A stretch of 64,000 bases of DNA from a virus, in IMG/VR virus record IMGVR_UViG_3300016476_001169, positions 1 through 64,000 of that record; one strand, given 5' to 3'. The position numbers and the translations under genes were made by a program. Shown here one piece after another: positions 1-64,000 of this stretch (positions are counted from its first letter, which is position 1; each line of letters begins with the position of its first letter). The notes under the pieces were generated by a model. It ran no database searches. It was not told the origin of the DNA and saw only the letters and a list, made by a program, of their open reading frames with translations.

Positions 1-350
1 TCTGTTTCAGATTCTTCTAACTTTTCCATAACAGCTACTCTTAACATAAAGTTTATTAATTGTAACCAGTTATGAACTTTTCTCAAATCATTGGAGGCCA
101 ATTTTGGCATCCCACCATAAGTATTATACTTTCCAATCATTTCATTGAGCTTATGGCTCTTTGAATTATCCTCATAGTCTGCCGAACATCTAATAATTGC
201 TATTAAATTATTTCTGCCATAACCATATTTAGGATGGTTGATTGCAGTGAATACAGGAGGAAGCTTTAATAGTTTTTTATTTTTTGGCGACTTTCTAGAT
301 AATTTTATTATTATATCAGCCAAAGCCTCAGCTTCACTGTGTAAATTCAT
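1..350 (-). CDS. hypothetical protein, partial (runs off the window start)
   Basis: Not in the ORF track. Read manually from ATG at 348-350 (MNLHSEAEALADIIIKLSRKSPKNKK...), open to position 1, immediately after the TAA of the upstream ORF. Confidence 0.75.
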   Translation of the reverse strand, partial: MNLHSEAEALADIIIKLSRKSPKNKKLLKLPPVFTAINHPKYGYGRNNLIAIIRCSADYEDNSKSHKLNEMIGKYNTYGGMPKLASNDLRKVHNWLQLINFMLRVAVMEKLEESET

Positions 351-353
351 TCC

Positions 354-872
354 TTAGCCTTGCTTGAATCTCCCTGAACGAGATGATGCTTCAGCAACTC
401 TTCCTTCTTCTTTGTTGGCCTTGATAGAATGGAATTTTTCAAGTGCTGCGCTATAATCAAATCTAGGAGATTCACGATTGATTTTTTGATCATTTTGAGA
501 CTTTAGCCAATGATCTCTAAGAGCAATCCTACCAGCCTCTGTTATCTTAACTGCACGACCGCTGCCAACAATCAAACCTTCGGTCTTTAAGCCTAACAAA
601 TCATAGTCATTGATGTTGCCAGGAACACTGAAAATTTCACTGTTCTCAGCAGTTCTATTTAAATGTGAACTAGCTGTAGACAACATTTCGTCTTTTGCCT
701 TATAAATTTTCTCAAGCATGCCGATAGTTTGAGAAGAATAAGTCTTCTTAGCAGCTGTTCTTGGCCCCAATAATAATTGTTGAGTTTCAGACAAACCATC
801 GACTGAAACATTGCCATTAAACATACCATCGAAATCTTCTTGCTTGTGAATTGGAACAATTGGATTTGGCAT
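354..872 (-). CDS. hypothetical protein (possible C-terminal winged-helix)
   Basis: 172 aa ORF with AGGAG SD. The segment LKTEGLIVGSGRAVKITEAGR resembles a wHTH wing. Confidence 0.7.
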   Translation of the reverse strand: MPNPIVPIHKQEDFDGMFNGNVSVDGLSETQQLLLGPRTAAKKTYSSQTIGMLEKIYKAKDEMLSTASSHLNRTAENSEIFSVPGNINDYDLLGLKTEGLIVGSGRAVKITEAGRIALRDHWLKSQNDQKINRESPRFDYSAALEKFHSIKANKEEGRVAEASSRSGRFKQG

Positions 873-913
873 TTCAAAACTCCTAATCTTTTGGCTTTCT
901 AAGCCTACTTAAT

Positions 914-940
914 TGTTATTCGTAATTATACAGATGTCCT
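914..940 (-). promoter_or_regulatory. putative phage late promoter (AGG-N19-TAACA)
   Basis: Minus strand atAGGacatctgtataattacgaaTAACAat; member of the recurrent motif. Confidence 0.55.
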
Positions 941-980
941 ATTTTTTGAAAAATAATTCATTTTATTTTTTCAAAAAAAT

Positions 981-1008
981 AAGGGGGCTTTTCGGCCCCC
1001 TCTTTTTT
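981..1008. terminator. rho-independent terminator
   Basis: AGGGGGC/GCCCCCT stem with A/T tracts, directly after the stop of 1007..3289. Confidence 0.75.
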
Positions 1009-3289
1009 ACTTAACTACGATTTTGAATCTTCTTACTTTGTGAGGATGTTTGTGAGTAGTTTTGTGTGCAAAGAACTCAGTCAAATCATCATCATCGTCA
1101 TCCATTGGACTTGTATAGTTTCTGAATGTAGAAGTTTTGACCTCTTGGTCATCTTGAACTCCAAGCTGGGTTCCTTGTGGTTGGGTTGCCTCTGGAGCCG
1201 GAGCAGCTTTTTGTCTACCGCGCATGGTAACGTTAGCAGGCTGAAGACCGTGTGCTGCAGCATCAGTTTCTTTCCACCATGGTAAATTTTTTGGACCTTC
1301 ATAGCCTGAAGATTGGATTAAGAAGTTTAAATAAGCTCTTAATTGGCTCTTGAATGAAGCAGGATCAAAATTGTGTTGAACACCCTTTGTACCTAACCAG
1401 CCAGTGCCTTGACCAAAGTGTGATTCTTCAGATACAATCTTATCAAGAGCTGACTCTATTCTTGGATCGTCCATGGACAATTCGCCAAATGACTTAAGGC
1501 CTAAATCAGAAAGCATCTTTGTGAATTCACCATTGATTCTAACCTTATCAAAATCAATGAATGTCTGTTGGTAAAGTCCACCACCTGCCTGGCCCTTAGG
1601 ACGGATGTACTGAGAGATTCTAGCAAGAACATCAGGATAATCTTTGTATTCTTCTTTCAAAGCTTCAAGCTTGGCATTGAATACATCATTGGCGTCTTTT
1701 TTGCCAGTTGCGTCAACCAAGGCTTGACCTTGGGATTCCCACATCTTGTTCAACTGCCATTCATGAACAATTTGAAGAAGATCTCTGTTGAATCTGGCCA
1801 TAGCTGGAACTCCAGCAGCAATCATAGCCTCATCGTCACCGCTAATAACAGCCTGCTCTTGTGCAGCAGTCTCAATACCCTCGCCGTAAGGAATACTGTC
1901 AACTCTCTTTCTGAGAAGTCTAGGAGTGCCTTGCTTAGCTTCGGCCATTTCAGAACCAGCAGGGTGCATAGCCATTGAACCATAGATGTGTGGCAACAAA
2001 TCTTGGAAGTGTTGATTACCACGCTCCATAAATTGGACGTATGCGTTAACGTCTGTATCTAATCTACGCTTTGGCTTGGGCGCTGCGCCTGGTGCAGCAG
2101 GTGCCTGGGCTGGAGCTTCTTCTGCTTGAGGTGCAGCTGGCGCTTTAAAGCCTGGAATGTTAAATGAATCTTGGACTTTTTCAAGAACATCTGTAAGAGC
2201 TGCTGAAATAGTATTTTTTGTCTGGCCTTCTGGTATTCTGTTAAGAATTGCAGTGCTGATTTTATTTAAGCCATCATTGATTCTTTCATCAGCTGAAATG
2301 TATTGTGACATTTCTTCGTCAGAAAGGAATCTTTTATCAAAAAGATTCTTCTTCAAATCTAAGTTAGCATCCACAGCATCTAAAGCTGGCAAAGCAGCTG
2401 ATAAATTCATTCTTACAATTAGTTTTCTGATAAAATCAGTTTTGGGGCCAATCTCTTCAATGACTTGCTCTTCCATGGAAGGGCCGCCTTCTTCAATGCC
2501 CTCGCCAACTGTGACATCGGCGGTATCTGCTTTACCACCCTTAAGGGTCTCTTCTGTGGAAACAGTGGCGCCTTCTTCTTTTTGAAGCTTGCTTGATTGT
2601 GTTCTTCCAATACCGCCAACAATAGCTCTGTTTAACAATTTGGCTACATCATCAATTGTAGAATCCATTCTAAGTGGAAGATCAACTAAATAGTCTACAA
2701 AACCAGCCTCATTACTAGCTTCACCACTGGAAGCGCCCATAAATGTTAAAATAGCATCGAGTGCAAGATCTCTGGCTTTTTCTGCATTAATTGTTCTACC
2801 AGCATTCTTAGCCTGGTTAATAATAGTACCTGTAATAGAAGGAATTAATTTTTGAATTAAAACATTTCTCAAATTGACAAGATCAGGTTTTGTAGAAGTT
2901 CCAAATTCAGCTCTCTTTGCTCTAAGGCTTTCTGCAAAATTTGTATCTTTATTCTCTCTTCTTTGCTCTTTTAATTCTTGGAATCTAGCACCTGGCTCTA
3001 ATCCAAAATCGCCACGATACTCTCTTTTAAGATTTTTGATAACGCGCATGATGTCGTCACCAACAGCTGCAAATCTCTCATTGAGAGACTCATCTGTTTC
3101 AGCTAAAATAATCTTTTCAAAAGCATTGAAAGTGAGTAAATCAGTTGCGCTTGCAAAACGCAATCTGTTTTCATTAGAGCGATTATGCTGAGCTAAGCGA
3201 TACTCAAAGCACATCGCGAAAAAATTATAATGCTCTTGCAAATCTTTTTTAAAGTGTGACATTTCAAACATTTCCTTTAAATTAATCAA
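1007..3289 (-). CDS. large hypothetical protein, probably virion-associated
   Basis: 760 aa, Ala/Gln/Glu-rich with AP-rich linkers, located in the head/packaging region. Confidence 0.7.
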   Translation of the reverse strand: MINLKEMFEMSHFKKDLQEHYNFFAMCFEYRLAQHNRSNENRLRFASATDLLTFNAFEKIILAETDESLNERFAAVGDDIMRVIKNLKREYRGDFGLEPGARFQELKEQRRENKDTNFAESLRAKRAEFGTSTKPDLVNLRNVLIQKLIPSITGTIINQAKNAGRTINAEKARDLALDAILTFMGASSGEASNEAGFVDYLVDLPLRMDSTIDDVAKLLNRAIVGGIGRTQSSKLQKEEGATVSTEETLKGGKADTADVTVGEGIEEGGPSMEEQVIEEIGPKTDFIRKLIVRMNLSAALPALDAVDANLDLKKNLFDKRFLSDEEMSQYISADERINDGLNKISTAILNRIPEGQTKNTISAALTDVLEKVQDSFNIPGFKAPAAPQAEEAPAQAPAAPGAAPKPKRRLDTDVNAYVQFMERGNQHFQDLLPHIYGSMAMHPAGSEMAEAKQGTPRLLRKRVDSIPYGEGIETAAQEQAVISGDDEAMIAAGVPAMARFNRDLLQIVHEWQLNKMWESQGQALVDATGKKDANDVFNAKLEALKEEYKDYPDVLARISQYIRPKGQAGGGLYQQTFIDFDKVRINGEFTKMLSDLGLKSFGELSMDDPRIESALDKIVSEESHFGQGTGWLGTKGVQHNFDPASFKSQLRAYLNFLIQSSGYEGPKNLPWWKETDAAAHGLQPANVTMRGRQKAAPAPEATQPQGTQLGVQDDQEVKTSTFRNYTSPMDDDDDDLTEFFAHKTTHKHPHKVRRFKIVVK

Positions 3290-3735
3290 TAAAAATTTGG
3301 TAACAAATTTTTGTACTTTTCACCAGAGGCGTTATTCTTGTCATGTTCTTCCATGCTCTTGCCCCAGCCCTGGCCTTGCTGTGTGCTTGATGCACCATCA
3401 TACCAAACATTTTTAATACCAGCAGCTGGGTTTGCTTCATCTGGATGAAGAGAATTTTCCATGTTGGCCTCTTCGTCTGGGTCAGTGTTGACAGCTAAAT
3501 CATCAGGGTCTTTATATCTTTGAAAGTTTTGACGATTTTCATCAGATATATCTAAATCGGGCCCCAGCATTGTCCAGGGGAAAACTCTATCTAAAACAGG
3601 TAAATTCATGTATGGAGATTGCCAGTTTGCAAGCCTTACAACTGTAGAAATTACAGCATCGGCCTCAGCTGTCATACCTTTATTCTCTAATACAGAGCTG
3701 ATTTTAGCTAACTTTAAAAGTTTCCCAGTATTCAT
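3286..3735 (-). CDS. hypothetical protein with N-terminal LxxxGxxxEADxV...RLA motif
   Basis: 149 aa; ATGA overlap with the downstream gene. Confidence 0.7.
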   Translation of the reverse strand: MNTGKLLKLAKISSVLENKGMTAEADAVISTVVRLANWQSPYMNLPVLDRVFPWTMLGPDLDISDENRQNFQRYKDPDDLAVNTDPDEEANMENSLHPDEANPAAGIKNVWYDGASSTQQGQGWGKSMEEHDKNNASGEKYKNLLPNFY

Positions 3736-3743
3736 ACTTATTA

Positions 3744-3770
3744 TCTTATAAAAAAATATTCAATTAACCT
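3744..3770 (-). promoter_or_regulatory. putative phage late promoter (AGG-N19-TAAGA)
   Basis: Minus strand atAGGttaattgaatatttttttaTAAGAt, ending about 9 nt before the ATG at 3735. Confidence 0.5.
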
Positions 3771-4863
3771 ATAATAATTTATCGGCCAAGGCTAAACTAC
3801 TAGCAACAACTTGGTGCATATCATAATAATTGTAAGTGGCGAGGCGGCCCCCAAAATTATAATTATTTAATTCTTGAGATTTCTCTCTGTAGATCTGTGC
3901 GATTTTCTTATTTTTATCATTGTTAATGGGATAGTATGGCTCATTGGCCCCATTATATTCTTGTGGATATTCTTTTGTGATTATAGTATTGTCACTTTTA
4001 GTCAATTCAAAATGTTTATGCTCAACAATGCGAGTGAAATCTACATCAATTGATGTGTAATTAATAATGGCGTTACCTTGATAATCACCTTTGTGAAACT
4101 CATTCTCAAATTTCAAAGAGCGATACTCTAATTGACCTTCATTATAATTGAAAAATTTATCAATGGGACCTGTGTAAATAATCTTATTTGAAATTCTTTC
4201 CAGGAGCTTTTGCTCTTGGAAGAAATCTATCCCTAATCTAACTTCAGATCTATTAAGCATTTTCTCAAAAATCTGAGTATAGCCACCAATTGGTATTCCC
4301 TCATAAACATGCTCATCGGGATAAAATCTATCATTGTAATATAATCTTATTGGAAGTCTACGAATTATAGAGCTTGGAAGATTAGAAGGGTCTCTGCCCC
4401 ATTGTTTTGTAGTATAGCCTTTTATGAATTTTTCATAAATTTCGGGGCCTACTTGAGAAAGAATCCATTCTTCAAGGTTAGAAGGATGATCAATCTTGAC
4501 TTTTACAGAATCTAATTTTGCTTGGGCTTCTTCTGGAGTTTTTACTCCCCATAACTGATAAAGTGTAAATAAATTTATGGGGAATGAATAAATTTCCCCA
4601 TTGTAATTAACTTTTGTTCTTAAGCTGAAATTATTAAATTCACAAAATTGGCACATGTAATCGTGAATACGTTTGTCAGTTGTGTGCCAAATGTGAGAAC
4701 CATAAGCGTGAACATTGATTCCATTTATGTTATCTGTGTAACAGTTGCCACCAATGTGTGTTCGTTTATCTATAACAAGAACTTTTTTACCAACGCTAGC
4801 AGCCCTTTGTGCAAAAACACTTCCAAACATACCCGCGCCTACGATTGTGTAATCGTATTTCAT
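3769..4863 (-). CDS. glf: UDP-galactopyranose mutase
   Basis: FAD-binding IVGAGMFG, plus HIGGNCY, HAYGSHIWHT, GYTTKQWG, EPYYPIN and GGRLATYNYYDMHQ motifs. Confidence 0.96.
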   Translation of the reverse strand: MKYDYTIVGAGMFGSVFAQRAASVGKKVLVIDKRTHIGGNCYTDNINGINVHAYGSHIWHTTDKRIHDYMCQFCEFNNFSLRTKVNYNGEIYSFPINLFTLYQLWGVKTPEEAQAKLDSVKVKIDHPSNLEEWILSQVGPEIYEKFIKGYTTKQWGRDPSNLPSSIIRRLPIRLYYNDRFYPDEHVYEGIPIGGYTQIFEKMLNRSEVRLGIDFFQEQKLLERISNKIIYTGPIDKFFNYNEGQLEYRSLKFENEFHKGDYQGNAIINYTSIDVDFTRIVEHKHFELTKSDNTIITKEYPQEYNGANEPYYPINNDKNKKIAQIYREKSQELNNYNFGGRLATYNYYDMHQVVASSLALADKLL

Positions 4864-5996
4864 TTTAAGCTATTTTTTGGCATAGGTGTAATTCCTATAC
4901 CAGCTGGGCCTAATGGGTATTTTTCAAATACACTTCTAGGTTCTTTATTTGTGTTTGTGTATTCAAACATGTTGGCGTCAGAAGGAGCTTTGACCTGTGG
5001 TAAATTATCAGGAGTCCTAACAACCATGAGAGCATCAAGCCCTTCTTCTAAAGATGTATCTTCAGGATCAAAGATAAACTTAGTTGAAGATGGTAAATTT
5101 TTAGCGGAGAAATCAGAGCCATAAGATGAATCTGGGTCTGGATTATCAAAAGAGTTTGTGCTCTTATTCAAATATTGACCTAAATCAAAATTCTTTGTAT
5201 CCAAATAGTCATCTAATTTTGCGTTGGAGTCTAGAGTGCCGCCATAATTTCCAGTAGTAGGCCAAAACTTTAACCAGTCTGGATTGTAGTCTGGCTCGGC
5301 AGAATCTGTATCACTAATTACATCTCCAAAAGGAGAAGTAAGACCGTGCTTTACTTTTGCAACAGTATGCCTTCTAGTAGGTGTTATTTGGTCAGGAGAG
5401 ACATCTTCTGTGATAGACTTAGGCTTAGACTTATCATATTTTCTTCTAGATGACAAAGATTCTTCTAAAGAAGTCATTTGTTCTTCGGAAGGGTGGAAAT
5501 TTTCATTGATGAATTCTACAGAATTTTCTTCAACCCTCTTGGCTGCGTCTTCGTAGAATTTTTCTCTTCTTCTAATCTCTTTTTTAATTTTTAATTTATG
5601 GCGTTCTTTAGGGCTCAAATCGTAAGGAATGCGATCTTCTTCACCATGGACATGGAATTGTTCTAATCTCTTTTCAACATTACGTTCTGGATCAATTGGG
5701 GCAGGTCTGTGAGTCCTTGAGATAATAGTGTCAATACTAGTTTCCATTCTAGTGTTAACACCTCTGCTTCTGGTAGAAGTGCCTTTAAATACAGGAGAAG
5801 CACCTGGCCCAGTCATAGTAGGCTTAGGAATGCTTCCACCAAACTGAGCTAACTTAACCATGGCCCCATTATTTAAATTGAATTGTGAGTGACACCTTGG
5901 GCAGCCAAATAAAACTTCATCATTAGAGGAAGCTTTCTTGACTAACTTAGTTGGATGCTTATCACCGCATTTTTCACAAAAATAATTTTGTTGCAT
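4860..5996 (-). CDS. hypothetical protein with N-terminal zinc ribbon
   Basis: CEKC...CPRC at the N-terminus; 378 aa. Confidence 0.7.
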   Translation of the reverse strand: MQQNYFCEKCGDKHPTKLVKKASSNDEVLFGCPRCHSQFNLNNGAMVKLAQFGGSIPKPTMTGPGASPVFKGTSTRSRGVNTRMETSIDTIISRTHRPAPIDPERNVEKRLEQFHVHGEEDRIPYDLSPKERHKLKIKKEIRRREKFYEDAAKRVEENSVEFINENFHPSEEQMTSLEESLSSRRKYDKSKPKSITEDVSPDQITPTRRHTVAKVKHGLTSPFGDVISDTDSAEPDYNPDWLKFWPTTGNYGGTLDSNAKLDDYLDTKNFDLGQYLNKSTNSFDNPDPDSSYGSDFSAKNLPSSTKFIFDPEDTSLEEGLDALMVVRTPDNLPQVKAPSDANMFEYTNTNKEPRSVFEKYPLGPAGIGITPMPKNSLK

Positions 5997-6027
5997 AGTG
6001 TTCTCTCACAAAATAAACTTATTTAAG

Positions 6028-6054
6028 TTTTAAACAACTTATACTTTATAACCT
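6028..6054 (-). promoter_or_regulatory. putative phage late promoter (AGG-N19-TAAAA)
   Basis: Minus strand aaAGGttataaagtataagttgttTAAAAc. Confidence 0.55.
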
Positions 6055-8160
6055 TTGTCTCCAAGGGTTAAAAGCTATACTTCTTGGCTTTGGCAATGTG
6101 TTGAAAACCCTATCTTTCATAGCCTGAAAAGCTGCTCCAGCTACACAGTCTGGGATATCATCTTTCTGACCTCTTGGCGCTTCAATCTTCCAACCATTAC
6201 CCTTGTATTTTCTTTGCAGATCTAAAAATTGCTCTCTGGCGTAAGTTACATCTTTAATCGCTTTGAAATTACCATTTGGTAATTCACAATTAATAGTATT
6301 TATTCCATAAAAATCAATTCTACCATTCACAAAAAGCTCATAAAGGTTTTGATAAATCTCTCTTTGGAATTGACCTGTAAATGCAGTCATTTGGCATGGT
6401 ATTCCATTGTGTTTCATTCTTGTGATAGAAGCTTGGCTGGACCAGTGTTGGTCATAAGTAACCTGAACTAAATGGAACCTTTGGGAAAGTCGCATAATAT
6501 ATTCATCAACTTCATCTTGGTTGATAGGCTGGTTAGGGCCGAGTGGTTCCCAATAATGTATGTGGTCAACTACAATTCTTTGCAGTTCTCTTCCGTCAGA
6601 GCCAAATTCTCCCATTGGCACAGCGTGAACAATAGCCAATGAATAATAGTCACTTGAGTGAGCGGGATCTAAGTGCATAAAGTATCTTTGTAGTGGTTCT
6701 CCATACTCAGATCTTTTTTCATCGGCTCTGTTTCTAAAGGCTCTAAGCACATCCTCTTCTGATAGGAATGTATCACCAGCTCCAGATGAAAATTGGGCCC
6801 CATAAAAGATATTGTATGTTTTTCTACTCTTTGTTTTTTCAGACTCAAGCCAGCTCTTAGAGATTGTTGGATTTGAAAGCCATGTTGGTAATTGGAACAT
6901 CAATGTCAATTGGTCATCAAATGCTGATTCATACAAATTAAAGAATTTGCCCTGTGGAGCAAGTGGGTTGGAAATACAAATCATTTTACCATCTGCACCA
7001 AAGGTAGCAAGAGCAGGCTTTAGCTTGTCATACAAAATTTCATCATGGTTGCCTTCTGGATTGTTGCCTGCCATTTCAGCCATCTCGTCAATTATAACAA
7101 CTGCTACTGTAAGACCAACAAGGGTACTTGAGTTAGAGTGTCCAGAAATAGCCTGTATTGTTCCTGTCAACAATGATGTATTGCCTTGGGCGATTCTTCT
7201 TTCGTTCTCTCTCTTATCGTGAGGTGTCAAAAAGTGAATTTCGCCCTGGATTTCTTTGCCAACATACTGTGAAAAGAAGGGGCTTTTAAAACAATAAGAT
7301 CGCATTTTATCAAAAATAGCGCCCTTGGCCTGTCTTTGTGAGTTAGCAATGTTAACAATAGAAATAGTATCAAACTCTGTAAGTGGGTATCTTGATTGAG
7401 GGTGGTCCATCATCAGGAAGCGATAAACTTCATAAAGAGCAATAACAGAAACCATAAAGGATTTTCCACTACGTCGCCCAAGTACTAAAATTAATTCTTG
7501 GAACTTATCGCCCCATTTTTCAATAATTTGCTGCCTAACTCTTTCACTAATTTCTTCTGAGTGCAGCATATCCCACTCTGTAGTGTAATTCTCAGTTACA
7601 GGTCGGCTTTGTAATTCTGTAACATTGTTTCTGCCCTTCTCATTCAGGGCAGAAGACATTTGAAACTCATAATAAAACTTACGATCTTCAGGCAAGTATC
7701 TATTACACTGTAAACAGGGTGAGTTTTCTGGCTTAATCGCGGGTTCTTCGGGCCTCAATTTTCTATTTGGGTTTTGCATCTGTCGCACAAAGGTAACTTC
7801 GCTATCTTTGTGATTTTTCCAAATACAACCATTACAACCAGATTCTGCTTTCTCTTTTTCTATCTGTAAATGTGTATTACCAGGTGTGCCAGAGTAAAAA
7901 GCCTTACAAATTAATTTTTGCCAAGGTGTAAGCTTTAAACCTAAGAAATAAGGATGCTCACAGAAAGTAACAATATCTACAACGCCATCTGGGTTAAGAT
8001 TGTTCTTTTCTGGCTCAGGGGGCGAAGAAATTAGTTCTCGATTATCTTTAACTTGTATCTCATCGTCTTCAGAAGCTGTTTCTTGCTCGAACTTAAAAAG
8101 CTCTTGCAGCATACGTTGCTTCTGCTGATTAGCATCTTTTAAATCACTAGGTTTGGCCAT
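6046..8160 (-). CDS. terL: terminase large subunit
   Basis: LTPWQ adenine motif, Walker A LGRRSGKS, Walker B VVIIDE, ISNP motif III, and RNase H-like HLDPA...YDQ...KDDIPDC. Confidence 0.9.
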   Translation of the reverse strand: MAKPSDLKDANQQKQRMLQELFKFEQETASEDDEIQVKDNRELISSPPEPEKNNLNPDGVVDIVTFCEHPYFLGLKLTPWQKLICKAFYSGTPGNTHLQIEKEKAESGCNGCIWKNHKDSEVTFVRQMQNPNRKLRPEEPAIKPENSPCLQCNRYLPEDRKFYYEFQMSSALNEKGRNNVTELQSRPVTENYTTEWDMLHSEEISERVRQQIIEKWGDKFQELILVLGRRSGKSFMVSVIALYEVYRFLMMDHPQSRYPLTEFDTISIVNIANSQRQAKGAIFDKMRSYCFKSPFFSQYVGKEIQGEIHFLTPHDKRENERRIAQGNTSLLTGTIQAISGHSNSSTLVGLTVAVVIIDEMAEMAGNNPEGNHDEILYDKLKPALATFGADGKMICISNPLAPQGKFFNLYESAFDDQLTLMFQLPTWLSNPTISKSWLESEKTKSRKTYNIFYGAQFSSGAGDTFLSEEDVLRAFRNRADEKRSEYGEPLQRYFMHLDPAHSSDYYSLAIVHAVPMGEFGSDGRELQRIVVDHIHYWEPLGPNQPINQDEVDEYIMRLSQRFHLVQVTYDQHWSSQASITRMKHNGIPCQMTAFTGQFQREIYQNLYELFVNGRIDFYGINTINCELPNGNFKAIKDVTYAREQFLDLQRKYKGNGWKIEAPRGQKDDIPDCVAGAAFQAMKDRVFNTLPKPRSIAFNPWRQRL

Positions 8161-8162
8161 CT

Positions 8163-8876
8163 TTATTTACCATCACTCATTAATTGTTCTCTAAGCTGCT
8201 TTACAACCGCCCTGACAACTTGCTTATCTTCTTCGTATAGCATTTTATCGTGAATGTCCATAAGAACCTTAAAAAAGTTAATATTTTGAAGAGAACCAGA
8301 ATTGTCTCTGTCTTTCTTGATCTGAGAAATTTGCTTTGTCAAAGCTGCCATCACAGAAGCTTTCTTCATTTTGGCATCAGTAGATTTGCAGGTCATACCC
8401 TTGAGCTCAAAAAGCTGATCTGTCAAAGCCATGAGGGCTAAATCGTCTTCACGAAATTTATAAATCGAAAGATCATCTTCTCTATGCTGATAGTATAGCA
8501 TACCGTCTTGTTGAATTTTGCTCAAATCACAATGGTGAGCCATGTGAGTGGAGATTGATTCCCAAGTAATTTTAGCCCCGAAATGTCTTTCGAAGAAGGT
8601 CTTTACACGATTAGCTTTCTGCCCCTGTGAGATGAATTCATGCTCAAGTCTTACTCGCCAAGGCGAATTACAAATAACACATTTGTGTTCTACATAAGAA
8701 TTTGGATAATGCAAATCAGGACAAGGATCTGGTGGCAAAGGGATAATAGGAACAGAATCTGCTGTTAAATCTCTAAAAGAAATTAATGTGACTTCTGTTA
8801 TAGGGACAAGATTCAAACCTGAATGCTCTTTAAGATCAACGGGTATAAGATCTACAGGTTCTTTTTTATCACTCAT
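8163..8876 (-). CDS. putative terminase small subunit (Zn-binding HTH plus helical region)
   Basis: Immediately upstream of terL; CVIC...H..HHC motif followed by a coiled-coil. Confidence 0.5.
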   Translation of the reverse strand: MSDKKEPVDLIPVDLKEHSGLNLVPITEVTLISFRDLTADSVPIIPLPPDPCPDLHYPNSYVEHKCVICNSPWRVRLEHEFISQGQKANRVKTFFERHFGAKITWESISTHMAHHCDLSKIQQDGMLYYQHREDDLSIYKFREDDLALMALTDQLFELKGMTCKSTDAKMKKASVMAALTKQISQIKKDRDNSGSLQNINFFKVLMDIHDKMLYEEDKQVVRAVVKQLREQLMSDGK

Positions 8877-8919
8877 TTAGGGTAAAAACTCCAGATAATT
8901 TTATAGTTATTGTACAGAT

Positions 8920-8949
8920 AAAAAAACCGCACATAATAGTGCGGTTTTT
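8920..8949. terminator. bidirectional terminator
   Basis: AAAAACCGCAC-loop-GTGCGGTTTTT. Confidence 0.8.
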
Positions 8950-8966
8950 CTTCGGTTAAAATAAAA

Positions 8967-9758
8967 CTATGAGCGAACAACAGTTCTTAAATCTTGGAAA
9001 GAAAAAGAATTCTTGGTCGTATTTGAATCTTGTACTTTTGCTTCTCTTACAGCCTTCAAAAGTCTCTGATGGGGAGAAACCTTATCAGCTGCCGCAACTA
9101 CATGCTCACACGCTAAACCAAAATCTGCATAATGTGAATTTGCAAACTTAGCACAGGTACAAGTACCAGATTCTAAGCAAACTTCACAAGAGGCGCCACG
9201 CTCATTGGTGGCTACATACTTTCCATTAACTGATGCGACTCTAATCTCATTCTTGGTTGATTTTGCCGCGCAGTGAGAAACGAAAATTGCTTCCTCGAAC
9301 CATTTCTTCAATCCGTCATGAAGCTGTGACATTGAGCTCTTATCACTAAGAGCATTGGAAGCCAATCTTAAATATGAATTAAATGCCTTGTCATTAACTG
9401 GCATGATAGGATTCTTGCTTCTAGCAAGCTTATTCATAAATTCTTTAGGGCCCAATTCATTCAACTGCGCTTCTACTAAATTTTTAATTTCGCTATACTT
9501 CGCAGGAATGACGTAGGATTCTCGAACTTGATTTGTTTCAACGGAAGCAGTTCTGCCATAAGCAGCATCTACAGCAGACTGAATCAAACTATAATTATTT
9601 ATATCATTAGCGCCGAGAATTTCAAGGGTTTCATCGGCTGTAAAGCCCTTGGATTTGTAAGAATCAACTTTTTCACTAATGATGATTCTTTTGCCGTTTT
9701 CTGATTGGGATAGGGCTTTCTTGCCCCAGTCTGTGAAGGATTTTTCTTGTTCAGACAC
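8967..9758 (-). CDS. SWIM zinc-finger protein
   Basis: CTC...ACEHVVAA SWIM pattern (CxC-xn-CxH); GTG start with AGGAG SD. Confidence 0.7.
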   Translation of the reverse strand: MSEQEKSFTDWGKKALSQSENGKRIIISEKVDSYKSKGFTADETLEILGANDINNYSLIQSAVDAAYGRTASVETNQVRESYVIPAKYSEIKNLVEAQLNELGPKEFMNKLARSKNPIMPVNDKAFNSYLRLASNALSDKSSMSQLHDGLKKWFEEAIFVSHCAAKSTKNEIRVASVNGKYVATNERGASCEVCLESGTCTCAKFANSHYADFGLACEHVVAAADKVSPHQRLLKAVREAKVQDSNTTKNSFSFQDLRTVVRS

Positions 9759-9853
9759 GATAATTAGCTCTCCTGGGTTTTATTCGCAATGGGGTTCAAG
9801 AAGTGCAAAATACTATATTGCACAATCTATTATAGTGTAGATTTATTAAGAAA

Positions 9854-10447
9854 TTATTCCATTATTAAGAAAGTTTTTTCAAGTATTTTTTTTAATTCTT
9901 CAATTGCCTTGTTTAAACGCTTGCTTAAGGCTGATTGTGAGATTTTTAAAATTTCACTTGCTTCATCTTGGGTTAGCTGTTCAAAGAAAATCATTAAAAT
10001 AACTTCTTTGTATTTTGGTTTCAATTCTGATAAAGCTTCTTGAATTACCATTCTTAATTCTATCTGCCCAAAGGGGTCATCCATTTCTGGATCCCATAAT
10101 TTTGGCATGTCGCTAAAATTAATTTCATTAGTTAAATGATTAGAATTTTTATTGAGAAGTTCTTTAGAATTCTTTAATAAATTTGGGAATAATCGATTTG
10201 AAACATAATAAGAAAAAAATGATCTATTAATATCATAGTTTTCTACTAATTTAATAAACTCAATAGAAGCTATGGAAACTAAATCATCTTTATATCTATT
10301 TAATGAAGACTCAATAAATAAACATTTTCTAATAGAGGCCTTAATTAATGGCTGATAAAATTCATGCAATTCACTCATAGCTTCAACATTGCCACTCTGG
10401 GCAGAAGCTACGAGCGAATTAATTTTATCAAAATGACATTCAGACAT
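9854..10447 (-). CDS. sigma-70 family RNA polymerase sigma factor (regions 2 and 4)
   Basis: AQSGNVEAMSEL...YQPLI, DDLVSIASIEFIKLVENYD, and region 4 LTQDEASEILKISQSALSKR. Confidence 0.9.
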   Translation of the reverse strand: MSECHFDKINSLVASAQSGNVEAMSELHEFYQPLIKASIRKCLFIESSLNRYKDDLVSIASIEFIKLVENYDINRSFFSYYVSNRLFPNLLKNSKELLNKNSNHLTNEINFSDMPKLWDPEMDDPFGQIELRMVIQEALSELKPKYKEVILMIFFEQLTQDEASEILKISQSALSKRLNKAIEELKKILEKTFLIME

Positions 10448-10455
10448 AAATTTGA

Positions 10456-11541
10456 TTATACATCTACAAAAGGCTGCAAGTATTTAGTTTTTTCTGAATA
10501 AGCAAAACCCAGTAATCCACTTACAATCTCACCATTTATTCCAGATCGCAAATCCATAATTGCAGAAATTGTTGCTCTGTATTTATCGACCAAGCTCTCA
10601 ATTTTCTTTGTAGAACATGATCTTATAGCCATCTGCAATCTGTATGGATTTAAGGCTGCTTTTGGCTTTGTTTCTGGCAAAGGCTCAAAATTGTCACCAA
10701 GATAATAATTTAAAGAGCCCTTTAATGCTATTTCATCTTGTATTTCAGATTCGCTAAGTTTATTACTCAGAGCACTCTTGACTTGAATATAAAGTTCAAG
10801 CTGTGATGCTAGAAGCCAAAGGACACCCTCATTTGAAGATGAAAGCTTATTATCTGAAAAGTATTTTACTATAACCGACAAGTCACCTTCTATAGCCTTA
10901 TCTATAAACTGCCAAATATCATTCTCGCGCTTAAAGTTGCAATAATTTGCCAAGTCATTGGATTCAATGGGCTTCTTGTCGCAACTATAAATAGCATTGA
11001 TTTTTGCAAGCTCTTTATCTAACATAATCAAATCATAGATAATCACATCTTTTTTCTGATTGTTAATTTTTACTTTGGCAGTACGAGTGGGCGCATAGCT
11101 TTGCAGCCAAGAATAACATTCTTGTTTGAGAGTTACATTAAAGTGCTCAGCCCAGTCCTGGATAAATTGCTTTAGACTGTCGCCTTGCATAGTGTGGGCA
11201 ATATAGTTGATTTTCTTTTTCTTAGAAGCCTTAGAAATAAAAGATTGTCGGCCATCAAAGTTATTGTAGGCGCAGGTTATTATAAGGCCACTAGCATGAA
11301 AATTACTTTCAACTAGCTCTAAGCACATGTTTAATACTTCCGCTTTTGGCTCATCAATTATAATAAGGTCTGGAACATCAAAGAATGGGAAAGCTGTGAG
11401 CGCTGATTTTACATCATCAGCGCTCGAATTAGTGTCAAATTTAATAATCTCTGGATTAGAAAGCTCTTCCTTTATTTCTTCAATGATGTACTTGAAGTAA
11501 AAAGGCTCACCTTCTAAAACCCATACTTTATTCCACGACAT
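10456..11541 (-). CDS. holA: DNA polymerase III delta subunit-like
   Basis: N-terminal VWVLEGEPFY, PFF...LIII, ELAKI and DIWQFIDKA pattern; adjacent to dnaN. Confidence 0.75.
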   Translation of the reverse strand: MSWNKVWVLEGEPFYFKYIIEEIKEELSNPEIIKFDTNSSADDVKSALTAFPFFDVPDLIIIDEPKAEVLNMCLELVESNFHASGLIITCAYNNFDGRQSFISKASKKKKINYIAHTMQGDSLKQFIQDWAEHFNVTLKQECYSWLQSYAPTRTAKVKINNQKKDVIIYDLIMLDKELAKINAIYSCDKKPIESNDLANYCNFKRENDIWQFIDKAIEGDLSVIVKYFSDNKLSSSNEGVLWLLASQLELYIQVKSALSNKLSESEIQDEIALKGSLNYYLGDNFEPLPETKPKAALNPYRLQMAIRSCSTKKIESLVDKYRATISAIMDLRSGINGEIVSGLLGFAYSEKTKYLQPFVDV

Positions 11542-12695
11542 TAATCTTCTTCCTCTTCTTCATCACCCTTTGGCAACACGGGGAAGATTAAATGGCTGTA
11601 TTCATTATCTACAACAATTAAAGCGGCCCCCATATTATTAGGCAATTGACGGAACTGAAGTTCAATCCAAGGTGAGACACAAATGTCAACGGCCTTCACA
11701 AGGTATTTCCATGCACTAAACGTAGAAGACTCGCCTTCGCTCTTCTGACAAACAACAGCATCTTGGCTTGCTCCACGGTCCTGCTCTTTAGTAGTAATAA
11801 CTATCTTACTGCCTTCAAGCTTAATTCCAACACTAGAATCTTTGGCCACTAAAGAGGCGAGCTTCAGAGCCCTCTGGAAATCACCCTTTGAAAGAGTTGC
11901 AGAGCCTTCTAATTCGCCATCGAAAAACTTTTCAACAGGAGCGAACTTTTTCTTCATTTCACTTTCTAGGACACAAGTGAAAACAGTGTCGTCCCACAAA
12001 AACCTAACATGGTTTGCAGCAAGTATTACCTTTACAGTTGATACATCAGCAAGCAAAACAGAAAGCGTTTCGGAGATATCTTTGCGTAAAAGAAGGGAAG
12101 CATCATCCATTGAATCTTCTTCTGGGATAGAGGCTGAATAAGATGAAATTCTATGAAAATCAGAGGCCTCTGCAACAATGCCACCAGAACAAACCTTTAG
12201 ACGTACAGCGGTCTGAGGAGCCTGTGAGCTGTCTGTTGATGCTGCAAATGCAGTAGCGTGTAGAGCAGTTGCCAAAGCGCTACCAGGAATTTCAAATTCG
12301 GTCCCAGTTGCTCGGAAAGCAATTGGAAGAAAGTCATCTGGATCGCCTACTGGGAAAGCAAACTTAGTTTGGCGAGAAGGGTCTGTACTGACCATGTAAA
12401 ATACATTATTCGCCTTATTAAAGGTACAGGAAACTTCGTTATCAGAAATCTGGCGAAGAAATTCAACAACCGCTTGACCAGCTACGCTAAACTTACCATC
12501 ATCGCCAGAAATAGAAACTGTTGGAACAACAATCTGCTGTTCAGAAGTTTCATTCAAAGAAGTTACTGTGAGCTTGTCAGCGTTCTTTTCAAATAAGAAT
12601 TCAGAGTCTGGCTGCCCCTTTGATTTTACATTGCAGGTTCTTAGCGCCTGGCTAAAACTCGCAAGAGCAATAGATGTATTTAGTGTAAATTTCAT
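11541..12695 (-). CDS. dnaN: DNA polymerase III beta sliding clamp
   Basis: MKFTLN start (ATG 12693-12695 with AAGGA SD), GDPDDFLPI, TAFAAS, ASDFHRIS and C-terminal HLIFPV; about 384 aa. Confidence 0.88.
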   Translation of the reverse strand: MKFTLNTSIALASFSQALRTCNVKSKGQPDSEFLFEKNADKLTVTSLNETSEQQIVVPTVSISGDDGKFSVAGQAVVEFLRQISDNEVSCTFNKANNVFYMVSTDPSRQTKFAFPVGDPDDFLPIAFRATGTEFEIPGSALATALHATAFAASTDSSQAPQTAVRLKVCSGGIVAEASDFHRISSYSASIPEEDSMDDASLLLRKDISETLSVLLADVSTVKVILAANHVRFLWDDTVFTCVLESEMKKKFAPVEKFFDGELEGSATLSKGDFQRALKLASLVAKDSSVGIKLEGSKIVITTKEQDRGASQDAVVCQKSEGESSTFSAWKYLVKAVDICVSPWIELQFRQLPNNMGAALIVVDNEYSHLIFPVLPKGDEEEEED

Positions 12696-12819
12696 TTCTA
12701 AACTTTCCTTAAATGGTTTCTCTAATTTATCGTGCGAAAAACACCCTTTGTGCACGAGTGGCTAGAGGAGAAAGGCAAGAATAGAATAAGTGGTTTGTTA
12801 CAATCAGGAGGTTAGAGCC

Positions 12820-12924
12820 ATGAATAAGTTTAAACTTAATTGGGGTCCAATCGTAGACAAATTCGCTGTTATCTTCTTTGCTATTACAACAGTGATTATC
12901 GTCAAAGTTCTGTTTGATAATTAA
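12820..12924 (+). CDS. small single-pass membrane peptide (34 aa)
   Basis: Not in the ORF track. MNKFKLNWGPIVDKFAVIFFAITTVIIVKVLFDN; AGGAGG SD, extended -10 TGTTACAAT upstream, terminator downstream. Confidence 0.7.
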   Translation: MNKFKLNWGPIVDKFAVIFFAITTVIIVKVLFDN

Positions 12925-12927
12925 ACT

Positions 12928-12955
12928 AAAACCCCCTAGTCTCTAGGGGGTTTTT
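12928..12955. terminator. bidirectional terminator between convergent genes
   Basis: AAAACCCCCTAG-tct-CTAGGGGGTTTT. Confidence 0.85.
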
Positions 12956-13631
12956 CATTATCTAACTCTAATGTAATTTCGATCTCTTCATGTATTTCTA
13001 ATACATAACCATTTTGGTAATCGAAGAATACCTCTTTTGCCTTTTTCCTGATACGCATCAATGCATTGTCTACAGCCTTGGGCGTTTGATCTAAAGATTT
13101 AGCAATATCTTTATAGGAATCTTCTTCGGAATATTTCTCAAATACTGATCTTTCAAGAGGGGTTAGTCTTACTTTTAAAATTTCAGACAATTCGTCAAAT
13201 TCTTCTTGAATTAAAATCTCATTTAAGAGATCGCTGTCTTCATCTTGGATAAAATCTGCTAAAGACTGCTCAGAATCTTCCATCTCAGTTCTTACTGGAG
13301 TGGATAAGGAAATAGCATCATTTTGCAATTTAAATTTATTTCTGTTAGCAGAACTAATTTGTGTTATTAACCTTCTGGGAACACAAAGATTCACAGCGAA
13401 ATAGCGGAAAGCCATTCCTCCGTTTTCATCAAAGTCTTCAATGGCCTTCCACAAACCGATTCTTGCTTCTTGCCAGACATCGTCTTTCTCACTACCTCGA
13501 ATATAAAATCGATTAGTTTTCTTTTTAATGTCTGGTTCCAGTTCTTTTAAAATTTTATCAAAAGCTCTTTGATCGCCCTTTTTAGCGCGTCTTACCAAAG
13601 ATAATAAATGGTAGTCTGATGAATGTGCCAC
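12936..13631 (-). CDS. sigH: SigH/Spo0H-like sigma factor
   Basis: FYIRGSEKDDVWQEARIGLWKAIEDFD, RRLITQISSANRNK...NDAISL and SYKDIA...KAVDNALMRIRKK are SigH hallmarks. Confidence 0.9.
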   Translation of the reverse strand: MAHSSDYHLLSLVRRAKKGDQRAFDKILKELEPDIKKKTNRFYIRGSEKDDVWQEARIGLWKAIEDFDENGGMAFRYFAVNLCVPRRLITQISSANRNKFKLQNDAISLSTPVRTEMEDSEQSLADFIQDEDSDLLNEILIQEEFDELSEILKVRLTPLERSVFEKYSEEDSYKDIAKSLDQTPKAVDNALMRIRKKAKEVFFDYQNGYVLEIHEEIEITLELDNEKPPRD

Positions 13632-13690
13632 ATTTTTCTCCCTACGGCAAACTAATCATCTTGTACAATCTTTTTTGCAAAAAGGGAGAT

Positions 13691-14806
13691 TTACTGCTTC
13701 GTAGCCTCTCTTAACTTTGCAAACCTATCAACAACTTTTAACAAATTAACCTGCACTAGTATGTCTGCAGGAACATTTTGCCGCAATTTAGATGATATTT
13801 CTAGTAGATTATTTACAACATCTACAATTTGTGAAGGTGAATAACCTGGCACAGTCACTCCATTTAATGTTCCACCATAAGTAATGAAAGATAAAGCTTC
13901 ATCTCTGTCTTCTTCTGGTGTTTTTAAGACTTTATACTTAGTAACAATCATTAAAGCCTTAGCCGCTTCATTAAGCAAAGCCGCCAAGTCTCTACCTTCT
14001 AATGTTGCTGTTTCTATCAATTGAAAGATTTTACCTCTGTTTAGGCAAGCAATGGCTTCTAGTAGATCAATAGATAATTGTCTAGGGGCCCTTTTTAATA
14101 AAGATCTTACATTATCTTCTGTGACACCTATGTTTATCAATTGAGAAAGAATAACAAGGGCCTTTCTGGCACTCCCCTCTGCAGATTCACAGATTAACTT
14201 CAGAGCAGATTCGTCACTAGAAACATTTTCAGCCTTGGAAACCTTCTTCAAAATAGACATCATGTCCCTGTCATTGACTAAAGACATTTCATGCTGCTCA
14301 CAGCGGCTTTGAATAGCCCCTACAACCTTGTCTTTGTCAGTTGTGCATAGGAAGAACTTAATGTATGCTGGTGGCTCTTCTATGGGCTTCAGAAGGGCAT
14401 TCTGGGCCTGTGTAGTCAGCATGTGACATTCATCTAGAATGATGATTCGCCATTTGCCATTAGTTGGTGGGATTCGCAATCTTTCAGAGATCAATTCACG
14501 GGCTTCATCAACCTTGCCATTGACAGCACAGTTGATTTCCATAACATCACGACATCGATCTTCTTTAATCTGGACACAAGTGGTGCATTTGCCGCAAGGT
14601 TCTACGCCCTGGAGATTTTCACACAGTAAAGCCATTGCCATAACTCTGGCAGTAGTTGTCTTACCAGTACCTGGAGGGCCATAAAATAAGTAACTGGATG
14701 GGTGGGTGTCTGTTTTAATCTGCGCCTTAAGAACCTTGGTGACAAAAGGCTGTGTGATGTCCTCAAATGTCAGAGGTCGGTATTGATTGTATAAATTGTT
14801 ATTCAC
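13691..14806 (-). CDS. dnaX: DNA polymerase III gamma/tau subunit (short form)
   Basis: LYNQYRPLTFED, GPPGTGKTT, PCGKCTTC zinc module, ILDECHML, QSRC. Confidence 0.93.
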   Translation of the reverse strand: MNNNLYNQYRPLTFEDITQPFVTKVLKAQIKTDTHPSSYLFYGPPGTGKTTTARVMAMALLCENLQGVEPCGKCTTCVQIKEDRCRDVMEINCAVNGKVDEARELISERLRIPPTNGKWRIIILDECHMLTTQAQNALLKPIEEPPAYIKFFLCTTDKDKVVGAIQSRCEQHEMSLVNDRDMMSILKKVSKAENVSSDESALKLICESAEGSARKALVILSQLINIGVTEDNVRSLLKRAPRQLSIDLLEAIACLNRGKIFQLIETATLEGRDLAALLNEAAKALMIVTKYKVLKTPEEDRDEALSFITYGGTLNGVTVPGYSPSQIVDVVNNLLEISSKLRQNVPADILVQVNLLKVVDRFAKLREATKQ

Positions 14807-14867
14807 TTTAGGGGCCCCTTAAAAATAATTTCTCCTCTATTATCGCACCAATAGAGAAGAAATTGAA

Positions 14868-15365
14868 TCAATAAGAAGAGCCTTCATCGTCTTCATCAGG
14901 AGGAAGCGGAATAGCTAATGTTTCACTTCCTAATAAGGAAGGTAATTCACCATCGCACTTTTTCCATCTGATACCAACGCTTGTATTTGCAAAGAACTCA
15001 ATGATTGGAGAATGCTCTACAATGTCGGGCTTTTTAAGTTTTCCAGTGTTGTAAGGCTCAATAGAATAAAGAGCTTCAAACATTAACCACTCTTGCGTGT
15101 GAGGGTGGATTTCGTCCCAGACATCTTTGTTCACACTTAGACAATAGGTTTGTTGACGACCCATCATTTGCAACATTTGTCTAACGCCACCATGGGTCAC
15201 GCCTAAAATTTCAAGAGCTTTTCCACTCTTTGAAGATTCGCCAACTTTTTCAGCAAAATAAATAGATTCTATGTCTACATGACCCAAATGTAAATAATAA
15301 GATTCTTTTAATCTTGAAGCTAGGTTTAGTAAATCAACAGATTCAGTGTAAATAGGTGCATTCAT
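14868..15365 (-). CDS. phage metallopeptidase-like protein (degenerate HExxH)
   Basis: Layout HLGHVDIESIYF...W...EWLMFEALYSI...KKPDIVEH matches the phage putative metallopeptidase family, but the His ligands are absent. Confidence 0.5.
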   Translation of the reverse strand: MNAPIYTESVDLLNLASRLKESYYLHLGHVDIESIYFAEKVGESSKSGKALEILGVTHGGVRQMLQMMGRQQTYCLSVNKDVWDEIHPHTQEWLMFEALYSIEPYNTGKLKKPDIVEHSPIIEFFANTSVGIRWKKCDGELPSLLGSETLAIPLPPDEDDEGSSY

Positions 15366-15366
15366 G

Positions 15367-16143
15367 TTAGATTCTCGTTAAAATTAAGGGGCCGTCTTCA
15401 GTTATTGCAATTGTATGCTCATAATGTGCAGCTTTTGAGCCATCAGCAGAATAAATTGTCCATCCATCTGAAATGCCATTATTCTCTTCACTAATCATGC
15501 TGGTTCCAGCAATAATGATAGGCTCTATACAAAAAGACATTCCAACTTCTATAACTGTTCCAAAGCCTGGTTTGCCAAAGTTATAAACTGGAGGATGCTC
15601 GTGCAGTTCTTTACCTATGCCGTGGCCAGATAAAGCAAACGCTACATAGAAATTATTAAACTCAGCAATTGTAGTAATTGCGTTTCCAATGTCTCCAAGA
15701 GTATTGCCAGGATAGCATAATTTTGCGGCTTCATTGAAGCATCGCTCAGTTGTTTCAATTAACAATCGATCATTGTCAGAGATTTCACCAATCCCTATTG
15801 TAAATGCGGAATCAGCACACCAACCATTATAAGAGGCCCCCAAATCTATAGTAACAATGTCTCCATCTTGTAAAAATCTACCTTCAGAAGGCAAGCCATG
15901 TACTACCTCATTATTTACAGAGGCACAAATGTGGTATTGGAATGGTGAATCAGCAAAATCAGGTTGATAGCCTTTAAAGGCAGACTTGGCACCAAACTCT
16001 TCTAAAAGAGCTGATGCCAAGTTATCTAATTTAGATAATTCTCTTTCTCCACCAAGAATAGATTCCTTGATGGAGTTAAGAACTTTGCCAACTATTTTGC
16101 TTGATTCACTTAAAGAACTCAATTCTTCTTGTGTATTAAACAT
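15367..16143 (-). CDS. map: methionine aminopeptidase type I
   Basis: ICASVNNEVVHGLP, DIVTIDLG, ADSA, GHGIG..LHE, CIEP, AAHYEHT. Confidence 0.95.
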   Translation of the reverse strand: MFNTQEELSSLSESSKIVGKVLNSIKESILGGERELSKLDNLASALLEEFGAKSAFKGYQPDFADSPFQYHICASVNNEVVHGLPSEGRFLQDGDIVTIDLGASYNGWCADSAFTIGIGEISDNDRLLIETTERCFNEAAKLCYPGNTLGDIGNAITTIAEFNNFYVAFALSGHGIGKELHEHPPVYNFGKPGFGTVIEVGMSFCIEPIIIAGTSMISEENNGISDGWTIYSADGSKAAHYEHTIAITEDGPLILTRI

Positions 16144-16146
16144 GAT

Positions 16147-17154
16147 TTATAATCCAAATAGTCCAAGGCCGTAGCTAACAATAATAGCTGTAATTGCAGA
16201 AGCTGGAATTGTCAACACCCAGGCATAAATCATGTCTCTTGCCACTACCCAACGAACTGCGTTCTTGTGCTTAGCTAAGCCAACACCAAAGATAGAACTA
16301 GAAATAACATGGGTTGTGCTAACTGGAATGCCTAATTTACTTGCAATTAGAATAACCAAACTTGCGCCTGTTTCTGCTGCGAATCCTTGTGAAGGATCCA
16401 TTCTTAAAATCTTATGGCCCATTGTTTTGATAATTCTCCATCCTCCAGCGGCAGTGCCAAGTGCCATAACAACAGCACAAGAGACCATGACCCACATAGG
16501 AATGATAATTTTATCAGATTTCTCTAAAAAACCTCCAGCAACCAGGGCCAAAGTAATAATACCCATGCTCTTTTGAGCATCATTAGAACCATGAGAGAAA
16601 GCCATCATTGAAGATGAAAGAATTTGCATAGGCTTAAAGAACATCATTGCTTTAGATGGATTTGCCTTTTTAGCCAGCCAATAAATAAGCATCATGATTG
16701 TAAAACCAATTATGATACCAATCATTGGAGACATAACAAGGGGTACTAAAACTTTTTCCTTGATGCCATCCATTTTAAGGGCTGACCAGCCACCTTTGAC
16801 AACTACTGCACCACAGAGGCCACCAATTAAAGCATGCGAACTACTACTCGGGATGCCAAATTTCCAAGTAACCAAATTCCAAACTATTGCACCAACGATA
16901 GCTGAAAGAATAACAGATTGAGTTACAAACTGTTTATCTACTAATCCGCCAGCGATAGTTTTAGCAACATTCTGTGCAACCATAGCTCCAACAAAATTTA
17001 AAACAGCGGCCATAATGATGGCTGTTCTTGGGCTTAAAACTCTTGTCGAAACAACTGTTGCAATCGCATTTGCAGTATCATGGAAGCCATTTATGTAATC
17101 AAACGCTAGAGCCAGAATGACAACTAGCACTACAAGAAAAAATGGCTCAGGCAT
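16147..17154 (-). CDS. pit: inorganic phosphate transporter (PiT family)
   Basis: NGFHDTANAIAT, HGSNDAQK, PSSSSH and PVSTTH signatures; multiple TM helices. Confidence 0.95.
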   Translation of the reverse strand: MPEPFFLVVLVVILALAFDYINGFHDTANAIATVVSTRVLSPRTAIIMAAVLNFVGAMVAQNVAKTIAGGLVDKQFVTQSVILSAIVGAIVWNLVTWKFGIPSSSSHALIGGLCGAVVVKGGWSALKMDGIKEKVLVPLVMSPMIGIIIGFTIMMLIYWLAKKANPSKAMMFFKPMQILSSSMMAFSHGSNDAQKSMGIITLALVAGGFLEKSDKIIIPMWVMVSCAVVMALGTAAGGWRIIKTMGHKILRMDPSQGFAAETGASLVILIASKLGIPVSTTHVISSSIFGVGLAKHKNAVRWVVARDMIYAWVLTIPASAITAIIVSYGLGLFGL

Positions 17155-17746
17155 AATACTTCACACGGATACGTTCGAGAATTGTTGCAACATGCTCACA
17201 GGCATCAGTGGCAGCTTCAATCTTTGAGAAAATATCTTTCCAGGCAATTAACGATTTGAAATCTGTTTCATTCTTCCAGAGATCACTAAGTGCTTCTCGG
17301 TAAGTTCTATCACAGATGTTTTCAAGCTCATGAATGGAAATAAGAACATCACCAATATTCTTTCCCTTGTTATTAAGGGAAGCAACTGCCTTTTCTGTGG
17401 CAACGCAAATGTCAACAAGCTTTTTGCTTATGTCGAGCATCAATGGTTTGATATCTGTTACATTATAGATGACAATTCTCGATGAAACAGATTCAATCTT
17501 GTCAATAATGTCGTCTAGAGTTGAGCAAAGAATATTTAAATCTTCTTTGTCAAGCGGTGTGATAAAAGTGCTATCAACTAATACACTCATTTCATGAACT
17601 AGCTTATCAGCAGTAGATTCAATTACGGCTATTCTGCCATTCTGCAAATTGAAATCTTTATCTTTTACCATAACTAAGAGTTCTTCAGCTGCTTGAGTTG
17701 CAAAAGCAGCCTGTGACTCCATCAAATTATAAAATTTTACATTCAT
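17147..17746 (-). CDS. DUF47/PhoU-like phosphate transport regulator
   Basis: ESTAD...FITPLDKED...LDDIID and ENICD...Y...L motifs; canonical position upstream of pit. Confidence 0.9.
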   Translation of the reverse strand: MNVKFYNLMESQAAFATQAAEELLVMVKDKDFNLQNGRIAVIESTADKLVHEMSVLVDSTFITPLDKEDLNILCSTLDDIIDKIESVSSRIVIYNVTDIKPLMLDISKKLVDICVATEKAVASLNNKGKNIGDVLISIHELENICDRTYREALSDLWKNETDFKSLIAWKDIFSKIEAATDACEHVATILERIRVKYYA

Positions 17747-17755
17747 TATTTATTT

Positions 17756-18610
17756 TTATCCTGTACTTCCAAATCCACCATCATTACGGGTGGTCTTTTC
17801 AATATCATCAACTTGTGTAAACTGCACATGAGCAATTCTGCGAGGAATCATCTGAGCAATTCTGCAAGGTAGTTCGAGGTCTGGGGCAGATTCATCGACT
17901 TTAATCAAAGCAATCATTATTTCACCAGTGTAGGCTCGGTCAATAATACCCACGTTGTTAGCAAGCATGTAGCCACTCTTAATAATAGAGCTGCGTGGAA
18001 CTACATCCAAATACCAACCAAAAGAAGGCTTAACTTTAATGCCAGTAGTGTACAAAGTTGTCTTCGAATGGAATTTCTTTACTACATCCACAATGGTCAA
18101 ATCGTATCCAGAATCGCTAACTCTCTCTTTTGAAGGAGCTACAGCATCTTCACGGGTTTTGCACCATTCAAAAATGTCCGCACTTTGAACATGAGGGAAA
18201 ACAGTCATACAATAACGGCACCAGCTATAGTAAGCGTCATAATTCATGCGCTTATACACTGTGGCCCCTTCATAAAGTTTTCCAAGAAAATCTAGACAGT
18301 TTGTTCCAGATAAAGTAAATAAGCCCTTACCCTCATTAAAGCTATAAGCCATAGGCATGTTAGTAAAAGTACAAACCTTTTCCAAAAATGCAGCCTTGAT
18401 TACATCCATGCTAATAAAAGGAAGTTCGTATACACTGTTTTTAGGGTTGTTTATCTGAACTTTGTTACCTTCAAAATAGCCCCTGAGCAAATGCCAGACA
18501 AGTGATTTATCTACATCTGGTAGATAAATTTCTTCAAAATCATTCTTGTCATTCATGGCTAAGCCAGCTTCATAAGCTGACTTTTCATCAATAATATTTT
18601 CAATTGACAT
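17756..18610 (-). CDS. dut: trimeric dUTPase with N-terminal LAGLIDADG-like domain
   Basis: dUTPase motifs DSGYDL, PRSS, GIIDRAYTGE, RIAQ and RNDGGFGSTG; N-terminal WHLLRGYFEG. Confidence 0.9.
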   Translation of the reverse strand: MSIENIIDEKSAYEAGLAMNDKNDFEEIYLPDVDKSLVWHLLRGYFEGNKVQINNPKNSVYELPFISMDVIKAAFLEKVCTFTNMPMAYSFNEGKGLFTLSGTNCLDFLGKLYEGATVYKRMNYDAYYSWCRYCMTVFPHVQSADIFEWCKTREDAVAPSKERVSDSGYDLTIVDVVKKFHSKTTLYTTGIKVKPSFGWYLDVVPRSSIIKSGYMLANNVGIIDRAYTGEIMIALIKVDESAPDLELPCRIAQMIPRRIAHVQFTQVDDIEKTTRNDGGFGSTG

Positions 18611-18616
18611 TAAAAA

Positions 18617-19024
18617 TTAACCCTTAATTTTTTCTTTATTAAATTTGAATCTACTAAAAGATGCAGATCTTCCACCTGATGAATCAGATGTATTAGAAGT
18701 AGGCGTGTTTAGAAGCAAGCTTCTTGTAATTTTGTTTCCGTTTTTTGGAACTAATACTTTAACTTGCAATTCACAATCTCTGAGCCACTGAGCAATCTCA
18801 ATCATCTCTTTTGAATTTAATTCAAAGTCCAAATCAGACAAAGCGCGTACATCAGACTCATTAAGTGGTGCTATAAAAGTTCCACCTGTTGTGTCATCTT
18901 CTAGCAGGAGCTGAATACTTTGAACGTAAGCTGGATCGTCTTCAGTACCAACCTCTTCATGGTGCCTAGCGTCAATTATTTTGCAAATTCTAACGTCGTA
19001 TTCTTCTTCAGAAAAATCTTGCAT
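18617..19024 (-). CDS. hypothetical protein
   Basis: 135 aa ORF in the operon with GAGG SD. Confidence 0.65.
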   Translation of the reverse strand: MQDFSEEEYDVRICKIIDARHHEEVGTEDDPAYVQSIQLLLEDDTTGGTFIAPLNESDVRALSDLDFELNSKEMIEIAQWLRDCELQVKVLVPKNGNKITRSLLLNTPTSNTSDSSGGRSASFSRFKFNKEKIKG

Positions 19025-19071
19025 AATTCAAACCTCTTCAATATTCTTGCTTATTTTGCAATGAAAATGTA

Positions 19072-19551
19072 TTACAATTCTAGGGTTTCTTCAAAAGTCA
19101 TTTTGCATTCAGAACACAATTGCCAACCGTCTTCATTTGAATGACCGCAATTCATGCAGTCTGAAAACCAATCCTCTGGTATTTGCCTAATTAGTTTTAT
19201 TAATTCAACTAAACCAAGGTTAGTGTCAGACAATTTAATGTGGATAAGCTTATGCACTAAACTATCTGGATAATTTACATAACCCACACTATTTTTAAGA
19301 GACTTCCTATAGCATGTGTCCAGCACAGGATTTTCAAACTTTAAAATGTTGCCGTCTAAGTTGATTACATAATTCTGATCTGCTTTTTCAGCTATAGAAA
19401 TCAATGTATTCCAGTCTGTGGTGTGGTCAAACTTAGGCTCTGGAACTTCAGGCACATAAGGCTCGCCATTTAGACCTTTAAGAAAAGCTTGCATTTCTCT
19501 TTCTCTTTTGTCAGCTAAAAAAGATTTGTACCAATTTTGCCAATTACTCAT
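19072..19551 (-). CDS. hypothetical protein with C-terminal zinc ribbon
   Basis: CMNC...CSEC. Confidence 0.65.
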   Translation of the reverse strand: MSNWQNWYKSFLADKREREMQAFLKGLNGEPYVPEVPEPKFDHTTDWNTLISIAEKADQNYVINLDGNILKFENPVLDTCYRKSLKNSVGYVNYPDSLVHKLIHIKLSDTNLGLVELIKLIRQIPEDWFSDCMNCGHSNEDGWQLCSECKMTFEETLEL

Positions 19552-19561
19552 AATTAAAATG

Positions 19562-19584
19562 AGCCCCCTTTTCAGGGGGCTTTT
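19562..19584. terminator. terminator-like hairpin
   Basis: AGCCCCCT-tttc-AGGGGGCT directly after the spoVS-like stop. Confidence 0.65.
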
Positions 19585-19586
19585 CC

Positions 19587-20000
19587 TTATCTCGCGTGAA
19601 TCTCAGGAATTGCAAAAATCCTCATACAGATACCCTTTGCAGGTTTGCCTCCGATTTCAGCTGTGTATGTCCATTGTGTATTTACCAATCTTATACTGCG
19701 AGAGTATCTTTCGATTTCACTAGCAGCCATCTGGAAGGCTATAGAAGCTGTAAAAAGCGACTTTGCACCAACACAGTGAACATTGACCCAACCTTCCTGA
19801 TTTTTTCTTAGAACATGCAAAATGCTTCTAGATAAACCAACTGGATCTGTAGCTTTTTTAGAGGGATCGTCTGAATGAGCATCTCCTCCCTTAACCCTTA
19901 GGGTGAATGAATTATTTGAATCATTAGATGTAATGTTATTTGTTGACATTTTGAGATTCTCAATCCAATTTTCATTTTTGTCAAATTCATCAGGGGCCAT
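19587..20000 (-). CDS. spoVS: SpoVS-family protein (Alba-like fold)
   Basis: LRV...DPVGLSRSILHVLR...VNVHCVGAKSLFTASIAF..A...EIGG aligns by eye with SpoVS (LKV..SPNSVAGALAGVLR..EIQAIGAGALNQAVKA..IA..QIDG). Confidence 0.75.
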   Translation of the reverse strand: MAPDEFDKNENWIENLKMSTNNITSNDSNNSFTLRVKGGDAHSDDPSKKATDPVGLSRSILHVLRKNQEGWVNVHCVGAKSLFTASIAFQMAASEIERYSRSIRLVNTQWTYTAEIGGKPAKGICMRIFAIPEIHAR

Positions 20001-20004
20001 TTTA

Positions 20005-20991
20005 TTATCCTTCTATCCCACAAATAACCAATTTATGCTTCAAATCATCTACATTGTCTTCAAACTCTTCAACAGAGCAATTATACACTTCAGGCTGATA
20101 AATGATCTTTTTAGATTTAGAAATCAAAATCATTTCCAGGATTTGTCTTTGCACATCTGAAAGATTTGTTGACCATAATCTGGAGATTGGATCATCATGA
20201 ACTACAGTGTCATAAACATTAATTTCCGACTCACCACTATCATCTGAAATGTAATTAGATGAAGGCTTGACATTCATTGTGTCATGGTCTGGAAATAAAT
20301 CGTTAAATTTTTCAAACAAAAGGGGCGAGTGCTTAGAAAGTAAATGCTTCTTAAGGGCCTCATTTTGTGTTAAGAATAAACCATTAGGATCATCAGCAAA
20401 CTTTTCATTTACTGTTTGTGGAGTTTTATGCGACTTACACATAGGACAATCTTTGAGCTTGTCAATGTCGTGGCCCATGAGTGCTAATTGCTCCCACAGT
20501 AAATGTCCGTGATGATTCAGGAGGTGAGTAGATAGTGTTTGAGTGTGCTTGTTGCAGATTGGGCAAACAACTGCAATGTTTCTAATTCCTGCAGCTTGAA
20601 ACTTTACAATGTTAGTGTAATAGTTGTTCAAGTTGGACCAGAAATAGTTTTTAAACTCGCCAGTGCCGTTGTACTTTGACTCAGGACGCTTATCGCGTGG
20701 CTGCCACTTTCTTAGTGCCTTGCAAAATACATAAAGGTAGTCTTGGACAAAATCCTCACGGGTATCATAAAAGTGCTTGTATTTCTTAAACCATACTTTT
20801 ACGAAGTCTAATGGCGGATAGATTGAGCAAATCTCATCATAAAATCTATCTGCTTCTTTTGCTCTATTGTTTTCGAGAGCGGCTTGGTATCCAACAATAG
20901 CTTTTTCAAGCTTGATTTGGATGTTTTTGTTTATTAACTGTTGTTCTTCTTTTGATCGTTTAGTGATTTTCTCACTTAAGTCTTCAACCAT
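20005..20991 (-). CDS. sigma-factor-like protein with two inserted C2H2 zinc fingers
   Basis: Region-2-like REDFVQDYLYVFCKALRKWQP..GEFKNYFW..LNN; zinc fingers CPIC-x9-H-x4-H and CPMC...H-x4-H; region-4-like LSDVQRQILEM. Confidence 0.6.
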   Translation of the reverse strand: MVEDLSEKITKRSKEEQQLINKNIQIKLEKAIVGYQAALENNRAKEADRFYDEICSIYPPLDFVKVWFKKYKHFYDTREDFVQDYLYVFCKALRKWQPRDKRPESKYNGTGEFKNYFWSNLNNYYTNIVKFQAAGIRNIAVVCPICNKHTQTLSTHLLNHHGHLLWEQLALMGHDIDKLKDCPMCKSHKTPQTVNEKFADDPNGLFLTQNEALKKHLLSKHSPLLFEKFNDLFPDHDTMNVKPSSNYISDDSGESEINVYDTVVHDDPISRLWSTNLSDVQRQILEMILISKSKKIIYQPEVYNCSVEEFEDNVDDLKHKLVICGIEG

Positions 20992-21075
20992 TTTATGGCT
21001 CCAATAATTATTTAGATAATTGAGTTATCCAATTAATTATAATTGAATTAGAACAATTTAGCAACTTATTAATGA

Positions 21076-21103
21076 AAAAGGGAAGAAATAAATCTTCCCT
21101 TTT
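21076..21103. terminator. terminator
   Basis: AAAAGGGAAGA/TCTTCCCTTTT after recJ. Confidence 0.75.
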
Positions 21104-21104
21104 C

Positions 21105-22859
21105 TTATCTTGATATGTTTTCTAAACTTGATGGTTTAAAATCTTCAACTGTAAAAGTTAATTCAGTTCTTCCTCTAAACTCTTCAAAAGATAATTTACC
21201 AATCAAATCAATTTTGTCTCCAACCTTTGGAGCCAAATGTCCCTTTCTCCAAGCTATTGCTGAAACAAAATTATTAGAATGCTTTTTATCACTCTTTAAT
21301 CTCATCTTTAGATGCTTGCCATCTGCACCCACTGTGCTACAGCTTTCAACGACAGCATTTCTTACTAAGAACATTGGTTCAGGATTGCCAGAGCCAAATG
21401 GGGCCATTTTAATCATGTGCTTAAACACTTGCTCATCAAGCTGAGAAACTAAAAGGCCAGCATCTATGTCATAGACCTTTTTATCCTCAATTTCGCCATC
21501 TAAAACCTTTTTGGCATAAGCATTCAATTCGGTTCTTAGGGCATCAAGATTCTTTTCTGGAACCTCAAATCCAGCAGCAAAAGCGTGACCTCCACAAACA
21601 ACAGAACCGTCAGATCTTCTTGAAAATAGGGGCCAGACTTTCTCAGATTTTAAAGCATCTAGGATGTTAAAATCTCTAACGGAACGGCAGGAGCCTTTGG
21701 CTTTTCCTTCTTCATTAATAGTACATGCCAGAGTTGGTCGTGCGAATTGTTCTGCAAGCTTTCCCGCCACAAGACCAATGAGTCCTGGATGCCAACCTCG
21801 AGCGCCAACCACAATGACATAACTATCGCTTACATCGCCTACTAGAGCTATGGCCTCTTCTACAGTTTGCTTTTCTTTCTTTTGACGAGTGTCATTCGCT
21901 TTGTTTAGGACATCTGCAAAATAAGCTGCTCTAGAGGGCACTCTTTCTAAAAGTAAGTCTAGGGCTATTGCACTGTCTCCCATGCGCCCAATGGCGTTAA
22001 TTCGGGGCCCCAAAAAGAATCCAATACTAGTTGTGTTCACAGTTTTAACACCAGCAACTTTTAAAAGTTCTGCAACGCCTGGCTTTTCAGCCTTAGTCAA
22101 TTGTTGACAACCGAGATGTACAAGAATTCTGTTTTCGTCTACCATTGGTGCAACGTCTGCAACTGTGCCTAAAGCAACATAATCCAGCAGTTCATCCATA
22201 AGCTTTTGACGATCAAACTGCATTCTGTCCCCAAGCGCAAGCATGGTTTTAAAAGCAATGCCAACACCAGCAAGGCCATTGAATGGATACTTAGAATCAT
22301 GTCTATTTGGGTTTACAACACCAACAGCTTCTGGGATTCTATCATCATCTGAAGGGTGGTGGTGGTCAGTAATGATCAGGTCGACACCATTTGCCTTTGC
22401 GTAAGAAGCTGCTTCAAAAGCAACAATGCCACAGTCAACAGTCATTAGGATTTTTGCGCCAGCAGCGATAGCCTTGTCAACTGTTGCGACTCTTACATCA
22501 TAACCGTCCTGGATTCTATGTGGTACATGATATTCAAAATGGGCCCCAAATAATCTTAAACTGTGAGTAATAACAGATGTAGAAGTTACACCGTCAACAT
22601 CGTAGTCTCCATGCACATAGATATATTCCTGTTCTTTGATTGCTTTTTCAAGCCTATCTACAACAGGTTCTATGTCTGGCAACAACCAAGGGTCGTGCAG
22701 TTTTTCTGGACTTAGGTCAAAAAATTCCTCAGCCTTTTCAACAGTATCAATCCCACGCTGAATCATGACAGAAGCTATAGGTAAGGGTATCATTAACTCT
22801 GCAGCCAGTTCCTGTGCTTCAGACAGTGGTGTCTTTTTTAATTTCCAAACAGTTTCCAA
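21105..22859 (-). CDS. recJ: single-stranded DNA exonuclease RecJ
   Basis: GDYDVDG, TVDCG, ITDHH, GTVADV, PRINAIGR, GGHAFAAG, PFGSGNPEP. Confidence 0.96.
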   Translation of the reverse strand: METVWKLKKTPLSEAQELAAELMIPLPIASVMIQRGIDTVEKAEEFFDLSPEKLHDPWLLPDIEPVVDRLEKAIKEQEYIYVHGDYDVDGVTSTSVITHSLRLFGAHFEYHVPHRIQDGYDVRVATVDKAIAAGAKILMTVDCGIVAFEAASYAKANGVDLIITDHHHPSDDDRIPEAVGVVNPNRHDSKYPFNGLAGVGIAFKTMLALGDRMQFDRQKLMDELLDYVALGTVADVAPMVDENRILVHLGCQQLTKAEKPGVAELLKVAGVKTVNTTSIGFFLGPRINAIGRMGDSAIALDLLLERVPSRAAYFADVLNKANDTRQKKEKQTVEEAIALVGDVSDSYVIVVGARGWHPGLIGLVAGKLAEQFARPTLACTINEEGKAKGSCRSVRDFNILDALKSEKVWPLFSRRSDGSVVCGGHAFAAGFEVPEKNLDALRTELNAYAKKVLDGEIEDKKVYDIDAGLLVSQLDEQVFKHMIKMAPFGSGNPEPMFLVRNAVVESCSTVGADGKHLKMRLKSDKKHSNNFVSAIAWRKGHLAPKVGDKIDLIGKLSFEEFRGRTELTFTVEDFKPSSLENISR

Positions 22860-22878
22860 TTTTTTAACCTCTCTATGG

Positions 22879-23658
22879 CTATAACTTTAAATTAATTTCT
22901 TCTAAATCATTATCAAACAAACGATTCACAGCTTTATTTAAAATCTTAAAGCCATACTTTAATAAAAACGTATCAGGGTCATGGCCCTCTGGCAATGAAA
23001 TAATCTTCAATTTCATGCCCACTTCTTCTAATGTTGGCAGCATGTGCTCAAGCGCTTTTCTTCCCGCTTCATCGCCGTCTAGGAGCGCTATGGCAGTATT
23101 GCAATATCTGGATAGTTTAGTTGCATGCCAATCTGTTAATCTAGTTCCACACAAAGCTACATTGTTCTCAAATCCAAAAGAATTTAATGTAAGACTGTCA
23201 AAATAACCTTCTACCAAGAATACATAATCAGTTTCACGCATAGAATGCTTTGCTATGTCTAAATTAAACAAATGAAATTTCTTAGGGAAGCTTTCATTAA
23301 TCCACTTCCCGCGTTTCCATTGATCTATTCTTGACTGGGCTTCGGCAGGATTGCTTGGGTACATTTGCCAAAAAGCTAATTCTACAGCCTCAATCAATGG
23401 GTCATACTTCCTACCTGCAAAGGCAACTATGTTTCCATAGGCATCTTTAATTGGTACTGTTATTCTACCTTTCATAAGAGGAGAAAGTATGATTTTGTTA
23501 TTTTGGTAATGACTAAAATAAGGCGGGCAAAAACCAAGCTTTGCTTTAATTGCTGCTTCCTTGTTGATGCCTCTGCTTTCGAGATAAGACATGCCACCAT
23601 CAAAGCTTAATAGATTCTTAGTCAACTGTTGAGAAGTGAGTTCTTTATTGTCAGTCAT
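22879..23658 (-). CDS. dnaG: DNA primase catalytic core (Toprim) without zinc-binding domain
   Basis: YLESRGI, GRITVPI, AFAGR, LVEGYFD, LDGDEAG, DPD. Confidence 0.9.
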   Translation of the reverse strand: MTDNKELTSQQLTKNLLSFDGGMSYLESRGINKEAAIKAKLGFCPPYFSHYQNNKIILSPLMKGRITVPIKDAYGNIVAFAGRKYDPLIEAVELAFWQMYPSNPAEAQSRIDQWKRGKWINESFPKKFHLFNLDIAKHSMRETDYVFLVEGYFDSLTLNSFGFENNVALCGTRLTDWHATKLSRYCNTAIALLDGDEAGRKALEHMLPTLEEVGMKLKIISLPEGHDPDTFLLKYGFKILNKAVNRLFDNDLEEINLKL

Positions 23659-23683
23659 AATAATTATTATTGCATCAGTGACA

Positions 23684-23717
23684 AAATAAGAGGCCGATTT
23701 TCATCGGCCTCTTATTT
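23684..23717. terminator. terminator
   Basis: AAATAAGAGGCCGAT/ATCGGCCTCTTATTT. Confidence 0.8.
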
Positions 23718-23720
23718 ACA

Positions 23721-25025
23721 TTATTCTTCGTCAAATGGAATTTCTGGTTCTGGGCCACCATAAAATTCATCATCCATGATACTGGAATCAATGTTTAGCA
23801 ATGTTTCATCAATCTCTTCAGAAGATGTTGACTTGCCTTCTTTCAAAGCTTCAGTAACAGCCTTGATTTGAATGTCGGAAAGTTTAATTCTTCCACAAAC
23901 ATATTCAAAACCTGTTTTGCTTAAATCGCCTCTGGTAAGAACAGATGGTGCAGCTGCTTCTATAAGCATGTTAACAAACTCATATTCATCTTTGCTTTGC
24001 GCCAAAAGCTCACCAGTATTTACATCGATATACTTATAAACCTTGCGAATACAAGAAATGTATCCCTTGTCCTTAATTGCAGGATGGTTCAATGTTCTAT
24101 GCAAGAAGTCCTTAATTGGATTACCTTCAAACTTACCAAAGTAAATTGGGAATTCAGTTGTTGTATCTGGAGCAGACTGACGAGTCTTCTTGAGCAAACA
24201 CTTGCTACGTCCACCAATACGCTCACCATTATCACCAATAATTTCAGCAGTTGCGCCCTTCATCTTTGTAAACCAAAGACGCATACTTGAGAAGTATCCA
24301 ATAGCTTCTCCACCAGTAGACTTCAAAACGAATTCTTGTTGCATGCCACGCTTCTCTGTGCTATAGCGTAACTGGTTAATAAGAATTACAATTGTCCCTG
24401 TGCGGCCACAGATTTCAGTGAGCTTAGATACAAATCTAGAACAGAACTTTGCGTGAGCTCCAAGCTTATCTGCGTCTGAAAGATCCTTTTCATGATTTGC
24501 CATAGGGATCATAGCTGTGATAGAGTCAACAATAATGAGGCCGTATTCGCCAGAATCTGCTGCTGCCCAAATCCACTTACCCCAATTCTCAGCTGCACCA
24601 AGATTCTCATAGGTTTCAAAGGTGTCTGCATCACGGGTGTCTACGCCAATGGCTTGAGCTCTTTCATCAGAGTAAGAATACTCGACGTTCATAACTGCTA
24701 CACGGAGGCCCATTTTTTGAGCTTGTGCAGCCATCTTTAAAGCTGTGTAAGATTTACCAGATGAGTTTTCACCTGCAAATTCAGCAACTGTACCCTCTTT
24801 AATACCACCATAGGGGCCCATAAGAGAATCAATTTCTACAATTCCAGAAGGAATGTAAATCTTATCGCTATCATCTAAGTCGGAGCCAATATTAACGCCT
24901 TCTGGGTTAAGCTTAAAAGCAGATAAGCGAGCTTGAATCTGCTTGCGTCGGGCTTCTGCTCTATCTTCAGGTGTAAGCACCTGTGGAGCAACTTCCTTCT
25001 TGGTTTCTTTTTTCTTTGCTGTCAT
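23721..25025 (-). CDS. recA: RecA/UvsX-like recombinase (divergent)
   Basis: IPSG..EID, Walker A GENSSGKS, IIVDSI, LINQLR, TGGEAIGYFSSMRL. Confidence 0.9.
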   Translation of the reverse strand: MTAKKKETKKEVAPQVLTPEDRAEARRKQIQARLSAFKLNPEGVNIGSDLDDSDKIYIPSGIVEIDSLMGPYGGIKEGTVAEFAGENSSGKSYTALKMAAQAQKMGLRVAVMNVEYSYSDERAQAIGVDTRDADTFETYENLGAAENWGKWIWAAADSGEYGLIIVDSITAMIPMANHEKDLSDADKLGAHAKFCSRFVSKLTEICGRTGTIVILINQLRYSTEKRGMQQEFVLKSTGGEAIGYFSSMRLWFTKMKGATAEIIGDNGERIGGRSKCLLKKTRQSAPDTTTEFPIYFGKFEGNPIKDFLHRTLNHPAIKDKGYISCIRKVYKYIDVNTGELLAQSKDEYEFVNMLIEAAAPSVLTRGDLSKTGFEYVCGRIKLSDIQIKAVTEALKEGKSTSSEEIDETLLNIDSSIMDDEFYGGPEPEIPFDEE

Positions 25026-25040
25026 TTTACTTCCTTATAA

Positions 25041-25072
25041 AAATCTAGTCCCCTTTTCAGGGGACTAGATTT
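25041..25072. terminator. terminator
   Basis: AAATCTAGTCCCCT/AGGGGACTAGATTT. Confidence 0.8.
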
Positions 25073-25078
25073 CATCAT

Positions 25079-26050
25079 TTACATCATCAGATCGAGATCA
25101 TCTTCGACTACGAGATTAACTGAGAAATCATCTTCCTCTTCAACCTTGGCTGGCTTAGCCGGAGCCTTAGTAGTCTTACGAGGTGCTGGAGCTTCCTCTT
25201 CATCATCGCTTACACTAAGATCTTCAATCTTGGTGTTCTCCTGGCCAGTCTTAACAGGAGTTGGCTTATAAATCTTTTGGAACTGATAGCCATAGTTGAA
25301 CCAATCTGGATAGTTCTTGAGATCTGGATCATCAAGGAACATCTGCTTAAGTTCTTCTGGAGTTGGCTTGCCAATAGCTGCCAAAAGTTCGATGTCAGAT
25401 TCAGAAACAACGTCAGCCTTGTTTACAATAGAAATTGTATAGTCTGGATTGTTTGGCTGCTTAGGATTGTATTCAGCCTTAATGATTACATTGTGAGCGC
25501 GCTCACCACCAAGGAAGGTACATGCTGCATCTGGATCATCAGCATCCATGCCTGAGTTCTCATTTGCGAGTTCGTTCTCTTCTTCCTTCTTAAGAATACC
25601 ATCGATAAACAGCATCTTGCCCTTTTGAAGAATAGCTACTTCACTCTTGAACTGAACCTTGCCATTCTCATCCTTGTAAGGAGTACGCAAAAGTACATTC
25701 TGTGCAAACTTCTGGGTTACACGATAGCCCTGCTCGCACCAAGGGCAAGCTCCATGATTTGGATGATCTTCTGTGCAGATACGAGTAAACTTCTTCTTCT
25801 CGTACATGTCGTCATCATGAAAACCAGTCTCAACCCACTCATTCTTCTTGGTAGAAGGATTGAGCTTCTGTACATAGCCGGAATGCTCACGGTATGCAAA
25901 AGGGAAACCGATAAGACGAACAGTGACCATCTTGGTCGGGTTGTTCTTGTCAACCTTAAGATCTACCCAATTAAAACCAACACCATTGCCTGAGGAAAAG
26001 TTCTGGTTCTTGACCCCTTGCAACTTTTCTCGAGTATAACGAGCGCCCAT
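25079..26050 (-). CDS. gp32-like single-stranded DNA-binding protein
   Basis: VRLIG, H...C...CPWC Zn site and acidic C-terminal tail; adjacent to recA. Confidence 0.7.
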   Translation of the reverse strand: MGARYTREKLQGVKNQNFSSGNGVGFNWVDLKVDKNNPTKMVTVRLIGFPFAYREHSGYVQKLNPSTKKNEWVETGFHDDDMYEKKKFTRICTEDHPNHGACPWCEQGYRVTQKFAQNVLLRTPYKDENGKVQFKSEVAILQKGKMLFIDGILKKEEENELANENSGMDADDPDAACTFLGGERAHNVIIKAEYNPKQPNNPDYTISIVNKADVVSESDIELLAAIGKPTPEELKQMFLDDPDLKNYPDWFNYGYQFQKIYKPTPVKTGQENTKIEDLSVSDDEEEAPAPRKTTKAPAKPAKVEEEDDFSVNLVVEDDLDLMM

Positions 26051-26168
26051 ATTAAAAATCTCCTTGAGTCTTCAAAAATTACCAATCTTGGCTACATGAC
26101 TCTTGTGATTAACTTTCACACTTTAATTATGTGATAATTCCAAACAAAAAAGCACAGAGGCAGAAAAA

Positions 26169-26876
26169 TTAATTTCCGCCTCTGTTTCTAACTCTTAGAC
26201 CTGACACTTTAGTTTTGTCAGCAAATCCAATGTCCTCTTCTTCTATTTCCTCGCCAGATGTTAGTTCAGATTGATAACTCAAAGAGATACCTTCATCTTC
26301 GTAACCATGATTGACTCGAACAAGATTATCAATGTGCTTTAGATTAGCAGATAGATTCATAAACATAGAATCTAGAGCTCTTGAAGTTTCTGTTAAATAA
26401 GACAAGAGGCCTTCGGCATACAATGATTCTAGTTCAAAAGGCCGAACCCTATAACCCGCATGAGCATTACGCTCAGATGCTGTACCTGTATACAAAGCGT
26501 GGGCGGTCTCTTTTAAAGACTTTTGAGCAGTTGATGCAACCTTATAGTATCTACTGCACATACCAACCAACTCTGCAAGTCTATGTCTATAAGAATTTAA
26601 TCTTGCATAAACCTTAACTATTTCAGTTCGATCAAAGCATTCTTTTGTTGGTGTTGCAAAATTCCAACTTGCAAGCTCTTGATAAATTTCAGATTCATCT
26701 GGCTTTTCGCACATTGTAAGCTGTTGCTCAAACATAAGCACATCTAAATCAAAATTGTCATTGTTAAGGCTTGATTTGCGCTTTTTAATTTGCTCAGAGA
26801 TGCTTTCTTTTTGAGCCTTAGCTTGTTGCTCCTCATAAGCAAGCATCTCTTCGATTGTGATTTCTTCAAATTCCAT
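26169..26876 (-). CDS. hypothetical helical protein (possibly a UvsY-like mediator)
   Basis: Coiled-coil, located between dnaE and ssb/recA; function inferred from context only. Confidence 0.55.
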   Translation of the reverse strand: MEFEEITIEEMLAYEEQQAKAQKESISEQIKKRKSSLNNDNFDLDVLMFEQQLTMCEKPDESEIYQELASWNFATPTKECFDRTEIVKVYARLNSYRHRLAELVGMCSRYYKVASTAQKSLKETAHALYTGTASERNAHAGYRVRPFELESLYAEGLLSYLTETSRALDSMFMNLSANLKHIDNLVRVNHGYEDEGISLSYQSELTSGEEIEEEDIGFADKTKVSGLRVRNRGGN

Positions 26877-26888
26877 GTAAATTTAACC

Positions 26889-29800
26889 TTATAACAAATC
26901 GTCAGGGAACAAGTCCATAGCTTTCATTCTGAACTTCTTTACATCTCTAGTCTTCTTAGGAATGTTGCTACCAAAAGAAGACAGGCCACTAGTATCATCC
27001 AAATCATTTTTCATCATCTGTTCAAGTGGTGAAATCACAGTATATTTCTGCTTTGCTGCTTTCTTTGCATCTTTTTCCAGCTGATTTCTTTTCTCAACAA
27101 TTTCATCCCAGAGTTCCATTATCTGGTCTAAAGACTTGCTTCTGACTTCAGGAAAACAATCTAATGCATGTGCGCTCGCCAAGGACTCAACCATTCCACG
27201 GTTAGGTCGAGAGCGGGTTGCCAAATCCAAAAGATCTTCATAGGGTTGATTCTCCATAATGGCTCGAGAACTATCACCAACACCCTTTACGGAATTCAAG
27301 GGAAGAAGAATGTCACCACGCTTATTAACAGTGACTGATAAACCACTCTCATTAACGTTGGGCGTTACTACTCGAATGCCTTCTGAAGCACATTCGCGGC
27401 GATAGACTGCCATCTTATCTTCATCATCACGGTCACACTGCATACAGGCAGCAAGCCACTCAGATGGATAATAGACACGCAGATAAGCTGTTGAGTATGC
27501 AAGCAAAGAATAAGCACAAGCATGGCTTCTGTTAAAGGCGTAACCAGCAAAGCCTTGCAAACGCTCGAGAACTTCGTCAATGGCCTTCTCAGGAATGTTG
27601 TTCTTCAAGGCCCCTTTCTTAAATTTATTACAAATATCCAAGAACTCAGCAGGCATCTTCTTAGACACAGCCTTACGCAATTTATCAATCTCGTTATGAT
27701 TGAAGCCAGCCATCTTACGGCCCAATTCCATAGCCTGTTCCTGATAAACTGGAATACCGTAAGTCACGCCCAACACTTCCTTGATAAGAGGATGTGAATA
27801 GCGGACAGCAGAAGGATTTCTTTTACCTTCAGCATAGTTAGGTATAAATTGAAGGGGGCCTGGGCGGAACAGTGCGTTGATAGCAATAAGGTCTTCAATA
27901 CAGTCAGCCTTAACTTCCTTCAAGGACTTCTTCATACCAGCAGATGCAAACTGGAATACACTGTCAGTTTTACCTTCGGTAAACAATCTCAAGACCTTTG
28001 GGTCTTCATTGCCTTCCAATAGTTTACTAAAGTCAGGAATCTTATCTGCACCATGGCGCTTTTCAATCATGTCAAAGCACAAGGCAATCATTGTTAATGT
28101 TGCCAGTCCCAGAACATCATACTTTGTCAGTCCTACATGAACAACATTCCCCATGTCATACCCAGAAGCCAAAACGCCCTTGGAATTCTCGAGAGGAGCA
28201 TGTTCTGCAATAGGCTCTGAAGCAAGCAGCACACCAGCAGCGTGAACTCCAAAGTTCTGAATTACACCAATCATTTTCTTAGCAATTGAAATTTCTTCAG
28301 GCCACTTTGCAGCATAAGCAGCAAATTCTGGTGATTCTTCAAGGGCTTCATCAATGGTTATGCCTGGGCGAGAAGGAATTGATTTAGAAATATCCTGGGC
28401 CCTATAGTGTGTCTGATCACCATGCTTAGCTTGGAACGCAGGACTAACTTTTAAGGAGCCCATGACAGCAGCCTTGGCTTGGTAAGTACCCCATGTTCCA
28501 ATCTGAGAACACTTGTCGTTTCCAAATCTATTACGCATCCAATCAATAACGCGCTCACGCTTTTGCTTATCTACATCAGTATCAACGTCGGGAAGTTCAG
28601 CGATTTTAGCAACAACCAAATCTCCTTCTGGTTTAGAATCTGTAATACCAAGGGCCCAAGCTGACCAAAGTTGACATTCATTATCCTTTGTCTTGACACC
28701 CTTGCTTGCTACATCAAGAATGTAGTTAGATAAACCCTGATTTTCCAGAACCCAAAGTTCTTTATGGATCTTTGGAGCATGCTCGGGATTCTCTTCTGCA
28801 ATCTTCTCCATCTTCTTTCGAAGATCATTAGCTGCAACATGAAAGTCTGTAGAAGAACCAGATTGTTTCCAAGCATCAACTGGGAAGTCAGAAATATCAA
28901 CCTTGTACTGCTCACCACGGCCAGGGTTCAAGAAGCGTTCAAACATCAGATTCCAGCGAAGTGGATCTACAGAACAAACCTGTAGACAGTAGTTTACAAG
29001 AGAACCGACTCCAGAACCACGAATGCCATAGAGGATTTGTTCTGTCTTCATGAAGTTAGCCATTTCTCGCTCAATCAAGAAGTAATCAACAACACCCATG
29101 TAACAGATAGTATCGATTTCATAACGTAATCGTTCGACATAATTCTTCTTAGAAGCATGCCCCAATCTTGTCAATCCGTCAAAAGCCAGATAGGCAAGGT
29201 AAGCCTCATTTGGCTTGTGGTATGGATAATACTTTGACCTAAAGCGGTTGAATCGCTCATCTGTTTCTGGAATGACAACCTTGGGCAAAAGATGGGGTAC
29301 ACCAAGCTTCAAGAAGTCTTCGACAGATTCACTCAACTCCACAGTGTTTGTAAGAGCTTCAGGAATTTTGGATCCGAAGATCTTTTTCATTTCTTCATAA
29401 GTTTTAAGGTGGAAGTTCTTTGTAGAGTAAGCCTGGAATTTGCCACTAACAGCGTTGTCCTTGTCTTGGTCTCTCATGCTAATGTGTAGCTTGTGCACTT
29501 TCCAATCTTCTTGCTCAAGATAGTGGACATCATTAGCACAAACCATTGGAAGGTCTAGCTTTTTCGCGATGTCATACAAACCGGGGATTAAAACAGATTT
29601 CTGTTCTTCAATGCCATGATAATGCATTTCAATGTAATAACGATTTGGATATTGTTCCTTAAACCATTCTGCAACTTGCAAGGCTTTATCTTTTTGACCC
29701 TTGAGAAGAAGCTGAGACACTTCACTTCCCATACAACCAGACATAGCAATAACACCCTCTGAGTGTCTACTAAGTACATCGTGGTCGATTGTAGGCTCAT

Positions 29801-30188
29801 AGTAATAGCCTTCTTCTGCACCGATAGAAGCCATCTTTAAAAGATTGCGATAGCCTGTCTCATTCTGTGCAAGAAGAGTTAAATGGTTATGCTTAGGGCG
29901 GCGCTTTTTGCCATCTATGACAACAGGATTCTTGTCAAAGCGGTCATGGTATGTATAAAATTCACAACCAAGAATAGGCTTAATCTTATTTTCAGGTGTA
30001 GAATTCTTGCGACAAGCAGATACAAATTCAATGGCCCCTGAAATTCTACCATGGTCGGTAATGGCACCAGCTCGGAAACCCATCTCGGCAAGCTTACCTG
30101 CGTATTGGGTAGGTGAAGGCAATGCGTCTTGCACAGAATAGTGCGTGTGAGCATGCAAATGAACAAAATCTTTATTAGAGTTACACAT
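26889..30188 (-). CDS. dnaE: DNA polymerase III alpha subunit (C-terminally shortened)
   Basis: PHP domain FVHLHAHTHYS and ITDHG; RGSGVGS, PDVDTD, HAAG, KYDVLGL, VYQEQ, YAFNRSHA. Confidence 0.96.
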   Translation of the reverse strand: MCNSNKDFVHLHAHTHYSVQDALPSPTQYAGKLAEMGFRAGAITDHGRISGAIEFVSACRKNSTPENKIKPILGCEFYTYHDRFDKNPVVIDGKKRRPKHNHLTLLAQNETGYRNLLKMASIGAEEGYYYEPTIDHDVLSRHSEGVIAMSGCMGSEVSQLLLKGQKDKALQVAEWFKEQYPNRYYIEMHYHGIEEQKSVLIPGLYDIAKKLDLPMVCANDVHYLEQEDWKVHKLHISMRDQDKDNAVSGKFQAYSTKNFHLKTYEEMKKIFGSKIPEALTNTVELSESVEDFLKLGVPHLLPKVVIPETDERFNRFRSKYYPYHKPNEAYLAYLAFDGLTRLGHASKKNYVERLRYEIDTICYMGVVDYFLIEREMANFMKTEQILYGIRGSGVGSLVNYCLQVCSVDPLRWNLMFERFLNPGRGEQYKVDISDFPVDAWKQSGSSTDFHVAANDLRKKMEKIAEENPEHAPKIHKELWVLENQGLSNYILDVASKGVKTKDNECQLWSAWALGITDSKPEGDLVVAKIAELPDVDTDVDKQKRERVIDWMRNRFGNDKCSQIGTWGTYQAKAAVMGSLKVSPAFQAKHGDQTHYRAQDISKSIPSRPGITIDEALEESPEFAAYAAKWPEEISIAKKMIGVIQNFGVHAAGVLLASEPIAEHAPLENSKGVLASGYDMGNVVHVGLTKYDVLGLATLTMIALCFDMIEKRHGADKIPDFSKLLEGNEDPKVLRLFTEGKTDSVFQFASAGMKKSLKEVKADCIEDLIAINALFRPGPLQFIPNYAEGKRNPSAVRYSHPLIKEVLGVTYGIPVYQEQAMELGRKMAGFNHNEIDKLRKAVSKKMPAEFLDICNKFKKGALKNNIPEKAIDEVLERLQGFAGYAFNRSHACAYSLLAYSTAYLRVYYPSEWLAACMQCDRDDEDKMAVYRRECASEGIRVVTPNVNESGLSVTVNKRGDILLPLNSVKGVGDSSRAIMENQPYEDLLDLATRSRPNRGMVESLASAHALDCFPEVRSKSLDQIMELWDEIVEKRNQLEKDAKKAAKQKYTVISPLEQMMKNDLDDTSGLSSFGSNIPKKTRDVKKFRMKAMDLFPDDLL

Positions 30189-30300
30189 AGTTTAATCCCC
30201 CGCGCGTAAAAGCGTAATACAAGGTTGTAGTATAATAGAAACTATCTACAGTGTATAATCGTGTTAATCTAATGATTTTATAATAAGGAGGTGAAAATAA

Positions 30301-30444
30301 ATGGAAGCATATTGCGTTAAGTGTAAGGCCAAGAAGACTATGAACAATCCTGAGGCTGTGACTATGAAGAATGGTAAGCCAGCTACACAAGGTGTATGTT
30401 CAGAGTGTGGAACTAAGATGTTCAAGATTGGCGCAGCTAAGTAA
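30301..30444 (+). CDS. DUF5679-family small basic zinc-ribbon protein (47 aa)
   Basis: Not in the ORF track. MEAYCVKCKAKKTMNNPEAVTMKNGKPATQGVCSECGTKMFKIGAAK; TAAGGAGGTG SD; TATAAT boxes at 30231 and 30254. Confidence 0.88.
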   Translation: MEAYCVKCKAKKTMNNPEAVTMKNGKPATQGVCSECGTKMFKIGAAK

Positions 30445-30462
30445 AATAAGAAACAGGAGTGA

Positions 30463-31464
30463 TTAACACTCCTGTTGATTTTTGTATTCTCTCTTTGCGA
30501 TTTTCCAAGATCTCGCTTTCGCTCTGGAGCTTATGGTTTCTTCCAAAGTCTCTTTTGTATCTTGGTCCAAATTACACAATTTCCACACATGATAATTGCT
30601 GTAATCTTTTTTGATTTTAGAATAATAAGTTTCCTTATTAGAACTAATCTTATTTTTTTGATAGTAGAATTTCTTCGGTGTGAAGGTTTCTTTATTTTCA
30701 CTATCAATAATCCTAAAAGCACGAGGCCTCTTACTAATTTTACCTCTAGAATAATCTTCTGCTGAGTAACTATTGCCTATCTGCTTTGCAACTGTAAATT
30801 TATTACCTTGCTTGATAATCTTCCAAGCAAGACTATTTCCTTCTAGTCCGCGCCTCTTTTTAAGATAGTTATAAGCATCATGCAAGTTATCAAATTGTTC
30901 GTCGGCAAAACAATAGTTAGGTTTTACAGTAACATTTGAAGACGCGATTCTACGGTTTACTGTAGACTTGGAAACTCCTAGATTTTCTTGAATAGAGCTT
31001 TTTGCGATTGGCTTGTTTTGGCCGTATCTTGCTATGACAAAGCTTGAAAGATAAGCTTTTACTTCATTGCTTGAATCAAGACTGGTGAGTTCTTCCATTC
31101 TAATAATAAAAGGGGCCGTTTTTGCAATTTCAAAAGAGAAGTGATTAACAACCTTGTCCATACTTAAAAGATAGACATACTTATTACCTTTGGGGCCCAC
31201 TGCATCTTTCCAAAAACAACCCACACCTTTCTTAAAAACTGTGTAAGAATAATTGCCTTTAGTTTTTAGTATACCAGCTATAAAATCAAGAACAGTCTCT
31301 AATTTAAATTTACCACAACCATTTCGCTTTGAATCAATAGCTTTCAGGGCGAACCAAACAGCGCAAACATCTAATTTCTTCGCCTTGCTAGTTGAAGAAA
31401 TCAATTCTGGATAAATCTCAATTCTAATTTTCCCAATTGGTGTTTTATTGCTATTCTCGTTCAA
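30463..31464 (-). CDS. basic HTH DNA-binding protein (possible replication initiator)
   Basis: KSSIQENLGVSKSTVNRRI HTH; Lys-rich. Confidence 0.55.
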   Translation of the reverse strand: MNENSNKTPIGKIRIEIYPELISSTSKAKKLDVCAVWFALKAIDSKRNGCGKFKLETVLDFIAGILKTKGNYSYTVFKKGVGCFWKDAVGPKGNKYVYLLSMDKVVNHFSFEIAKTAPFIIRMEELTSLDSSNEVKAYLSSFVIARYGQNKPIAKSSIQENLGVSKSTVNRRIASSNVTVKPNYCFADEQFDNLHDAYNYLKKRRGLEGNSLAWKIIKQGNKFTVAKQIGNSYSAEDYSRGKISKRPRAFRIIDSENKETFTPKKFYYQKNKISSNKETYYSKIKKDYSNYHVWKLCNLDQDTKETLEETISSRAKARSWKIAKREYKNQQEC

Positions 31465-31744
31465 TGTCCGTTGCGCTTTCTGCTAATTTTTGAATTTGGC
31501 TTTCAATGCCGCTATGTAAAATAAATTTATCTGCCTCATCTGGTGGTAAACCAAGACTTGTTAGAATAGTCTTAATAAAATGAAATCTTGCTGCGAATGC
31601 CTTGGTTAGAGTTACATTAAACTCAATTTCCTCTGGATGGTTTTTAAGTGCTTCCTCTGCCATTGCAATTGCCTGGGCCAAAGGCACTTCGGGATTCCAT
31701 TCCATTTCTTCTACAGGCACTAAAACTTTATTTGGATCATTCAT
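31451..31744 (-). CDS. hypothetical protein
   Basis: 97 aa, overlapping its neighbours in the operon. Confidence 0.65.
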   Translation of the reverse strand: MNDPNKVLVPVEEMEWNPEVPLAQAIAMAEEALKNHPEEIEFNVTLTKAFAARFHFIKTILTSLGLPPDEADKFILHSGIESQIQKLAESATDIERE

Positions 31745-32432
31745 TTATTTTATCTCTATAAGCGTAAAGGCGCTCTTTCATTTCATTACTTAAGTTTTTC
31801 CAAAGCTTATTCAAAGATTTATAATCTTCTTTCATTACAGCATTGTCTGCCCTTTGATAAACTGTATCAACCCAACCTAACTCAACTTCGTCATACTCAA
31901 CTTTAGATTCAAAATTTTTCAATCTATCAGAAACACTTCTTAAAAACTGTACTGGCGAAATACCGCCTGGCAAATTGTATTCAACTGTATAGTTGAGAAA
32001 CTCATCTGCTGTCCAGTTAATGTCTCTTAAAGTCTTGTAAACTTGTCCACCCTCTTCTGCGATATTTAAGCCTGTGATAAGCATTACTCTTTCAACAGCC
32101 TGCTTAAAGCTTAGGCCTTCCATCTTTCTTACAAAAGTCAGAAGATCTCCAGAGGCTCCGCAGCCAAAACAATGGAAGGCCCCTGTATCTCTATTCACGC
32201 CAAAACTTGGGCTGCTATCTTCATGTCCTGGCAATGGGCAGTTAGTATTGTACCAACCATTGGAAGTCTCTTGGAAAAATAAATCATATTCACCTTCAAG
32301 TATTTCAACAATGTCAATTTGCTCCAACATCTCTCTAATTAATTTGATGTTAGAATCAGAAGCAACAAAAGTTTTTGTTTCACCTAAAAGATTATCTTTC
32401 TCTTCATGAAGATTAACTCTAGCCATTACCAA
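31737..32432 (-). CDS. CHC2 zinc-finger protein (stand-alone primase zinc-binding domain)
   Basis: CPLPGHEDSSPSF...FHCFGCGASGDLLTFV..MEGLSFKQAV. Confidence 0.9.
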   Translation of the reverse strand: MVMARVNLHEEKDNLLGETKTFVASDSNIKLIREMLEQIDIVEILEGEYDLFFQETSNGWYNTNCPLPGHEDSSPSFGVNRDTGAFHCFGCGASGDLLTFVRKMEGLSFKQAVERVMLITGLNIAEEGGQVYKTLRDINWTADEFLNYTVEYNLPGGISPVQFLRSVSDRLKNFESKVEYDEVELGWVDTVYQRADNAVMKEDYKSLNKLWKNLSNEMKERLYAYRDKINE

Positions 32433-33976
32433 TCACTTCCTAAATCAAGGTCGTTAATAGTCAGATCATCAACATTGAAACTAAAATCTTCATCATTGAT
32501 AGAAACATTTACATTGCCACTGCTGTCTTCAACAGTTGATGTTCTATTTACACTATCAGAATCATTTGATTTTTGCTTCTCTGCTGGGCTCAGGCCTTTC
32601 ATTCTTCTCATGTCATCTTGTTCTTCTGGACTCAATTCTTGAATAGCATTGAATTGAGGCTCTACCCGAACACAGTATGGTGGAACCCAAGCGTCACGAC
32701 CTTTAGCCATGTGAACTACAGCAATGTTTGTTTCCTTATCAGGCTCCAGAACAAATACATAGTGTGCCTGGTGCATGATGTGCTGGCCACCTGATGCTGC
32801 CGACTGGTCATAGGTATGAGACTTTCCAGAATCCTTTGACTTGCGAGAGTCTTTAATAGTATCTCTATTAAGCTGCTGAGCTGTCAACACGGGCAGATTA
32901 TGCCTACGGGCAATCCTTACCAAGCCATCAAAGGCTAGTTCGTGTAATTCCCAAGATTTTGCAGTCTTAGGAGCATTCCTGGTTCTCATTTCACCAATAT
33001 AGTCAGCAATAACAATGTCGGGCTTGCCCTTGGTGAGAGTAAGCTCTCTAATTCTCATGTCAACGTATTCTGGTGTTGGATCAGAGTCGGTAAAGTCATA
33101 CTCAAAATAGGGGCCACCCTGCATTCCTAGAAGCTTTGATGCAAGGCTTTGAACTTCAGAATCAGCAAGCCCAGTCCTCTTTAATTCTTGAAAAGGAACA
33201 GAGAAAGCCAAGCTCATGTGTCGCAGAAGACAATCCCAAAGTGAAAGTTCGAATGAAAAGTAAAGTACATTCTTACCCTGCTTATGAGCATTGTATGCCC
33301 AGTTTAATAACTGTAGAGACTTACCACCGCCCGATGGTCCAAGAACAACTGTTACTTGTGATCCACGAAATCCAGAAGTTCGTCTGTCCATTTCATCATA
33401 GCCAGAAAGAATTCCCGGCGGCTTATGTCTTTGCTTCTCATATTCTCGCATGAAGAAATCGTGAGATTCAGTAACATCAAGTGTTTTCTTTTCTCCCGGT
33501 TCAACAGAAAGTTCCATTTCAATGTCTTTGACACAATCGAGAACATGATTTACACCTTCTTGCAAGCCCTTCTCCACCATTAAAGCATGACCTGTGGTGT
33601 GCATGTCTTGCCAGATTGAAACTGCTCTGCGCTGCTTTAATTGCATCAATAAATCATGCAATTCATTTGGATTGTAATCTAAGTCTTGAATCTCAGCCCA
33701 CAGAGTCAGAAACTTTCCTTTATGGGCATCAGAAATACCCTTGGAAATCATTCTGTTCTCGAGAACAAGCTCAGTCAATAAAGAACCGTCAGATTCATCA
33801 AAATAATTGAAAACAGTCTTTGCGAGATTGAATGTATAGCTTACTTTAGAACCCTCTTCACTGTGTGAAAAGTGCTCTGGAACAATGTTCAAAGCCTTGG
33901 CTCGAATCAAAGCTTGTTGATCCGTTGTTAGGTGCTTCAGTACCTGTAATTCTAGTTCTTCTCTACTTAGTTTCAT
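32426..33976 (-). CDS. dnaB: replicative DNA helicase
   Basis: SGYDEMD, GPSGGGKS, YFSFEL, IADYIG, TAQQLNR, KGRD. Confidence 0.9.
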   Translation of the reverse strand: MKLSREELELQVLKHLTTDQQALIRAKALNIVPEHFSHSEEGSKVSYTFNLAKTVFNYFDESDGSLLTELVLENRMISKGISDAHKGKFLTLWAEIQDLDYNPNELHDLLMQLKQRRAVSIWQDMHTTGHALMVEKGLQEGVNHVLDCVKDIEMELSVEPGEKKTLDVTESHDFFMREYEKQRHKPPGILSGYDEMDRRTSGFRGSQVTVVLGPSGGGKSLQLLNWAYNAHKQGKNVLYFSFELSLWDCLLRHMSLAFSVPFQELKRTGLADSEVQSLASKLLGMQGGPYFEYDFTDSDPTPEYVDMRIRELTLTKGKPDIVIADYIGEMRTRNAPKTAKSWELHELAFDGLVRIARRHNLPVLTAQQLNRDTIKDSRKSKDSGKSHTYDQSAASGGQHIMHQAHYVFVLEPDKETNIAVVHMAKGRDAWVPPYCVRVEPQFNAIQELSPEEQDDMRRMKGLSPAEKQKSNDSDSVNRTSTVEDSSGNVNVSINDEDFSFNVDDLTINDLDLGSDW

Positions 33977-33988
33977 TCTCTATTTCTC

Positions 33989-34801
33989 TCATGACGCGTA
34001 AGGTTGTGGTGGCAAAGGAGTTGGCAAGCTAATTCTAAAACAGGAGGCTACAAGACTTGACCAGCCTGGGCCAGCATCTATTCTATCATAGCCATCATAA
34101 GCACTAATAATGATAGGCTTACCTGATTTTGTCCTTGCTCTCGCAATGCGATCCAATTGAATTGCTAAATTGGGATTTCTCATTTCATAATGAGTAACTC
34201 CATCAATTATTATGATGTCTTTTTGAGCAAAATCGTCTGCTAAATCTGACTGCTTTTCTCTATTTTCAAAACCAGATAAGTCTGCATAGAGATCAGCATA
34301 ATCATAATAAGAAACTGATAACTTCTTTTTGATCGCTTCTTGAGCCAAAACCGAACAAATTAAACTCTTGCCACTCCACTGACCACCAACCAACAATAAG
34401 CTTGTGAGATTAATAGTGGTTCCTTTGGTAGGTACAATTTTAATGGGGCGGCCAGCACAAACTGCTGGAAGCGCATTGATGTATTTGTCTAATACCGCCT
34501 TGATTTTAACCTTTTTAGCTAAGGCGTTTTGAGTTAGATTGTGGCCCCAAGGATCCTGTCTGAGATTCCAATTCTCAGACAGAGTTCGACCAAAATGCTT
34601 TTGGGGAATACCAGCTGCCATGAATTTTTCACGCCACATCTGATCCTTAAGACAATGACATAAGACAGCTTTATTGTCATCATTCAACCAAGATCCATGC
34701 CCGTTACAAGAAGGACATGCACCATTTGTGGAGATTTTGCTCTCCGATTGTAGAGATTTTATAAAATCAATTTCATTTTCAGTTAAATCAAAACTACTCA
34801 C
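33989..34801 (-). CDS. DnaC/DnaI-like helicase loader
   Basis: N-terminal CPSC..CHC Zn site, AGIP, GGQWSGKS, IIIIDGV; upstream of dnaB. Confidence 0.75.
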   Translation of the reverse strand: MSSFDLTENEIDFIKSLQSESKISTNGACPSCNGHGSWLNDDNKAVLCHCLKDQMWREKFMAAGIPQKHFGRTLSENWNLRQDPWGHNLTQNALAKKVKIKAVLDKYINALPAVCAGRPIKIVPTKGTTINLTSLLLVGGQWSGKSLICSVLAQEAIKKKLSVSYYDYADLYADLSGFENREKQSDLADDFAQKDIIIIDGVTHYEMRNPNLAIQLDRIARARTKSGKPIIISAYDGYDRIDAGPGWSSLVASCFRISLPTPLPPQPYAS

Positions 34802-36468
34802 AAATCTTCATCCTCTTCAATCTCCATAGGCTCCATTAGAGATTTTTTCATCTCTATGATTTCTTGGTCGATTACTTTCTTTTTCTTGGTTTTGGAGGCG
34901 TTTCTAGCGCGCTTATAAGCCCAAGCCCTAAGAGCATCAATCTGCTCCTTCATAGTGACAGCCAAAGGTACTGTGTCTTCGATCGAGCTTAATATATCTT
35001 CGGTCGTAAATTCCCTTTTGTTGTCATCGAAAGCTTCATACATTGCAGAAATTATTGCGGCCTCAATTTCGGCCCCTGTAAATGTTGCTGTATTATCAAC
35101 CAACTTATCTATGTTAAAATTGTTAGGATCTCGTTTTCGTTTAGTTAAATGAATTTTAAAAATTTCAAATCTTTCTTCATCTGATGGCAGATCAACAAAA
35201 AAGATTTCATCAAATCTACCCTTTCTTAAAATCTCAGGTGGCAATTGTGAAACATCGTTTGCTGTAGCAATTACCAAAACCGGAGATTCTTTTTCTTGCA
35301 TCCAAGTTAAAAATGACCCCAAAACTCTGGCTGCAGTACCACCATCAGTCTGGTTAGAAGAAGCTGAGCCAGACATGCCTTTATCCAATTCATCCATCCA
35401 AAGCAATGATGGAGAAACAGATTCTGCAATTTTAATTGCAGTTCTAATGTTTTCTTCAGAAGAACCAACTACACCACTAAAAATTTTGCCCATGTCTAAT
35501 CTAATCAAGGGTAATTGCCAGAAAGATGCAACACAGCGGGCCATTAAAGATTTACCAGCTCCCTGAACACCAACAAATAAAATACCTTTAGGGTTACCAG
35601 GCAGACCATAGTCTTTTGCCTCAGTTGTAAAAGCATCTTTGCGTTGTTGCAACCAAGATTTAACACCTTTCAAGCCTCCAACTTGGCTAAAATCTTGTTC
35701 GACATCAATCCAATCTAAGAGGCCAGTTTTTCTAATAATGTCTCTTTTTACACTTGCAATTTTAATTGGATCAAGCTTATTGCTATCACTTATCATCATG
35801 TAAGTGCAGAGCAATTCAATCTCTTGAAGAGTTAGTCCCTGAAATGCTCTTACAATTTCTTGAACTTCAGTGTCAGAATAGATAGTTTTAAAACCTTTAT
35901 TCTTGAGCTCTTGATTTTTATCAGCATATTCCAAAACCTTTTTGACCTTTTCTTCAATGTGTTCATATTCTGGAAGGGGCCAGTCAATAACAGCACAAGA
36001 TTTAGAAAGATCCTCTGGTAATGTAAGTGCAGTATTTAAAAGAATGACAGCCTTTCGTTGGGATGTGAACTCTTGAGTCATGTTCCTGAACATTCTCACA
36101 GCTCGTTTATCATCGAGTGTAGTTTCATCTTGTATGATTTTGAGAAAGTCTTTTAATACTAACAAATAATAGCCATTAGTATTGTCTTTTAATTCTTTAA
36201 ACCAATCTAAGACCTGAATGTGATTAACAAATTTAGCCTTAGGAATTAAATGTTCAAAATCAGGTGTAGTTTGTAAACCTGTGGCAAGATCCCATTGAAA
36301 TACACCCCACTTTTCTTCTCCTCTATTGGCAATAAACTTGATAGCCTCTAAGACTCTCTTTTCTTCGTGGGTGCAAATTGCTATTAGAGGTCTATTGGAA
36401 CGGATTTGCCAATCTAATTCCCTCATTGATTTTTTGTGCTGGCTAATTTCAGGTGTATTCATTGTCAC
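34798..36468 (-). CDS. Ycf46-like AAA+ ATPase
   Basis: Degenerate N-terminal AAA domain; VGGL..VK.WL, GVQGAGKS, WMDELDK, LPPEILRKGRFDE, LRAWA..RARNAS. Confidence 0.9.
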   Translation of the reverse strand: MTMNTPEISQHKKSMRELDWQIRSNRPLIAICTHEEKRVLEAIKFIANRGEEKWGVFQWDLATGLQTTPDFEHLIPKAKFVNHIQVLDWFKELKDNTNGYYLLVLKDFLKIIQDETTLDDKRAVRMFRNMTQEFTSQRKAVILLNTALTLPEDLSKSCAVIDWPLPEYEHIEEKVKKVLEYADKNQELKNKGFKTIYSDTEVQEIVRAFQGLTLQEIELLCTYMMISDSNKLDPIKIASVKRDIIRKTGLLDWIDVEQDFSQVGGLKGVKSWLQQRKDAFTTEAKDYGLPGNPKGILFVGVQGAGKSLMARCVASFWQLPLIRLDMGKIFSGVVGSSEENIRTAIKIAESVSPSLLWMDELDKGMSGSASSNQTDGGTAARVLGSFLTWMQEKESPVLVIATANDVSQLPPEILRKGRFDEIFFVDLPSDEERFEIFKIHLTKRKRDPNNFNIDKLVDNTATFTGAEIEAAIISAMYEAFDDNKREFTTEDILSSIEDTVPLAVTMKEQIDALRAWAYKRARNASKTKKKKVIDQEIIEMKKSLMEPMEIEEDEDL

Positions 36469-36491
36469 TCCATAAATAGTTTTGGGTGGAA

Positions 36492-37379
36492 TTAATTTCC
36501 ACCCAAAAGAGTATAGTACTTTTCTAGAGGTTGACCCTTATAGTCCTCATTTCTCCACCATGTTTCAGTATGGAAAAACTTAGCATACTTATCAAATTTC
36601 TTGCGCCAATTCAAACAAGAAAATTCTGCTGGATAAGGCGAATTGATAATTGAAGAATTAAAGATTCTTTCCATGGTAGTTGGGTCTGATGTTGGTCCAA
36701 CAGATAATGATTCAAGTCTATTTTCTAGAATAGACAAAATCTTGTCTTCTTCAATGTTTTGTATTTTGCAAAGATAAGTGATAGTAATAGGAATCCCAAA
36801 TCTAGCAAATACCTCTGTTGCTTTACCAGCGGCCTGAGCTTCTTTGATTTCTTGAAGTAAGCTTGTGTCATTAGATGTGCGAATTACTTCACCTTGCTCA
36901 ACACCAGGCAAAACTTCATCTTGATAGAAATAATTCACGGAATTAAACACGCTATTCAAAGTAAGATAACCAAATTTACGAACTATTTGTTCTTGGTTAG
37001 CAATAGCCCAATCAAAAAACTTCTTAGTCCATAAGTTTCTTGGCAAACCGTTTCTCTCAAAGAAATCACCAATCTGTTTAATCACAGGTAAATCTGAAGT
37101 AAATGTAATCTTATAATTGCCACCTGTTGCAGACTGGTATGATCTTGCGAAGTAGGTAGCAAAGTGCTTACTAGTCCATTCTTCAATGTCCTTTGGTAGT
37201 TCTATAGGTGCTTTGCGAGTAAGCATATCATCTAATGAAATTTGCTTACTAGATTTGCGCTTTGCCTTGAAAGGATTTACAAGCTGACCCTCTTGAGGTA
37301 TAGCTTCATTCATCACTGATACAACTATTTTGTGTACGGCATCATTTCTCGATTTCATGATTTTTAAGCTCTCTACCAT
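36492..37379 (-). CDS. hypothetical protein (possible replication organiser)
   Basis: 295 aa; EEWTSKHFATYF..Y motif; in the replication operon. Confidence 0.6.
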   Translation of the reverse strand: MVESLKIMKSRNDAVHKIVVSVMNEAIPQEGQLVNPFKAKRKSSKQISLDDMLTRKAPIELPKDIEEWTSKHFATYFARSYQSATGGNYKITFTSDLPVIKQIGDFFERNGLPRNLWTKKFFDWAIANQEQIVRKFGYLTLNSVFNSVNYFYQDEVLPGVEQGEVIRTSNDTSLLQEIKEAQAAGKATEVFARFGIPITITYLCKIQNIEEDKILSILENRLESLSVGPTSDPTTMERIFNSSIINSPYPAEFSCLNWRKKFDKYAKFFHTETWWRNEDYKGQPLEKYYTLLGGN

Positions 37380-38080
37380 TCTTCCTCTGTGCTTTCTTTA
37401 TAAACAAATTTCTCAGCTTGGGCTATCCCGTTTTCTTTGGTAACCCTAATTATATTATCGGCTTCAGGACCAAACTTATCTAACATGTGAGTGACAAGAA
37501 TTACCTGTCTTTGTGTGGAATCTGTTACTTCTCTTAAGAAGTTTACGACTTCGGTAATCTTATGGTCTGTAGACATTGATTTCCAAGCCTCGTCCAGCAG
37601 GATTGGGCCATTGTAATTCATCCACTTTAAGGCAGCAATTCTCAATGAGAATGAAACTACTTCAATAAGACCACCACCACGCTCGCCAAGCAAGCCTGTT
37701 TCCATGTCTTGTCCATTGTGTGGGCTGACTATTTTAATCTCTATTTTAAAATAGTTGTCGCCATTGGCTCTTCGTTCTTCAAAGGTCTCAAACTTTAATG
37801 AATAATCTTCACCATAGATTTGGGACAGAGCTGTAGTTGCAATGTCTTGGATTGCTTGTAATTGTGACTGACGTCTTTCAACAATTTCACTCAACATAAA
37901 TAAAGAGGCCTGACTGTTTAGCCTTTGCTCTTCTTGTGCAGTAGCTAAATCATCAGACTCTTCTTTAATTTGCTTTTCCAGCTGTTCTTTAACGCCCTTA
38001 AGTTTAATAAGTTTGTTTTTATGTTCTGTGATTTCTTTAGTGAAAGAGCTCAGCTTATCAACTAGGCTGACTTTTTCCAT
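37373..38080 (-). CDS. sbcC: SbcC/Rad50-like ATPase, C-terminal half
   Basis: Coiled-coil, signature-like RGGG, Walker B ILLDEA and H-loop VTH; no Walker A. Confidence 0.8.
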   Translation of the reverse strand: MEKVSLVDKLSSFTKEITEHKNKLIKLKGVKEQLEKQIKEESDDLATAQEEQRLNSQASLFMLSEIVERRQSQLQAIQDIATTALSQIYGEDYSLKFETFEERRANGDNYFKIEIKIVSPHNGQDMETGLLGERGGGLIEVVSFSLRIAALKWMNYNGPILLDEAWKSMSTDHKITEVVNFLREVTDSTQRQVILVTHMLDKFGPEADNIIRVTKENGIAQAEKFVYKESTEEEW

Positions 38081-38356
38081 TTATTCTTCTTGCCCCTCGT
38101 TGATCTTATCTCGCTCTGCTTCTAGCTTTCGAAGAGCTTGTAAAACCTTAGTCTCATTGTCTTTGATGAAGTTTGGCAATTCTTTAATTGTCATTTCCAA
38201 CTCTGTTTTACAATCAGCCTCGTTTTCTTGGACAGACCTTTTCAAATCCTCTAAGCGATTCTCATACATTTGAACACGAGTTTCGGCGCTCGAGATGTCT
38301 TTCTCGAGTTGCTTAATGCGTTCAGCTACGGTTTTTTCTTTATTCTCTTCACTCAT
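38081..38356 (-). CDS. small coiled-coil protein
   Basis: 91 aa, heptad-rich, inside the sbc cluster. Confidence 0.7.
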   Translation of the reverse strand: MSEENKEKTVAERIKQLEKDISSAETRVQMYENRLEDLKRSVQENEADCKTELEMTIKELPNFIKDNETKVLQALRKLEAERDKINEGQEE

Positions 38357-38358
38357 AA

Positions 38359-39318
38359 TTAATTATCGCTCACAGTTTTTAAAGTTTGTATAGCCAAGTC
38401 AATAACTTTTTCATCAATGTTCTTCAGTTTGCCAGATTGCTTTAAAGATTCATAAATGTCTTCATCATCACCAATAATGTTCATCATGGAAATTTGCTTG
38501 ATGTATTTTTCAGCATCTTGCTTGTTATCTTTTTTGATTTGGGCCTCTTCAATTTTAAAAATCTCATCTGCTGGCTTGCTGGCTTTAAGCTTGATGTATT
38601 CTTCCTGATAAATGTTACCTTCCAAATCATATTCCATAAATAAAACTTGGGGCTCTTTTAATTTATTTGCATCATTTAGTCTTTCGCGAGAAATCGAACC
38701 AGGATTAATAAATCTAACACCATCAGCCCTTTTCTTTTGCATAGCATCATGGATGTGGCCAGCCACTATTAATTTTGTAGCCTTATTGGTTGGTATCTCA
38801 TCAAATAATACGAATGAACCAAAATAGGGCCCCAAAGTTATTGAAATGTGAGCTGCCACTATTGGGTAAGCTTTATCTAATAGATAGCCTTCTTTAAATT
38901 CATCTGCCTTTGTTGCAGTGTGATGTACTAGATGAATGCCATACTTTTCAATGCTATCATCTGTCTTTAAAACTCCAGCTTCAACCAAAGTTCTAATAGA
39001 AGACTGTGGATAATATTGATCAAGATTGTGCTTCACATCATGGTTGCCAATTAATGTATACCAAGGAATTTTGGATTGAAGCAAAATTCTTAAGTAACCA
39101 TTTCTAATTAGGGGCCCTGGTTCAATTCTGTGAAATACATCACCAAGGTGCAAAACCAAATCGCATTCTTTCTGGTGTGCGATTTCTACAATCTCTTTCA
39201 TTTCAGCCAAGCAAGCATCTACATAACTGTCTTTGCGCTTTTCTGGAGTATTATCATCTCCGTGGGTATCGCCCACAAAAAGAATCTTTATTTTATTTAA
39301 ATTAGAGGCCGATTGCAT
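38359..39318 (-). CDS. sbcD: SbcD/Mre11-like metallophosphoesterase nuclease
   Basis: GDTH, LGDVFH, GNHD, AGHIH, NPGSI. Confidence 0.88.
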   Translation of the reverse strand: MQSASNLNKIKILFVGDTHGDDNTPEKRKDSYVDACLAEMKEIVEIAHQKECDLVLHLGDVFHRIEPGPLIRNGYLRILLQSKIPWYTLIGNHDVKHNLDQYYPQSSIRTLVEAGVLKTDDSIEKYGIHLVHHTATKADEFKEGYLLDKAYPIVAAHISITLGPYFGSFVLFDEIPTNKATKLIVAGHIHDAMQKKRADGVRFINPGSISRERLNDANKLKEPQVLFMEYDLEGNIYQEEYIKLKASKPADEIFKIEEAQIKKDNKQDAEKYIKQISMMNIIGDDEDIYESLKQSGKLKNIDEKVIDLAIQTLKTVSDN

Positions 39319-40433
39319 GATTCACACCAATTTCCATTCAATTTCAGTTCATCAATCAAGATGTTTAGCTCTTCTTTCAAAGCCTTGACATTTTGCTCTT
39401 CAAGTTCTTTAGCTGCTGCTTCATCATTAATTGAAGTATTTAAATCTTTATCGTTTTTAATAAAAGACTTGGCTCTTGTATTCACATCAATAAACGATCT
39501 AACAGATTCCATTAAATTTTTATTTTCTTCTGTCAAGAATTGTTCACAAGATAATAAATCTGCTTTTGTCTTTTTATATTCTTTTGCAATCTTTTGATAT
39601 TCTGACAAATAAAAATTAGATCTAGATACTTGGTTACTTAATTTTGATAAATTATCAAATTGGTCTTTTAATTCTGCGAAAGCTTTTTCTTTAGCTAATT
39701 TAGTTTTGATTTGTTTTGCTTCTAAAAAGATTTTATTATTTTGTTCAATAAAAAAGCGGGCCCTATTTGATTTTTCAATTTGCTTATTAACATCTTTTAA
39801 TTTTTCTTCAATGTCTTCAATTCTTTCCAAATCTTTATCGACATAAGAATAATTATCAAGTTCTGTTTCTAGCTTTTCAATCTTTTCTTTTTTGTCTTTA
39901 ATAGAGCGATCGTAAGATCTGGCTGTTTTAGATAGCAGTTCGGCAGAAGTTTGTAAATGTTGAATGCCTGTCAACTCAGATAAGGTCCTTGGCAAATCAC
40001 TAGAGCTGAGGTCTACTAAGAACAAGCTTGACATTTGGTCAGCGTAAGAGATTGGCCTCTTTTTATCATCTAGAGGAGGATTGCCAAGATTCTTTTTAAC
40101 TTCATCTGGTATACCTGTGCCAACCTTTGGGAAGGAGTGAATGTTGCCTTCTGCGTCAGTTATTAAGTATGAGTTAACATCTTCGCCTTTGATTCTAGTA
40201 ACTTCTACACCATCTGAGAATTTAACAGATACAGAGCATTCTTTTTCACCGTGACGAATGTAAGTATCTCTCTTGTAGTTATTGTGAAATACAAGATTAA
40301 TCGCTCGCAAGATAGCTGATTTTCCAGCATCAGAAGATCCTACTATAAGATTGATCCCATTGGTGAAATCTATCGTTGTATCTGCATGATCTTGAAAGTT
40401 TTTAAGCTTTACTTGTGTAATGTATCTGTTCAT
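39297..40433 (-). CDS. sbcC: SbcC/Rad50-like ATPase, N-terminal half ending at the zinc hook
   Basis: LKNFQDH, Walker A GSSDAGKSAI, Q-loop, coiled-coil and terminal CESCNRPL. Confidence 0.85.
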   Translation of the reverse strand: MNRYITQVKLKNFQDHADTTIDFTNGINLIVGSSDAGKSAILRAINLVFHNNYKRDTYIRHGEKECSVSVKFSDGVEVTRIKGEDVNSYLITDAEGNIHSFPKVGTGIPDEVKKNLGNPPLDDKKRPISYADQMSSLFLVDLSSSDLPRTLSELTGIQHLQTSAELLSKTARSYDRSIKDKKEKIEKLETELDNYSYVDKDLERIEDIEEKLKDVNKQIEKSNRARFFIEQNNKIFLEAKQIKTKLAKEKAFAELKDQFDNLSKLSNQVSRSNFYLSEYQKIAKEYKKTKADLLSCEQFLTEENKNLMESVRSFIDVNTRAKSFIKNDKDLNTSINDEAAAKELEEQNVKALKEELNILIDELKLNGNWCESCNRPLI

Positions 40434-40945
40434 TAAATTGGTTCCAAAATTTTAAGATTGTGCAAAGACCCACCAAAGAATTTAGAATAAATCTTTTCTC
40501 TACAATCATAGCTATCTATATAGTCTGTTCTTAAGTTAAATAAATGAACAGACTCTAAGGTAAATTTTGGAACAATGTAAAATGGGGCCCCTTTAATACA
40601 CTTGCAAGGCTGATCATTCTGGGAAAAATAAGTTTTACAAGAAGGGCACTGTATTTGAGAGCAATCTAACTCCATGCCAGTCCAATAATTCTCAAACTTT
40701 ACAGTTGGACTAAGATTCTTGAAGTATAAGAAAATACTTTTTTGATCGGCATGGTATAGATCAATCATTGATTCACCAACTTTAGCACCCTTGAAATAAA
40801 GATTCACTCTGGGTCGGCGATCAAAGCTTTCTTTTAGCTTGATAGGTAAAAAGTAGCCTGGATGAATAATAGATTCTTGAAAGCCATGAACTATAATTTG
40901 ATTTTTAGTATAAACTATCTTAGATAATTCGGGCCTCTTAAACAT
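40433..40945 (-). CDS. hypothetical protein with Cys cluster
   Basis: CPSC...CKC; first gene of the operon. Confidence 0.6.
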   Translation of the reverse strand: MFKRPELSKIVYTKNQIIVHGFQESIIHPGYFLPIKLKESFDRRPRVNLYFKGAKVGESMIDLYHADQKSIFLYFKNLSPTVKFENYWTGMELDCSQIQCPSCKTYFSQNDQPCKCIKGAPFYIVPKFTLESVHLFNLRTDYIDSYDCREKIYSKFFGGSLHNLKILEPI

Positions 40946-40956
40946 AATTATATTAT

Positions 40957-40983
40957 AGGCATTTTTATTCTATTTGGAGAAAA
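40957..40983 (+). promoter_or_regulatory. putative phage late promoter (AGG-N19-GAAAA variant)
   Basis: atAGGcatttttattctatttggaGAAAAg, at the strand switch. Confidence 0.4.
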
Positions 40984-40994
40984 GTATATTTGAA

Positions 40995-41177
40995 ATGGTA
41001 ATAGTTAGAATTGACAGAGACATGCTAATTGAGGACATCCTAGCCATTAGAGCCCTTGTGCCTGTTGAAAATGATGCAGCCAGAGACAGAATAGACAAGC
41101 TTATAGCTTTAGTTAGCAGTTTGCCAAGTGATGAAAACAAGGCGCAATTTCCAAGAGCGAGTGTAAGAAGGTTATGA
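40995..41177 (+). CDS. hypothetical protein
   Basis: ATG at 40995 preferred over TTG at 40974; ATGA overlap with the next gene. Confidence 0.6.
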   Translation: MVIVRIDRDMLIEDILAIRALVPVENDAARDRIDKLIALVSSLPSDENKAQFPRASVRRL

Positions 41178-41668
41178 ACATTTATTCCAAATTAAAAGAT
41201 GCATTAATAGAATCTGAAAATGTAAATAATTTCAAAGCTGCAGACCAGATTGCTGCTGCTACTATAAGATTAGCTGCTGCCGCGAGCGATAATGAAGTGG
41301 GCGTAGATGCTCAAATAAGAGAATACATTGCACAATTGGAAAATCAAGTTGCAAATTTAAGTTTGCAAAATAGATACCAAGCTTTGCAAAATCAAAATCT
41401 TACATCACAATTAATGGGGGCCATGGGGAATCAAGTGCCAGACGGAGTGACTGTACAACAAAGCGCAAGATTGCCAGGCGCCATAGAAGCCATTTTGGAT
41501 AATCCTGTCATTCCACTCACCGTTAAGAATCTTAACAACCAAGATGTCAATGGTGTTGCAATCAATAGTGAAACTAACAGAGCAACATGGAACATGCCTG
41601 GTAATATGCCAAAGGGTAATATTAGCGAAGGTGGAATTCACGGCCATGAATTGGCTGTTAAACAATAG
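41174..41668 (+). CDS. hypothetical protein with N-terminal ..KAADQI..IRLA motif
   Basis: 164 aa, coiled-coil. Confidence 0.7.
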   Translation: MNIYSKLKDALIESENVNNFKAADQIAAATIRLAAAASDNEVGVDAQIREYIAQLENQVANLSLQNRYQALQNQNLTSQLMGAMGNQVPDGVTVQQSARLPGAIEAILDNPVIPLTVKNLNNQDVNGVAINSETNRATWNMPGNMPKGNISEGGIHGHELAVKQ

Positions 41669-41682
41669 AAGGAATTCAAATC

Positions 41683-41961
41683 TTGAAAAAACAAAGACTG
41701 ATTGAATTACAGAGCAAAGCTGAAGAAGGAAACTCAGAACTCAAAGATAGCATTGAAATCTTAGCAGAATTTTTTGTTTCACAAAGTCAGCATAATAAAG
41801 AATTGAAGAATGAAATTTTAGAATTAAATTCTAAGATAACAAGCTTAAACAGAAAGATTGATCAAATTTTAAAATTTACAACAACTGAACCCTTGGCTCA
41901 GATCTTGATTGAAAATTTAGAAGAGTTTGAAAAAAATCAAATTGAAGAAGATGATGAATAA
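41683..41961 (+). CDS. small coiled-coil protein
   Basis: TTG start with AAGGA SD. Confidence 0.6.
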   Translation: MKKQRLIELQSKAEEGNSELKDSIEILAEFFVSQSQHNKELKNEILELNSKITSLNRKIDQILKFTTTEPLAQILIENLEEFEKNQIEEDDE

Positions 41962-41965
41962 TAAT

Positions 41966-41991
41966 AAAAAGCTCCCTTTCGGGAGCTTTTT
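41966..41991. terminator. bidirectional terminator
   Basis: AAAAAGCTCCC-tttc-GGGAGCTTTTT between convergent genes. Confidence 0.85.
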
Positions 41992-41993
41992 AT

Positions 41994-42686
41994 TTAGCTG
42001 AGATTATCTCCAAATTCCATTGGAGTATCAAACTCATTATCACAAACAAAGCATCCAAATCTTTCATGTGAAATCTGGTATGCATCAGACTTATTGCACC
42101 ATGGGCACTCTACTTTTTCAATAGAGCCAGAATCACTAAACCAAACTTTGCCAAGAACTTTAGTATTCTTAAGTTCGGGAACTTTATCTGTATCACTATT
42201 GAAATCAGAAGGAACCAAGATTTTCTTTCTCATACCTTCAACCGAAAGCTCGGCGTTTTCAACATCTTCGATAAGATCAATTTCTAATTCTTCTGCATTT
42301 AATCTTAACTGCTTTTCAAACTCATCTTCTTGAGCTTCTGCAAATTTGCCATAATTGCCTAAAATCTTCTCGACATCTGATTCTGGCACAAAGTGTGCTT
42401 TGCTAATACCTGCTCCAGGAACAGATTCATTATATTTGGCCAGCACCTTTCCAGATGTAGTATCAATAATACCCTCTGAAGTAATTGGGCCCACTTCTAA
42501 AATTGCAGTAGCAAGCCTTTTAGCCGCATAAATTGCCAAGTCTTCGTTTGGCATGACTCCCACATTGTCTTCAAAACCTTTAGCAATTTCTCTCAGACAA
42601 TCTTGTTCTTCTGGTGAAAAATGCTCAAAACTTTTAGTTAATGTGTCCCAAAAGATAACCTTACCGCGAGTTAAATTATAATCCAT
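41994..42686 (-). CDS. hypothetical protein with C-terminal zinc ribbon
   Basis: CPWC...CFVC; AGGAG SD. Confidence 0.7.
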   Translation of the reverse strand: MDYNLTRGKVIFWDTLTKSFEHFSPEEQDCLREIAKGFEDNVGVMPNEDLAIYAAKRLATAILEVGPITSEGIIDTTSGKVLAKYNESVPGAGISKAHFVPESDVEKILGNYGKFAEAQEDEFEKQLRLNAEELEIDLIEDVENAELSVEGMRKKILVPSDFNSDTDKVPELKNTKVLGKVWFSDSGSIEKVECPWCNKSDAYQISHERFGCFVCDNEFDTPMEFGDNLS

Positions 42687-42721
42687 GTTTTTCTCCTACA
42701 AAGATTATACTCGATTTGGCC

Positions 42722-43564
42722 CTAATAATCAATCGTTTTAAACTTCAATTCTATTGGATAACTATAGCCTCCAGTGGGTAAATATTGAATGTTTAATGTT
42801 TCGTTTGGTCTTATTAATTGATTGTGAAATTTGACATCTTTCTTAGGCTGTATCTCTCCTGTGGAAATAACATCATCGTCTCCAACCTTAAATACAGCTG
42901 TCATCTTTCCAGCTCTTGAATTAATAAAACATAATAACATTTTATCTTTATCACTGGTGTTTTTAATTGAAAAATTATAGTTATAACCATAATGGCCAGG
43001 TATAATATCTTTTCGATTGTCGCCTAGGCGAAATTCGAATGGTTTGTTATCTTTTAGTTCGGCCTGAATATCTCTGTCAAAATCATCTACATTGATAATT
43101 TTGATGCCGTCAACTTCCTCGCCTGCACCAAGTCTGCAAAACCAGCTATTGCCCTTGTCCATCTTTGCTTCAATTATGCCAGATACTGTGTCTCCATGTG
43201 CAACCTCTTTAATAAGTTGTGGATTTGACACAGATTTAGCTTTGGCATTTAAAAAGCTTTTAATTGCCTTGGAACCTGCTATACCCGGCTCTTCATTAGT
43301 TTCTACTGCAGATCTGAAATCTTTAAAATTTCCTTTTAACTTAAAGTTAAAAACCTGTTCACGCCCCGTTGCATTTAGGTAATGGAAAAATATTCTTGTA
43401 TTTGATGGTTCATTTATTATTTGTTTGCCTAACTTGCCAGATTCTTCAACCTTTTCTGGAAAGTTTAAAAACACAAGACGCTTGGCCAACACACTGTCAT
43501 AAGCAGTAGAGCCACTTATGACAAGAATACCAAAAAGCAATAGGGCTACGAAGATTTTCTTCAT
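42722..43564 (-). CDS. secreted protein of unknown function
   Basis: Sec signal MKKIFVALLLFGILVISGSTA; beta-rich mature part. Confidence 0.7.
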   Translation of the reverse strand: MKKIFVALLLFGILVISGSTAYDSVLAKRLVFLNFPEKVEESGKLGKQIINEPSNTRIFFHYLNATGREQVFNFKLKGNFKDFRSAVETNEEPGIAGSKAIKSFLNAKAKSVSNPQLIKEVAHGDTVSGIIEAKMDKGNSWFCRLGAGEEVDGIKIINVDDFDRDIQAELKDNKPFEFRLGDNRKDIIPGHYGYNYNFSIKNTSDKDKMLLCFINSRAGKMTAVFKVGDDDVISTGEIQPKKDVKFHNQLIRPNETLNIQYLPTGGYSYPIELKFKTIDY

Positions 43565-43601
43565 AGCTCAACACTCCTTGCGTTTGTTTAGGTATGATTA
43601 T

Positions 43602-43628
43602 TATTAGATTAAAAGGGGGCTTTTGCCT
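43602..43628 (-). promoter_or_regulatory. putative phage late promoter (AGG-N19-TAATA)
   Basis: Minus strand aaAGGcaaaagcccccttttaatcTAATAat. Confidence 0.55.
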
Positions 43629-43661
43629 TTATAATAGACGATAATATTATGAGGTATTATA

Positions 43662-44213
43662 ATGTCTAGAAATTTATTATATGACAAATTTATTGCCGAA
43701 AGCAAAGATTATTTTAACAATTTTGATTTTAAATCTATTGGCTTTACGGACAATTCCAATTCTGAAAAAGCCTGTGCTTTATTAGACCGAATGCAAGCAG
43801 TCTATGAGGCAAAAGACTCAGACTATAGTGAAAATGATTTACCAATGGGGAATTTGCGAGAATCAATAGAATTAGGCATAGACCCATGGAAGGGTGTTCT
43901 TCTTAGGATTGGTGATAAGAAAAGAAGAATTGGCTCCTTTATTAAAAAAGAATCCTTTCTAGTAAAGGATGAAGCTGTGGATGATACATTGGTGGACATG
44001 GCAAATTATTCTTTTTTAGGTTGTGCATTAATGGGTGATCTTGGAGATGAAACTATCACTGAAACATGGAAAACCATGGCCAAAGATTGTGTTTTAGCTA
44101 AGATTGTTTTTGAAAACAAGCACAATGATGGCGTTCCTAGATGGTCTATAATTATGTGGCCAAGAATTCTTGCTTCATACAATATTTTAGCAAAATTCGC
44201 TAGAGAAAACTAA
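43662..44213 (+). CDS. DUF1599 / nucleotide-modification-associated domain 1 (Nmad1) protein
   Basis: KDSDYS...RIGDKKRRI...VKDEAVDDTLVDMANYS. Confidence 0.75.
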   Translation: MSRNLLYDKFIAESKDYFNNFDFKSIGFTDNSNSEKACALLDRMQAVYEAKDSDYSENDLPMGNLRESIELGIDPWKGVLLRIGDKKRRIGSFIKKESFLVKDEAVDDTLVDMANYSFLGCALMGDLGDETITETWKTMAKDCVLAKIVFENKHNDGVPRWSIIMWPRILASYNILAKFAREN

Positions 44214-44219
44214 AATTCA

Positions 44220-44246
44220 AGGAAAACTCGGGGCAAAACTGTAAAA
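44220..44246 (+). promoter_or_regulatory. putative phage late promoter (AGG-N19-TAAAA)
   Basis: caAGGaaaactcggggcaaaactgTAAAAt. Confidence 0.6.
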
Positions 44247-44270
44247 TTCTCAATAGGAGAGATACAGATA

Positions 44271-46805
44271 ATGCCCCGAGTTTTTAATTTATCCGAATTT
44301 GATATTAGGTTAGCAGCCAAAACTTATACTTTAGAAAATCTTCCACCAGCCTCTATTGATGAAATCGTCAATGAAATAACAGGGGGGCAGGCTGCTAATT
44401 TAAGTGATCAAGACAAAATTGCCATAGTACAAGAATACTTGGCAGGTAGCATTACTGATCCTTCACAAATTCCTCACGCTCTCCGAGAAGTTAAAGATCC
44501 AAGCCTTGTAGGCTCAGGTGTGGATGTAGCAAACCAAAAGATCAGACAAATCAAAGACGCCATTGCCAGACTCAAAAAAGAAGACTCTGATAGATACAAG
44601 GCTATTCTTGAATCATTAGGTGGAAATGAAGATCAGCTTTTAAAAGCTGCTTTTGAAAAGTTTCAACAGCAATATATTCCACAGATTATAGATCTCTGGA
44701 GTGCAAGAATGAATCCAGCTAGAATTAAATCATTCTTAACTTTACCAGAAGAACTTAGAGGCCAGCAAGAAACCGCAACACAATCTCTCCGTTCTGAATA
44801 TTTTAACCAAACTACTGAACAATTTACAAAAGTCAGTTCTGATTTGAATGAAGAATTTGGCTTATCTGTTGAACAGATAGCATGGATCTTTAGGGGTACA
44901 AGAACATCAAATGTAGAGTCTATGCCTGATTACCAAAATACAGCCACTAGACTCGGTGAAGGTAATTTAGAAGCTGGTAAAAAGCTCCTAACCAAAATTT
45001 TGGCTAATTCAGAAAAAGATACTACCACCTGGCTTTCTAACCTTCAAAAAGATTATGCCGCAGGACTTTACACAGGCGGCAAAGACTGGGACACAGCAGT
45101 TGATAAAGAGGGTAATCCATTATTCGCTCCAGAAGAGCTTGTTGTGGCAAAATCGCTCGCTGAAAAAACTGCTGGTGCAATTACCAAGCATGAAGTACTA
45201 AGAGAAATTGGCCTTAGTACATTGCAATTCCCACAACAGCCTTCTGATTTATTTGATACAGGCGATCCAGCAAAAATCCAAACAGTTGAAGGCGAAGATA
45301 GATATTTTGAGGCCAGAAACAATCCTTACAACTGGGTCATTCTTTCACAATTGCTTGAGAAGGGTGGCTATGGCTATAACAGCAAAGCTCTTCCAGATTT
45401 CTTTGGTAAAGATTTTACTCAAAAAGAATTAGAAACTTCTGACTGGAATGAAATAAGAAAACAAATTCATGATGCAACAGAAGAAGGTTTGCCAACTGGA
45501 AGTTATATTGATCATGCTTTGTTTTATGTAGCACATACACTTTGTGGCAAGAGCGAAGCTAAGTTCAAAGACATGCTTGCAAAGATGGAAGAAACTGTTG
45601 ACAGCGATGTTAGCGTTGATGCACTATTTGATCCAGATCAGAAAGTCATTCCTGACCCAAGATACGTTGACATGCTTCTTAATTTTAGATCAAAGGCTGA
45701 AAAGCGCTGTGTAGATAAATTAAGAGGCACCTTTGGTTTAGAAGTTGTACCTTATGAATTGGGCTTGCCTGTCTTAGATGGTTGTAACATTAACAAAGAT
45801 GGATTCCAAGTTGACTTTTTAATCCCTTGTGATGTTTTAGAACAATGGAACCAAGGCCAGGATGGTTTGTATCATCCTACAATCCGCCAAAAAATGATCT
45901 TTGTAGGCGAATATTATGGCTTTGATAGAAGCAACCTTATCGAAGTCAATGCCAAGGGCGCTGAAGGCTTTTATGGCATAGATGGAGACATCGCAAAGGT
46001 TACCGATAAGAAAACTGGTCAAGTAGTTGAAGCCAAAAACGGAGCATTGCTTACAGCTGGTCAAAAGTATGACATTAGAACTGGCTGGAAGAAAATGACC
46101 GAAGATTTCTTCGCATCTTCTACAGGCAATGCTGCGATTCACATTGATAAAGACCTCAGTGATGATTCTATTATTTCAGAGCTTGATAGATGTAAGATTA
46201 TTTACACCTATAAGATGCCTATTAATAATAGTTTAAATGCTATCAAACAACACGCTGCTGTTTGCCAAGACCCAAACTGTGATTCAAAAAGAATGTTTGA
46301 TACATCTTCTGGGGCCCCTATTTTTAAGAAAACCCAAATAACAACTGGCGAAGCCTATGTTAGATGCTGCATTGCTGACTTAGAAATACAAAAGGGCATG
46401 ATGCCTGTTATCTTAGAAGCAAGGCTTGATAAGAGCTTTGGCAGAAAAGAAATTCATGATTATTACATGAAGAAAAAAGAAATCGAAAAAAGATTTGTTG
46501 AAAATAGAAAGAGCCCAAGCTTTTCTATGGATTTAGAAGTAAAACTATCAAATGATTTACAAGCTGTTAATAATCAAATTAGTTTTGTAACAGAAAAATT
46601 CAATGAGAGAAAACAATCACCTGAATACCAAGCTAGTTTAACAGCTTTGCAGCAACTCTTAAACGAAGCCTCTGCTGGTACAAAAACAGACAGAGAGATT
46701 TATGCACAAGCTAACAACATAATCAAACCTTGGATCCCATACATTCAAAGTAGAAGAAGAGCAAATTTAGCAGACTTGTTATTTAGAATAGCAATCTCAA
46801 GTTAA
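44271..46805 (+). CDS. large hypothetical protein with PD-(D/E)XK-like central domain
   Basis: FRSKAE...PYE...VDFLIP...FVGEYYG; AGGAG SD. Confidence 0.6.
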   Translation: MPRVFNLSEFDIRLAAKTYTLENLPPASIDEIVNEITGGQAANLSDQDKIAIVQEYLAGSITDPSQIPHALREVKDPSLVGSGVDVANQKIRQIKDAIARLKKEDSDRYKAILESLGGNEDQLLKAAFEKFQQQYIPQIIDLWSARMNPARIKSFLTLPEELRGQQETATQSLRSEYFNQTTEQFTKVSSDLNEEFGLSVEQIAWIFRGTRTSNVESMPDYQNTATRLGEGNLEAGKKLLTKILANSEKDTTTWLSNLQKDYAAGLYTGGKDWDTAVDKEGNPLFAPEELVVAKSLAEKTAGAITKHEVLREIGLSTLQFPQQPSDLFDTGDPAKIQTVEGEDRYFEARNNPYNWVILSQLLEKGGYGYNSKALPDFFGKDFTQKELETSDWNEIRKQIHDATEEGLPTGSYIDHALFYVAHTLCGKSEAKFKDMLAKMEETVDSDVSVDALFDPDQKVIPDPRYVDMLLNFRSKAEKRCVDKLRGTFGLEVVPYELGLPVLDGCNINKDGFQVDFLIPCDVLEQWNQGQDGLYHPTIRQKMIFVGEYYGFDRSNLIEVNAKGAEGFYGIDGDIAKVTDKKTGQVVEAKNGALLTAGQKYDIRTGWKKMTEDFFASSTGNAAIHIDKDLSDDSIISELDRCKIIYTYKMPINNSLNAIKQHAAVCQDPNCDSKRMFDTSSGAPIFKKTQITTGEAYVRCCIADLEIQKGMMPVILEARLDKSFGRKEIHDYYMKKKEIEKRFVENRKSPSFSMDLEVKLSNDLQAVNNQISFVTEKFNERKQSPEYQASLTALQQLLNEASAGTKTDREIYAQANNIIKPWIPYIQSRRRANLADLLFRIAISS

Positions 46806-46815
46806 GGAAATAAAA

Positions 46816-47691
46816 ATGCCAGTATTAGACCCTACAGTAATCAGTAATTGGTATAGAATCAAAGACGAATATAATAATTTTTATGTCGTACAAGATTTTT
46901 CAATGAACCAAAATAGTTCTGTCCAAAATAAACCTCTTGTACAGGGTGACATTGGGACCAGAATCATGGACGTGGGTGGTATCTCCTATACTTGGAGTGT
47001 TAGCTCGCCAGCTCTTGTAACTGATGGCACAGTTGTTGGAAATGTATTGACATTGATAAAAAATGGCTGGGCAAACATCAAAACTGGTGGCATTGGGGCT
47101 GCTTATCTTTTGGAGAGAGGCGCTATTAGAATCAATAAAGAAGGCGTTGATTGTTCTGCATCATTTAAAAGTGATAACCCATCATCTTTCGTTGCTACTT
47201 ATGGCACTAATGGCAGCAATTATATTGCAAGAGTGGCAAAGTGGTATGATTCTTATTTCACATTCACATTTAGAGGTATACAATCTGCTAATTTATCTAT
47301 TGAAAATGCTGAAATAAACTTTGATCCAGAAATTGGTGAAAGATACTTTGTAGGTGGTACACAGGCCCCTTATTTTAGTGTTAATAGCTATAAATTAAGT
47401 GGGACCATTACTTTCTTAGTGCCACCTGCTGAATTTTATAAATTTAGAAGCATCTATCAAACAGGTAATGATGTTCCTGGAAACTTAGCTGGTACTAGAT
47501 CTTTTTATGTAACTGGTATTGAAAATGCAAATCTTGTTATTGGCCTTCCTGGAACAGGTGGATTTAATTTACAATTAGGTACTGCCAGTATGACAACTGA
47601 GATAACAGCCGCTATAAAAGCGGGAGATATAACCAAGGTTACATTGAAGTTTGTTTCTTACGCAAACTCTTCTACAAACGAATCTTCCTAA
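46816..47691 (+). CDS. putative tail tube-like structural protein
   Basis: Beta-rich, Gly/Thr/Ser-rich 291 aa; INFD...YFVG...SGTITF pattern reminiscent of tail tubes. Confidence 0.45.
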   Translation: MPVLDPTVISNWYRIKDEYNNFYVVQDFSMNQNSSVQNKPLVQGDIGTRIMDVGGISYTWSVSSPALVTDGTVVGNVLTLIKNGWANIKTGGIGAAYLLERGAIRINKEGVDCSASFKSDNPSSFVATYGTNGSNYIARVAKWYDSYFTFTFRGIQSANLSIENAEINFDPEIGERYFVGGTQAPYFSVNSYKLSGTITFLVPPAEFYKFRSIYQTGNDVPGNLAGTRSFYVTGIENANLVIGLPGTGGFNLQLGTASMTTEITAAIKAGDITKVTLKFVSYANSSTNESS

Positions 47692-47755
47692 TTGTTTTAT
47701 AATAGATATATTATATCTATAATATACCTCTATATGGGGTGTCAAAAAACTGAAA

Positions 47756-48343
47756 ATGGCTTATAAAAAAACAACCTCAAAGACCGTTCGGGAAACAAAA
47801 GCAGAAGAGAAACCTTTATATCATGAAGTCTTCCCTGAAGAATTATTAGATGATGGCGAGTTTATCTTGTCTTTTACCATACCTGGTCAGCCAGCTACTA
47901 AAAAGACATCACAAAGGGTTTTCAGAAAGCGAATTTTGCCATCTAAGGCTTATTGTGAGTATGAGAAGTACTGTGAGCCTTTTTGCAAGCAAGCTTGGGC
48001 TGATAAAGGCAAGGCCCCTATGGATTATGGGGTTGTTATCAATATGCGAATCTTTCTTAAAAACTGGATTGTTGGTGACTGTACAGGTTATCAACAATCC
48101 ATTGCTGATATACTACAAAAATTTGAAGTATTGTCAAACGACAGCTGGATTCACTGGGATTGGGAAAACTCTCACTGGCTAGGCGGGATAGATAAAGAAA
48201 ATCCAAGAGTTGAAATTACCATCAAAAGATTTAGGCATCCAAAAGAAGCTTATAGAAATGAACAAGAACTTTTTAACAAACAAAAAGAAGAAAGGAAAGT
48301 GGCTCGTTTATTAAAAGAGGCACAAAAACAAAACAATGGATGA
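47756..48343 (+). CDS. rusA: RusA-like Holliday junction resolvase
   Basis: FTIPGQPATKK, GD..GY...IADIL...L.NDSWI, DKENPRVEITI. Confidence 0.8.
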   Translation: MAYKKTTSKTVRETKAEEKPLYHEVFPEELLDDGEFILSFTIPGQPATKKTSQRVFRKRILPSKAYCEYEKYCEPFCKQAWADKGKAPMDYGVVINMRIFLKNWIVGDCTGYQQSIADILQKFEVLSNDSWIHWDWENSHWLGGIDKENPRVEITIKRFRHPKEAYRNEQELFNKQKEERKVARLLKEAQKQNNG

Positions 48344-48812
48344 AGAATTACCAAAAGTAACAGGCGTACACATTATTCATGTTTCTCAAGATCTCCCAGC
48401 AGAAGACATTCAAGGCTTTATGGAAGATTGGATTGCAGAGAATAGTGACATTTCAACAGATCCAGGCGAGGTTGTTATTTTTTCACCTTATCAAATGGAT
48501 TACACCCTTACCGACACAGAAGATGGTGGACAAACACTTTTCTTGGTAGGTTACATGGCTAGAGAAAAATGGGCCACATTATCTGATGCAGATGATCTTC
48601 GCAAGTTTGCATTCCAACTTGAAGAAAGCCACAAGAATTTAAAAGTTGGAGTTGAATTGGCCTTGAGTGTAAAAGAGCCTGAAGAAGCTGATCAAAATTA
48701 TAACTTTGTAACTTCTTATTTTGAGAAAAATGAAGAAGTTAGAGACATGCTCATGAAGATGCAGGAAAATTCAGATTTAGAAGATGACGAAAATTTATTC
48801 GGCGGTCAATAA
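48336..48812 (+). CDS. acidic hypothetical protein
   Basis: 158 aa ORF overlapping the end of rusA. Confidence 0.65.
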   Translation: MDEELPKVTGVHIIHVSQDLPAEDIQGFMEDWIAENSDISTDPGEVVIFSPYQMDYTLTDTEDGGQTLFLVGYMAREKWATLSDADDLRKFAFQLEESHKNLKVGVELALSVKEPEEADQNYNFVTSYFEKNEEVRDMLMKMQENSDLEDDENLFGGQ

Positions 48813-48845
48813 AATCTGGTACAATTATAAAATAAATCTTCCTGG

Positions 48846-49571
48846 GTGATAAAAATGGATAAAAGCTACTTTTTGCACAAAGTTAAACACGAATTGTGCC
48901 TTGTTAATAATATTGTTCACTTGAATAATGAAGTTTATTCAATTTCTATGCCAGTAGTCATACCTAAACTGAAGTTAAATGCTACAGATGGAAGAACTTT
49001 GATGCAAAGAATTATTTTCCAGCATCTAAATAGCAATGCTTCTAAAGCTATAGGTTTTCTAAGAGGTATGTTCAATCTGTGTTCAGAGCCTGATAATTTT
49101 GAAACACACCTGATGCTCACATGCCCCGTAGGACAGCTTTCAGAGCCGACAGAGACAGAATGGATCAGGGCCATGGAAAACGGCCTGGATTCGGGCCAAA
49201 TTGAGCCCCCTGTGGCATCTATGGGTAAGGATGTATACATCAATGCCTGGGGTATACAAGATTACATCTATGACATGAAAGTTGAGTTCTGGCCACACAC
49301 AGAAAAACCTAATGCATTTCAGTGCCACTGTGCAATTAAATTTATTAAACCAGAAGGCATTGAAGAAACTAATCATTTAGATTTTGAATCTGGTTTTAAT
49401 TTTTTAATCTATTCTGAAAAGTCCAATTGTTTTGTTCCTTTTTTAATTAAAAATGAAAACAATCCAGTATTCTTCTTGCAAGAGGCAACAATTGTCAAAC
49501 ATGAATTAATAGAAGATGAAGATGGAATTGGAAGAGAATTGTTTGTTGAATGTGAAATCTACGCTAGATAA
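48846..49571 (+). CDS. hypothetical protein
   Basis: 241 aa; extended -10 TGGTACAAT upstream. Confidence 0.65.
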   Translation: MIKMDKSYFLHKVKHELCLVNNIVHLNNEVYSISMPVVIPKLKLNATDGRTLMQRIIFQHLNSNASKAIGFLRGMFNLCSEPDNFETHLMLTCPVGQLSEPTETEWIRAMENGLDSGQIEPPVASMGKDVYINAWGIQDYIYDMKVEFWPHTEKPNAFQCHCAIKFIKPEGIEETNHLDFESGFNFLIYSEKSNCFVPFLIKNENNPVFFLQEATIVKHELIEDEDGIGRELFVECEIYAR

Positions 49572-49600
49572 AAAAAAGCCCCTCAAAATGAGGGGCTTTT
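49570..49600. terminator. bidirectional terminator
   Basis: AAAAGCCCCTCA/TGAGGGGCTTTT. Confidence 0.85.
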
Positions 49601-49616
49601 AGTTTATTCGAATAAA

Positions 49617-50024
49617 TTAAAGAGCTGGCTCTTCTTCTGATTCGATGATTTCTGGAGCCTCGATAGGAGTTGAAGAACCTACAACACTAACATAGTGTGG
49701 CTCTGTCTCTTCAATATTAAGGCTGGTTGCGCCATCAAATCCATACTGTGCAACAATCTCCTTGAAGCGATCTTGGAAATTAGTATTGGAATTTGCCAAT
49801 TCTGTTTCAATAGCATCAAGCTGCTCTTGTGCTTGAGCCTTCTGGCTATTGTAGTTTCTTGTGATCTCTTCATACTGGGCTTCGAGATTCTTAATAAAAT
49901 TATAAGCCTGATAACCCTGTGACTGTAAGAAAGTCTGTTGTGCTTGCATGTTGCGAAGTTCGCCATACTCCTCTGGAGTAATGGCTGGTCTTTCGACCTC
50001 AGTGGTACCTAATGATTCGTCCAT
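49617..50024 (-). CDS. coiled-coil hypothetical protein
   Basis: 135 aa; AAGGA SD. Confidence 0.7.
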   Translation of the reverse strand: MDESLGTTEVERPAITPEEYGELRNMQAQQTFLQSQGYQAYNFIKNLEAQYEEITRNYNSQKAQAQEQLDAIETELANSNTNFQDRFKEIVAQYGFDGATSLNIEETEPHYVSVVGSSTPIEAPEIIESEEEPAL

Positions 50025-50126
50025 GTTTTTTCCTTTTGTGATACTTAAGTAATTACTAGTGCTCTACAGCACACACAATTAATTATACACAAAATTATGG
50101 TTCTTGGCAACCAAAATAGATATTGT

Positions 50127-50366
50127 CTAAAGCTGATTTTTCTTTCCAGTTTGATATTCCATTACACTCACAAAGTAATTAATAAAAACAAGACAAAAAA
50201 GTATGCAGATAATGAATAATTTAAAAAGAGTGATGGCTGCATAAATCCAATTTAGATTCAATAAAAAATAGACAATCTCTCCCAATAAGAACAACATAAA
50301 GCCTAAAAAAGCGAAAAATAAAAGAGAGAATAAAAAATTAAGTAATTTAACCATGATTAATCCCAT
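50127..50366 (-). CDS. small two-TM membrane protein
   Basis: Two hydrophobic stretches and a basic C-terminus. Confidence 0.55.
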   Translation of the reverse strand: MGLIMVKLLNFLFSLLFFAFLGFMLFLLGEIVYFLLNLNWIYAAITLFKLFIICILFCLVFINYFVSVMEYQTGKKNQL

Positions 50367-50401
50367 AAAAGGCCCCTTGAAAATAAATTCAAGAGGCCTT
50401 T
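50367..50401 (-). terminator. terminator of the ncRNA candidate
   Basis: AAAGGCCTCTTGAA-tttatt-TTCAAGGGGCCTTTT; the one non-canonical pair is a U-G wobble only on the minus strand. Confidence 0.75.
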
Positions 50402-50408
50402 CTTATAA

Positions 50409-50503
50409 CACTTGCTTCGTTGCAGTGAGTATTTGAGCCACAGCCTCATTGCTATAGCTGATAATCCGCTGTTCGACCTTCGCCCACTAAACTTAAGCAA
50501 GTG
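50409..50503 (-). ncRNA. structured ncRNA candidate with raiA-motif-like outer stems
   Basis: 95-nt irregular hairpin (CACUUGCUU/AAGCAAGUG, GUU/AAC, AGUGGG/CUCACU, GGUC/GGCU, ACAGC/GCUGU) in an ORF-free gap between a promoter and a terminator. Confidence 0.65.
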
Positions 50504-50588
50504 AAATCGCGCAGAACATTAAATTTATCTACTTTAAAAGCGGGAACATTACTACATTATGCTATACTTATAGTAGAAACAATAATTT

Positions 50589-50614
50589 TATTATAGAAAT
50601 AAAATAAAAATCCT
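50589..50614 (-). promoter_or_regulatory. putative phage late promoter (AGG-N18-TAATA) for the ncRNA
   Basis: Minus strand gaAGGatttttattttatttctaTAATAaa, immediately after the nrdA terminator. Confidence 0.5.
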
Positions 50615-50617
50615 TCA

Positions 50618-50644
50618 TTTTAGGGGGCCGAAGCCCCCTAAAAA
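50618..50644 (-). terminator. nrdA terminator
   Basis: TTTTAGGGGGC-(TTCG loop on minus)-GCCCCCTAAAA. Confidence 0.75.
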
Positions 50645-53095
50645 CTATGAACCGCAAGCCTCGCAGTCAGGATTATCAAGTGAACAGACTGCACTATTGA
50701 ACTCATCTGGATTAAATTCCTTGATAGGCTCTGGCTTCTCAACTCTTTCAACCTTGTCAAGTGATTGCATACCAGAAGTATCAATTCCGAGGCCCTTAAT
50801 TGCAGCAGCCTTTGGCTTGGTTCTGAGGTAATACATACCTGTCTTCAATCCAATCTTCCATCCATAAAAGTGTGCAGAAGAAAGCTTAGACATAGTTGGT
50901 TCTGCCATAAACATATTCAATGATTGAGATTGATCAATGAAATAGTTTCTATCTCTAGCCATGTCAAGGATGTTTTTACCCTTCATCTCCCATACAGTCT
51001 TGTAAACTTCACGAATGTCTGCTGGAATCTCTTCAATGTTTTGAACTGAGCCATTGTCAATGATAAGTTTCATTCTGATGTTATCAGTCCAAAGACCATT
51101 ATTGACCAAGTCTTCTACAAGATGCTTATTGACAATAGCATATTCACCACTAAGGGTATTTCTCTTGTAAAGATTTGCAGTGAATGGTTCAAAACATTCA
51201 TTGTTACCAAGGATTTGTGCAGTAGAAGCAGTTGGCATTGGTGCAACTAACAAAGAGTTTCTTAAACCAACACTCTTGATTTCTTCCTTAAGGGCGTTAA
51301 AGTCCCAAAGGCCTGACAAATCATTTTCATTCAATCCCCAAAGATCATACTGTAATAGACCCTGCGATGCAGGAGATCCAGTGAATGTTTCATAGGGGCC
51401 ATGAATCTTAGCTAAATCCTTAGAAGCAGTAAGTGCTGCAAAGTAAATAGTTTCAAAGATATCCTTGTTCAACTTCTTTGCTTCATCTGATTCAAATGGA
51501 AGACCCATAAGCGCAAATGTATCAGCAAGTCCTTGAACCCCAAGTCCAATTGGGCGATGTCGGAAATTAGACTTCTTTGTTTCAGGAGTAGGATAGAAGT
51601 TAATATCAATCACCTGATTAAGATTTACAGTTGCTTGGTATGTTACTTCATACAATCTCTGGAAATCAAACTTGCGGAGCTTTTTATCTTTCTCTCTAAC
51701 TTTGCCTGATGGAATTACAACATACTTTGGAAGAGCAATCGAGGCCAAGTTACAAACAGCTGTTTCATCCTTGTCTGTATACTCCAAAATTTCTGTACAG
51801 AGGTTTGAAGACTTAATTGTACCAAGGTTCTTCTGATTGCTCTTATAATTTGCAGCATCCTTGTAAAGCATGTAGGGGGTACCAGTTTCTACTTGACTGT
51901 CAAGTACCTTCTCCCAAAGTTCACGAGCCTTAATAGTCTTGAGAGCCTTGCCCTCTGCTTCATACTTTTCAAATAGTTCTGTGAAAGCTTTGCTCTCAGG
52001 ACTATCATAAGCATCTATAAGGCCAGGAACTTCATTTGGAGAGAATAAGCTCCAGTTTCCGTCTTCTTCTACTCTCTTCATGAAAAGGTCTGGAATCCAA
52101 AGGGCTAAGAATAAGTCTCTAGCACGAAGTTCTTCCTTGCCATGATTCTTGCGAAGATCAAGAAAATCAAATACATCTGCATGCCATGGTTCGAGATAAA
52201 CAGCGATGGAGCCCTTGCGCTTTCCACCACCCTGATCAACGTATCTTGCAGTCTCATTGAATACACGCAACATAGGAACGATGCCATTAGATGTACCATT
52301 GGTCCCCTTAATGTATGAACCCTTCGCGCGAATTTTATGAATGTTGATGCCAATACCACCAGCATTTTGTGAAATAGCTGCACAGTCTGCAAGAGACTTA
52401 TAGATTCCTGGGATAGAATCATCATCTACATCAATCAAGAAACAAGAAGAAAGCTGTGGGCGCTTTGTACCTGCATTAAACAATGTAGGAGTCGCATGAG
52501 TAAACAAACCTTGCGAAAGCATGTCATAGGTCTTTTGGACCATTTCAAGGTTGTCTCCCCAAATACCAACAGATACTCTCATGTACATGTGCTGAGGTGT
52601 TTCAGATGGCTTACCCTTCATTTTTAAAAGATAAGATTTCTCCAGAGTCTTGTATCCAAAGTAATCAAAATTAAAGTCACGATCATGAACAATCATAGCA
52701 TTTAATTCTGCACTGTGCTTTTCAATTGATGCATAGGTAGAATCAGAAATCAAACCAGCCTTTTCACCAGTCTTAGGATTAATGTATTCATACAAACTCT
52801 TAGCAACAACTGAAAATTCTTTAGGCACATCCTTATAAAGAGATGTAATTGCAATTCTTGCAGCAAGCTTCGCATAATCTGGATGTGTAGTAATCATAGA
52901 TGCTGCTGTTTCGGCACTTAACTGATCCAATTCAGCACTGGAAACACCATCATACAAACCTGAAATTACCTTCTTGGCAACTTCAAAATAGTCAACATAA
53001 TCTTCATTCAAGCCATAAGTCTGCTTTCTAATTCTAGAAGAAATCTTATCAAACTTAACTTGCTCTACTGTGCCATTTCTCTTTACTACATTCAT
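50645..53095 (-). CDS. nrdA: ribonucleotide reductase class Ia alpha subunit with ATP cone
   Basis: VVKRNG ATP cone, [39 protein letters not shown] and C-terminal CEACGS. Confidence 0.97.
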
Positions 53096-54055
53096 TTAAA
53101 AATCCTCATCTGTCGCAAATGACTTTTCTTCCTTAACGCCTACACCACTCTTGGAGTATTCACTTACACGCTTCTCAAAGAAGTTTGTCTTGTTTTCCAT
53201 GGCAATATTCTTCATGAAATCGAATGGATTCTCAGAATTATAAATCTTGCCAACACCCAAATCAACAAGCAAGCGATCGGAAACATACTCTAAGTATTGC
53301 TTCATCAAATCAGAGTTCATACCAATCAAAGATACTGGCAATGATTCTGAAATAAATTCTTTCTCAATCTCAAGTGCCGAACCAATGATCTCAATTAGGC
53401 GATCTTTAGAAAGCTTGTTTTCAATGTGATTGTTATAAAGATGGACAGCAAAGTCTGTGTGCAAGCCTTCATCACGAGAAATAAGCTCATTGGAGAATGA
53501 AAGACCTGGCATCAAACCACGCTTCTTAAGCCAGAAGATAGAACAGAAAGAACCTGAAAAGAAGATACCTTCAACAGCTGCAAAAGCGATCAATCGCTCA
53601 ACGAAAGATTCAGAACCAATCCACTTAAGGGCCCATTCAGCCTTCTTCTGTACAGCAGGGACTGTATCAATTGCGTTGAATAGGTGATTTTGCTCAGCCT
53701 TATCCTTGATGTATGTATCAATTAGAAGAGAATAAGTTTCAGAATGGATATTCTCCATCATGATCTGAAAACCATAGAAGAACTTAGCTTCTGTATATTG
53801 AACCTCAGATACAAAGTTTTCTGCAAGGTTCTCATTTACAATTCCATCGCTTGCAGCGAAGAATGCCAATACATGCTTTACAAAGTGCTTTTCGCCTTCA
53901 TTTAGCTTTTCCCAGTCAGCCAAGTCTGCAGAAAGGTCAATCTCTTCTGCTGTCCAGAAGGAAGCTTCAGCCTTCTTGTAATAATTCCAAATGTCATGAT
54001 GCTGAAGTGGGAACAATACAAAACGGTTCTTATTCTCAACTAAAATCTTTTCCAT
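53096..54055 (-). CDS. nrdB: ribonucleotide reductase class Ia beta subunit
   Basis: [42 protein letters not shown]. Confidence 0.97.
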
Positions 54056-54249
54056 TTACGTTTCTTTCTTAGGTATTTTGAATCTTATAATTTTTACGGT
54101 AAGTTGAATAATACAACTAAAACAACACAATGCTTAACATGATTCAAAAATTTACATAATTTTATTTTATAAATTCTGGCAGCAATAGATGCCGCGTTTC
54201 TCAATAGAATTATGGTGCCAGAAAGAACTTTAAGGCACTTTTAGGCGAT

Positions 54250-54340
54250 AAAAAAAGCCACCACCTAAAATAGCTTAGGTGTGACTAATTAAGGTACTTT
54301 GTAGTACCCTTTGCGCTTTAGAATCAGGTTAACAACAGAC
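54250..54340 (-). ncRNA. short non-coding transcript candidate (hairpin plus terminator)
   Basis: Follows promoter 54345-54372. Contains hairpin AGGGTACT-acaa-AGTACCTT and terminator AGTCACACCTAAG..TTTAGGTGGTGGCTTTTTTT; no ATG-initiated ORF. Confidence 0.4.
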
Positions 54341-54344
54341 TTTA

Positions 54345-54372
54345 TTTTACTAGTTTTGACACCATAGAACCT
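54345..54372 (-). promoter_or_regulatory. putative phage late promoter (AGG-N20-TAAAA)
   Basis: Minus strand acAGGttctatggtgtcaaaactagTAAAAt. Confidence 0.45.
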
Positions 54373-54395
54373 GTCTAAATTGTATTAAATTTTAA

Positions 54396-55286
54396 TTAAT
54401 TTGAACCTTTGAGAGGCACTTCTGCATAAAAAATTTTTTGCCTACCCCAGTCAATTGATTCTGCTAAAATTTCTCCATTTGGCCCCACAATTTGTGTATG
54501 TCCTTGGAAATACAAACCTGGTTTTAACCAGCCGCAGCAGTATGGCCTAACTATGGCTATTTGATTTTCTATACTTCTTTGAATTTGTGGGCTTTCTTTT
54601 TCTTTATCAAATGGATAATTAGGATAAGGCCTCCAACCGCCTGAAGGAGCAACTAAAAATTGGGCCCCTTTGTCACACATGGATTTAATGAAATTTGGAT
54701 CATCTAAATCATAACAAATTACTACACCTATTTTAAATTCTTTAGTTTCAATAGGCTCATCTGAATTACCTGGTTTAACACCCCATGAAGTTTCAATAGG
54801 TACGAGTTTATTCTTGCAATAACTGCCTGCTACAAAGCCATTATCGTCAAACACATAGCAAACATTGTAAATGCCATTAAATTTTTTTTCATAAATACTA
54901 CCAGATACAATTACAACATTGTTTTCAAAAGCTATTTGTGAGAATACTCGTTTGACAATGTCTGTTATTCTAGATTGCGCCAGCCATTCACCCATACCAT
55001 TCAATTTTATTATTGAAAATAACCAATCTGAAAATCGCTCTAGCCAGTTTTTTAAACCGAGGGGCTGAAAGGTTAATTCGTTCCCGTTTCTTATTTGCTG
55101 TATTCGATAGCTTTCTTTAGCCCAGGCTAGACAAAAACCAAGATCTTCTGGGAAAACAACAACTTGAGCCCCATTTTTAACAGCTTCTTTGGTAAGATTA
55201 TTAATCAGATTGAAAAACTGTTTTTCATTCTTGCATTGAACCAAATCTAATTGAACCGCAGCAACTTTGATTTTCATTTTATTCAC
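54396..55286 (-). CDS. carbon-nitrogen hydrolase (nitrilase superfamily)
   Basis: KVAAVQ; catalytic triad VVFPE / YCKNKL / VICYD. Confidence 0.9.
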   Translation of the reverse strand: MNKMKIKVAAVQLDLVQCKNEKQFFNLINNLTKEAVKNGAQVVVFPEDLGFCLAWAKESYRIQQIRNGNELTFQPLGLKNWLERFSDWLFSIIKLNGMGEWLAQSRITDIVKRVFSQIAFENNVVIVSGSIYEKKFNGIYNVCYVFDDNGFVAGSYCKNKLVPIETSWGVKPGNSDEPIETKEFKIGVVICYDLDDPNFIKSMCDKGAQFLVAPSGGWRPYPNYPFDKEKESPQIQRSIENQIAIVRPYCCGWLKPGLYFQGHTQIVGPNGEILAESIDWGRQKIFYAEVPLKGSN

Positions 55287-57638
55287 CTAAAAAAATGTAA
55301 TTGTAGGATGTCTTCTTGGCGTTGGCTGATTGCCATAGGTTTGAACTGCACCAATGTCGAGTTTCTGGCTTGAGGTAGTGCCTGGAAAATTAGTAGGATA
55401 TGCTATACCAACCAAAGCAGAACCACTGCCAGTTGTTGTATTTAAAGTAAAATCTACATAATCAACGCCTAAATGAACATAAGGGGATGATGTTAATAAA
55501 ATTTCATCTGTTTGATATAAATAGGGTGGGTTTGACTCAAAAGTATTACCAGCGTTGTTATAGTATGCATTTCTTATAACTTTGGCCATTGAAAACGAAA
55601 GTGGAAAATCACCATCGGCAAGAATCCCATGGTCGCCGCCATTTGTAAATAAACTATTACTAATAATAAAACGCCCGGATGGATAAACTTTAACCCCGGA
55701 TTTTGAACATTGATTGGCAGTTATAAAATTAATTCTTAAGTCAGTGCATTCTTGGGCGATAATCCCATTGCCATGGCTGGTCAAAGAACCGCTAACATCA
55801 TGAATGATAGTATGATCGACTCTCAAGCTCAATTGGTAGCCATAAATTCCAACACCAACTATATTATCAAAAACACATCCGCTAATAGTTACATGATTTG
55901 CAGAATCTGCATAGAAGCCAGCGGATGTAGTGTTTGCACCTACGATGTGGCTTATACGGCTGTTCTCAATCCAAATTGCTTGCTGGTTTCCCGATCCTAA
56001 TACTATGCCGCTATCTAAAGAATTGTGAAGCCAACAGTGTGAAATTAAAAAACTTTTATCTGTTGTTGATACTAATTTTTCAGCAAAATAATTTCCATCT
56101 ATTTCTATATTTAAAACTTGCAAATCATGCTCTCTAATAAACAAAGCGCCAAGACCAGCCATGGAAAATTGAAGGGGATCTACAGTGTCATCAACTAATA
56201 AAATGGGTTTCTCGCCCAAATCATAGTGAAATACTTCATAACCAGAGAGAGACAAATCCCAAAGCTCAAGCGGTGACGTCAATACATACGTTCCAGATTG
56301 TACATGAGCTATGCCTCCAATGTTATAGAGCTCTGCGCCCTCAGATAATGCATAAAGATTGTTAACAGCACCACCAATTACACCATAGCCACCAGTAGCA
56401 CCATCTTCTGCAACGTATAAATCTGAAGCTATGACTGCGGCTTGACCATTCGTTACATTTAAAATCTCGAAACGATGGTCCCCTTTATTAACTATAAAAC
56501 TAGAATAATCGCCATCGCCCCAAGCTGAAGCTGAATTCCAAGCAGCATCTATTGCGACTGCGATGCCAGTATCTACATTTGACCATGAAGAGAGGCCTGA
56601 GTTGTACACAAACAAATGGTGATCATTTAAATTCTGAAAACCAGTAGATACTTTTCTGCCGATTTTAATATAATCGGTTAAGCTTGGAGTACCATCTAAA
56701 TAAAATACAATCCAATATCTTCCTGGGGCCAAAGTTGAATTGATACTTACACTAACCCAATCAGGACTTGCTGATAATGTAGCTGCGCCAACAACGCCAA
56801 AATCTATAACTGTGCCAGATGGAACTCCTGCATTATCATCTCTAAGTTCAATGTAAATGTCACCCACTGGAGAACCCTGAGCCCACATGACTATCGACAA
56901 TTGCTTGAAAGTTTTAGTTGAATCAATGTCAAACCAAGCGGCCATTGGCTCAGTTGAAGTCTTTGCCATTTCAGTGATTGTGGTGTTGCTAACCAAGCTT
57001 GCGGAGCGGCTTTTGAAACCTATGTGATTATTTTGAACATAAATAAAATTACCTATGTCGTCTGAAATAAAATCTCTTGTTGGGCTTGAAAGAAACTTCA
57101 TAGTTCCTTTGTAAGGTAAATTTGTTATTTGCTGGAAAGATGTACTAAAAGTATTTAAAGTTAAATCTACACCAAGATTTGTTGCAACTGCACCACCACC
57201 ATAATTTTGGAATTGTCCAAAAGCAATTGAACTTGCGAGGGGCCTCAAAAATACTTGATAATGTTCATAAGGGTAGCCTGGCCCTACTGGCGAGGTAATA
57301 ATAAGCCTAGCATTATTTGGTATAAAGTCAGCTGTTTCAACCATTTCGCTTGACGCAACAACTTCACCATCGCCACCAATAACAACAAAACGGATGCCTA
57401 TCCAATAAGTGTCTCCTGCAAAAGACCCCATGCCTGGCATAATGGTATAAGAAGCGTAATCTGGCTTGTAAGGCGATACTGGTTGGTTTAATTCTAAATC
57501 ATTGATGACAACTGTTTGGTAAGTGGTACCATAAGAATAATTGGGGCCAGCATTTGGGTTAAAAGGATTAAACGCAGAACCAGCCTCTTGGCTGCCTGTC
57601 GTTTTCACTTCCCATTCTATGCTGTGATTAATAGCCAT
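55287..57638 (-). CDS. tail-spike-like protein with C-terminal right-handed beta-helix
   Basis: Pectate-lyase-like turns (IENSRISH, ISGCVFDN, ISNSLFTN) and terminal LDIGAVQ; downstream of the tail fibre. Confidence 0.6.
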   Translation of the reverse strand: MAINHSIEWEVKTTGSQEAGSAFNPFNPNAGPNYSYGTTYQTVVINDLELNQPVSPYKPDYASYTIMPGMGSFAGDTYWIGIRFVVIGGDGEVVASSEMVETADFIPNNARLIITSPVGPGYPYEHYQVFLRPLASSIAFGQFQNYGGGAVATNLGVDLTLNTFSTSFQQITNLPYKGTMKFLSSPTRDFISDDIGNFIYVQNNHIGFKSRSASLVSNTTITEMAKTSTEPMAAWFDIDSTKTFKQLSIVMWAQGSPVGDIYIELRDDNAGVPSGTVIDFGVVGAATLSASPDWVSVSINSTLAPGRYWIVFYLDGTPSLTDYIKIGRKVSTGFQNLNDHHLFVYNSGLSSWSNVDTGIAVAIDAAWNSASAWGDGDYSSFIVNKGDHRFEILNVTNGQAAVIASDLYVAEDGATGGYGVIGGAVNNLYALSEGAELYNIGGIAHVQSGTYVLTSPLELWDLSLSGYEVFHYDLGEKPILLVDDTVDPLQFSMAGLGALFIREHDLQVLNIEIDGNYFAEKLVSTTDKSFLISHCWLHNSLDSGIVLGSGNQQAIWIENSRISHIVGANTTSAGFYADSANHVTISGCVFDNIVGVGIYGYQLSLRVDHTIIHDVSGSLTSHGNGIIAQECTDLRINFITANQCSKSGVKVYPSGRFIISNSLFTNGGDHGILADGDFPLSFSMAKVIRNAYYNNAGNTFESNPPYLYQTDEILLTSSPYVHLGVDYVDFTLNTTTGSGSALVGIAYPTNFPGTTSSQKLDIGAVQTYGNQPTPRRHPTITFF

Positions 57639-57706
57639 TATCTACCAATTTCCGCAATCTTGATTGCTGCTGTTATGTCTTTAACTTGTAAATCAATATT
57701 TATCAT
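57638..57706 (-). CDS. 22-aa mini-ORF
   Basis: MINIDLQVKDITAAIKIAEIGR; AAGGT SD; TAATG overlap with the next start. Confidence 0.4.
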   Translation of the reverse strand: MINIDLQVKDITAAIKIAEIGR

Positions 57707-57723
57707 AATGTTATACCTTAAAG

Positions 57724-60700
57724 CTAAAATTCAGTATCACAACTGACTTTCCATTGCCCGTAAGCATCACCAGCGGTGGTCACTGATGTTATGAATCTAA
57801 AACTATCACCTCTAAAATTGGAAGAGTCTACAGTTAAAGATCCCAAATTTACACTTTCATCAGTACTCAACACTGTTAGAACAGGTGAGCTAATGGGTCT
57901 GGCAGCAGTATTTAAATAAGCACTTCCTCTAAGGCCGCCTCCAGTAGTATTGTATCCACCTGTCCTTACTTCAGTGATTTGATAATATCTTTGACATAAA
58001 GAAAATTCATGACCATAATTTCTTCTTTCATAAGGTGTAGCTACTGAGCCTATTTCTACTTGGATACCTGTTAAATATAAAGTAGCGTTTAATGTACCAA
58101 TTAAATTAACTAATGAACCACTTGGCCCATGATAATTTGCTGATGCCCAAGTAGATGCTGTTCCTTGAAATGTACTTCCATTAGCAATTACAAAAATAAA
58201 TTCGATACCATTTAAGTGATCATTAGTCCACGTTCCTGATGTGTCTCCTGGAATAACTATTGTTTTCTTTTCCCAAGTGTTAGAAGCACTTATTGTGTAA
58301 GTAAAAGGATAACTTCTATTAAATGTACCATGGTTGCGAACTGAACCACCAAATGTACCTGTTAAGCTGCTATAAGCCCAAAAAGACAATGTGACAGTTT
58401 TGGCGTTAGCTGTACCCCATTGAAAATCAATAGTATTAGTTCCTTCGATAACATGTGATAAGAAATTATAATCACCAGCACCCGGAGAAGTTGTAGTAGT
58501 AGTTTTCATGCCTATGTAAGAAATGAATCCATCAGGAGAAGCAACTCCACCATAATTTTTACCAACAGTTAATCTTCCAGACCCATTAATGTTCATCTTC
58601 CATCGGTCAATAAAATTGGAAGTACTTGATGGAGTTGTGGATGCCGCACTATTTCTTTGATCTATGTTTCCATCACCATTAATAATTCTATTTCTAAACC
58701 CTGTATTGTAAGCAGTGATTGCATTTGAATTTTGATAAAGATTACCACCTACATACAGAGATTGCCCAATACCAGCACCACCCGAAACCACCAAAGCGCC
58801 TGTCGTTGATGAAGTAGAAGCTGTTGTAGCTGCAATTGTAGTTTTACCACTGTAATCTACTTTAAAAATACTAGAGCCAAAGTTTTGTAAATCAATTTGA
58901 TTACCAACAAAACTAGTCGCTGTATTAACAGCGATAATTGTTCCACTTGTAGATCCAGTAAAGTCGCCCAAGGCTGGAGTTTCTGCAGTAAAGGCTGAAC
59001 CAATTTGCAAAACAGCACTTATTGATGTTGCAGTAGGCGTTGCAGACAAATTAAATGAATTATTTGTGGTATTCCAAGATGCATAAGTAGCTCCCCCGAA
59101 AGAACTAGCATTATTAAATTGAATTTGCCCATTGCTGCCTGCCGGAGAGCCTCCCGATACTGTCGCCCAAGTTTGGTCGCCTCTTAAAAAAGTTGTTGTT
59201 GTGGCTGTGCCTGTGGCAAGTCGGGCTGTTGCAATTGTTCCTGATGTAATCTTGGATGCATCTAAACTTGGTATGTCAGCTGCAACCAATGCCCTAAATG
59301 CGGGCGTAGTCGCTGAACCTGTTGTGGGGCCCGCTAATACATAATTAGCAGAAGTTGCTGCCAGGGTGGCTGTCAATGTCCCAGTTGTAGTGACTGTAGA
59401 AGTTGAAACAGTGAATATATTTGGCAAGCTTAATCCAACGCTTGTTACACCTGTATTCGAAAGAGTGCCACCAGAAAAACTTAAACCTGTAGAAACTGTA
59501 GCATTACTAAAACCCCCAGCATTGTTTCCATATAATAAAGAAGAACCAGTAGTTTGCGGGGCGTAATTCAATGAAGGTATGTCAGCCGCAACTAAAGCTC
59601 TGAAAGCAGGCGTTGTAGCCGACCCAGTCGTTGGTCCTGCGAATACATAATTGGCAGAAGTTGTAGACAAAGTGGCTGTTAATGTTCCAGTTGTCGTAAC
59701 TGTAGAAGTTGAAATTGTAAAGATGTTTGGCAAACTTAAACCAACACTTGTCACACCTGTGTTAGATAAAGTTCCCCCAGAAAAACTTAAACCTGTAGAA
59801 ACTGTAACATTGCTAAAACCACCAGCATTGTTGCCGTATAAAATAGATGTTCCTGTTGTTTGTGGAGCGTAATTCAATGAAGGTATGTCTGCTGCGACCA
59901 AGGCTCTAAATGCAGGAGTCGTAGCCGAACCTGTTGTGGGGCCTGCAAATACATAGTTAGCAGAAGTTGTTGAAAGAGTTGCTGTTAATGTTCCAGTTGT
60001 AGTAACTGTTGAAGTTGAAAGAGTGAAAATATTTGGCAAACTTAAGCCTACACTGGTTACACCAGTATTAGATAAAGTTCCACCTGAAAAACTCAAACCT
60101 GTAGAAACTGTAACATTACTAAAGCCACCAGCATTGTTGCCATATAATAAAGAGGCCCCTGATGTTGGAGGTGCATAATCCACGCCAGAAGAAGCTGCTG
60201 TAAAGGCAGATGTTCCAGAGCCTTTTACCAGACCCGTGATAGAAGAAGTACCTGTACCACCACGAGATACAGAAAGCTCTCCAGACCATGTTATTGTATG
60301 AGTATTCGCGACACTACTACTAACAACAGTAACATTAGTGTCATTGACAAATGTTTGTGTACTACCAGTAACAGTGTTTAATGATGTAATACCAGAAGAT
60401 CCTGGACTTGCAGCTGAAATGGTGATTGAGTTTGTGCCATGAGTAATGGTTACATTTGAACCAGCAGTTAAAGTTTTATATTCTAAACCAGAAGCGCCAT
60501 TGTTTACACCCAATAAGGAATTTGAAGTGCCTAATGTCCCTAAACCTGTTCCGCCACGGGATGTGCCTAACTCTCCAGACCATGTTATTGTATGAGTATT
60601 CGCGACACTACTACTAACAACAGTAACATTAGTGTCATTGACAAATGTTTGTGTGCTTCCAGTAACAGTGTTTAACGATGTGATGCCAGAAGACCCAGGG

Positions 60701-63459
60701 CTTGCAGCCGAAATGGTTATTGCATTTGTCCCATGAGTAATAGTTACATTTGAACCAGCAGTTAAAGTTTTATATTCTAAACCAGAGGCCCCATTATTTA
60801 CACCAAGCAAAGAATTCGAAGTGCCTATTGTTCCTAAACCTGTACCACCCCGAGAAGTGCCCAATTGTCCAGACCATGTTATGGTGTGAGTATTTGCAAC
60901 ACTGCTGCTCACAACAGTAACATTAGTATCATTAACAAATGTTTGCGTACTGCCAGTAACAGTATTGAGCGATGTAATGCCTGAAGAGCCAGGACTTGCA
61001 GCTGAAATGGTTATTGAACTTGTACTATGAGTAATGGTTACATTTGAGCCAGCAGTTAAAGTTTTATATTCTAAACCAGAGGCCCCATTATTTACACCTA
61101 ATAAGGAATTCGAAGTACCTAATGTTGATAAGCCTGTACCGCCATAAGATGTTGCCAGTGGGTGATTTGTTAATGACAGTGTACCTTCTATGGTAACATC
61201 TTTTTTGGCTGTAATCAGTCCTGCCCCATCAATACGCAAACGCTCGGTTGATAATTCTTCGCCTTCAGCATCGGTATAGAAAACGATGTCACCATAAAGG
61301 TATCCGCTACCAAGCGTAGGACTCGTTTTTTCAATTATTTTAATGCCAGCAAAATGTGTAATGTCATCAGATTTTTTAATACCAAATTGAATGGAGCCTG
61401 TGGTACCCGTGTAAGTAAATACACTTGGATCGCCGCCAAAATAACCATCTGAGCCAGTGTAGAATTTTTGACTTACAGCACTGCTTGAGAATGTCTTTTG
61501 GCCTGCAAAAGACTGTGAGCTAGTTGACACAACACCTCTAGCTGAAGTGCCAGCATCTGGTAAATTAAATGTGTGTGTGGTAGATGTCGATGTAATTCCA
61601 AAATCAGAACCTGAAGTACCAACGGCAAATGTCTGAGAAGTGCCTGTTAAAGAATTTAAACTTGCTAAACCTGTTGCTGCTACAGTGATTGAACCATTGC
61701 CATTAGTGACACTAATTCCAGAACCAGCCGTAATAGTTGATAGTGTAAATGTGCCAGAAGTGTTACCTATTAGTAATTGTCCACTAGTTGCAGATGTAAC
61801 TCCTGTACCGCCATTTGGAACTGATAATTGTGTGCCTAAATTAAGGGCCCCTCCAATACCAACCCCACCTGTTACAACTAATGCACCAGAGGTTGTTCCT
61901 GTTGAAGCCGTATTAGACCCCAAATTTAATTTTTGTGTAGTAACTTCGCCTGCTGAAGACACCGCAAACTTACTAACATTGTTTAATTTGTAATCTGCAA
62001 AGTTGCCACCAAAACCAGATGAAATATTCGCACCATACACAGTGCCGTTCGCATCGCCATTGGAGAAATCATTCCCAACCAAAACGCTAACTGTTGTAGT
62101 ACTCCATGTTGGTGGTCCACTGGAAATTTTTAATCTATTACTAGTATCATCCCACTGTAAATGTGTTGCACTATCTATTGTGCTAGAGCTTGCAGAATAA
62201 TAAGCAACTCTATTGGCGGTACCAGAATTAACAGTACCTCCACCACCACTACCGCCAGTTGCAGCTATGGTAATAGTACCTGTAACTTCAACTCCGTCTA
62301 CATAAGCTGGCGTTTGTGTAATTGTGACATTTGAACCAGGCTGCAATGTTTTATAAACTAATTTACTGCCAGTGCTATCAACGGCAAGAATTTGATTACT
62401 TTCACCTAAAGTTCCTCTTCCTGTGCCACCACTGGAAATTGGCAAGATACCACCAAATCCAATAGTTGTGTTTACAGAAACAGTTGAACACTCTATTTGA
62501 ACAGTCCAGCCTGAAGCCCCCGTCCCAATGGCGTCTATAATAAGTCTTACTTCTTGGCCGCTATTTAAATTTTCATTAAATGTTGGTGTATTTGCCCTGT
62601 TGATAAATACTTCACGTTCCCCTGCAGGCAATGTGAGTGTAGCCAAGAAAACAGCTTCAGGAGCTGTTGGGTCAGGGAATGGCTGACCAGCTCCAGTAAT
62701 TTGAATACTAACAATAGAATCTTCTGTTGCTGAAAAATCTTCTACCTGGAAAATAATTCTAACAACTCTAAATACCAGAGCACTAACTCCATCAGAAGGA
62801 TCAAATGGGACTATCGCAACTTCTTGATCAGGCCCCAAAGATACAGGTGTCACACCATTTAAAAATCTAATAATAAGGGCCCTGTCAGGCAGTGGCAATA
62901 ATGAATTAACCCATTTATTCGATGTGCTATTAAATTTTAAAAATTGAGTATCTGAGGGGGATGATAGTGCCACATCATTTAAATCCCCTAGCCCAGAATT
63001 CCCACTAACAACACCTGACGAGGCTTTCAAAACACCATTTAAACTTCCAATGCTTAAAGAAGATGTTACAGTTGTAGAAACATTTAAAGATTTAGACCAA
63101 GACAAGTTACTACCTGTTGATTGCAACACCATGCCAGAAGTGCCACCAACTGCGAATCTAGTCCAGTCTGAGCCATTATAATAGAGAAGATCGCCTGTAG
63201 TTTGCCCCGGTACATTAAAAGCAGTGGAGTCAATAGATTGGCCATTGAATACTACATTGCCATTGAAATTTACAGTGTTGTTGAAATTATGTACGCCAGT
63301 CCACGTCGGCGAAAAAGAAGTATCTAAAAGTAATGAACCTGAGCTAGTTATGGGAGCATTATTAGGTAAATCAGTCTTGATTCCTAAGATACCACTAACG
63401 CTAAAACCAAACTCACCTAATTGTGTTTTTCTCGGTGGAACTATAAAGAATGTTGGCAT
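57724..63459 (-). CDS. long tail fibre protein
   Basis: 1911 aa, Gly/Ser/Thr-rich with GGTG repeats; common phage fibre C-terminal domain FRNRIINGD..IDQRN...LCQRYY. Confidence 0.85.
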   Translation of the reverse strand: MPTFFIVPPRKTQLGEFGFSVSGILGIKTDLPNNAPITSSGSLLLDTSFSPTWTGVHNFNNTVNFNGNVVFNGQSIDSTAFNVPGQTTGDLLYYNGSDWTRFAVGGTSGMVLQSTGSNLSWSKSLNVSTTVTSSLSIGSLNGVLKASSGVVSGNSGLGDLNDVALSSPSDTQFLKFNSTSNKWVNSLLPLPDRALIIRFLNGVTPVSLGPDQEVAIVPFDPSDGVSALVFRVVRIIFQVEDFSATEDSIVSIQITGAGQPFPDPTAPEAVFLATLTLPAGEREVFINRANTPTFNENLNSGQEVRLIIDAIGTGASGWTVQIECSTVSVNTTIGFGGILPISSGGTGRGTLGESNQILAVDSTGSKLVYKTLQPGSNVTITQTPAYVDGVEVTGTITIAATGGSGGGGTVNSGTANRVAYYSASSSTIDSATHLQWDDTSNRLKISSGPPTWSTTTVSVLVGNDFSNGDANGTVYGANISSGFGGNFADYKLNNVSKFAVSSAGEVTTQKLNLGSNTASTGTTSGALVVTGGVGIGGALNLGTQLSVPNGGTGVTSATSGQLLIGNTSGTFTLSTITAGSGISVTNGNGSITVAATGLASLNSLTGTSQTFAVGTSGSDFGITSTSTTHTFNLPDAGTSARGVVSTSSQSFAGQKTFSSSAVSQKFYTGSDGYFGGDPSVFTYTGTTGSIQFGIKKSDDITHFAGIKIIEKTSPTLGSGYLYGDIVFYTDAEGEELSTERLRIDGAGLITAKKDVTIEGTLSLTNHPLATSYGGTGLSTLGTSNSLLGVNNGASGLEYKTLTAGSNVTITHSTSSITISAASPGSSGITSLNTVTGSTQTFVNDTNVTVVSSSVANTHTITWSGQLGTSRGGTGLGTIGTSNSLLGVNNGASGLEYKTLTAGSNVTITHGTNAITISAASPGSSGITSLNTVTGSTQTFVNDTNVTVVSSSVANTHTITWSGELGTSRGGTGLGTLGTSNSLLGVNNGASGLEYKTLTAGSNVTITHGTNSITISAASPGSSGITSLNTVTGSTQTFVNDTNVTVVSSSVANTHTITWSGELSVSRGGTGTSSITGLVKGSGTSAFTAASSGVDYAPPTSGASLLYGNNAGGFSNVTVSTGLSFSGGTLSNTGVTSVGLSLPNIFTLSTSTVTTTGTLTATLSTTSANYVFAGPTTGSATTPAFRALVAADIPSLNYAPQTTGTSILYGNNAGGFSNVTVSTGLSFSGGTLSNTGVTSVGLSLPNIFTISTSTVTTTGTLTATLSTTSANYVFAGPTTGSATTPAFRALVAADIPSLNYAPQTTGSSLLYGNNAGGFSNATVSTGLSFSGGTLSNTGVTSVGLSLPNIFTVSTSTVTTTGTLTATLAATSANYVLAGPTTGSATTPAFRALVAADIPSLDASKITSGTIATARLATGTATTTTFLRGDQTWATVSGGSPAGSNGQIQFNNASSFGGATYASWNTTNNSFNLSATPTATSISAVLQIGSAFTAETPALGDFTGSTSGTIIAVNTATSFVGNQIDLQNFGSSIFKVDYSGKTTIAATTASTSSTTGALVVSGGAGIGQSLYVGGNLYQNSNAITAYNTGFRNRIINGDGNIDQRNSAASTTPSSTSNFIDRWKMNINGSGRLTVGKNYGGVASPDGFISYIGMKTTTTTSPGAGDYNFLSHVIEGTNTIDFQWGTANAKTVTLSFWAYSSLTGTFGGSVRNHGTFNRSYPFTYTISASNTWEKKTIVIPGDTSGTWTNDHLNGIEFIFVIANGSTFQGTASTWASANYHGPSGSLVNLIGTLNATLYLTGIQVEIGSVATPYERRNYGHEFSLCQRYYQITEVRTGGYNTTGGGLRGSAYLNTAARPISSPVLTVLSTDESVNLGSLTVDSSNFRGDSFRFITSVTTAGDAYGQWKVSCDTEF
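59270..60180 (-). repeat. three tandem 306-nt (102-aa) intragenic repeats
   Basis: Anchor cagcattg at 59517, 59823 and 60129; unit YAP..G.S.LYGNNAGGFSN...FRALVAADIPSL. Confidence 0.9.
60262..61143 (-). repeat. three tandem 294-nt (98-aa) intragenic repeats
   Basis: Anchor ctaaaccaga at 60483, 60777 and 61071; unit GGTGL..LGTSNSLLGVNNGASGLEYKT...THTITWSG. Confidence 0.9.
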
Positions 63460-63504
63460 AATCTTTTATTATTTTTCTTTTGAAATTAGTTTCAATTATT
63501 TTAA

Positions 63505-63531
63505 TTTTACTGCAAATAAGAGGCAAAACCT
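63505..63531 (-). promoter_or_regulatory. putative phage late promoter (AGG-N19-TAAAA)
   Basis: Minus strand gtAGGttttgcctcttatttgcagTAAAAt, upstream of the tail fibre. Confidence 0.6.
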
Positions 63532-63566
63532 ACGAAGAGCATTAGTTTTTATTAAAGAGGCAACAA

Positions 63567-63594
63567 AGGTAAAATTCAACCAAAACTTTTAATA
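63567..63594 (+). promoter_or_regulatory. putative phage late promoter (AGG-N20-TAATA)
   Basis: aaAGGtaaaattcaaccaaaactttTAATAt, upstream of the lysozyme. Confidence 0.5.
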
Positions 63595-63615
63595 TTAAAA
63601 TAAGGGAGTAAAAAA

Positions 63616-64000
63616 ATGCCTATTTCATTTGATGAAGCTTTAAAGTTTGTTTTGAAACAAGAGGGTGGTTATAGCAATCATCCAGCTGACAAAGGCGGTG
63701 CCACAAATAAAGGCATCATACAGTCAGTATACAATAGATATAGAAGAGATAAAAATTTAAGTATTAGGTCTGTTAAAGACATAGAAGATAAAGAAGTTAA
63801 AGAAATTTATGAAACCCAATATTGGGATAGAATAAGAGCACAATACATTAAAGCGCCATTGGGTCTTGTTTTGTTTGACACAGCTGTTAATTTTGGCGTT
63901 GGTGGGTGCATTAGACGATTGCAAAAAGCTTTAAATGTGCCTGTGACAGGCGCTTGGACACAAAACATAAGTGATGTAATTCACACATGCGATGCAGGTA
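63616..64000 (+). CDS. glycoside hydrolase family 108 lysozyme (endolysin), partial
   Basis: Not in the ORF track. MPISFDEALKFVLKQEGGYSNHPADKGGATNKGI...IY...YW...FDTAVNFG...LQKAL; AAGGGAG SD. Confidence 0.92.
   Translation, partial: MPISFDEALKFVLKQEGGYSNHPADKGGATNKGIIQSVYNRYRRDKNLSIRSVKDIEDKEVKEIYETQYWDRIRAQYIKAPLGLVLFDTAVNFGVGGCIRRLQKALNVPVTGAWTQNISDVIHTCDAG

Follow-up and report, generated by a model that had tools for sequence, protein, structure and literature searches.

Comparison of sequence and predicted structure indicates that a gene on the minus strand of a viral contig probably encodes a highly derived sigma-70-family initiation factor, made by a huge phage without its own polymerase. 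Two Cys2His2 zinc fingers in the chain stand in place of the sigma-3 domain, not of sigma-4. The window analysed here, a stretch of 64 kb, is the first part of a 104-kb IMG/VR viral contig with a CheckV completeness of 29%, which implies a phage of roughly 350 kb.

Domain organization and family

The protein, 328 residues long, was modelled by AF2 with a pLDDT of 79. Its domains follow one another in the order region 1.2/2, finger 1, a short helix, finger 2, a helix, an acidic linker and a region-4 fold, and every string quoted for it in a preliminary description of this DNA is present in the open reading frame. The gene and its parts are as follows, with the basis of each assignment in brackets.

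20005–20991, minus strand: zinc-finger sigma-like protein (open reading frame of 328 amino acids; coordinates include the stop codon)
20578–20952, minus strand: sigma region 1.2/2-like domain, residues 14–138 (hhalign, VIA and motif register)
20509–20574, minus strand: zinc finger 1, residues 140–161, ligands C143, C146, H156 and H161 (ligands invariant, n = 39)
20329–20454, minus strand: zinc finger 2, residues 180–221, ligands C182, C185, H216 and H221, with a 30-residue loop (invariant ligands)
20164–20295, minus strand: acidic, poorly ordered linker in place of region 3.2, residues 233–276 (charge, pLDDT and alignment)
20008–20163, minus strand: sigma region 4-like four-helix domain with an acidic last helix, residues 277–328 (VIA, Foldseek and hhalign)

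Pfam gave no match to the protein at E ≤ 0.1 and no sigma model over its gathering score; surveys based on Pfam will therefore undercount phage sigma factors. PHROGs assigned it to no family, tblastn against 50,697 GenBank phage records returned zero matches, and a whole-protein profile compared with PDB sequences yielded nothing below E 0.2, and no sigma factor. In Foldseek searches with the full model, the top rows were almost all sigma factors (PDB) or phage sigma factors (BFVD), with weak E-values.

The family to which the protein belongs comprises 22 clusters at 90% identity and 52 representatives at 50%, all metagenomic and none with an informative name. Across its alignment of 39 sequences the mean column identity is 26%, and no column is invariant apart from those of F81 and the eight Cys/His ligands; at this level of identity such invariance excludes chance.

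A sigma region 2 domain at the N terminus

By profile comparison, the N-terminal domain is homologous to sigma region 2. The reference used in hhalign was the family of the window's own canonical sigma factor at 12936–13631, which carries Pfam regions 2 and 4. Whole profiles aligned with a probability of 88.6% (E 2.7e-6) and the N-terminal domain alone with a probability of 94.8% (E 4.8e-8, 98 columns), against E 0.18–0.52 in cross-domain and reversed-sequence controls. Residues 22–138 of the AF2 model superpose by VIA on domain 2 of SigA (4x8k) with Z 7.8 and an rmsd of 3.1 Å, 99 residues being aligned; further sigma-2 matches are SigI6 (Z 7.8), SigW (Z 7.6), RpoS, SigC, SigK and sigmaE (Z 6.2–6.8), and also pro-SigK. 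In total, about ten independent sigma-2 structures match at Z 6.2–8.0 with the whole domain covered. All VIA Z values of this protein are below 9, a level that helical domains can reach by chance, and the weight of these model-based matches is in their convergence on one domain type and their full coverage, each Z being modest. The sigma-70 region 2 fold, on whose presence the preliminary description had staked its reading, is thus found both by hhalign and by VIA.

The motif register agrees with this assignment. In the hhalign alignment, residues D80-F81-V82-Q83-D84 are in register with the D-L-x-Q-E motif of region 2.2; among the 39 members the first position is D in 34, the second F in 39, the fourth Q in 18 and the last D or E in 32. 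Residues F113, Y116, F117 and W118 align with the aromatic cluster of region 2.3, and the aligned columns of both regions are among the most conserved of the family. Regions 2.3–2.4 of sigma factors recognise and melt the −10 element, and the columns matching them here (F113, N115, F117, L121, N127, K130 and R137) are among the best conserved. The best Pfam Sigma70_r2 match of the family, by member P0054 over residues 65–111 (E 3.7e-5), scores 23.9 bits against a cut-off of 24. An ESM Atlas search returned at rank 2 (score 0.91) a viral cluster of which 100% of members carry PF04542.

Acidic linker and region-4-like tail

Residues 233–276 are predicted with a pLDDT of only 42–59 in the AF2 model and carry a net charge of −7; the mean over the 39 members is −7.2, and the linker is acidic in every one of them. 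Region 3.2 is acidic in ordinary sigma factors as well. The linker is colinear with region 3.2 of the canonical sigma family, linker and tail together aligning at E 7.8e-4 by hhalign.

The tail reads LSDVQRQILEMI...YNCSVEEFEDNVDDLKHKL. Modelled alone, residues 262–328 reach a pLDDT of 80, and 10 of the 11 best VIA matches of this model are sigma-4 domains at Z 5.1–5.6, among them SigA R4 (Z 5.6, rmsd 2.5 Å, 57 residues aligned), sigma-32, SigD, BldN, SigK, SigH, WhiG, SigW and SigF. The top Foldseek rows are likewise sigma-4 domains (TM 0.53–0.59, E 0.5–7). By hhalign the tail aligns weakly with the canonical sigma family, at E 8.4e-4 and 24% probability, with controls at 0.18–0.44. In this alignment the recognition helix is matched by the last helix of the tail, and the L-T-x-x-E-x-x-V helix of region 4.1 by LSDVQRQIL.

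That last helix, residues 305–323, has a net charge of −4, within a range of −1 to −5 across its own clade, and the first helix of the helix-turn-helix is nearly lost in the window protein. A region-4-like tail with an acidic recognition helix, as it had been described from the sequence, is therefore borne out by the sigma-4 matches in VIA and Foldseek and by the net charge. In the most distant clade of the family the last helix is basic (+3 to +6) and follows the canonical G-Y-T-x-K-E-I-C pattern; since the tail is basic and canonical there and acidic in the core clade, it descends from a working region 4. To go by these charges, region 4 of the core clade has lost its DNA-reading face, and ordinary −35 reading is unlikely with an acidic recognition helix and the first helix nearly lost. 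In another clade, four cysteines are invariant within the sigma-4-like domain; the window protein lacks them.

Zinc fingers at the position of sigma-3

No sigma-3 domain is present: residues 139–232 are made up of the two zinc fingers, and hhalign aligns nothing there. The sites read C143-P-I-C146-x9-H156-x4-H161 and C182-P-M-C185-x30-H216-x4-H221. Two Cys2His2 sites between the region-2-like and region-4-like parts had been recorded in the preliminary description, and they hold across the 39 relatives, in which all eight ligands are invariant. In the AF2 model, finger 1 consists of strands at residues 140–141 and 148–149 followed by a helix at residues 153–160.

The fingers stand in place of sigma-3, not of sigma-4. 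In the holoenzyme, sigma-3 lies beside the extended −10 element and the spacer DNA. The earlier suggestion that the fingers replace −35 recognition is unsupported by their position, which is between region 2.4 and the acidic 3.2-like linker, with the sigma-4-like domain still there. A replacement of region 4 by the fingers was likewise considered and rejected, as the fingers precede the acidic linker and the sigma-4 fold comes after it.

Nine residues separate the inner Cys and His ligands of finger 1, and 30 those of finger 2; in a classical beta-beta-alpha finger the spacing is 12. Short family members have a finger-2 loop of only about 10 residues, and in many relatives the loop contains a nested Cys4 knuckle. 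The window protein has none, and on this comparison the knuckle is one that it has lost. Pfam zf-Di19 (PF05605) matches 17 of the 39 members, one of them over the cut-off (27.6 against 27.5 bits), and the window protein only at E 0.24. A profile of the finger module found in the PDB only the RING of RBX1 and the fingers of ZBTB7A, at E ≥ 0.1, which were not counted as evidence, and an ESM Atlas search with the finger module alone gave no usable match.

A two-gene unit with a SpoVS-family protein

The gene lies on the minus strand within a bacterial-type replication and recombination module, with Pol III alpha, DnaB, the clamp loader and the beta clamp encoded farther along. Its immediate surroundings, in the direction of transcription, are the following.

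23721–25025, minus strand: RecA-like gene
22879–23658, minus strand: DnaG Toprim primase part
21105–22859, minus strand: RecJ
21076–21103, minus strand: hairpin and T-run after the RecJ gene, read as the terminator of the upstream unit (inverted repeat; stem GGGAAGA/TCTTCCC, then TTTTT)
21036–21064, minus strand: sigma-70/SigA-type promoter-like site, TTGCTA-17-TATAAT (10 of 12 consensus positions; a consensus match only)
19587–20000, minus strand: divergent SpoVS-family (Alba-like) protein of 137 amino acids, second gene of the unit (PF04232 in orthologues; synteny)
19562–19581, minus strand: GC-rich hairpin and T-run after the SpoVS-like gene, read as the terminator of the unit (AGCCCCCTGAAAAGGGGGCT, then CATTTTAATT)

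A GGAG ribosome-binding site precedes the ATG of the zinc-finger sigma gene by 9 nt, and a site of the form TTTACA-17-TATAAT (11 of 12 positions) is found upstream of the orthologue in four related loci (L009, L013, L015 and L026). From these signals, the sigma and SpoVS-like genes read as a two-gene unit bounded by terminators, probably transcribed by the host holoenzyme.

The preliminary description had placed the sigma-like gene directly upstream of spoVS, and a SpoVS-family gene is indeed the next one downstream, separated from the sigma stop codon by 4 nt. The window's own copy matches PF04232 at E 0.11 (12.7 bits), and 8 of 11 orthologues match the model, the best at E 2e-6; the one PDB match of the 137-residue protein is the SpoVS-related 2eh1, at E 0.48. 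A SpoVS-like gene adjoins the sigma gene in all 35 IMG/VR loci, on contigs of up to 379 kb, and in all 35 the order RecA, primase, RecJ, sigma and SpoVS-like is kept on one strand. The association extends to distant clades. In L037, from a clade about 27% identical to the window protein, a SpoVS gene (31.8 bits) adjoins the sigma gene on the opposite strand, and in L040, from the clade with a canonical region 4 (about 22% identical), a tandem double SpoVS gene (187.8 bits) comes directly after it; both neighbours are over the PF04232 cut-off. Scans of IMG/VR for loci of the P0068, P0043 and P0054 clades found none. The SpoVS-family protein is a likely partner of the zinc-finger sigma, as co-factor or regulator.

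Sigma factors, polymerase and promoters of the phage

The gene had been described as the third sigma-like gene of the window, and two others do pass Pfam thresholds. These canonical sigma genes, at 9854–10447 (Pfam region 4) and 12936–13631 (regions 2 and 4), are on the minus strand and interleaved with clamp and clamp loader genes; the genes that they flank are holA-like (10456–11541), dnaN-like (11541–12755) and dnaX-like (13691–14806).

Five near-complete relatives (300–379 kb, 84–100% complete) were examined. Each has a single copy of the zinc-finger sigma gene and two to four canonical sigma factors. None of the five matches PF00562, the model of the RNA polymerase beta subunit, which very divergent phage polymerases could escape. 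SpoVS matches number at most one per genome and occur in three of the five, beside the sigma gene.

A search for enriched upstream words gave no promoter class assignable to the zinc-finger sigma. On the same contig, at 84000–104191 and thus outside the window, about 20 copies of one leaderless promoter unit were seen, composed of CCTTTGTAG..TTTGGGG, a GC hairpin, TTTT-ATCTTAAAAA, 14–16 nt and TTC-TATAAT-AGT-ATG, with the −10-like box ending 3 nt before the start codon. The array suggests a phage-specific promoter class from which a block of small genes would be transcribed into leaderless mRNAs; it has both upstream and −10-like boxes and is not tied to any one sigma factor.

Mode of action and alternative explanations

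As a derived initiation factor, the protein would use its sigma-2 domain (residues 14–138) to clamp onto the beta-prime coiled-coil of host RNA polymerase, as the retained region 2.2 motif suggests, and to read and melt a −10-like element, for which the conserved 2.3–2.4 columns argue. The fingers, at the sigma-3 position, would make a contact with DNA or protein, a role proposed from that position, and the acidic disordered linker would take the place of region 3.2. The fold of the sigma-4-like domain suggests that it may still dock on the beta flap; its acidic helix in this clade points to a loss of −35 reading. Expression would be early and driven by a host-type promoter, the gene being transcribed together with that of the SpoVS-family (Alba-fold) protein, and the factor would work with, or be controlled by, that protein. 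More tentatively, and as a possibility to which we give limited credence, the zinc-finger sigma and the SpoVS-like protein may form a two-protein promoter-recognition device, in which region 4 no longer contacts DNA and the upstream contact comes either from the fingers (at the spacer or the extended −10 element) or from the SpoVS-like protein.

The main rival explanation, which we consider unlikely, is a core-binding modulator or sigma decoy. Such a protein would bind polymerase through its sigma-2-like and sigma-4-like domains without promoter-specific initiation, and would either displace the host sigma or hold the polymerase for the phage's two canonical sigma factors. The acidic recognition helix and degenerate helix-turn-helix are what a modulator might show, the phage already has two canonical sigma factors, and no promoter class could be assigned to the zinc-finger one. 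The explanation is weakened by the conservation of the recognition and melting columns of regions 2.3–2.4, which are among the best conserved of the family and which a pure decoy would not need; distant clades, moreover, keep a basic region 4 of the canonical pattern.

Less probable again is a free-standing zinc-finger regulator, derived from a sigma factor, that has lost polymerase binding and acts with the SpoVS-like protein on DNA or RNA. In its favour, no feature of the family is better conserved than the fingers, RecA, primase and RecJ are encoded in the same replication and recombination module as the gene, and the fold family of the partner is predicted to bind nucleic acids (Rigden and Galperin 2008, PMC2732212). 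Against such a regulator stand the retained core-binding motif of region 2.2, D-F-x-Q-D (D in 34 and F in 39 of the 39 members), and the full colinear sigma layout, which, with its acidic 3.2-like linker, is found in all clades.

A regulatory role, in which the fingers would not form a contact surface but would sense redox state or zinc and gate sigma activity like zinc-binding anti-sigma domains, is very improbable. The number of cysteine sites does vary by clade (the nested Cys4 of the finger-2 loop and the Cys4 of the sigma-4-like domain), but the eight ligands are the same in every member, and Cys4 sites are more redox-labile than those of the Cys2His2 type. A switch of this kind would be compatible with the derived sigma factor favoured here, not exclusive of it.

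Comparison with known factors

The best whole-length structural match of the protein by VIA is a group 3 sigma factor, SigB of S. aureus (8x6g_H, Z 8.9). With this group, which includes SigB, SigF, SigH, sigma-32, sigma-28 and the window's own sigma factor at 12936–13631, it has in common a region 1.2/2 with the D-x-x-Q-[DE] helix and the aromatic 2.3 cluster, an acidic 3.2-like linker and a C-terminal four-helix region-4 fold, all in the same domain order. It differs from the group in having no sigma-3 and, instead, two Cys2His2 fingers of about 95 residues; in a basic loop of 9–13 residues inserted between regions 2.2 and 2.3; and in an acidic recognition helix in region 4.2, and it reaches no Pfam sigma cut-off.

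The ECF (group 4) sigma factors SigW, SigK and sigmaE likewise have a compact build of sigma-2 and sigma-4 without sigma-3, and their matches are as strong as those of group 3 (SigW, 5wuq: Z 7.6 for sigma-2 and Z 5.1 for sigma-4). ECF factors have only a short linker between the two domains, and a basic helix reads the −35 box, whereas the zinc-finger sigma has a region 1.2-like helix, the finger module and an acidic region 4.

A functional analogy may be drawn with the late factors of phage T4, of which gp55 is a sigma-2-only protein and gp33 a sigma-4-like flap binder without DNA binding. These, as is proposed for the zinc-finger sigma, are phage factors for the host polymerase that have given up −35 reading and need a co-factor; in both cases the genes lie among replication genes. 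No sequence relation of the zinc-finger sigma to gp55 or gp33 was found. Here, in contrast to T4, both sigma domains are in one chain together with new fingers, and the conserved neighbour is SpoVS-like, not a sliding clamp.

Among zinc fingers, the Di19-type or non-classical Cys2His2 fingers (PF05605) also have paired CP-x-C ... H-x4-H sites with short spacing; the bacteriophage sigma context of the present fingers is unrelated to theirs, and finger 2 has a long, variable loop.

Few bacterial proteins have been studied as thoroughly as sigma factors, whose set of domains (sigma-1.1, 2, 3 and 4) is regarded as fixed. A family conserved in single copy, with Cys2His2 fingers for sigma-3, would be a new promoter-recognition architecture, and a rare structural use of such fingers among bacteria and phages. 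No paper describing a phage sigma factor with Cys2His2 fingers was found in the literature, and the terms C2H2, Zn-finger and zinc finger are absent from the jumbo-phage survey PMC7824862. The pairing with SpoVS is constant even where clades have diverged to 22% identity. It offers a lead that can be tested on the role of SpoVS, a family whose function in bacteria is, to our knowledge, still unknown. If the two proteins did form a recognition device, a sigma factor would here be assembled in a novel way, and the SpoVS family would gain its first molecular role in transcription initiation.

Other genes of the window and related loci

Beyond the SpoVS-like gene are genes for a small zinc-ribbon protein, a dUTPase, and PhoU-like and PitA-like proteins. 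The zinc-ribbon protein, 159 amino acids long and encoded just downstream of the sigma/SpoVS unit (19072–19551, minus strand), ends in a C-terminal CxxC..CxxC zinc ribbon with weak Pfam matches and has a counterpart in one related locus only (L002). In the 284-residue product of 17756–18610 (minus strand), the dUTPase domain is confined to residues 156–284, and the first 155 residues match no family. A PitA-like phosphate permease reading frame and its PhoU-like neighbour of 199 amino acids, both read from the sequence, occupy 16147–17746 (minus strand).

Two related loci have further features beside the sigma gene. The tandem double SpoVS protein of L040 (positions 6023–6613 of this metagenome contig), which follows the most divergent zinc-finger sigma, contains two PF04232 domains. 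In L037, a related 183-kb phage, the SpoVS gene adjoins a SpoVR-like gene (6629–9439, minus strand) that is interrupted by an intein carrying a LAGLIDADG homing endonuclease.

Elsewhere in the window, at 3769–4863 on the minus strand, is a gene for UDP-galactopyranose mutase (Pfam GLF, E 2e-71). Its presence in a phage genome suggests that a glycan containing galactofuranose is modified.

Follow-up and report, generated by a model that had tools for sequence, protein, structure and literature searches.

An irregular 95-nt hairpin in the 401-nt gap after the class Ia ribonucleotide reductase alpha gene nrdA is a real, selected and strand-specific structured RNA, which represents an RNA motif of a small jumbo-phage lineage and is absent from the known catalogued RNA families. 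The window in which it lies, a stretch of 64,000 nt, covers the opening 64 kb of an IMG/VR virus record of 104 kb. Since this record is estimated to be only 29% complete, the phage is a jumbo phage. The element is best explained as an accessory and lineage-restricted non-coding RNA unit of a freshwater jumbo phage, with the same direction of transcription as nrdBA. The closest cultured relatives of its NrdA are found in phages of Flavobacteriia (52-57% identity). Searches of the window for tRNA and tmRNA genes returned none, and the proteins encoded next to the RNA had no informative family or atlas match. The catalogue of structured phage RNAs is thin, and to our knowledge jumbo phages have contributed very few of them.

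Table 1. Coordinates of the RNA, its parts and its neighbours in the window
Feature	Position	Strand	Description
nrdA	50645-53095	minus	class Ia ribonucleotide reductase alpha
Post-nrdA hairpin	50618-50643	minus	UUCG loop; directly after the nrdA stop codon; -19.3 kcal/mol, z -3.3
28-nt box	50535-50562	minus	GCATAAkGTnnnAATGTTnnCnCTTTTA; from alignment, conserved in all lineages
AU-rich leader	50504-50534	minus	between box and hairpin; 31/31 identical to L084
95-nt irregular hairpin	50409-50503	minus	five helices; from homologues, consensus fold and pair counts
5' strands	P1 50495-50503; P1b 50490-50492; P2 50483-50488; P3 50475-50478; P4 50468-50472	minus	
5'-side loops	50479-50482; 50473-50474	minus	CGAA loop; GA bulge
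Apical part	50445-50467	minus	23 nt
3' strands	P4 50440-50444; P3 50436-50439; P2 50424-50429; P1b 50419-50421; P1 50409-50417	minus	
3'-side loop	50430-50435	minus	CAAAUA
Conserved core	50424-50488	minus	P2, CGAA/CAAAUA loop, P3, GA bulge, P4; covariance model R1
Terminator-like hairpin	50367-50402	minus	15 bp, A-run before, U-run after; -23.5 kcal/mol, z -5.7
Small hydrophobic ORF	50127-50354	minus	75 aa, two-TM-like; no solid Pfam or PHROG match
135-aa protein	49617-50024	minus	acidic, coiled-coil-like; always accompanies the RNA unit

A structured RNA conserved in three phage lineages

The minus-strand letters of the hairpin are identical to those quoted in the preliminary description of the window, and the five nested helices that it had proposed all pair (P1, 9 bp; P1b, 3 bp; P2, 6 bp; P3, 4 bp; P4, 5 bp). 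The G-U wobbles are specific to this strand, as had been claimed, and three of them would become A-C mismatches on the plus strand. Folding of the 103-nt stretch of the minus strand gave -36.5 kcal/mol (z = -4.45), a value that none of 200 dinucleotide shuffles equalled, and the plus strand of the hairpin stretch gave a z of -2.47. The minimum-free-energy fold of the window sequence keeps P1, P1b and P2 and exchanges P3 and P4 for two local hairpins that are specific to the window, with the five-helix model lying 9 kcal/mol above this optimum. We prefer the five-helix model for the sole reason that it is the fold common to the homologues.

The RNA is present in three phage lineages with four distinct sequences, namely those of the window, L083/L084, L011 and L085. 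Among 80 IMG/VR loci with an NrdA at 58-88% identity, only one carries the RNA downstream of nrdA (L011, NrdA 81%), and a search of a metagenome collection with the loop-and-helix pattern added L083/L084, which are near-identical to the window, and the more distant L085. The order of genes is constant in the three lineages, running from nrdA through the RNA, a hairpin, a small membrane ORF (69-75 aa) and a 135-aa protein to a convergent gene of ~240 aa. In IMG/VR, loci encoding the 135-aa neighbour protein were found on the L011 contig only, which marks the entire block as lineage-specific.

Between the window and L084, 94 of the 95 nt of the hairpin and all 31 nt of the leader are identical (together 125/126), and the single C-to-U change that separates L083/L084 from the window turns a G-C pair into a G-U pair. 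The RNA, with its compact invariant core, is more strongly conserved than the surrounding protein genes: the same comparison gave nucleotide identities of 91% for the nrdA 3' end, 82% for the membrane ORF and 87% for the 135-aa gene, and protein identities of 98%, 69% and 90% for NrdA, the membrane ORF and the 135-aa protein, respectively.

The core of the hairpin is near-invariant in the three lineages (GnGrG-CGAA-GGUy-GA-rCAGC ... GCUGU-GGCy-CAAAUA-CUC), and the covariance model R1, built on it, scores 90.6 bits in the window, 74.3 bits in L085 and 70.9 bits in L011. In the core alignment, P3 and P4 are paired in 100% of cells, and every substitution in them is a switch between G-C and G-U or between A-U and G-U. 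The outer helices are variable. In L085, P1 is a different 10-bp sequence that is still paired and P1b is a different helix of 4-5 bp, and the bulges beside P1b also change: the window has AA and GC (plus U), L011 has UC and G, and L085 has loops of a quite different kind. The whole hairpin ranges from 92 to 107 nt across the lineages, of which the variable apical part takes up 20-23 nt. A full-length structural alignment, made by hand and fitted to the structure, comprises 29 pairs; 107 of its 110 cells are canonical, and double changes occur at nine pairs and one-sided changes that keep the pairing at six. It contains three independent lineages, too few for significant covariation. RNAalifold recovered the same five helices. 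Comparison of the homologous gaps hence finds the element conserved in three lineages, with pairing kept where a helix has been replaced.

We considered whether the conservation could arise without a structured RNA. A coding explanation was rejected: the conserved 3' half lies in different reading frames in the window and L011, so that its conservation does not come from coding. That the locus has no RNA function at all, and is a DNA-level element or a chance palindrome, we regard as barely credible. It would agree with the folding of the homologues, whose structures, taken alone, are not more stable than those of shuffles (z -0.47 and -1.56). Against it stand the 125/126 nt conserved versus a background of ~88%, the G-U pairs specific to one strand, and the replacement of a helix with its pairing kept.

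The RNA matched none of the catalogues that we searched. All 4227 Rfam families were without a match at the gathering score or at E<=10, and blastn found no match among GenBank phages. In 185,579 bacterial and archaeal species genomes, loop-based patterns gave six chance matches only, in which the helices do not pair, and pattern scans of IMG/VR returned the L011 contig only, plus a chance match in a coding region (L103). With model R1, we found one copy in each phage record that carries the RNA, including a single copy in the 104-kb record, and zero copies in ten related phage records, three of which are 92-100% complete.

Several look-alikes were also set aside. A GC-rich candidate in L088/L089 reached 26.6 bits with R1 and was rejected because its fold is no better than shuffles (z -0.38); it had been pre-selected by the search pattern itself, and the other metagenome matches were GC-rich chance matches. 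With regard to Y RNA and Ro60, no TROVE domain was found in the record and no Y_RNA or YrlA match in Rfam. In a comparison by eye, the kink-turn (Kt-7, GGCGAAGA) has a few letters in common with the core, and a pairing or a key residue misfits; the same comparison of the sarcin-ricin loop, SRP domain IV, the T-loop and the hairpin ribozyme ended likewise in misfits of pairing or of key residues.

Comparison with the raiA motif RNA

The raiA motif RNA (Rfam RF03072; ModT of C. difficile), ~200 nt long, belongs to the cells of Bacillota and Actinomycetota. From its termini, the preliminary description had read the phage hairpin as a miniature raiA or a decoy that keeps only the outer arm. The termini themselves had been given correctly: raiA of C. 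acetobutylicum starts with UUAAGUUAG-GU-UUG-UGG-UUGAAA-GUCGA and ends with GUGUGGGGUCAAAGA-CCA-GGU-CAA-CUAACUUA (PMC12286853 supplement), and raiA primers agree with these termini (PMC11706538).

The likeness to these real ends is considerable. Both RNAs have a long closing arm with small bulges and short inner helices, in which a 9-bp outer helix is followed by a 2-nt 5' bulge, a 3-bp helix and a 2-3-nt 3' bulge; in both, GAA follows the inner helix, UGUGGnnUCAAAnAC and the A-rich UCAAAnA come before the closing strand, and a terminator hairpin stands after the RNA. In raiA, a tetraloop-like kink arises from the GAA together with an A of the 3' linker (PMC12968392), and the CGAA/CAAAUA loop of the phage RNA could form such a GAA/A kink. 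CGAA opposite CAAAUA is invariant, and in sequence it would be compatible with the GAA(A) tetraloop-like fold of raiA.

The proposed kinship nevertheless failed on most counts. The raiA covariance model (gathering score 101.3 bits) gave no local or partial match at E<=10 when run on the 401-nt gap and on the entire 104-kb record. The raiA core of P3a-P3b, P4, PK1 and PK2 is kept even in the 113-nt minimal natural form, and P1a/P1b/P1c, with one bulge of GU, one of GGU and a G-G-C triple, is >97% conserved (PMC12968392). The phage RNA has neither this core nor the triple: inside its P4 there are only 20-23 variable nt, with no raiA P3 hairpin, no pseudoknot partners and no space for the core, and where GU and GGU bulge out in raiA, the window has AA and GC and the homologues have other arrangements. 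Words in common also have different pairing partners, in that GUCGA of raiA is the 5' strand of the local P3a hairpin and GGUC of the phage RNA pairs with the distal GGCU.

In a shuffle test of local similarity to the ends of C. acetobutylicum raiA, the window copy was beaten by ~0.3% of shuffles only (p ~0.003), as against p 0.60 for L011 and p 0.27 for L085. The likeness of the window rests on the non-conserved outer part of the hairpin, whose geometry varies among the phage RNAs, and its absence in L011 and L085 argues against homology, since true homology should occupy the conserved positions. Furthermore, raiA is confined to Bacillota and Actinomycetota, a host range at odds with the Flavobacteriia phages nearest to this NrdA. 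We conclude that the resemblance is in all likelihood a coincidence of one lineage, perhaps except for the small GAA/A-rich junction motif. A degenerate raiA derivative or decoy, in which a remnant of P1c, J1(GAA), P4 and the 3' linker would survive the deletion of P3 and the pseudoknots, largely fails its own test and retains a very slight probability. The case is instructive in that a striking by-eye likeness to a famous orphan RNA fails against the element's own homologues.

Flanking hairpins, upstream box and downstream genes

The terminator-like hairpin that had been noted directly after the RNA was confirmed, and a hairpin of this kind stands at the same place in the three lineages with unrelated sequences (z -5.7, -4.2 and -4.8). 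That of the window was not called by a strict terminator scan because its U-run pairs into the stem. The predicted membrane-protein gene does adjoin it, as the preliminary description stated. We place the start of this ORF at the second ATG (50354) rather than at the ATG at 50366, whose frame is interrupted by a stop codon in a close relative. The start is then 12 nt behind the hairpin, too near for the ORF to have its own promoter, and an SD-like GGGA lies 6 nt upstream of it; across the lineages, the start codon follows the hairpin by 12-25 nt and an SD is present. The ORF is fast-evolving, with an amino acid identity of 69% to L084 and of 14-20% to L011 and L085. No complementarity of the apical loop to the downstream ORF was found.

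On the other side of the RNA, the post-nrdA hairpin of the window has a U-run on its 5' side and an A-run on its 3' side and thus is without a canonical terminator U-tail, so that nrdBA transcripts may run on into the RNA unit, and the RNA may also lie in the 3' UTR of nrdBA transcripts. These observations bear on the explanation that the RNA is an nrdBA 3'-UTR element instead of a gene with a separate promoter. It would be either a structure that stabilises or processes the mRNA (an RNase III or RNase E site, for example) or the origin of a small RNA derived from the 3' UTR, an explanation which we consider quite unlikely. It would fit the ends of nrdA in L011, which has no hairpin between the nrdA stop and the unit, and in the window; as neither end has a terminator, the first terminator-shaped structure stands past the RNA. 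In relatives that do not carry the RNA, a canonical terminator comes immediately after nrdA, and a sigma-70 scan of the gap called no full promoter. Opposed to this explanation are L085, in which a terminator-like site follows nrdA and is itself followed by a 270-nt spacer, and L083, in which a homing-endonuclease-like gene splits nrdA from the undisturbed unit. Moreover, a stabiliser hairpin would not require internal loops, or an upstream box, to be conserved in sequence to this degree. If the RNA were merely a 3'-end stabiliser, it would be ordinary.

The promoter motif that had been placed at 50589-50614 is unsupported by the sigma-70 scan, and a different, conserved box lies nearer to the RNA (Table 1). 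This 28-nt box occurs once in the window, with 0 occurrences expected by chance. Its 5' half resembles an extended -10 element (TGGCATAAT in L083 and L084; TGGCATAAG in L085), and relatives without the RNA have a similar -10 element, GGCATAAT, at the same position, where it drives their next gene. [quoted passage not shown] An ATG six nt after the box hexamer opens a mini-ORF, MF(T/P)LL..., of 6-9 codons (50549-50529 in the window). Two of the three variable positions of the box fall at third codon positions of the mini-ORF, which is not significant, and a habit of leaderless mRNAs that would support the mini-ORF is not evident in the window. Between box and hairpin, the leader of the deeper lineages differs in sequence and length (13-31 nt).

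The box also contains CGCUUUUA. The boxA of lambda is CGCUCUUA, to which this octamer is identical at 7 of 8 positions, and it is present in 3 of the 4 sequences. It is not enriched in the window.

Candidate functions

Our best guess, held tentatively and at somewhat less than even chances, is that the element is a discrete protein-binding small RNA, with a cis-acting leader nearly as likely. A conserved box is followed by a short AU-rich leader and then by the irregular hairpin of 92-107 nt. Its functional part would be the near-invariant centre, formed by P2, the asymmetric CGAA/CAAAUA loop, the 4-bp G-U-rich P3, the GA bulge and the 5-bp P4, while the outer helices would need only to pair and the apical 20-23 nt would be free to change between lineages. 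Transcription most likely stops at the adjoining terminator-like hairpin, and the product would be a discrete stable RNA of ~130-185 nt, started at the box as a dedicated promoter and/or made by read-through from nrdBA. Such an RNA could act, possibly in trans, as a rigid recognition platform for a protein of phage or host, and leak-through at the terminator would be the sole transcription of the promoter-less small membrane-protein gene. The location suits either a stable small RNA or the control of read-through into the rapidly evolving membrane protein.

What points to a protein platform, rather than an antisense RNA or a metabolite switch, is that conservation lies in the internal loops and their closing pairs and that no conserved alternative fold was found. 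The competing helix GCAAUGAG/CUCACUGC, which had left an attenuator reading open, is indeed present in the window with 7/8 pairs, but its counterparts across the lineages are not better than chance (p 0.04, 0.33 and 0.22), and the minimum-free-energy folds of the full leaders differ between lineages. The element shares with terminator-bearing phage and bacterial small RNAs, including 3'-UTR-derived ones, its size class, a terminal hairpin with a U-run, a position at the end of an operon and a possible internal promoter. It differs from them in having its conservation in internal loops, with no conserved single-stranded seed, and a gene 12-25 nt past the terminator; such a focus of conservation speaks for a platform recognized by a protein or polymerase and against a small RNA that acts by seed pairing. 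Several points tell against a protein-binding small RNA. The close downstream start in every lineage is the classical layout of a cis-acting leader, unlike that of an autonomous small-RNA gene. Thermodynamic support is strong for the window sequence only, since folding is weak in the homologues, as the z values given above show, and their antisense strands score better; even in the window, the optimum prefers another inner structure by 9 kcal/mol. The pairing evidence comes from three independent lineages and from an alignment fitted by hand.

The same layout could suit a riboswitch, in which the core would be an ion or small-molecule aptamer that controls the membrane protein, a possible channel, via the terminator. 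We consider this highly unlikely. The conserved core is of aptamer size and lies directly upstream of the terminator-like hairpin and the membrane-protein gene. Rod-like aptamers with a single internal loop exist, for example in the NMT1 and nhaA-I classes, and offer a precedent. Like NMT1/xanthine and nhaA-I aptamers, the phage RNA is one hairpin with a highly conserved asymmetric loop upstream of a terminator and a membrane-protein gene; unlike them, it has no Rfam match, no overlap with an expression platform and very stable closing helices. P1 and P1b together are long and stable (12-16 bp), and such long closing helices without overlap with the terminator hairpin argue against a metabolite riboswitch with a terminator platform. 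In addition, neither a conserved antiterminator nor any other mutually exclusive pairing emerged, the SD is left exposed and the outer geometry varies from lineage to lineage.

The principal alternative to the protein-binding small RNA is a cis-acting antitermination or attenuation leader that gates the membrane protein, in which the nascent hairpin, perhaps together with the boxA-like CGCUUUUA, would bind a factor of phage or host, or RNA polymerase itself. We hold this to be possible though doubtful. The layout in the three lineages fits it: box and leader come first, the structured RNA and the strong hairpin next, and 12-25 nt farther on starts a gene that has an SD and no room for a promoter. 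A hairpin that is stable and does not switch can act without overlapping the terminator, as is the case in processive antitermination. The conserved octamer in the leader of 3/4 sequences adds to this picture. An 8-mer with one mismatch to boxA, however, has a ~1-2% chance in a box of this size, and it was found after many ideas had been tried.

Known phage systems offer a functional parallel. The lambda nut site consists of boxA and boxB, a hairpin of ~15 nt bound by the N protein, and HK022 put (putL/putR) has two stem-loops. As in these systems, the phage RNA would be a nascent structured RNA that a phage transcription unit carries downstream of its promoter and ahead of its first terminator, with no need of an alternative fold and with a boxA-like octamer in its leader. 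Unlike boxB or put, it is a single hairpin of 92-107 nt without sequence similarity to either, and only one copy was seen in 104 kb. The unit would also control only ~230 nt of coding sequence, because the next gene, encoding the 135-aa protein, has its own strong sigma-70-type promoter at 50082-50110 in the window. By this analogy it is conceivable, though in our judgement unlikely, that the hairpin and its boxA-like leader belong to a new class of jumbo-phage RNA for processive antitermination in cis, which would do the work of lambda nut and HK022 put with an unrelated structure.

Were either protein binding or a modification of RNA polymerase true, the element would be a new RNA-based control device in phage biology. 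Under antitermination, the polymerase would pass the hairpin at 50367-50402 and thereby time the expression of the fast-evolving small membrane protein.

Motifs in the conserved leader of the RNA unit

In the 28-nt conserved box upstream of the structured RNA, a CATAAT hexamer is followed by a mini-ORF that starts exactly 7 nt on. The encoded peptides read MFPLLK* in the window, MFTLLK* in L083 (a near-identical lineage with the RNA), and MFTLLDKHY* and MFTLLS* in the deeper lineages L011 and L085, respectively. The mini-ORF may encode a leaderless leader peptide, but it may also be no more than conserved RNA or DNA sequence. The boxA-like CGCUUUUA of the same leader differs by one mismatch from lambda boxA, CGCUCUUA; elsewhere in the window the motif shows no enrichment, with 3 matches against 2.3 expected.

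Features of the leader, its surroundings and the look-alike contigs
Feature	Position	Strand	Remarks
Near-consensus sigma-70 promoter	window 50082-50110	-	TTGCCA-17-TATAAT, 11/12; upstream of 135-aa gene
Small two-TM-like ORF	window 50127-50354	-	
Mini-ORF	window 50529-50549; L011:6517-6546; L085:295-315	- (window)	7 nt after CATAAT hexamer
BoxA-like CGCUUUUA	window 50534-50542	-	in conserved leader
Post-nrdA hairpin	window 50618-50643	-	UUCG loop; U-run 5', A-run 3'
Region holding a hairpin with U7 tail	window 54174-54372	-	upstream of nrdB
Look-alike motif	L088:5442-5519; L089:1094-1171		GC-rich contigs lacking long ORFs, from metagenomes

Similarity to the RNA elsewhere

Two metagenome contigs, L088 and L089, carry a motif (CGAA-GGCU-GA-GCAGC ... 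GCUGC-GGUU-CAAAAC) with pairing flanks, scoring 26.6 bits with R1, the covariance model built on the RNA core. Because these look-alikes had been pre-selected by the search pattern itself and fold no better than shuffles, they are probably chance matches. On reading the sequence of the hairpin region upstream of nrdB, no similarity to the studied RNA was found.

Surroundings of nrdA and the RNA unit

The post-nrdA hairpin lacks an intrinsic-terminator shape in both directions. In L083 (positions 1-900), a homing-endonuclease-like protein gene lies between nrdA and the RNA unit, which is intact despite this neighbour; the protein has zinc-finger and HNH-like motifs and resembles the post-nrdA ORFs of two other NrdA-encoding loci, L018 and L028. 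The promoter sequence before the 135-aa gene points to a host that uses classical -35/-10 promoters, although the closest relatives of NrdA are found in phages of Flavobacteriia. The small two-TM-like ORF diverges much faster than its neighbours: between the window and the near-identical lineage L084, its amino acid identity is 69%, compared to 98% for NrdA and 99% identity for the RNA, and it falls to only 14-20% against the deeper lineages. Either diversifying selection or weak constraint may explain this rapid divergence.
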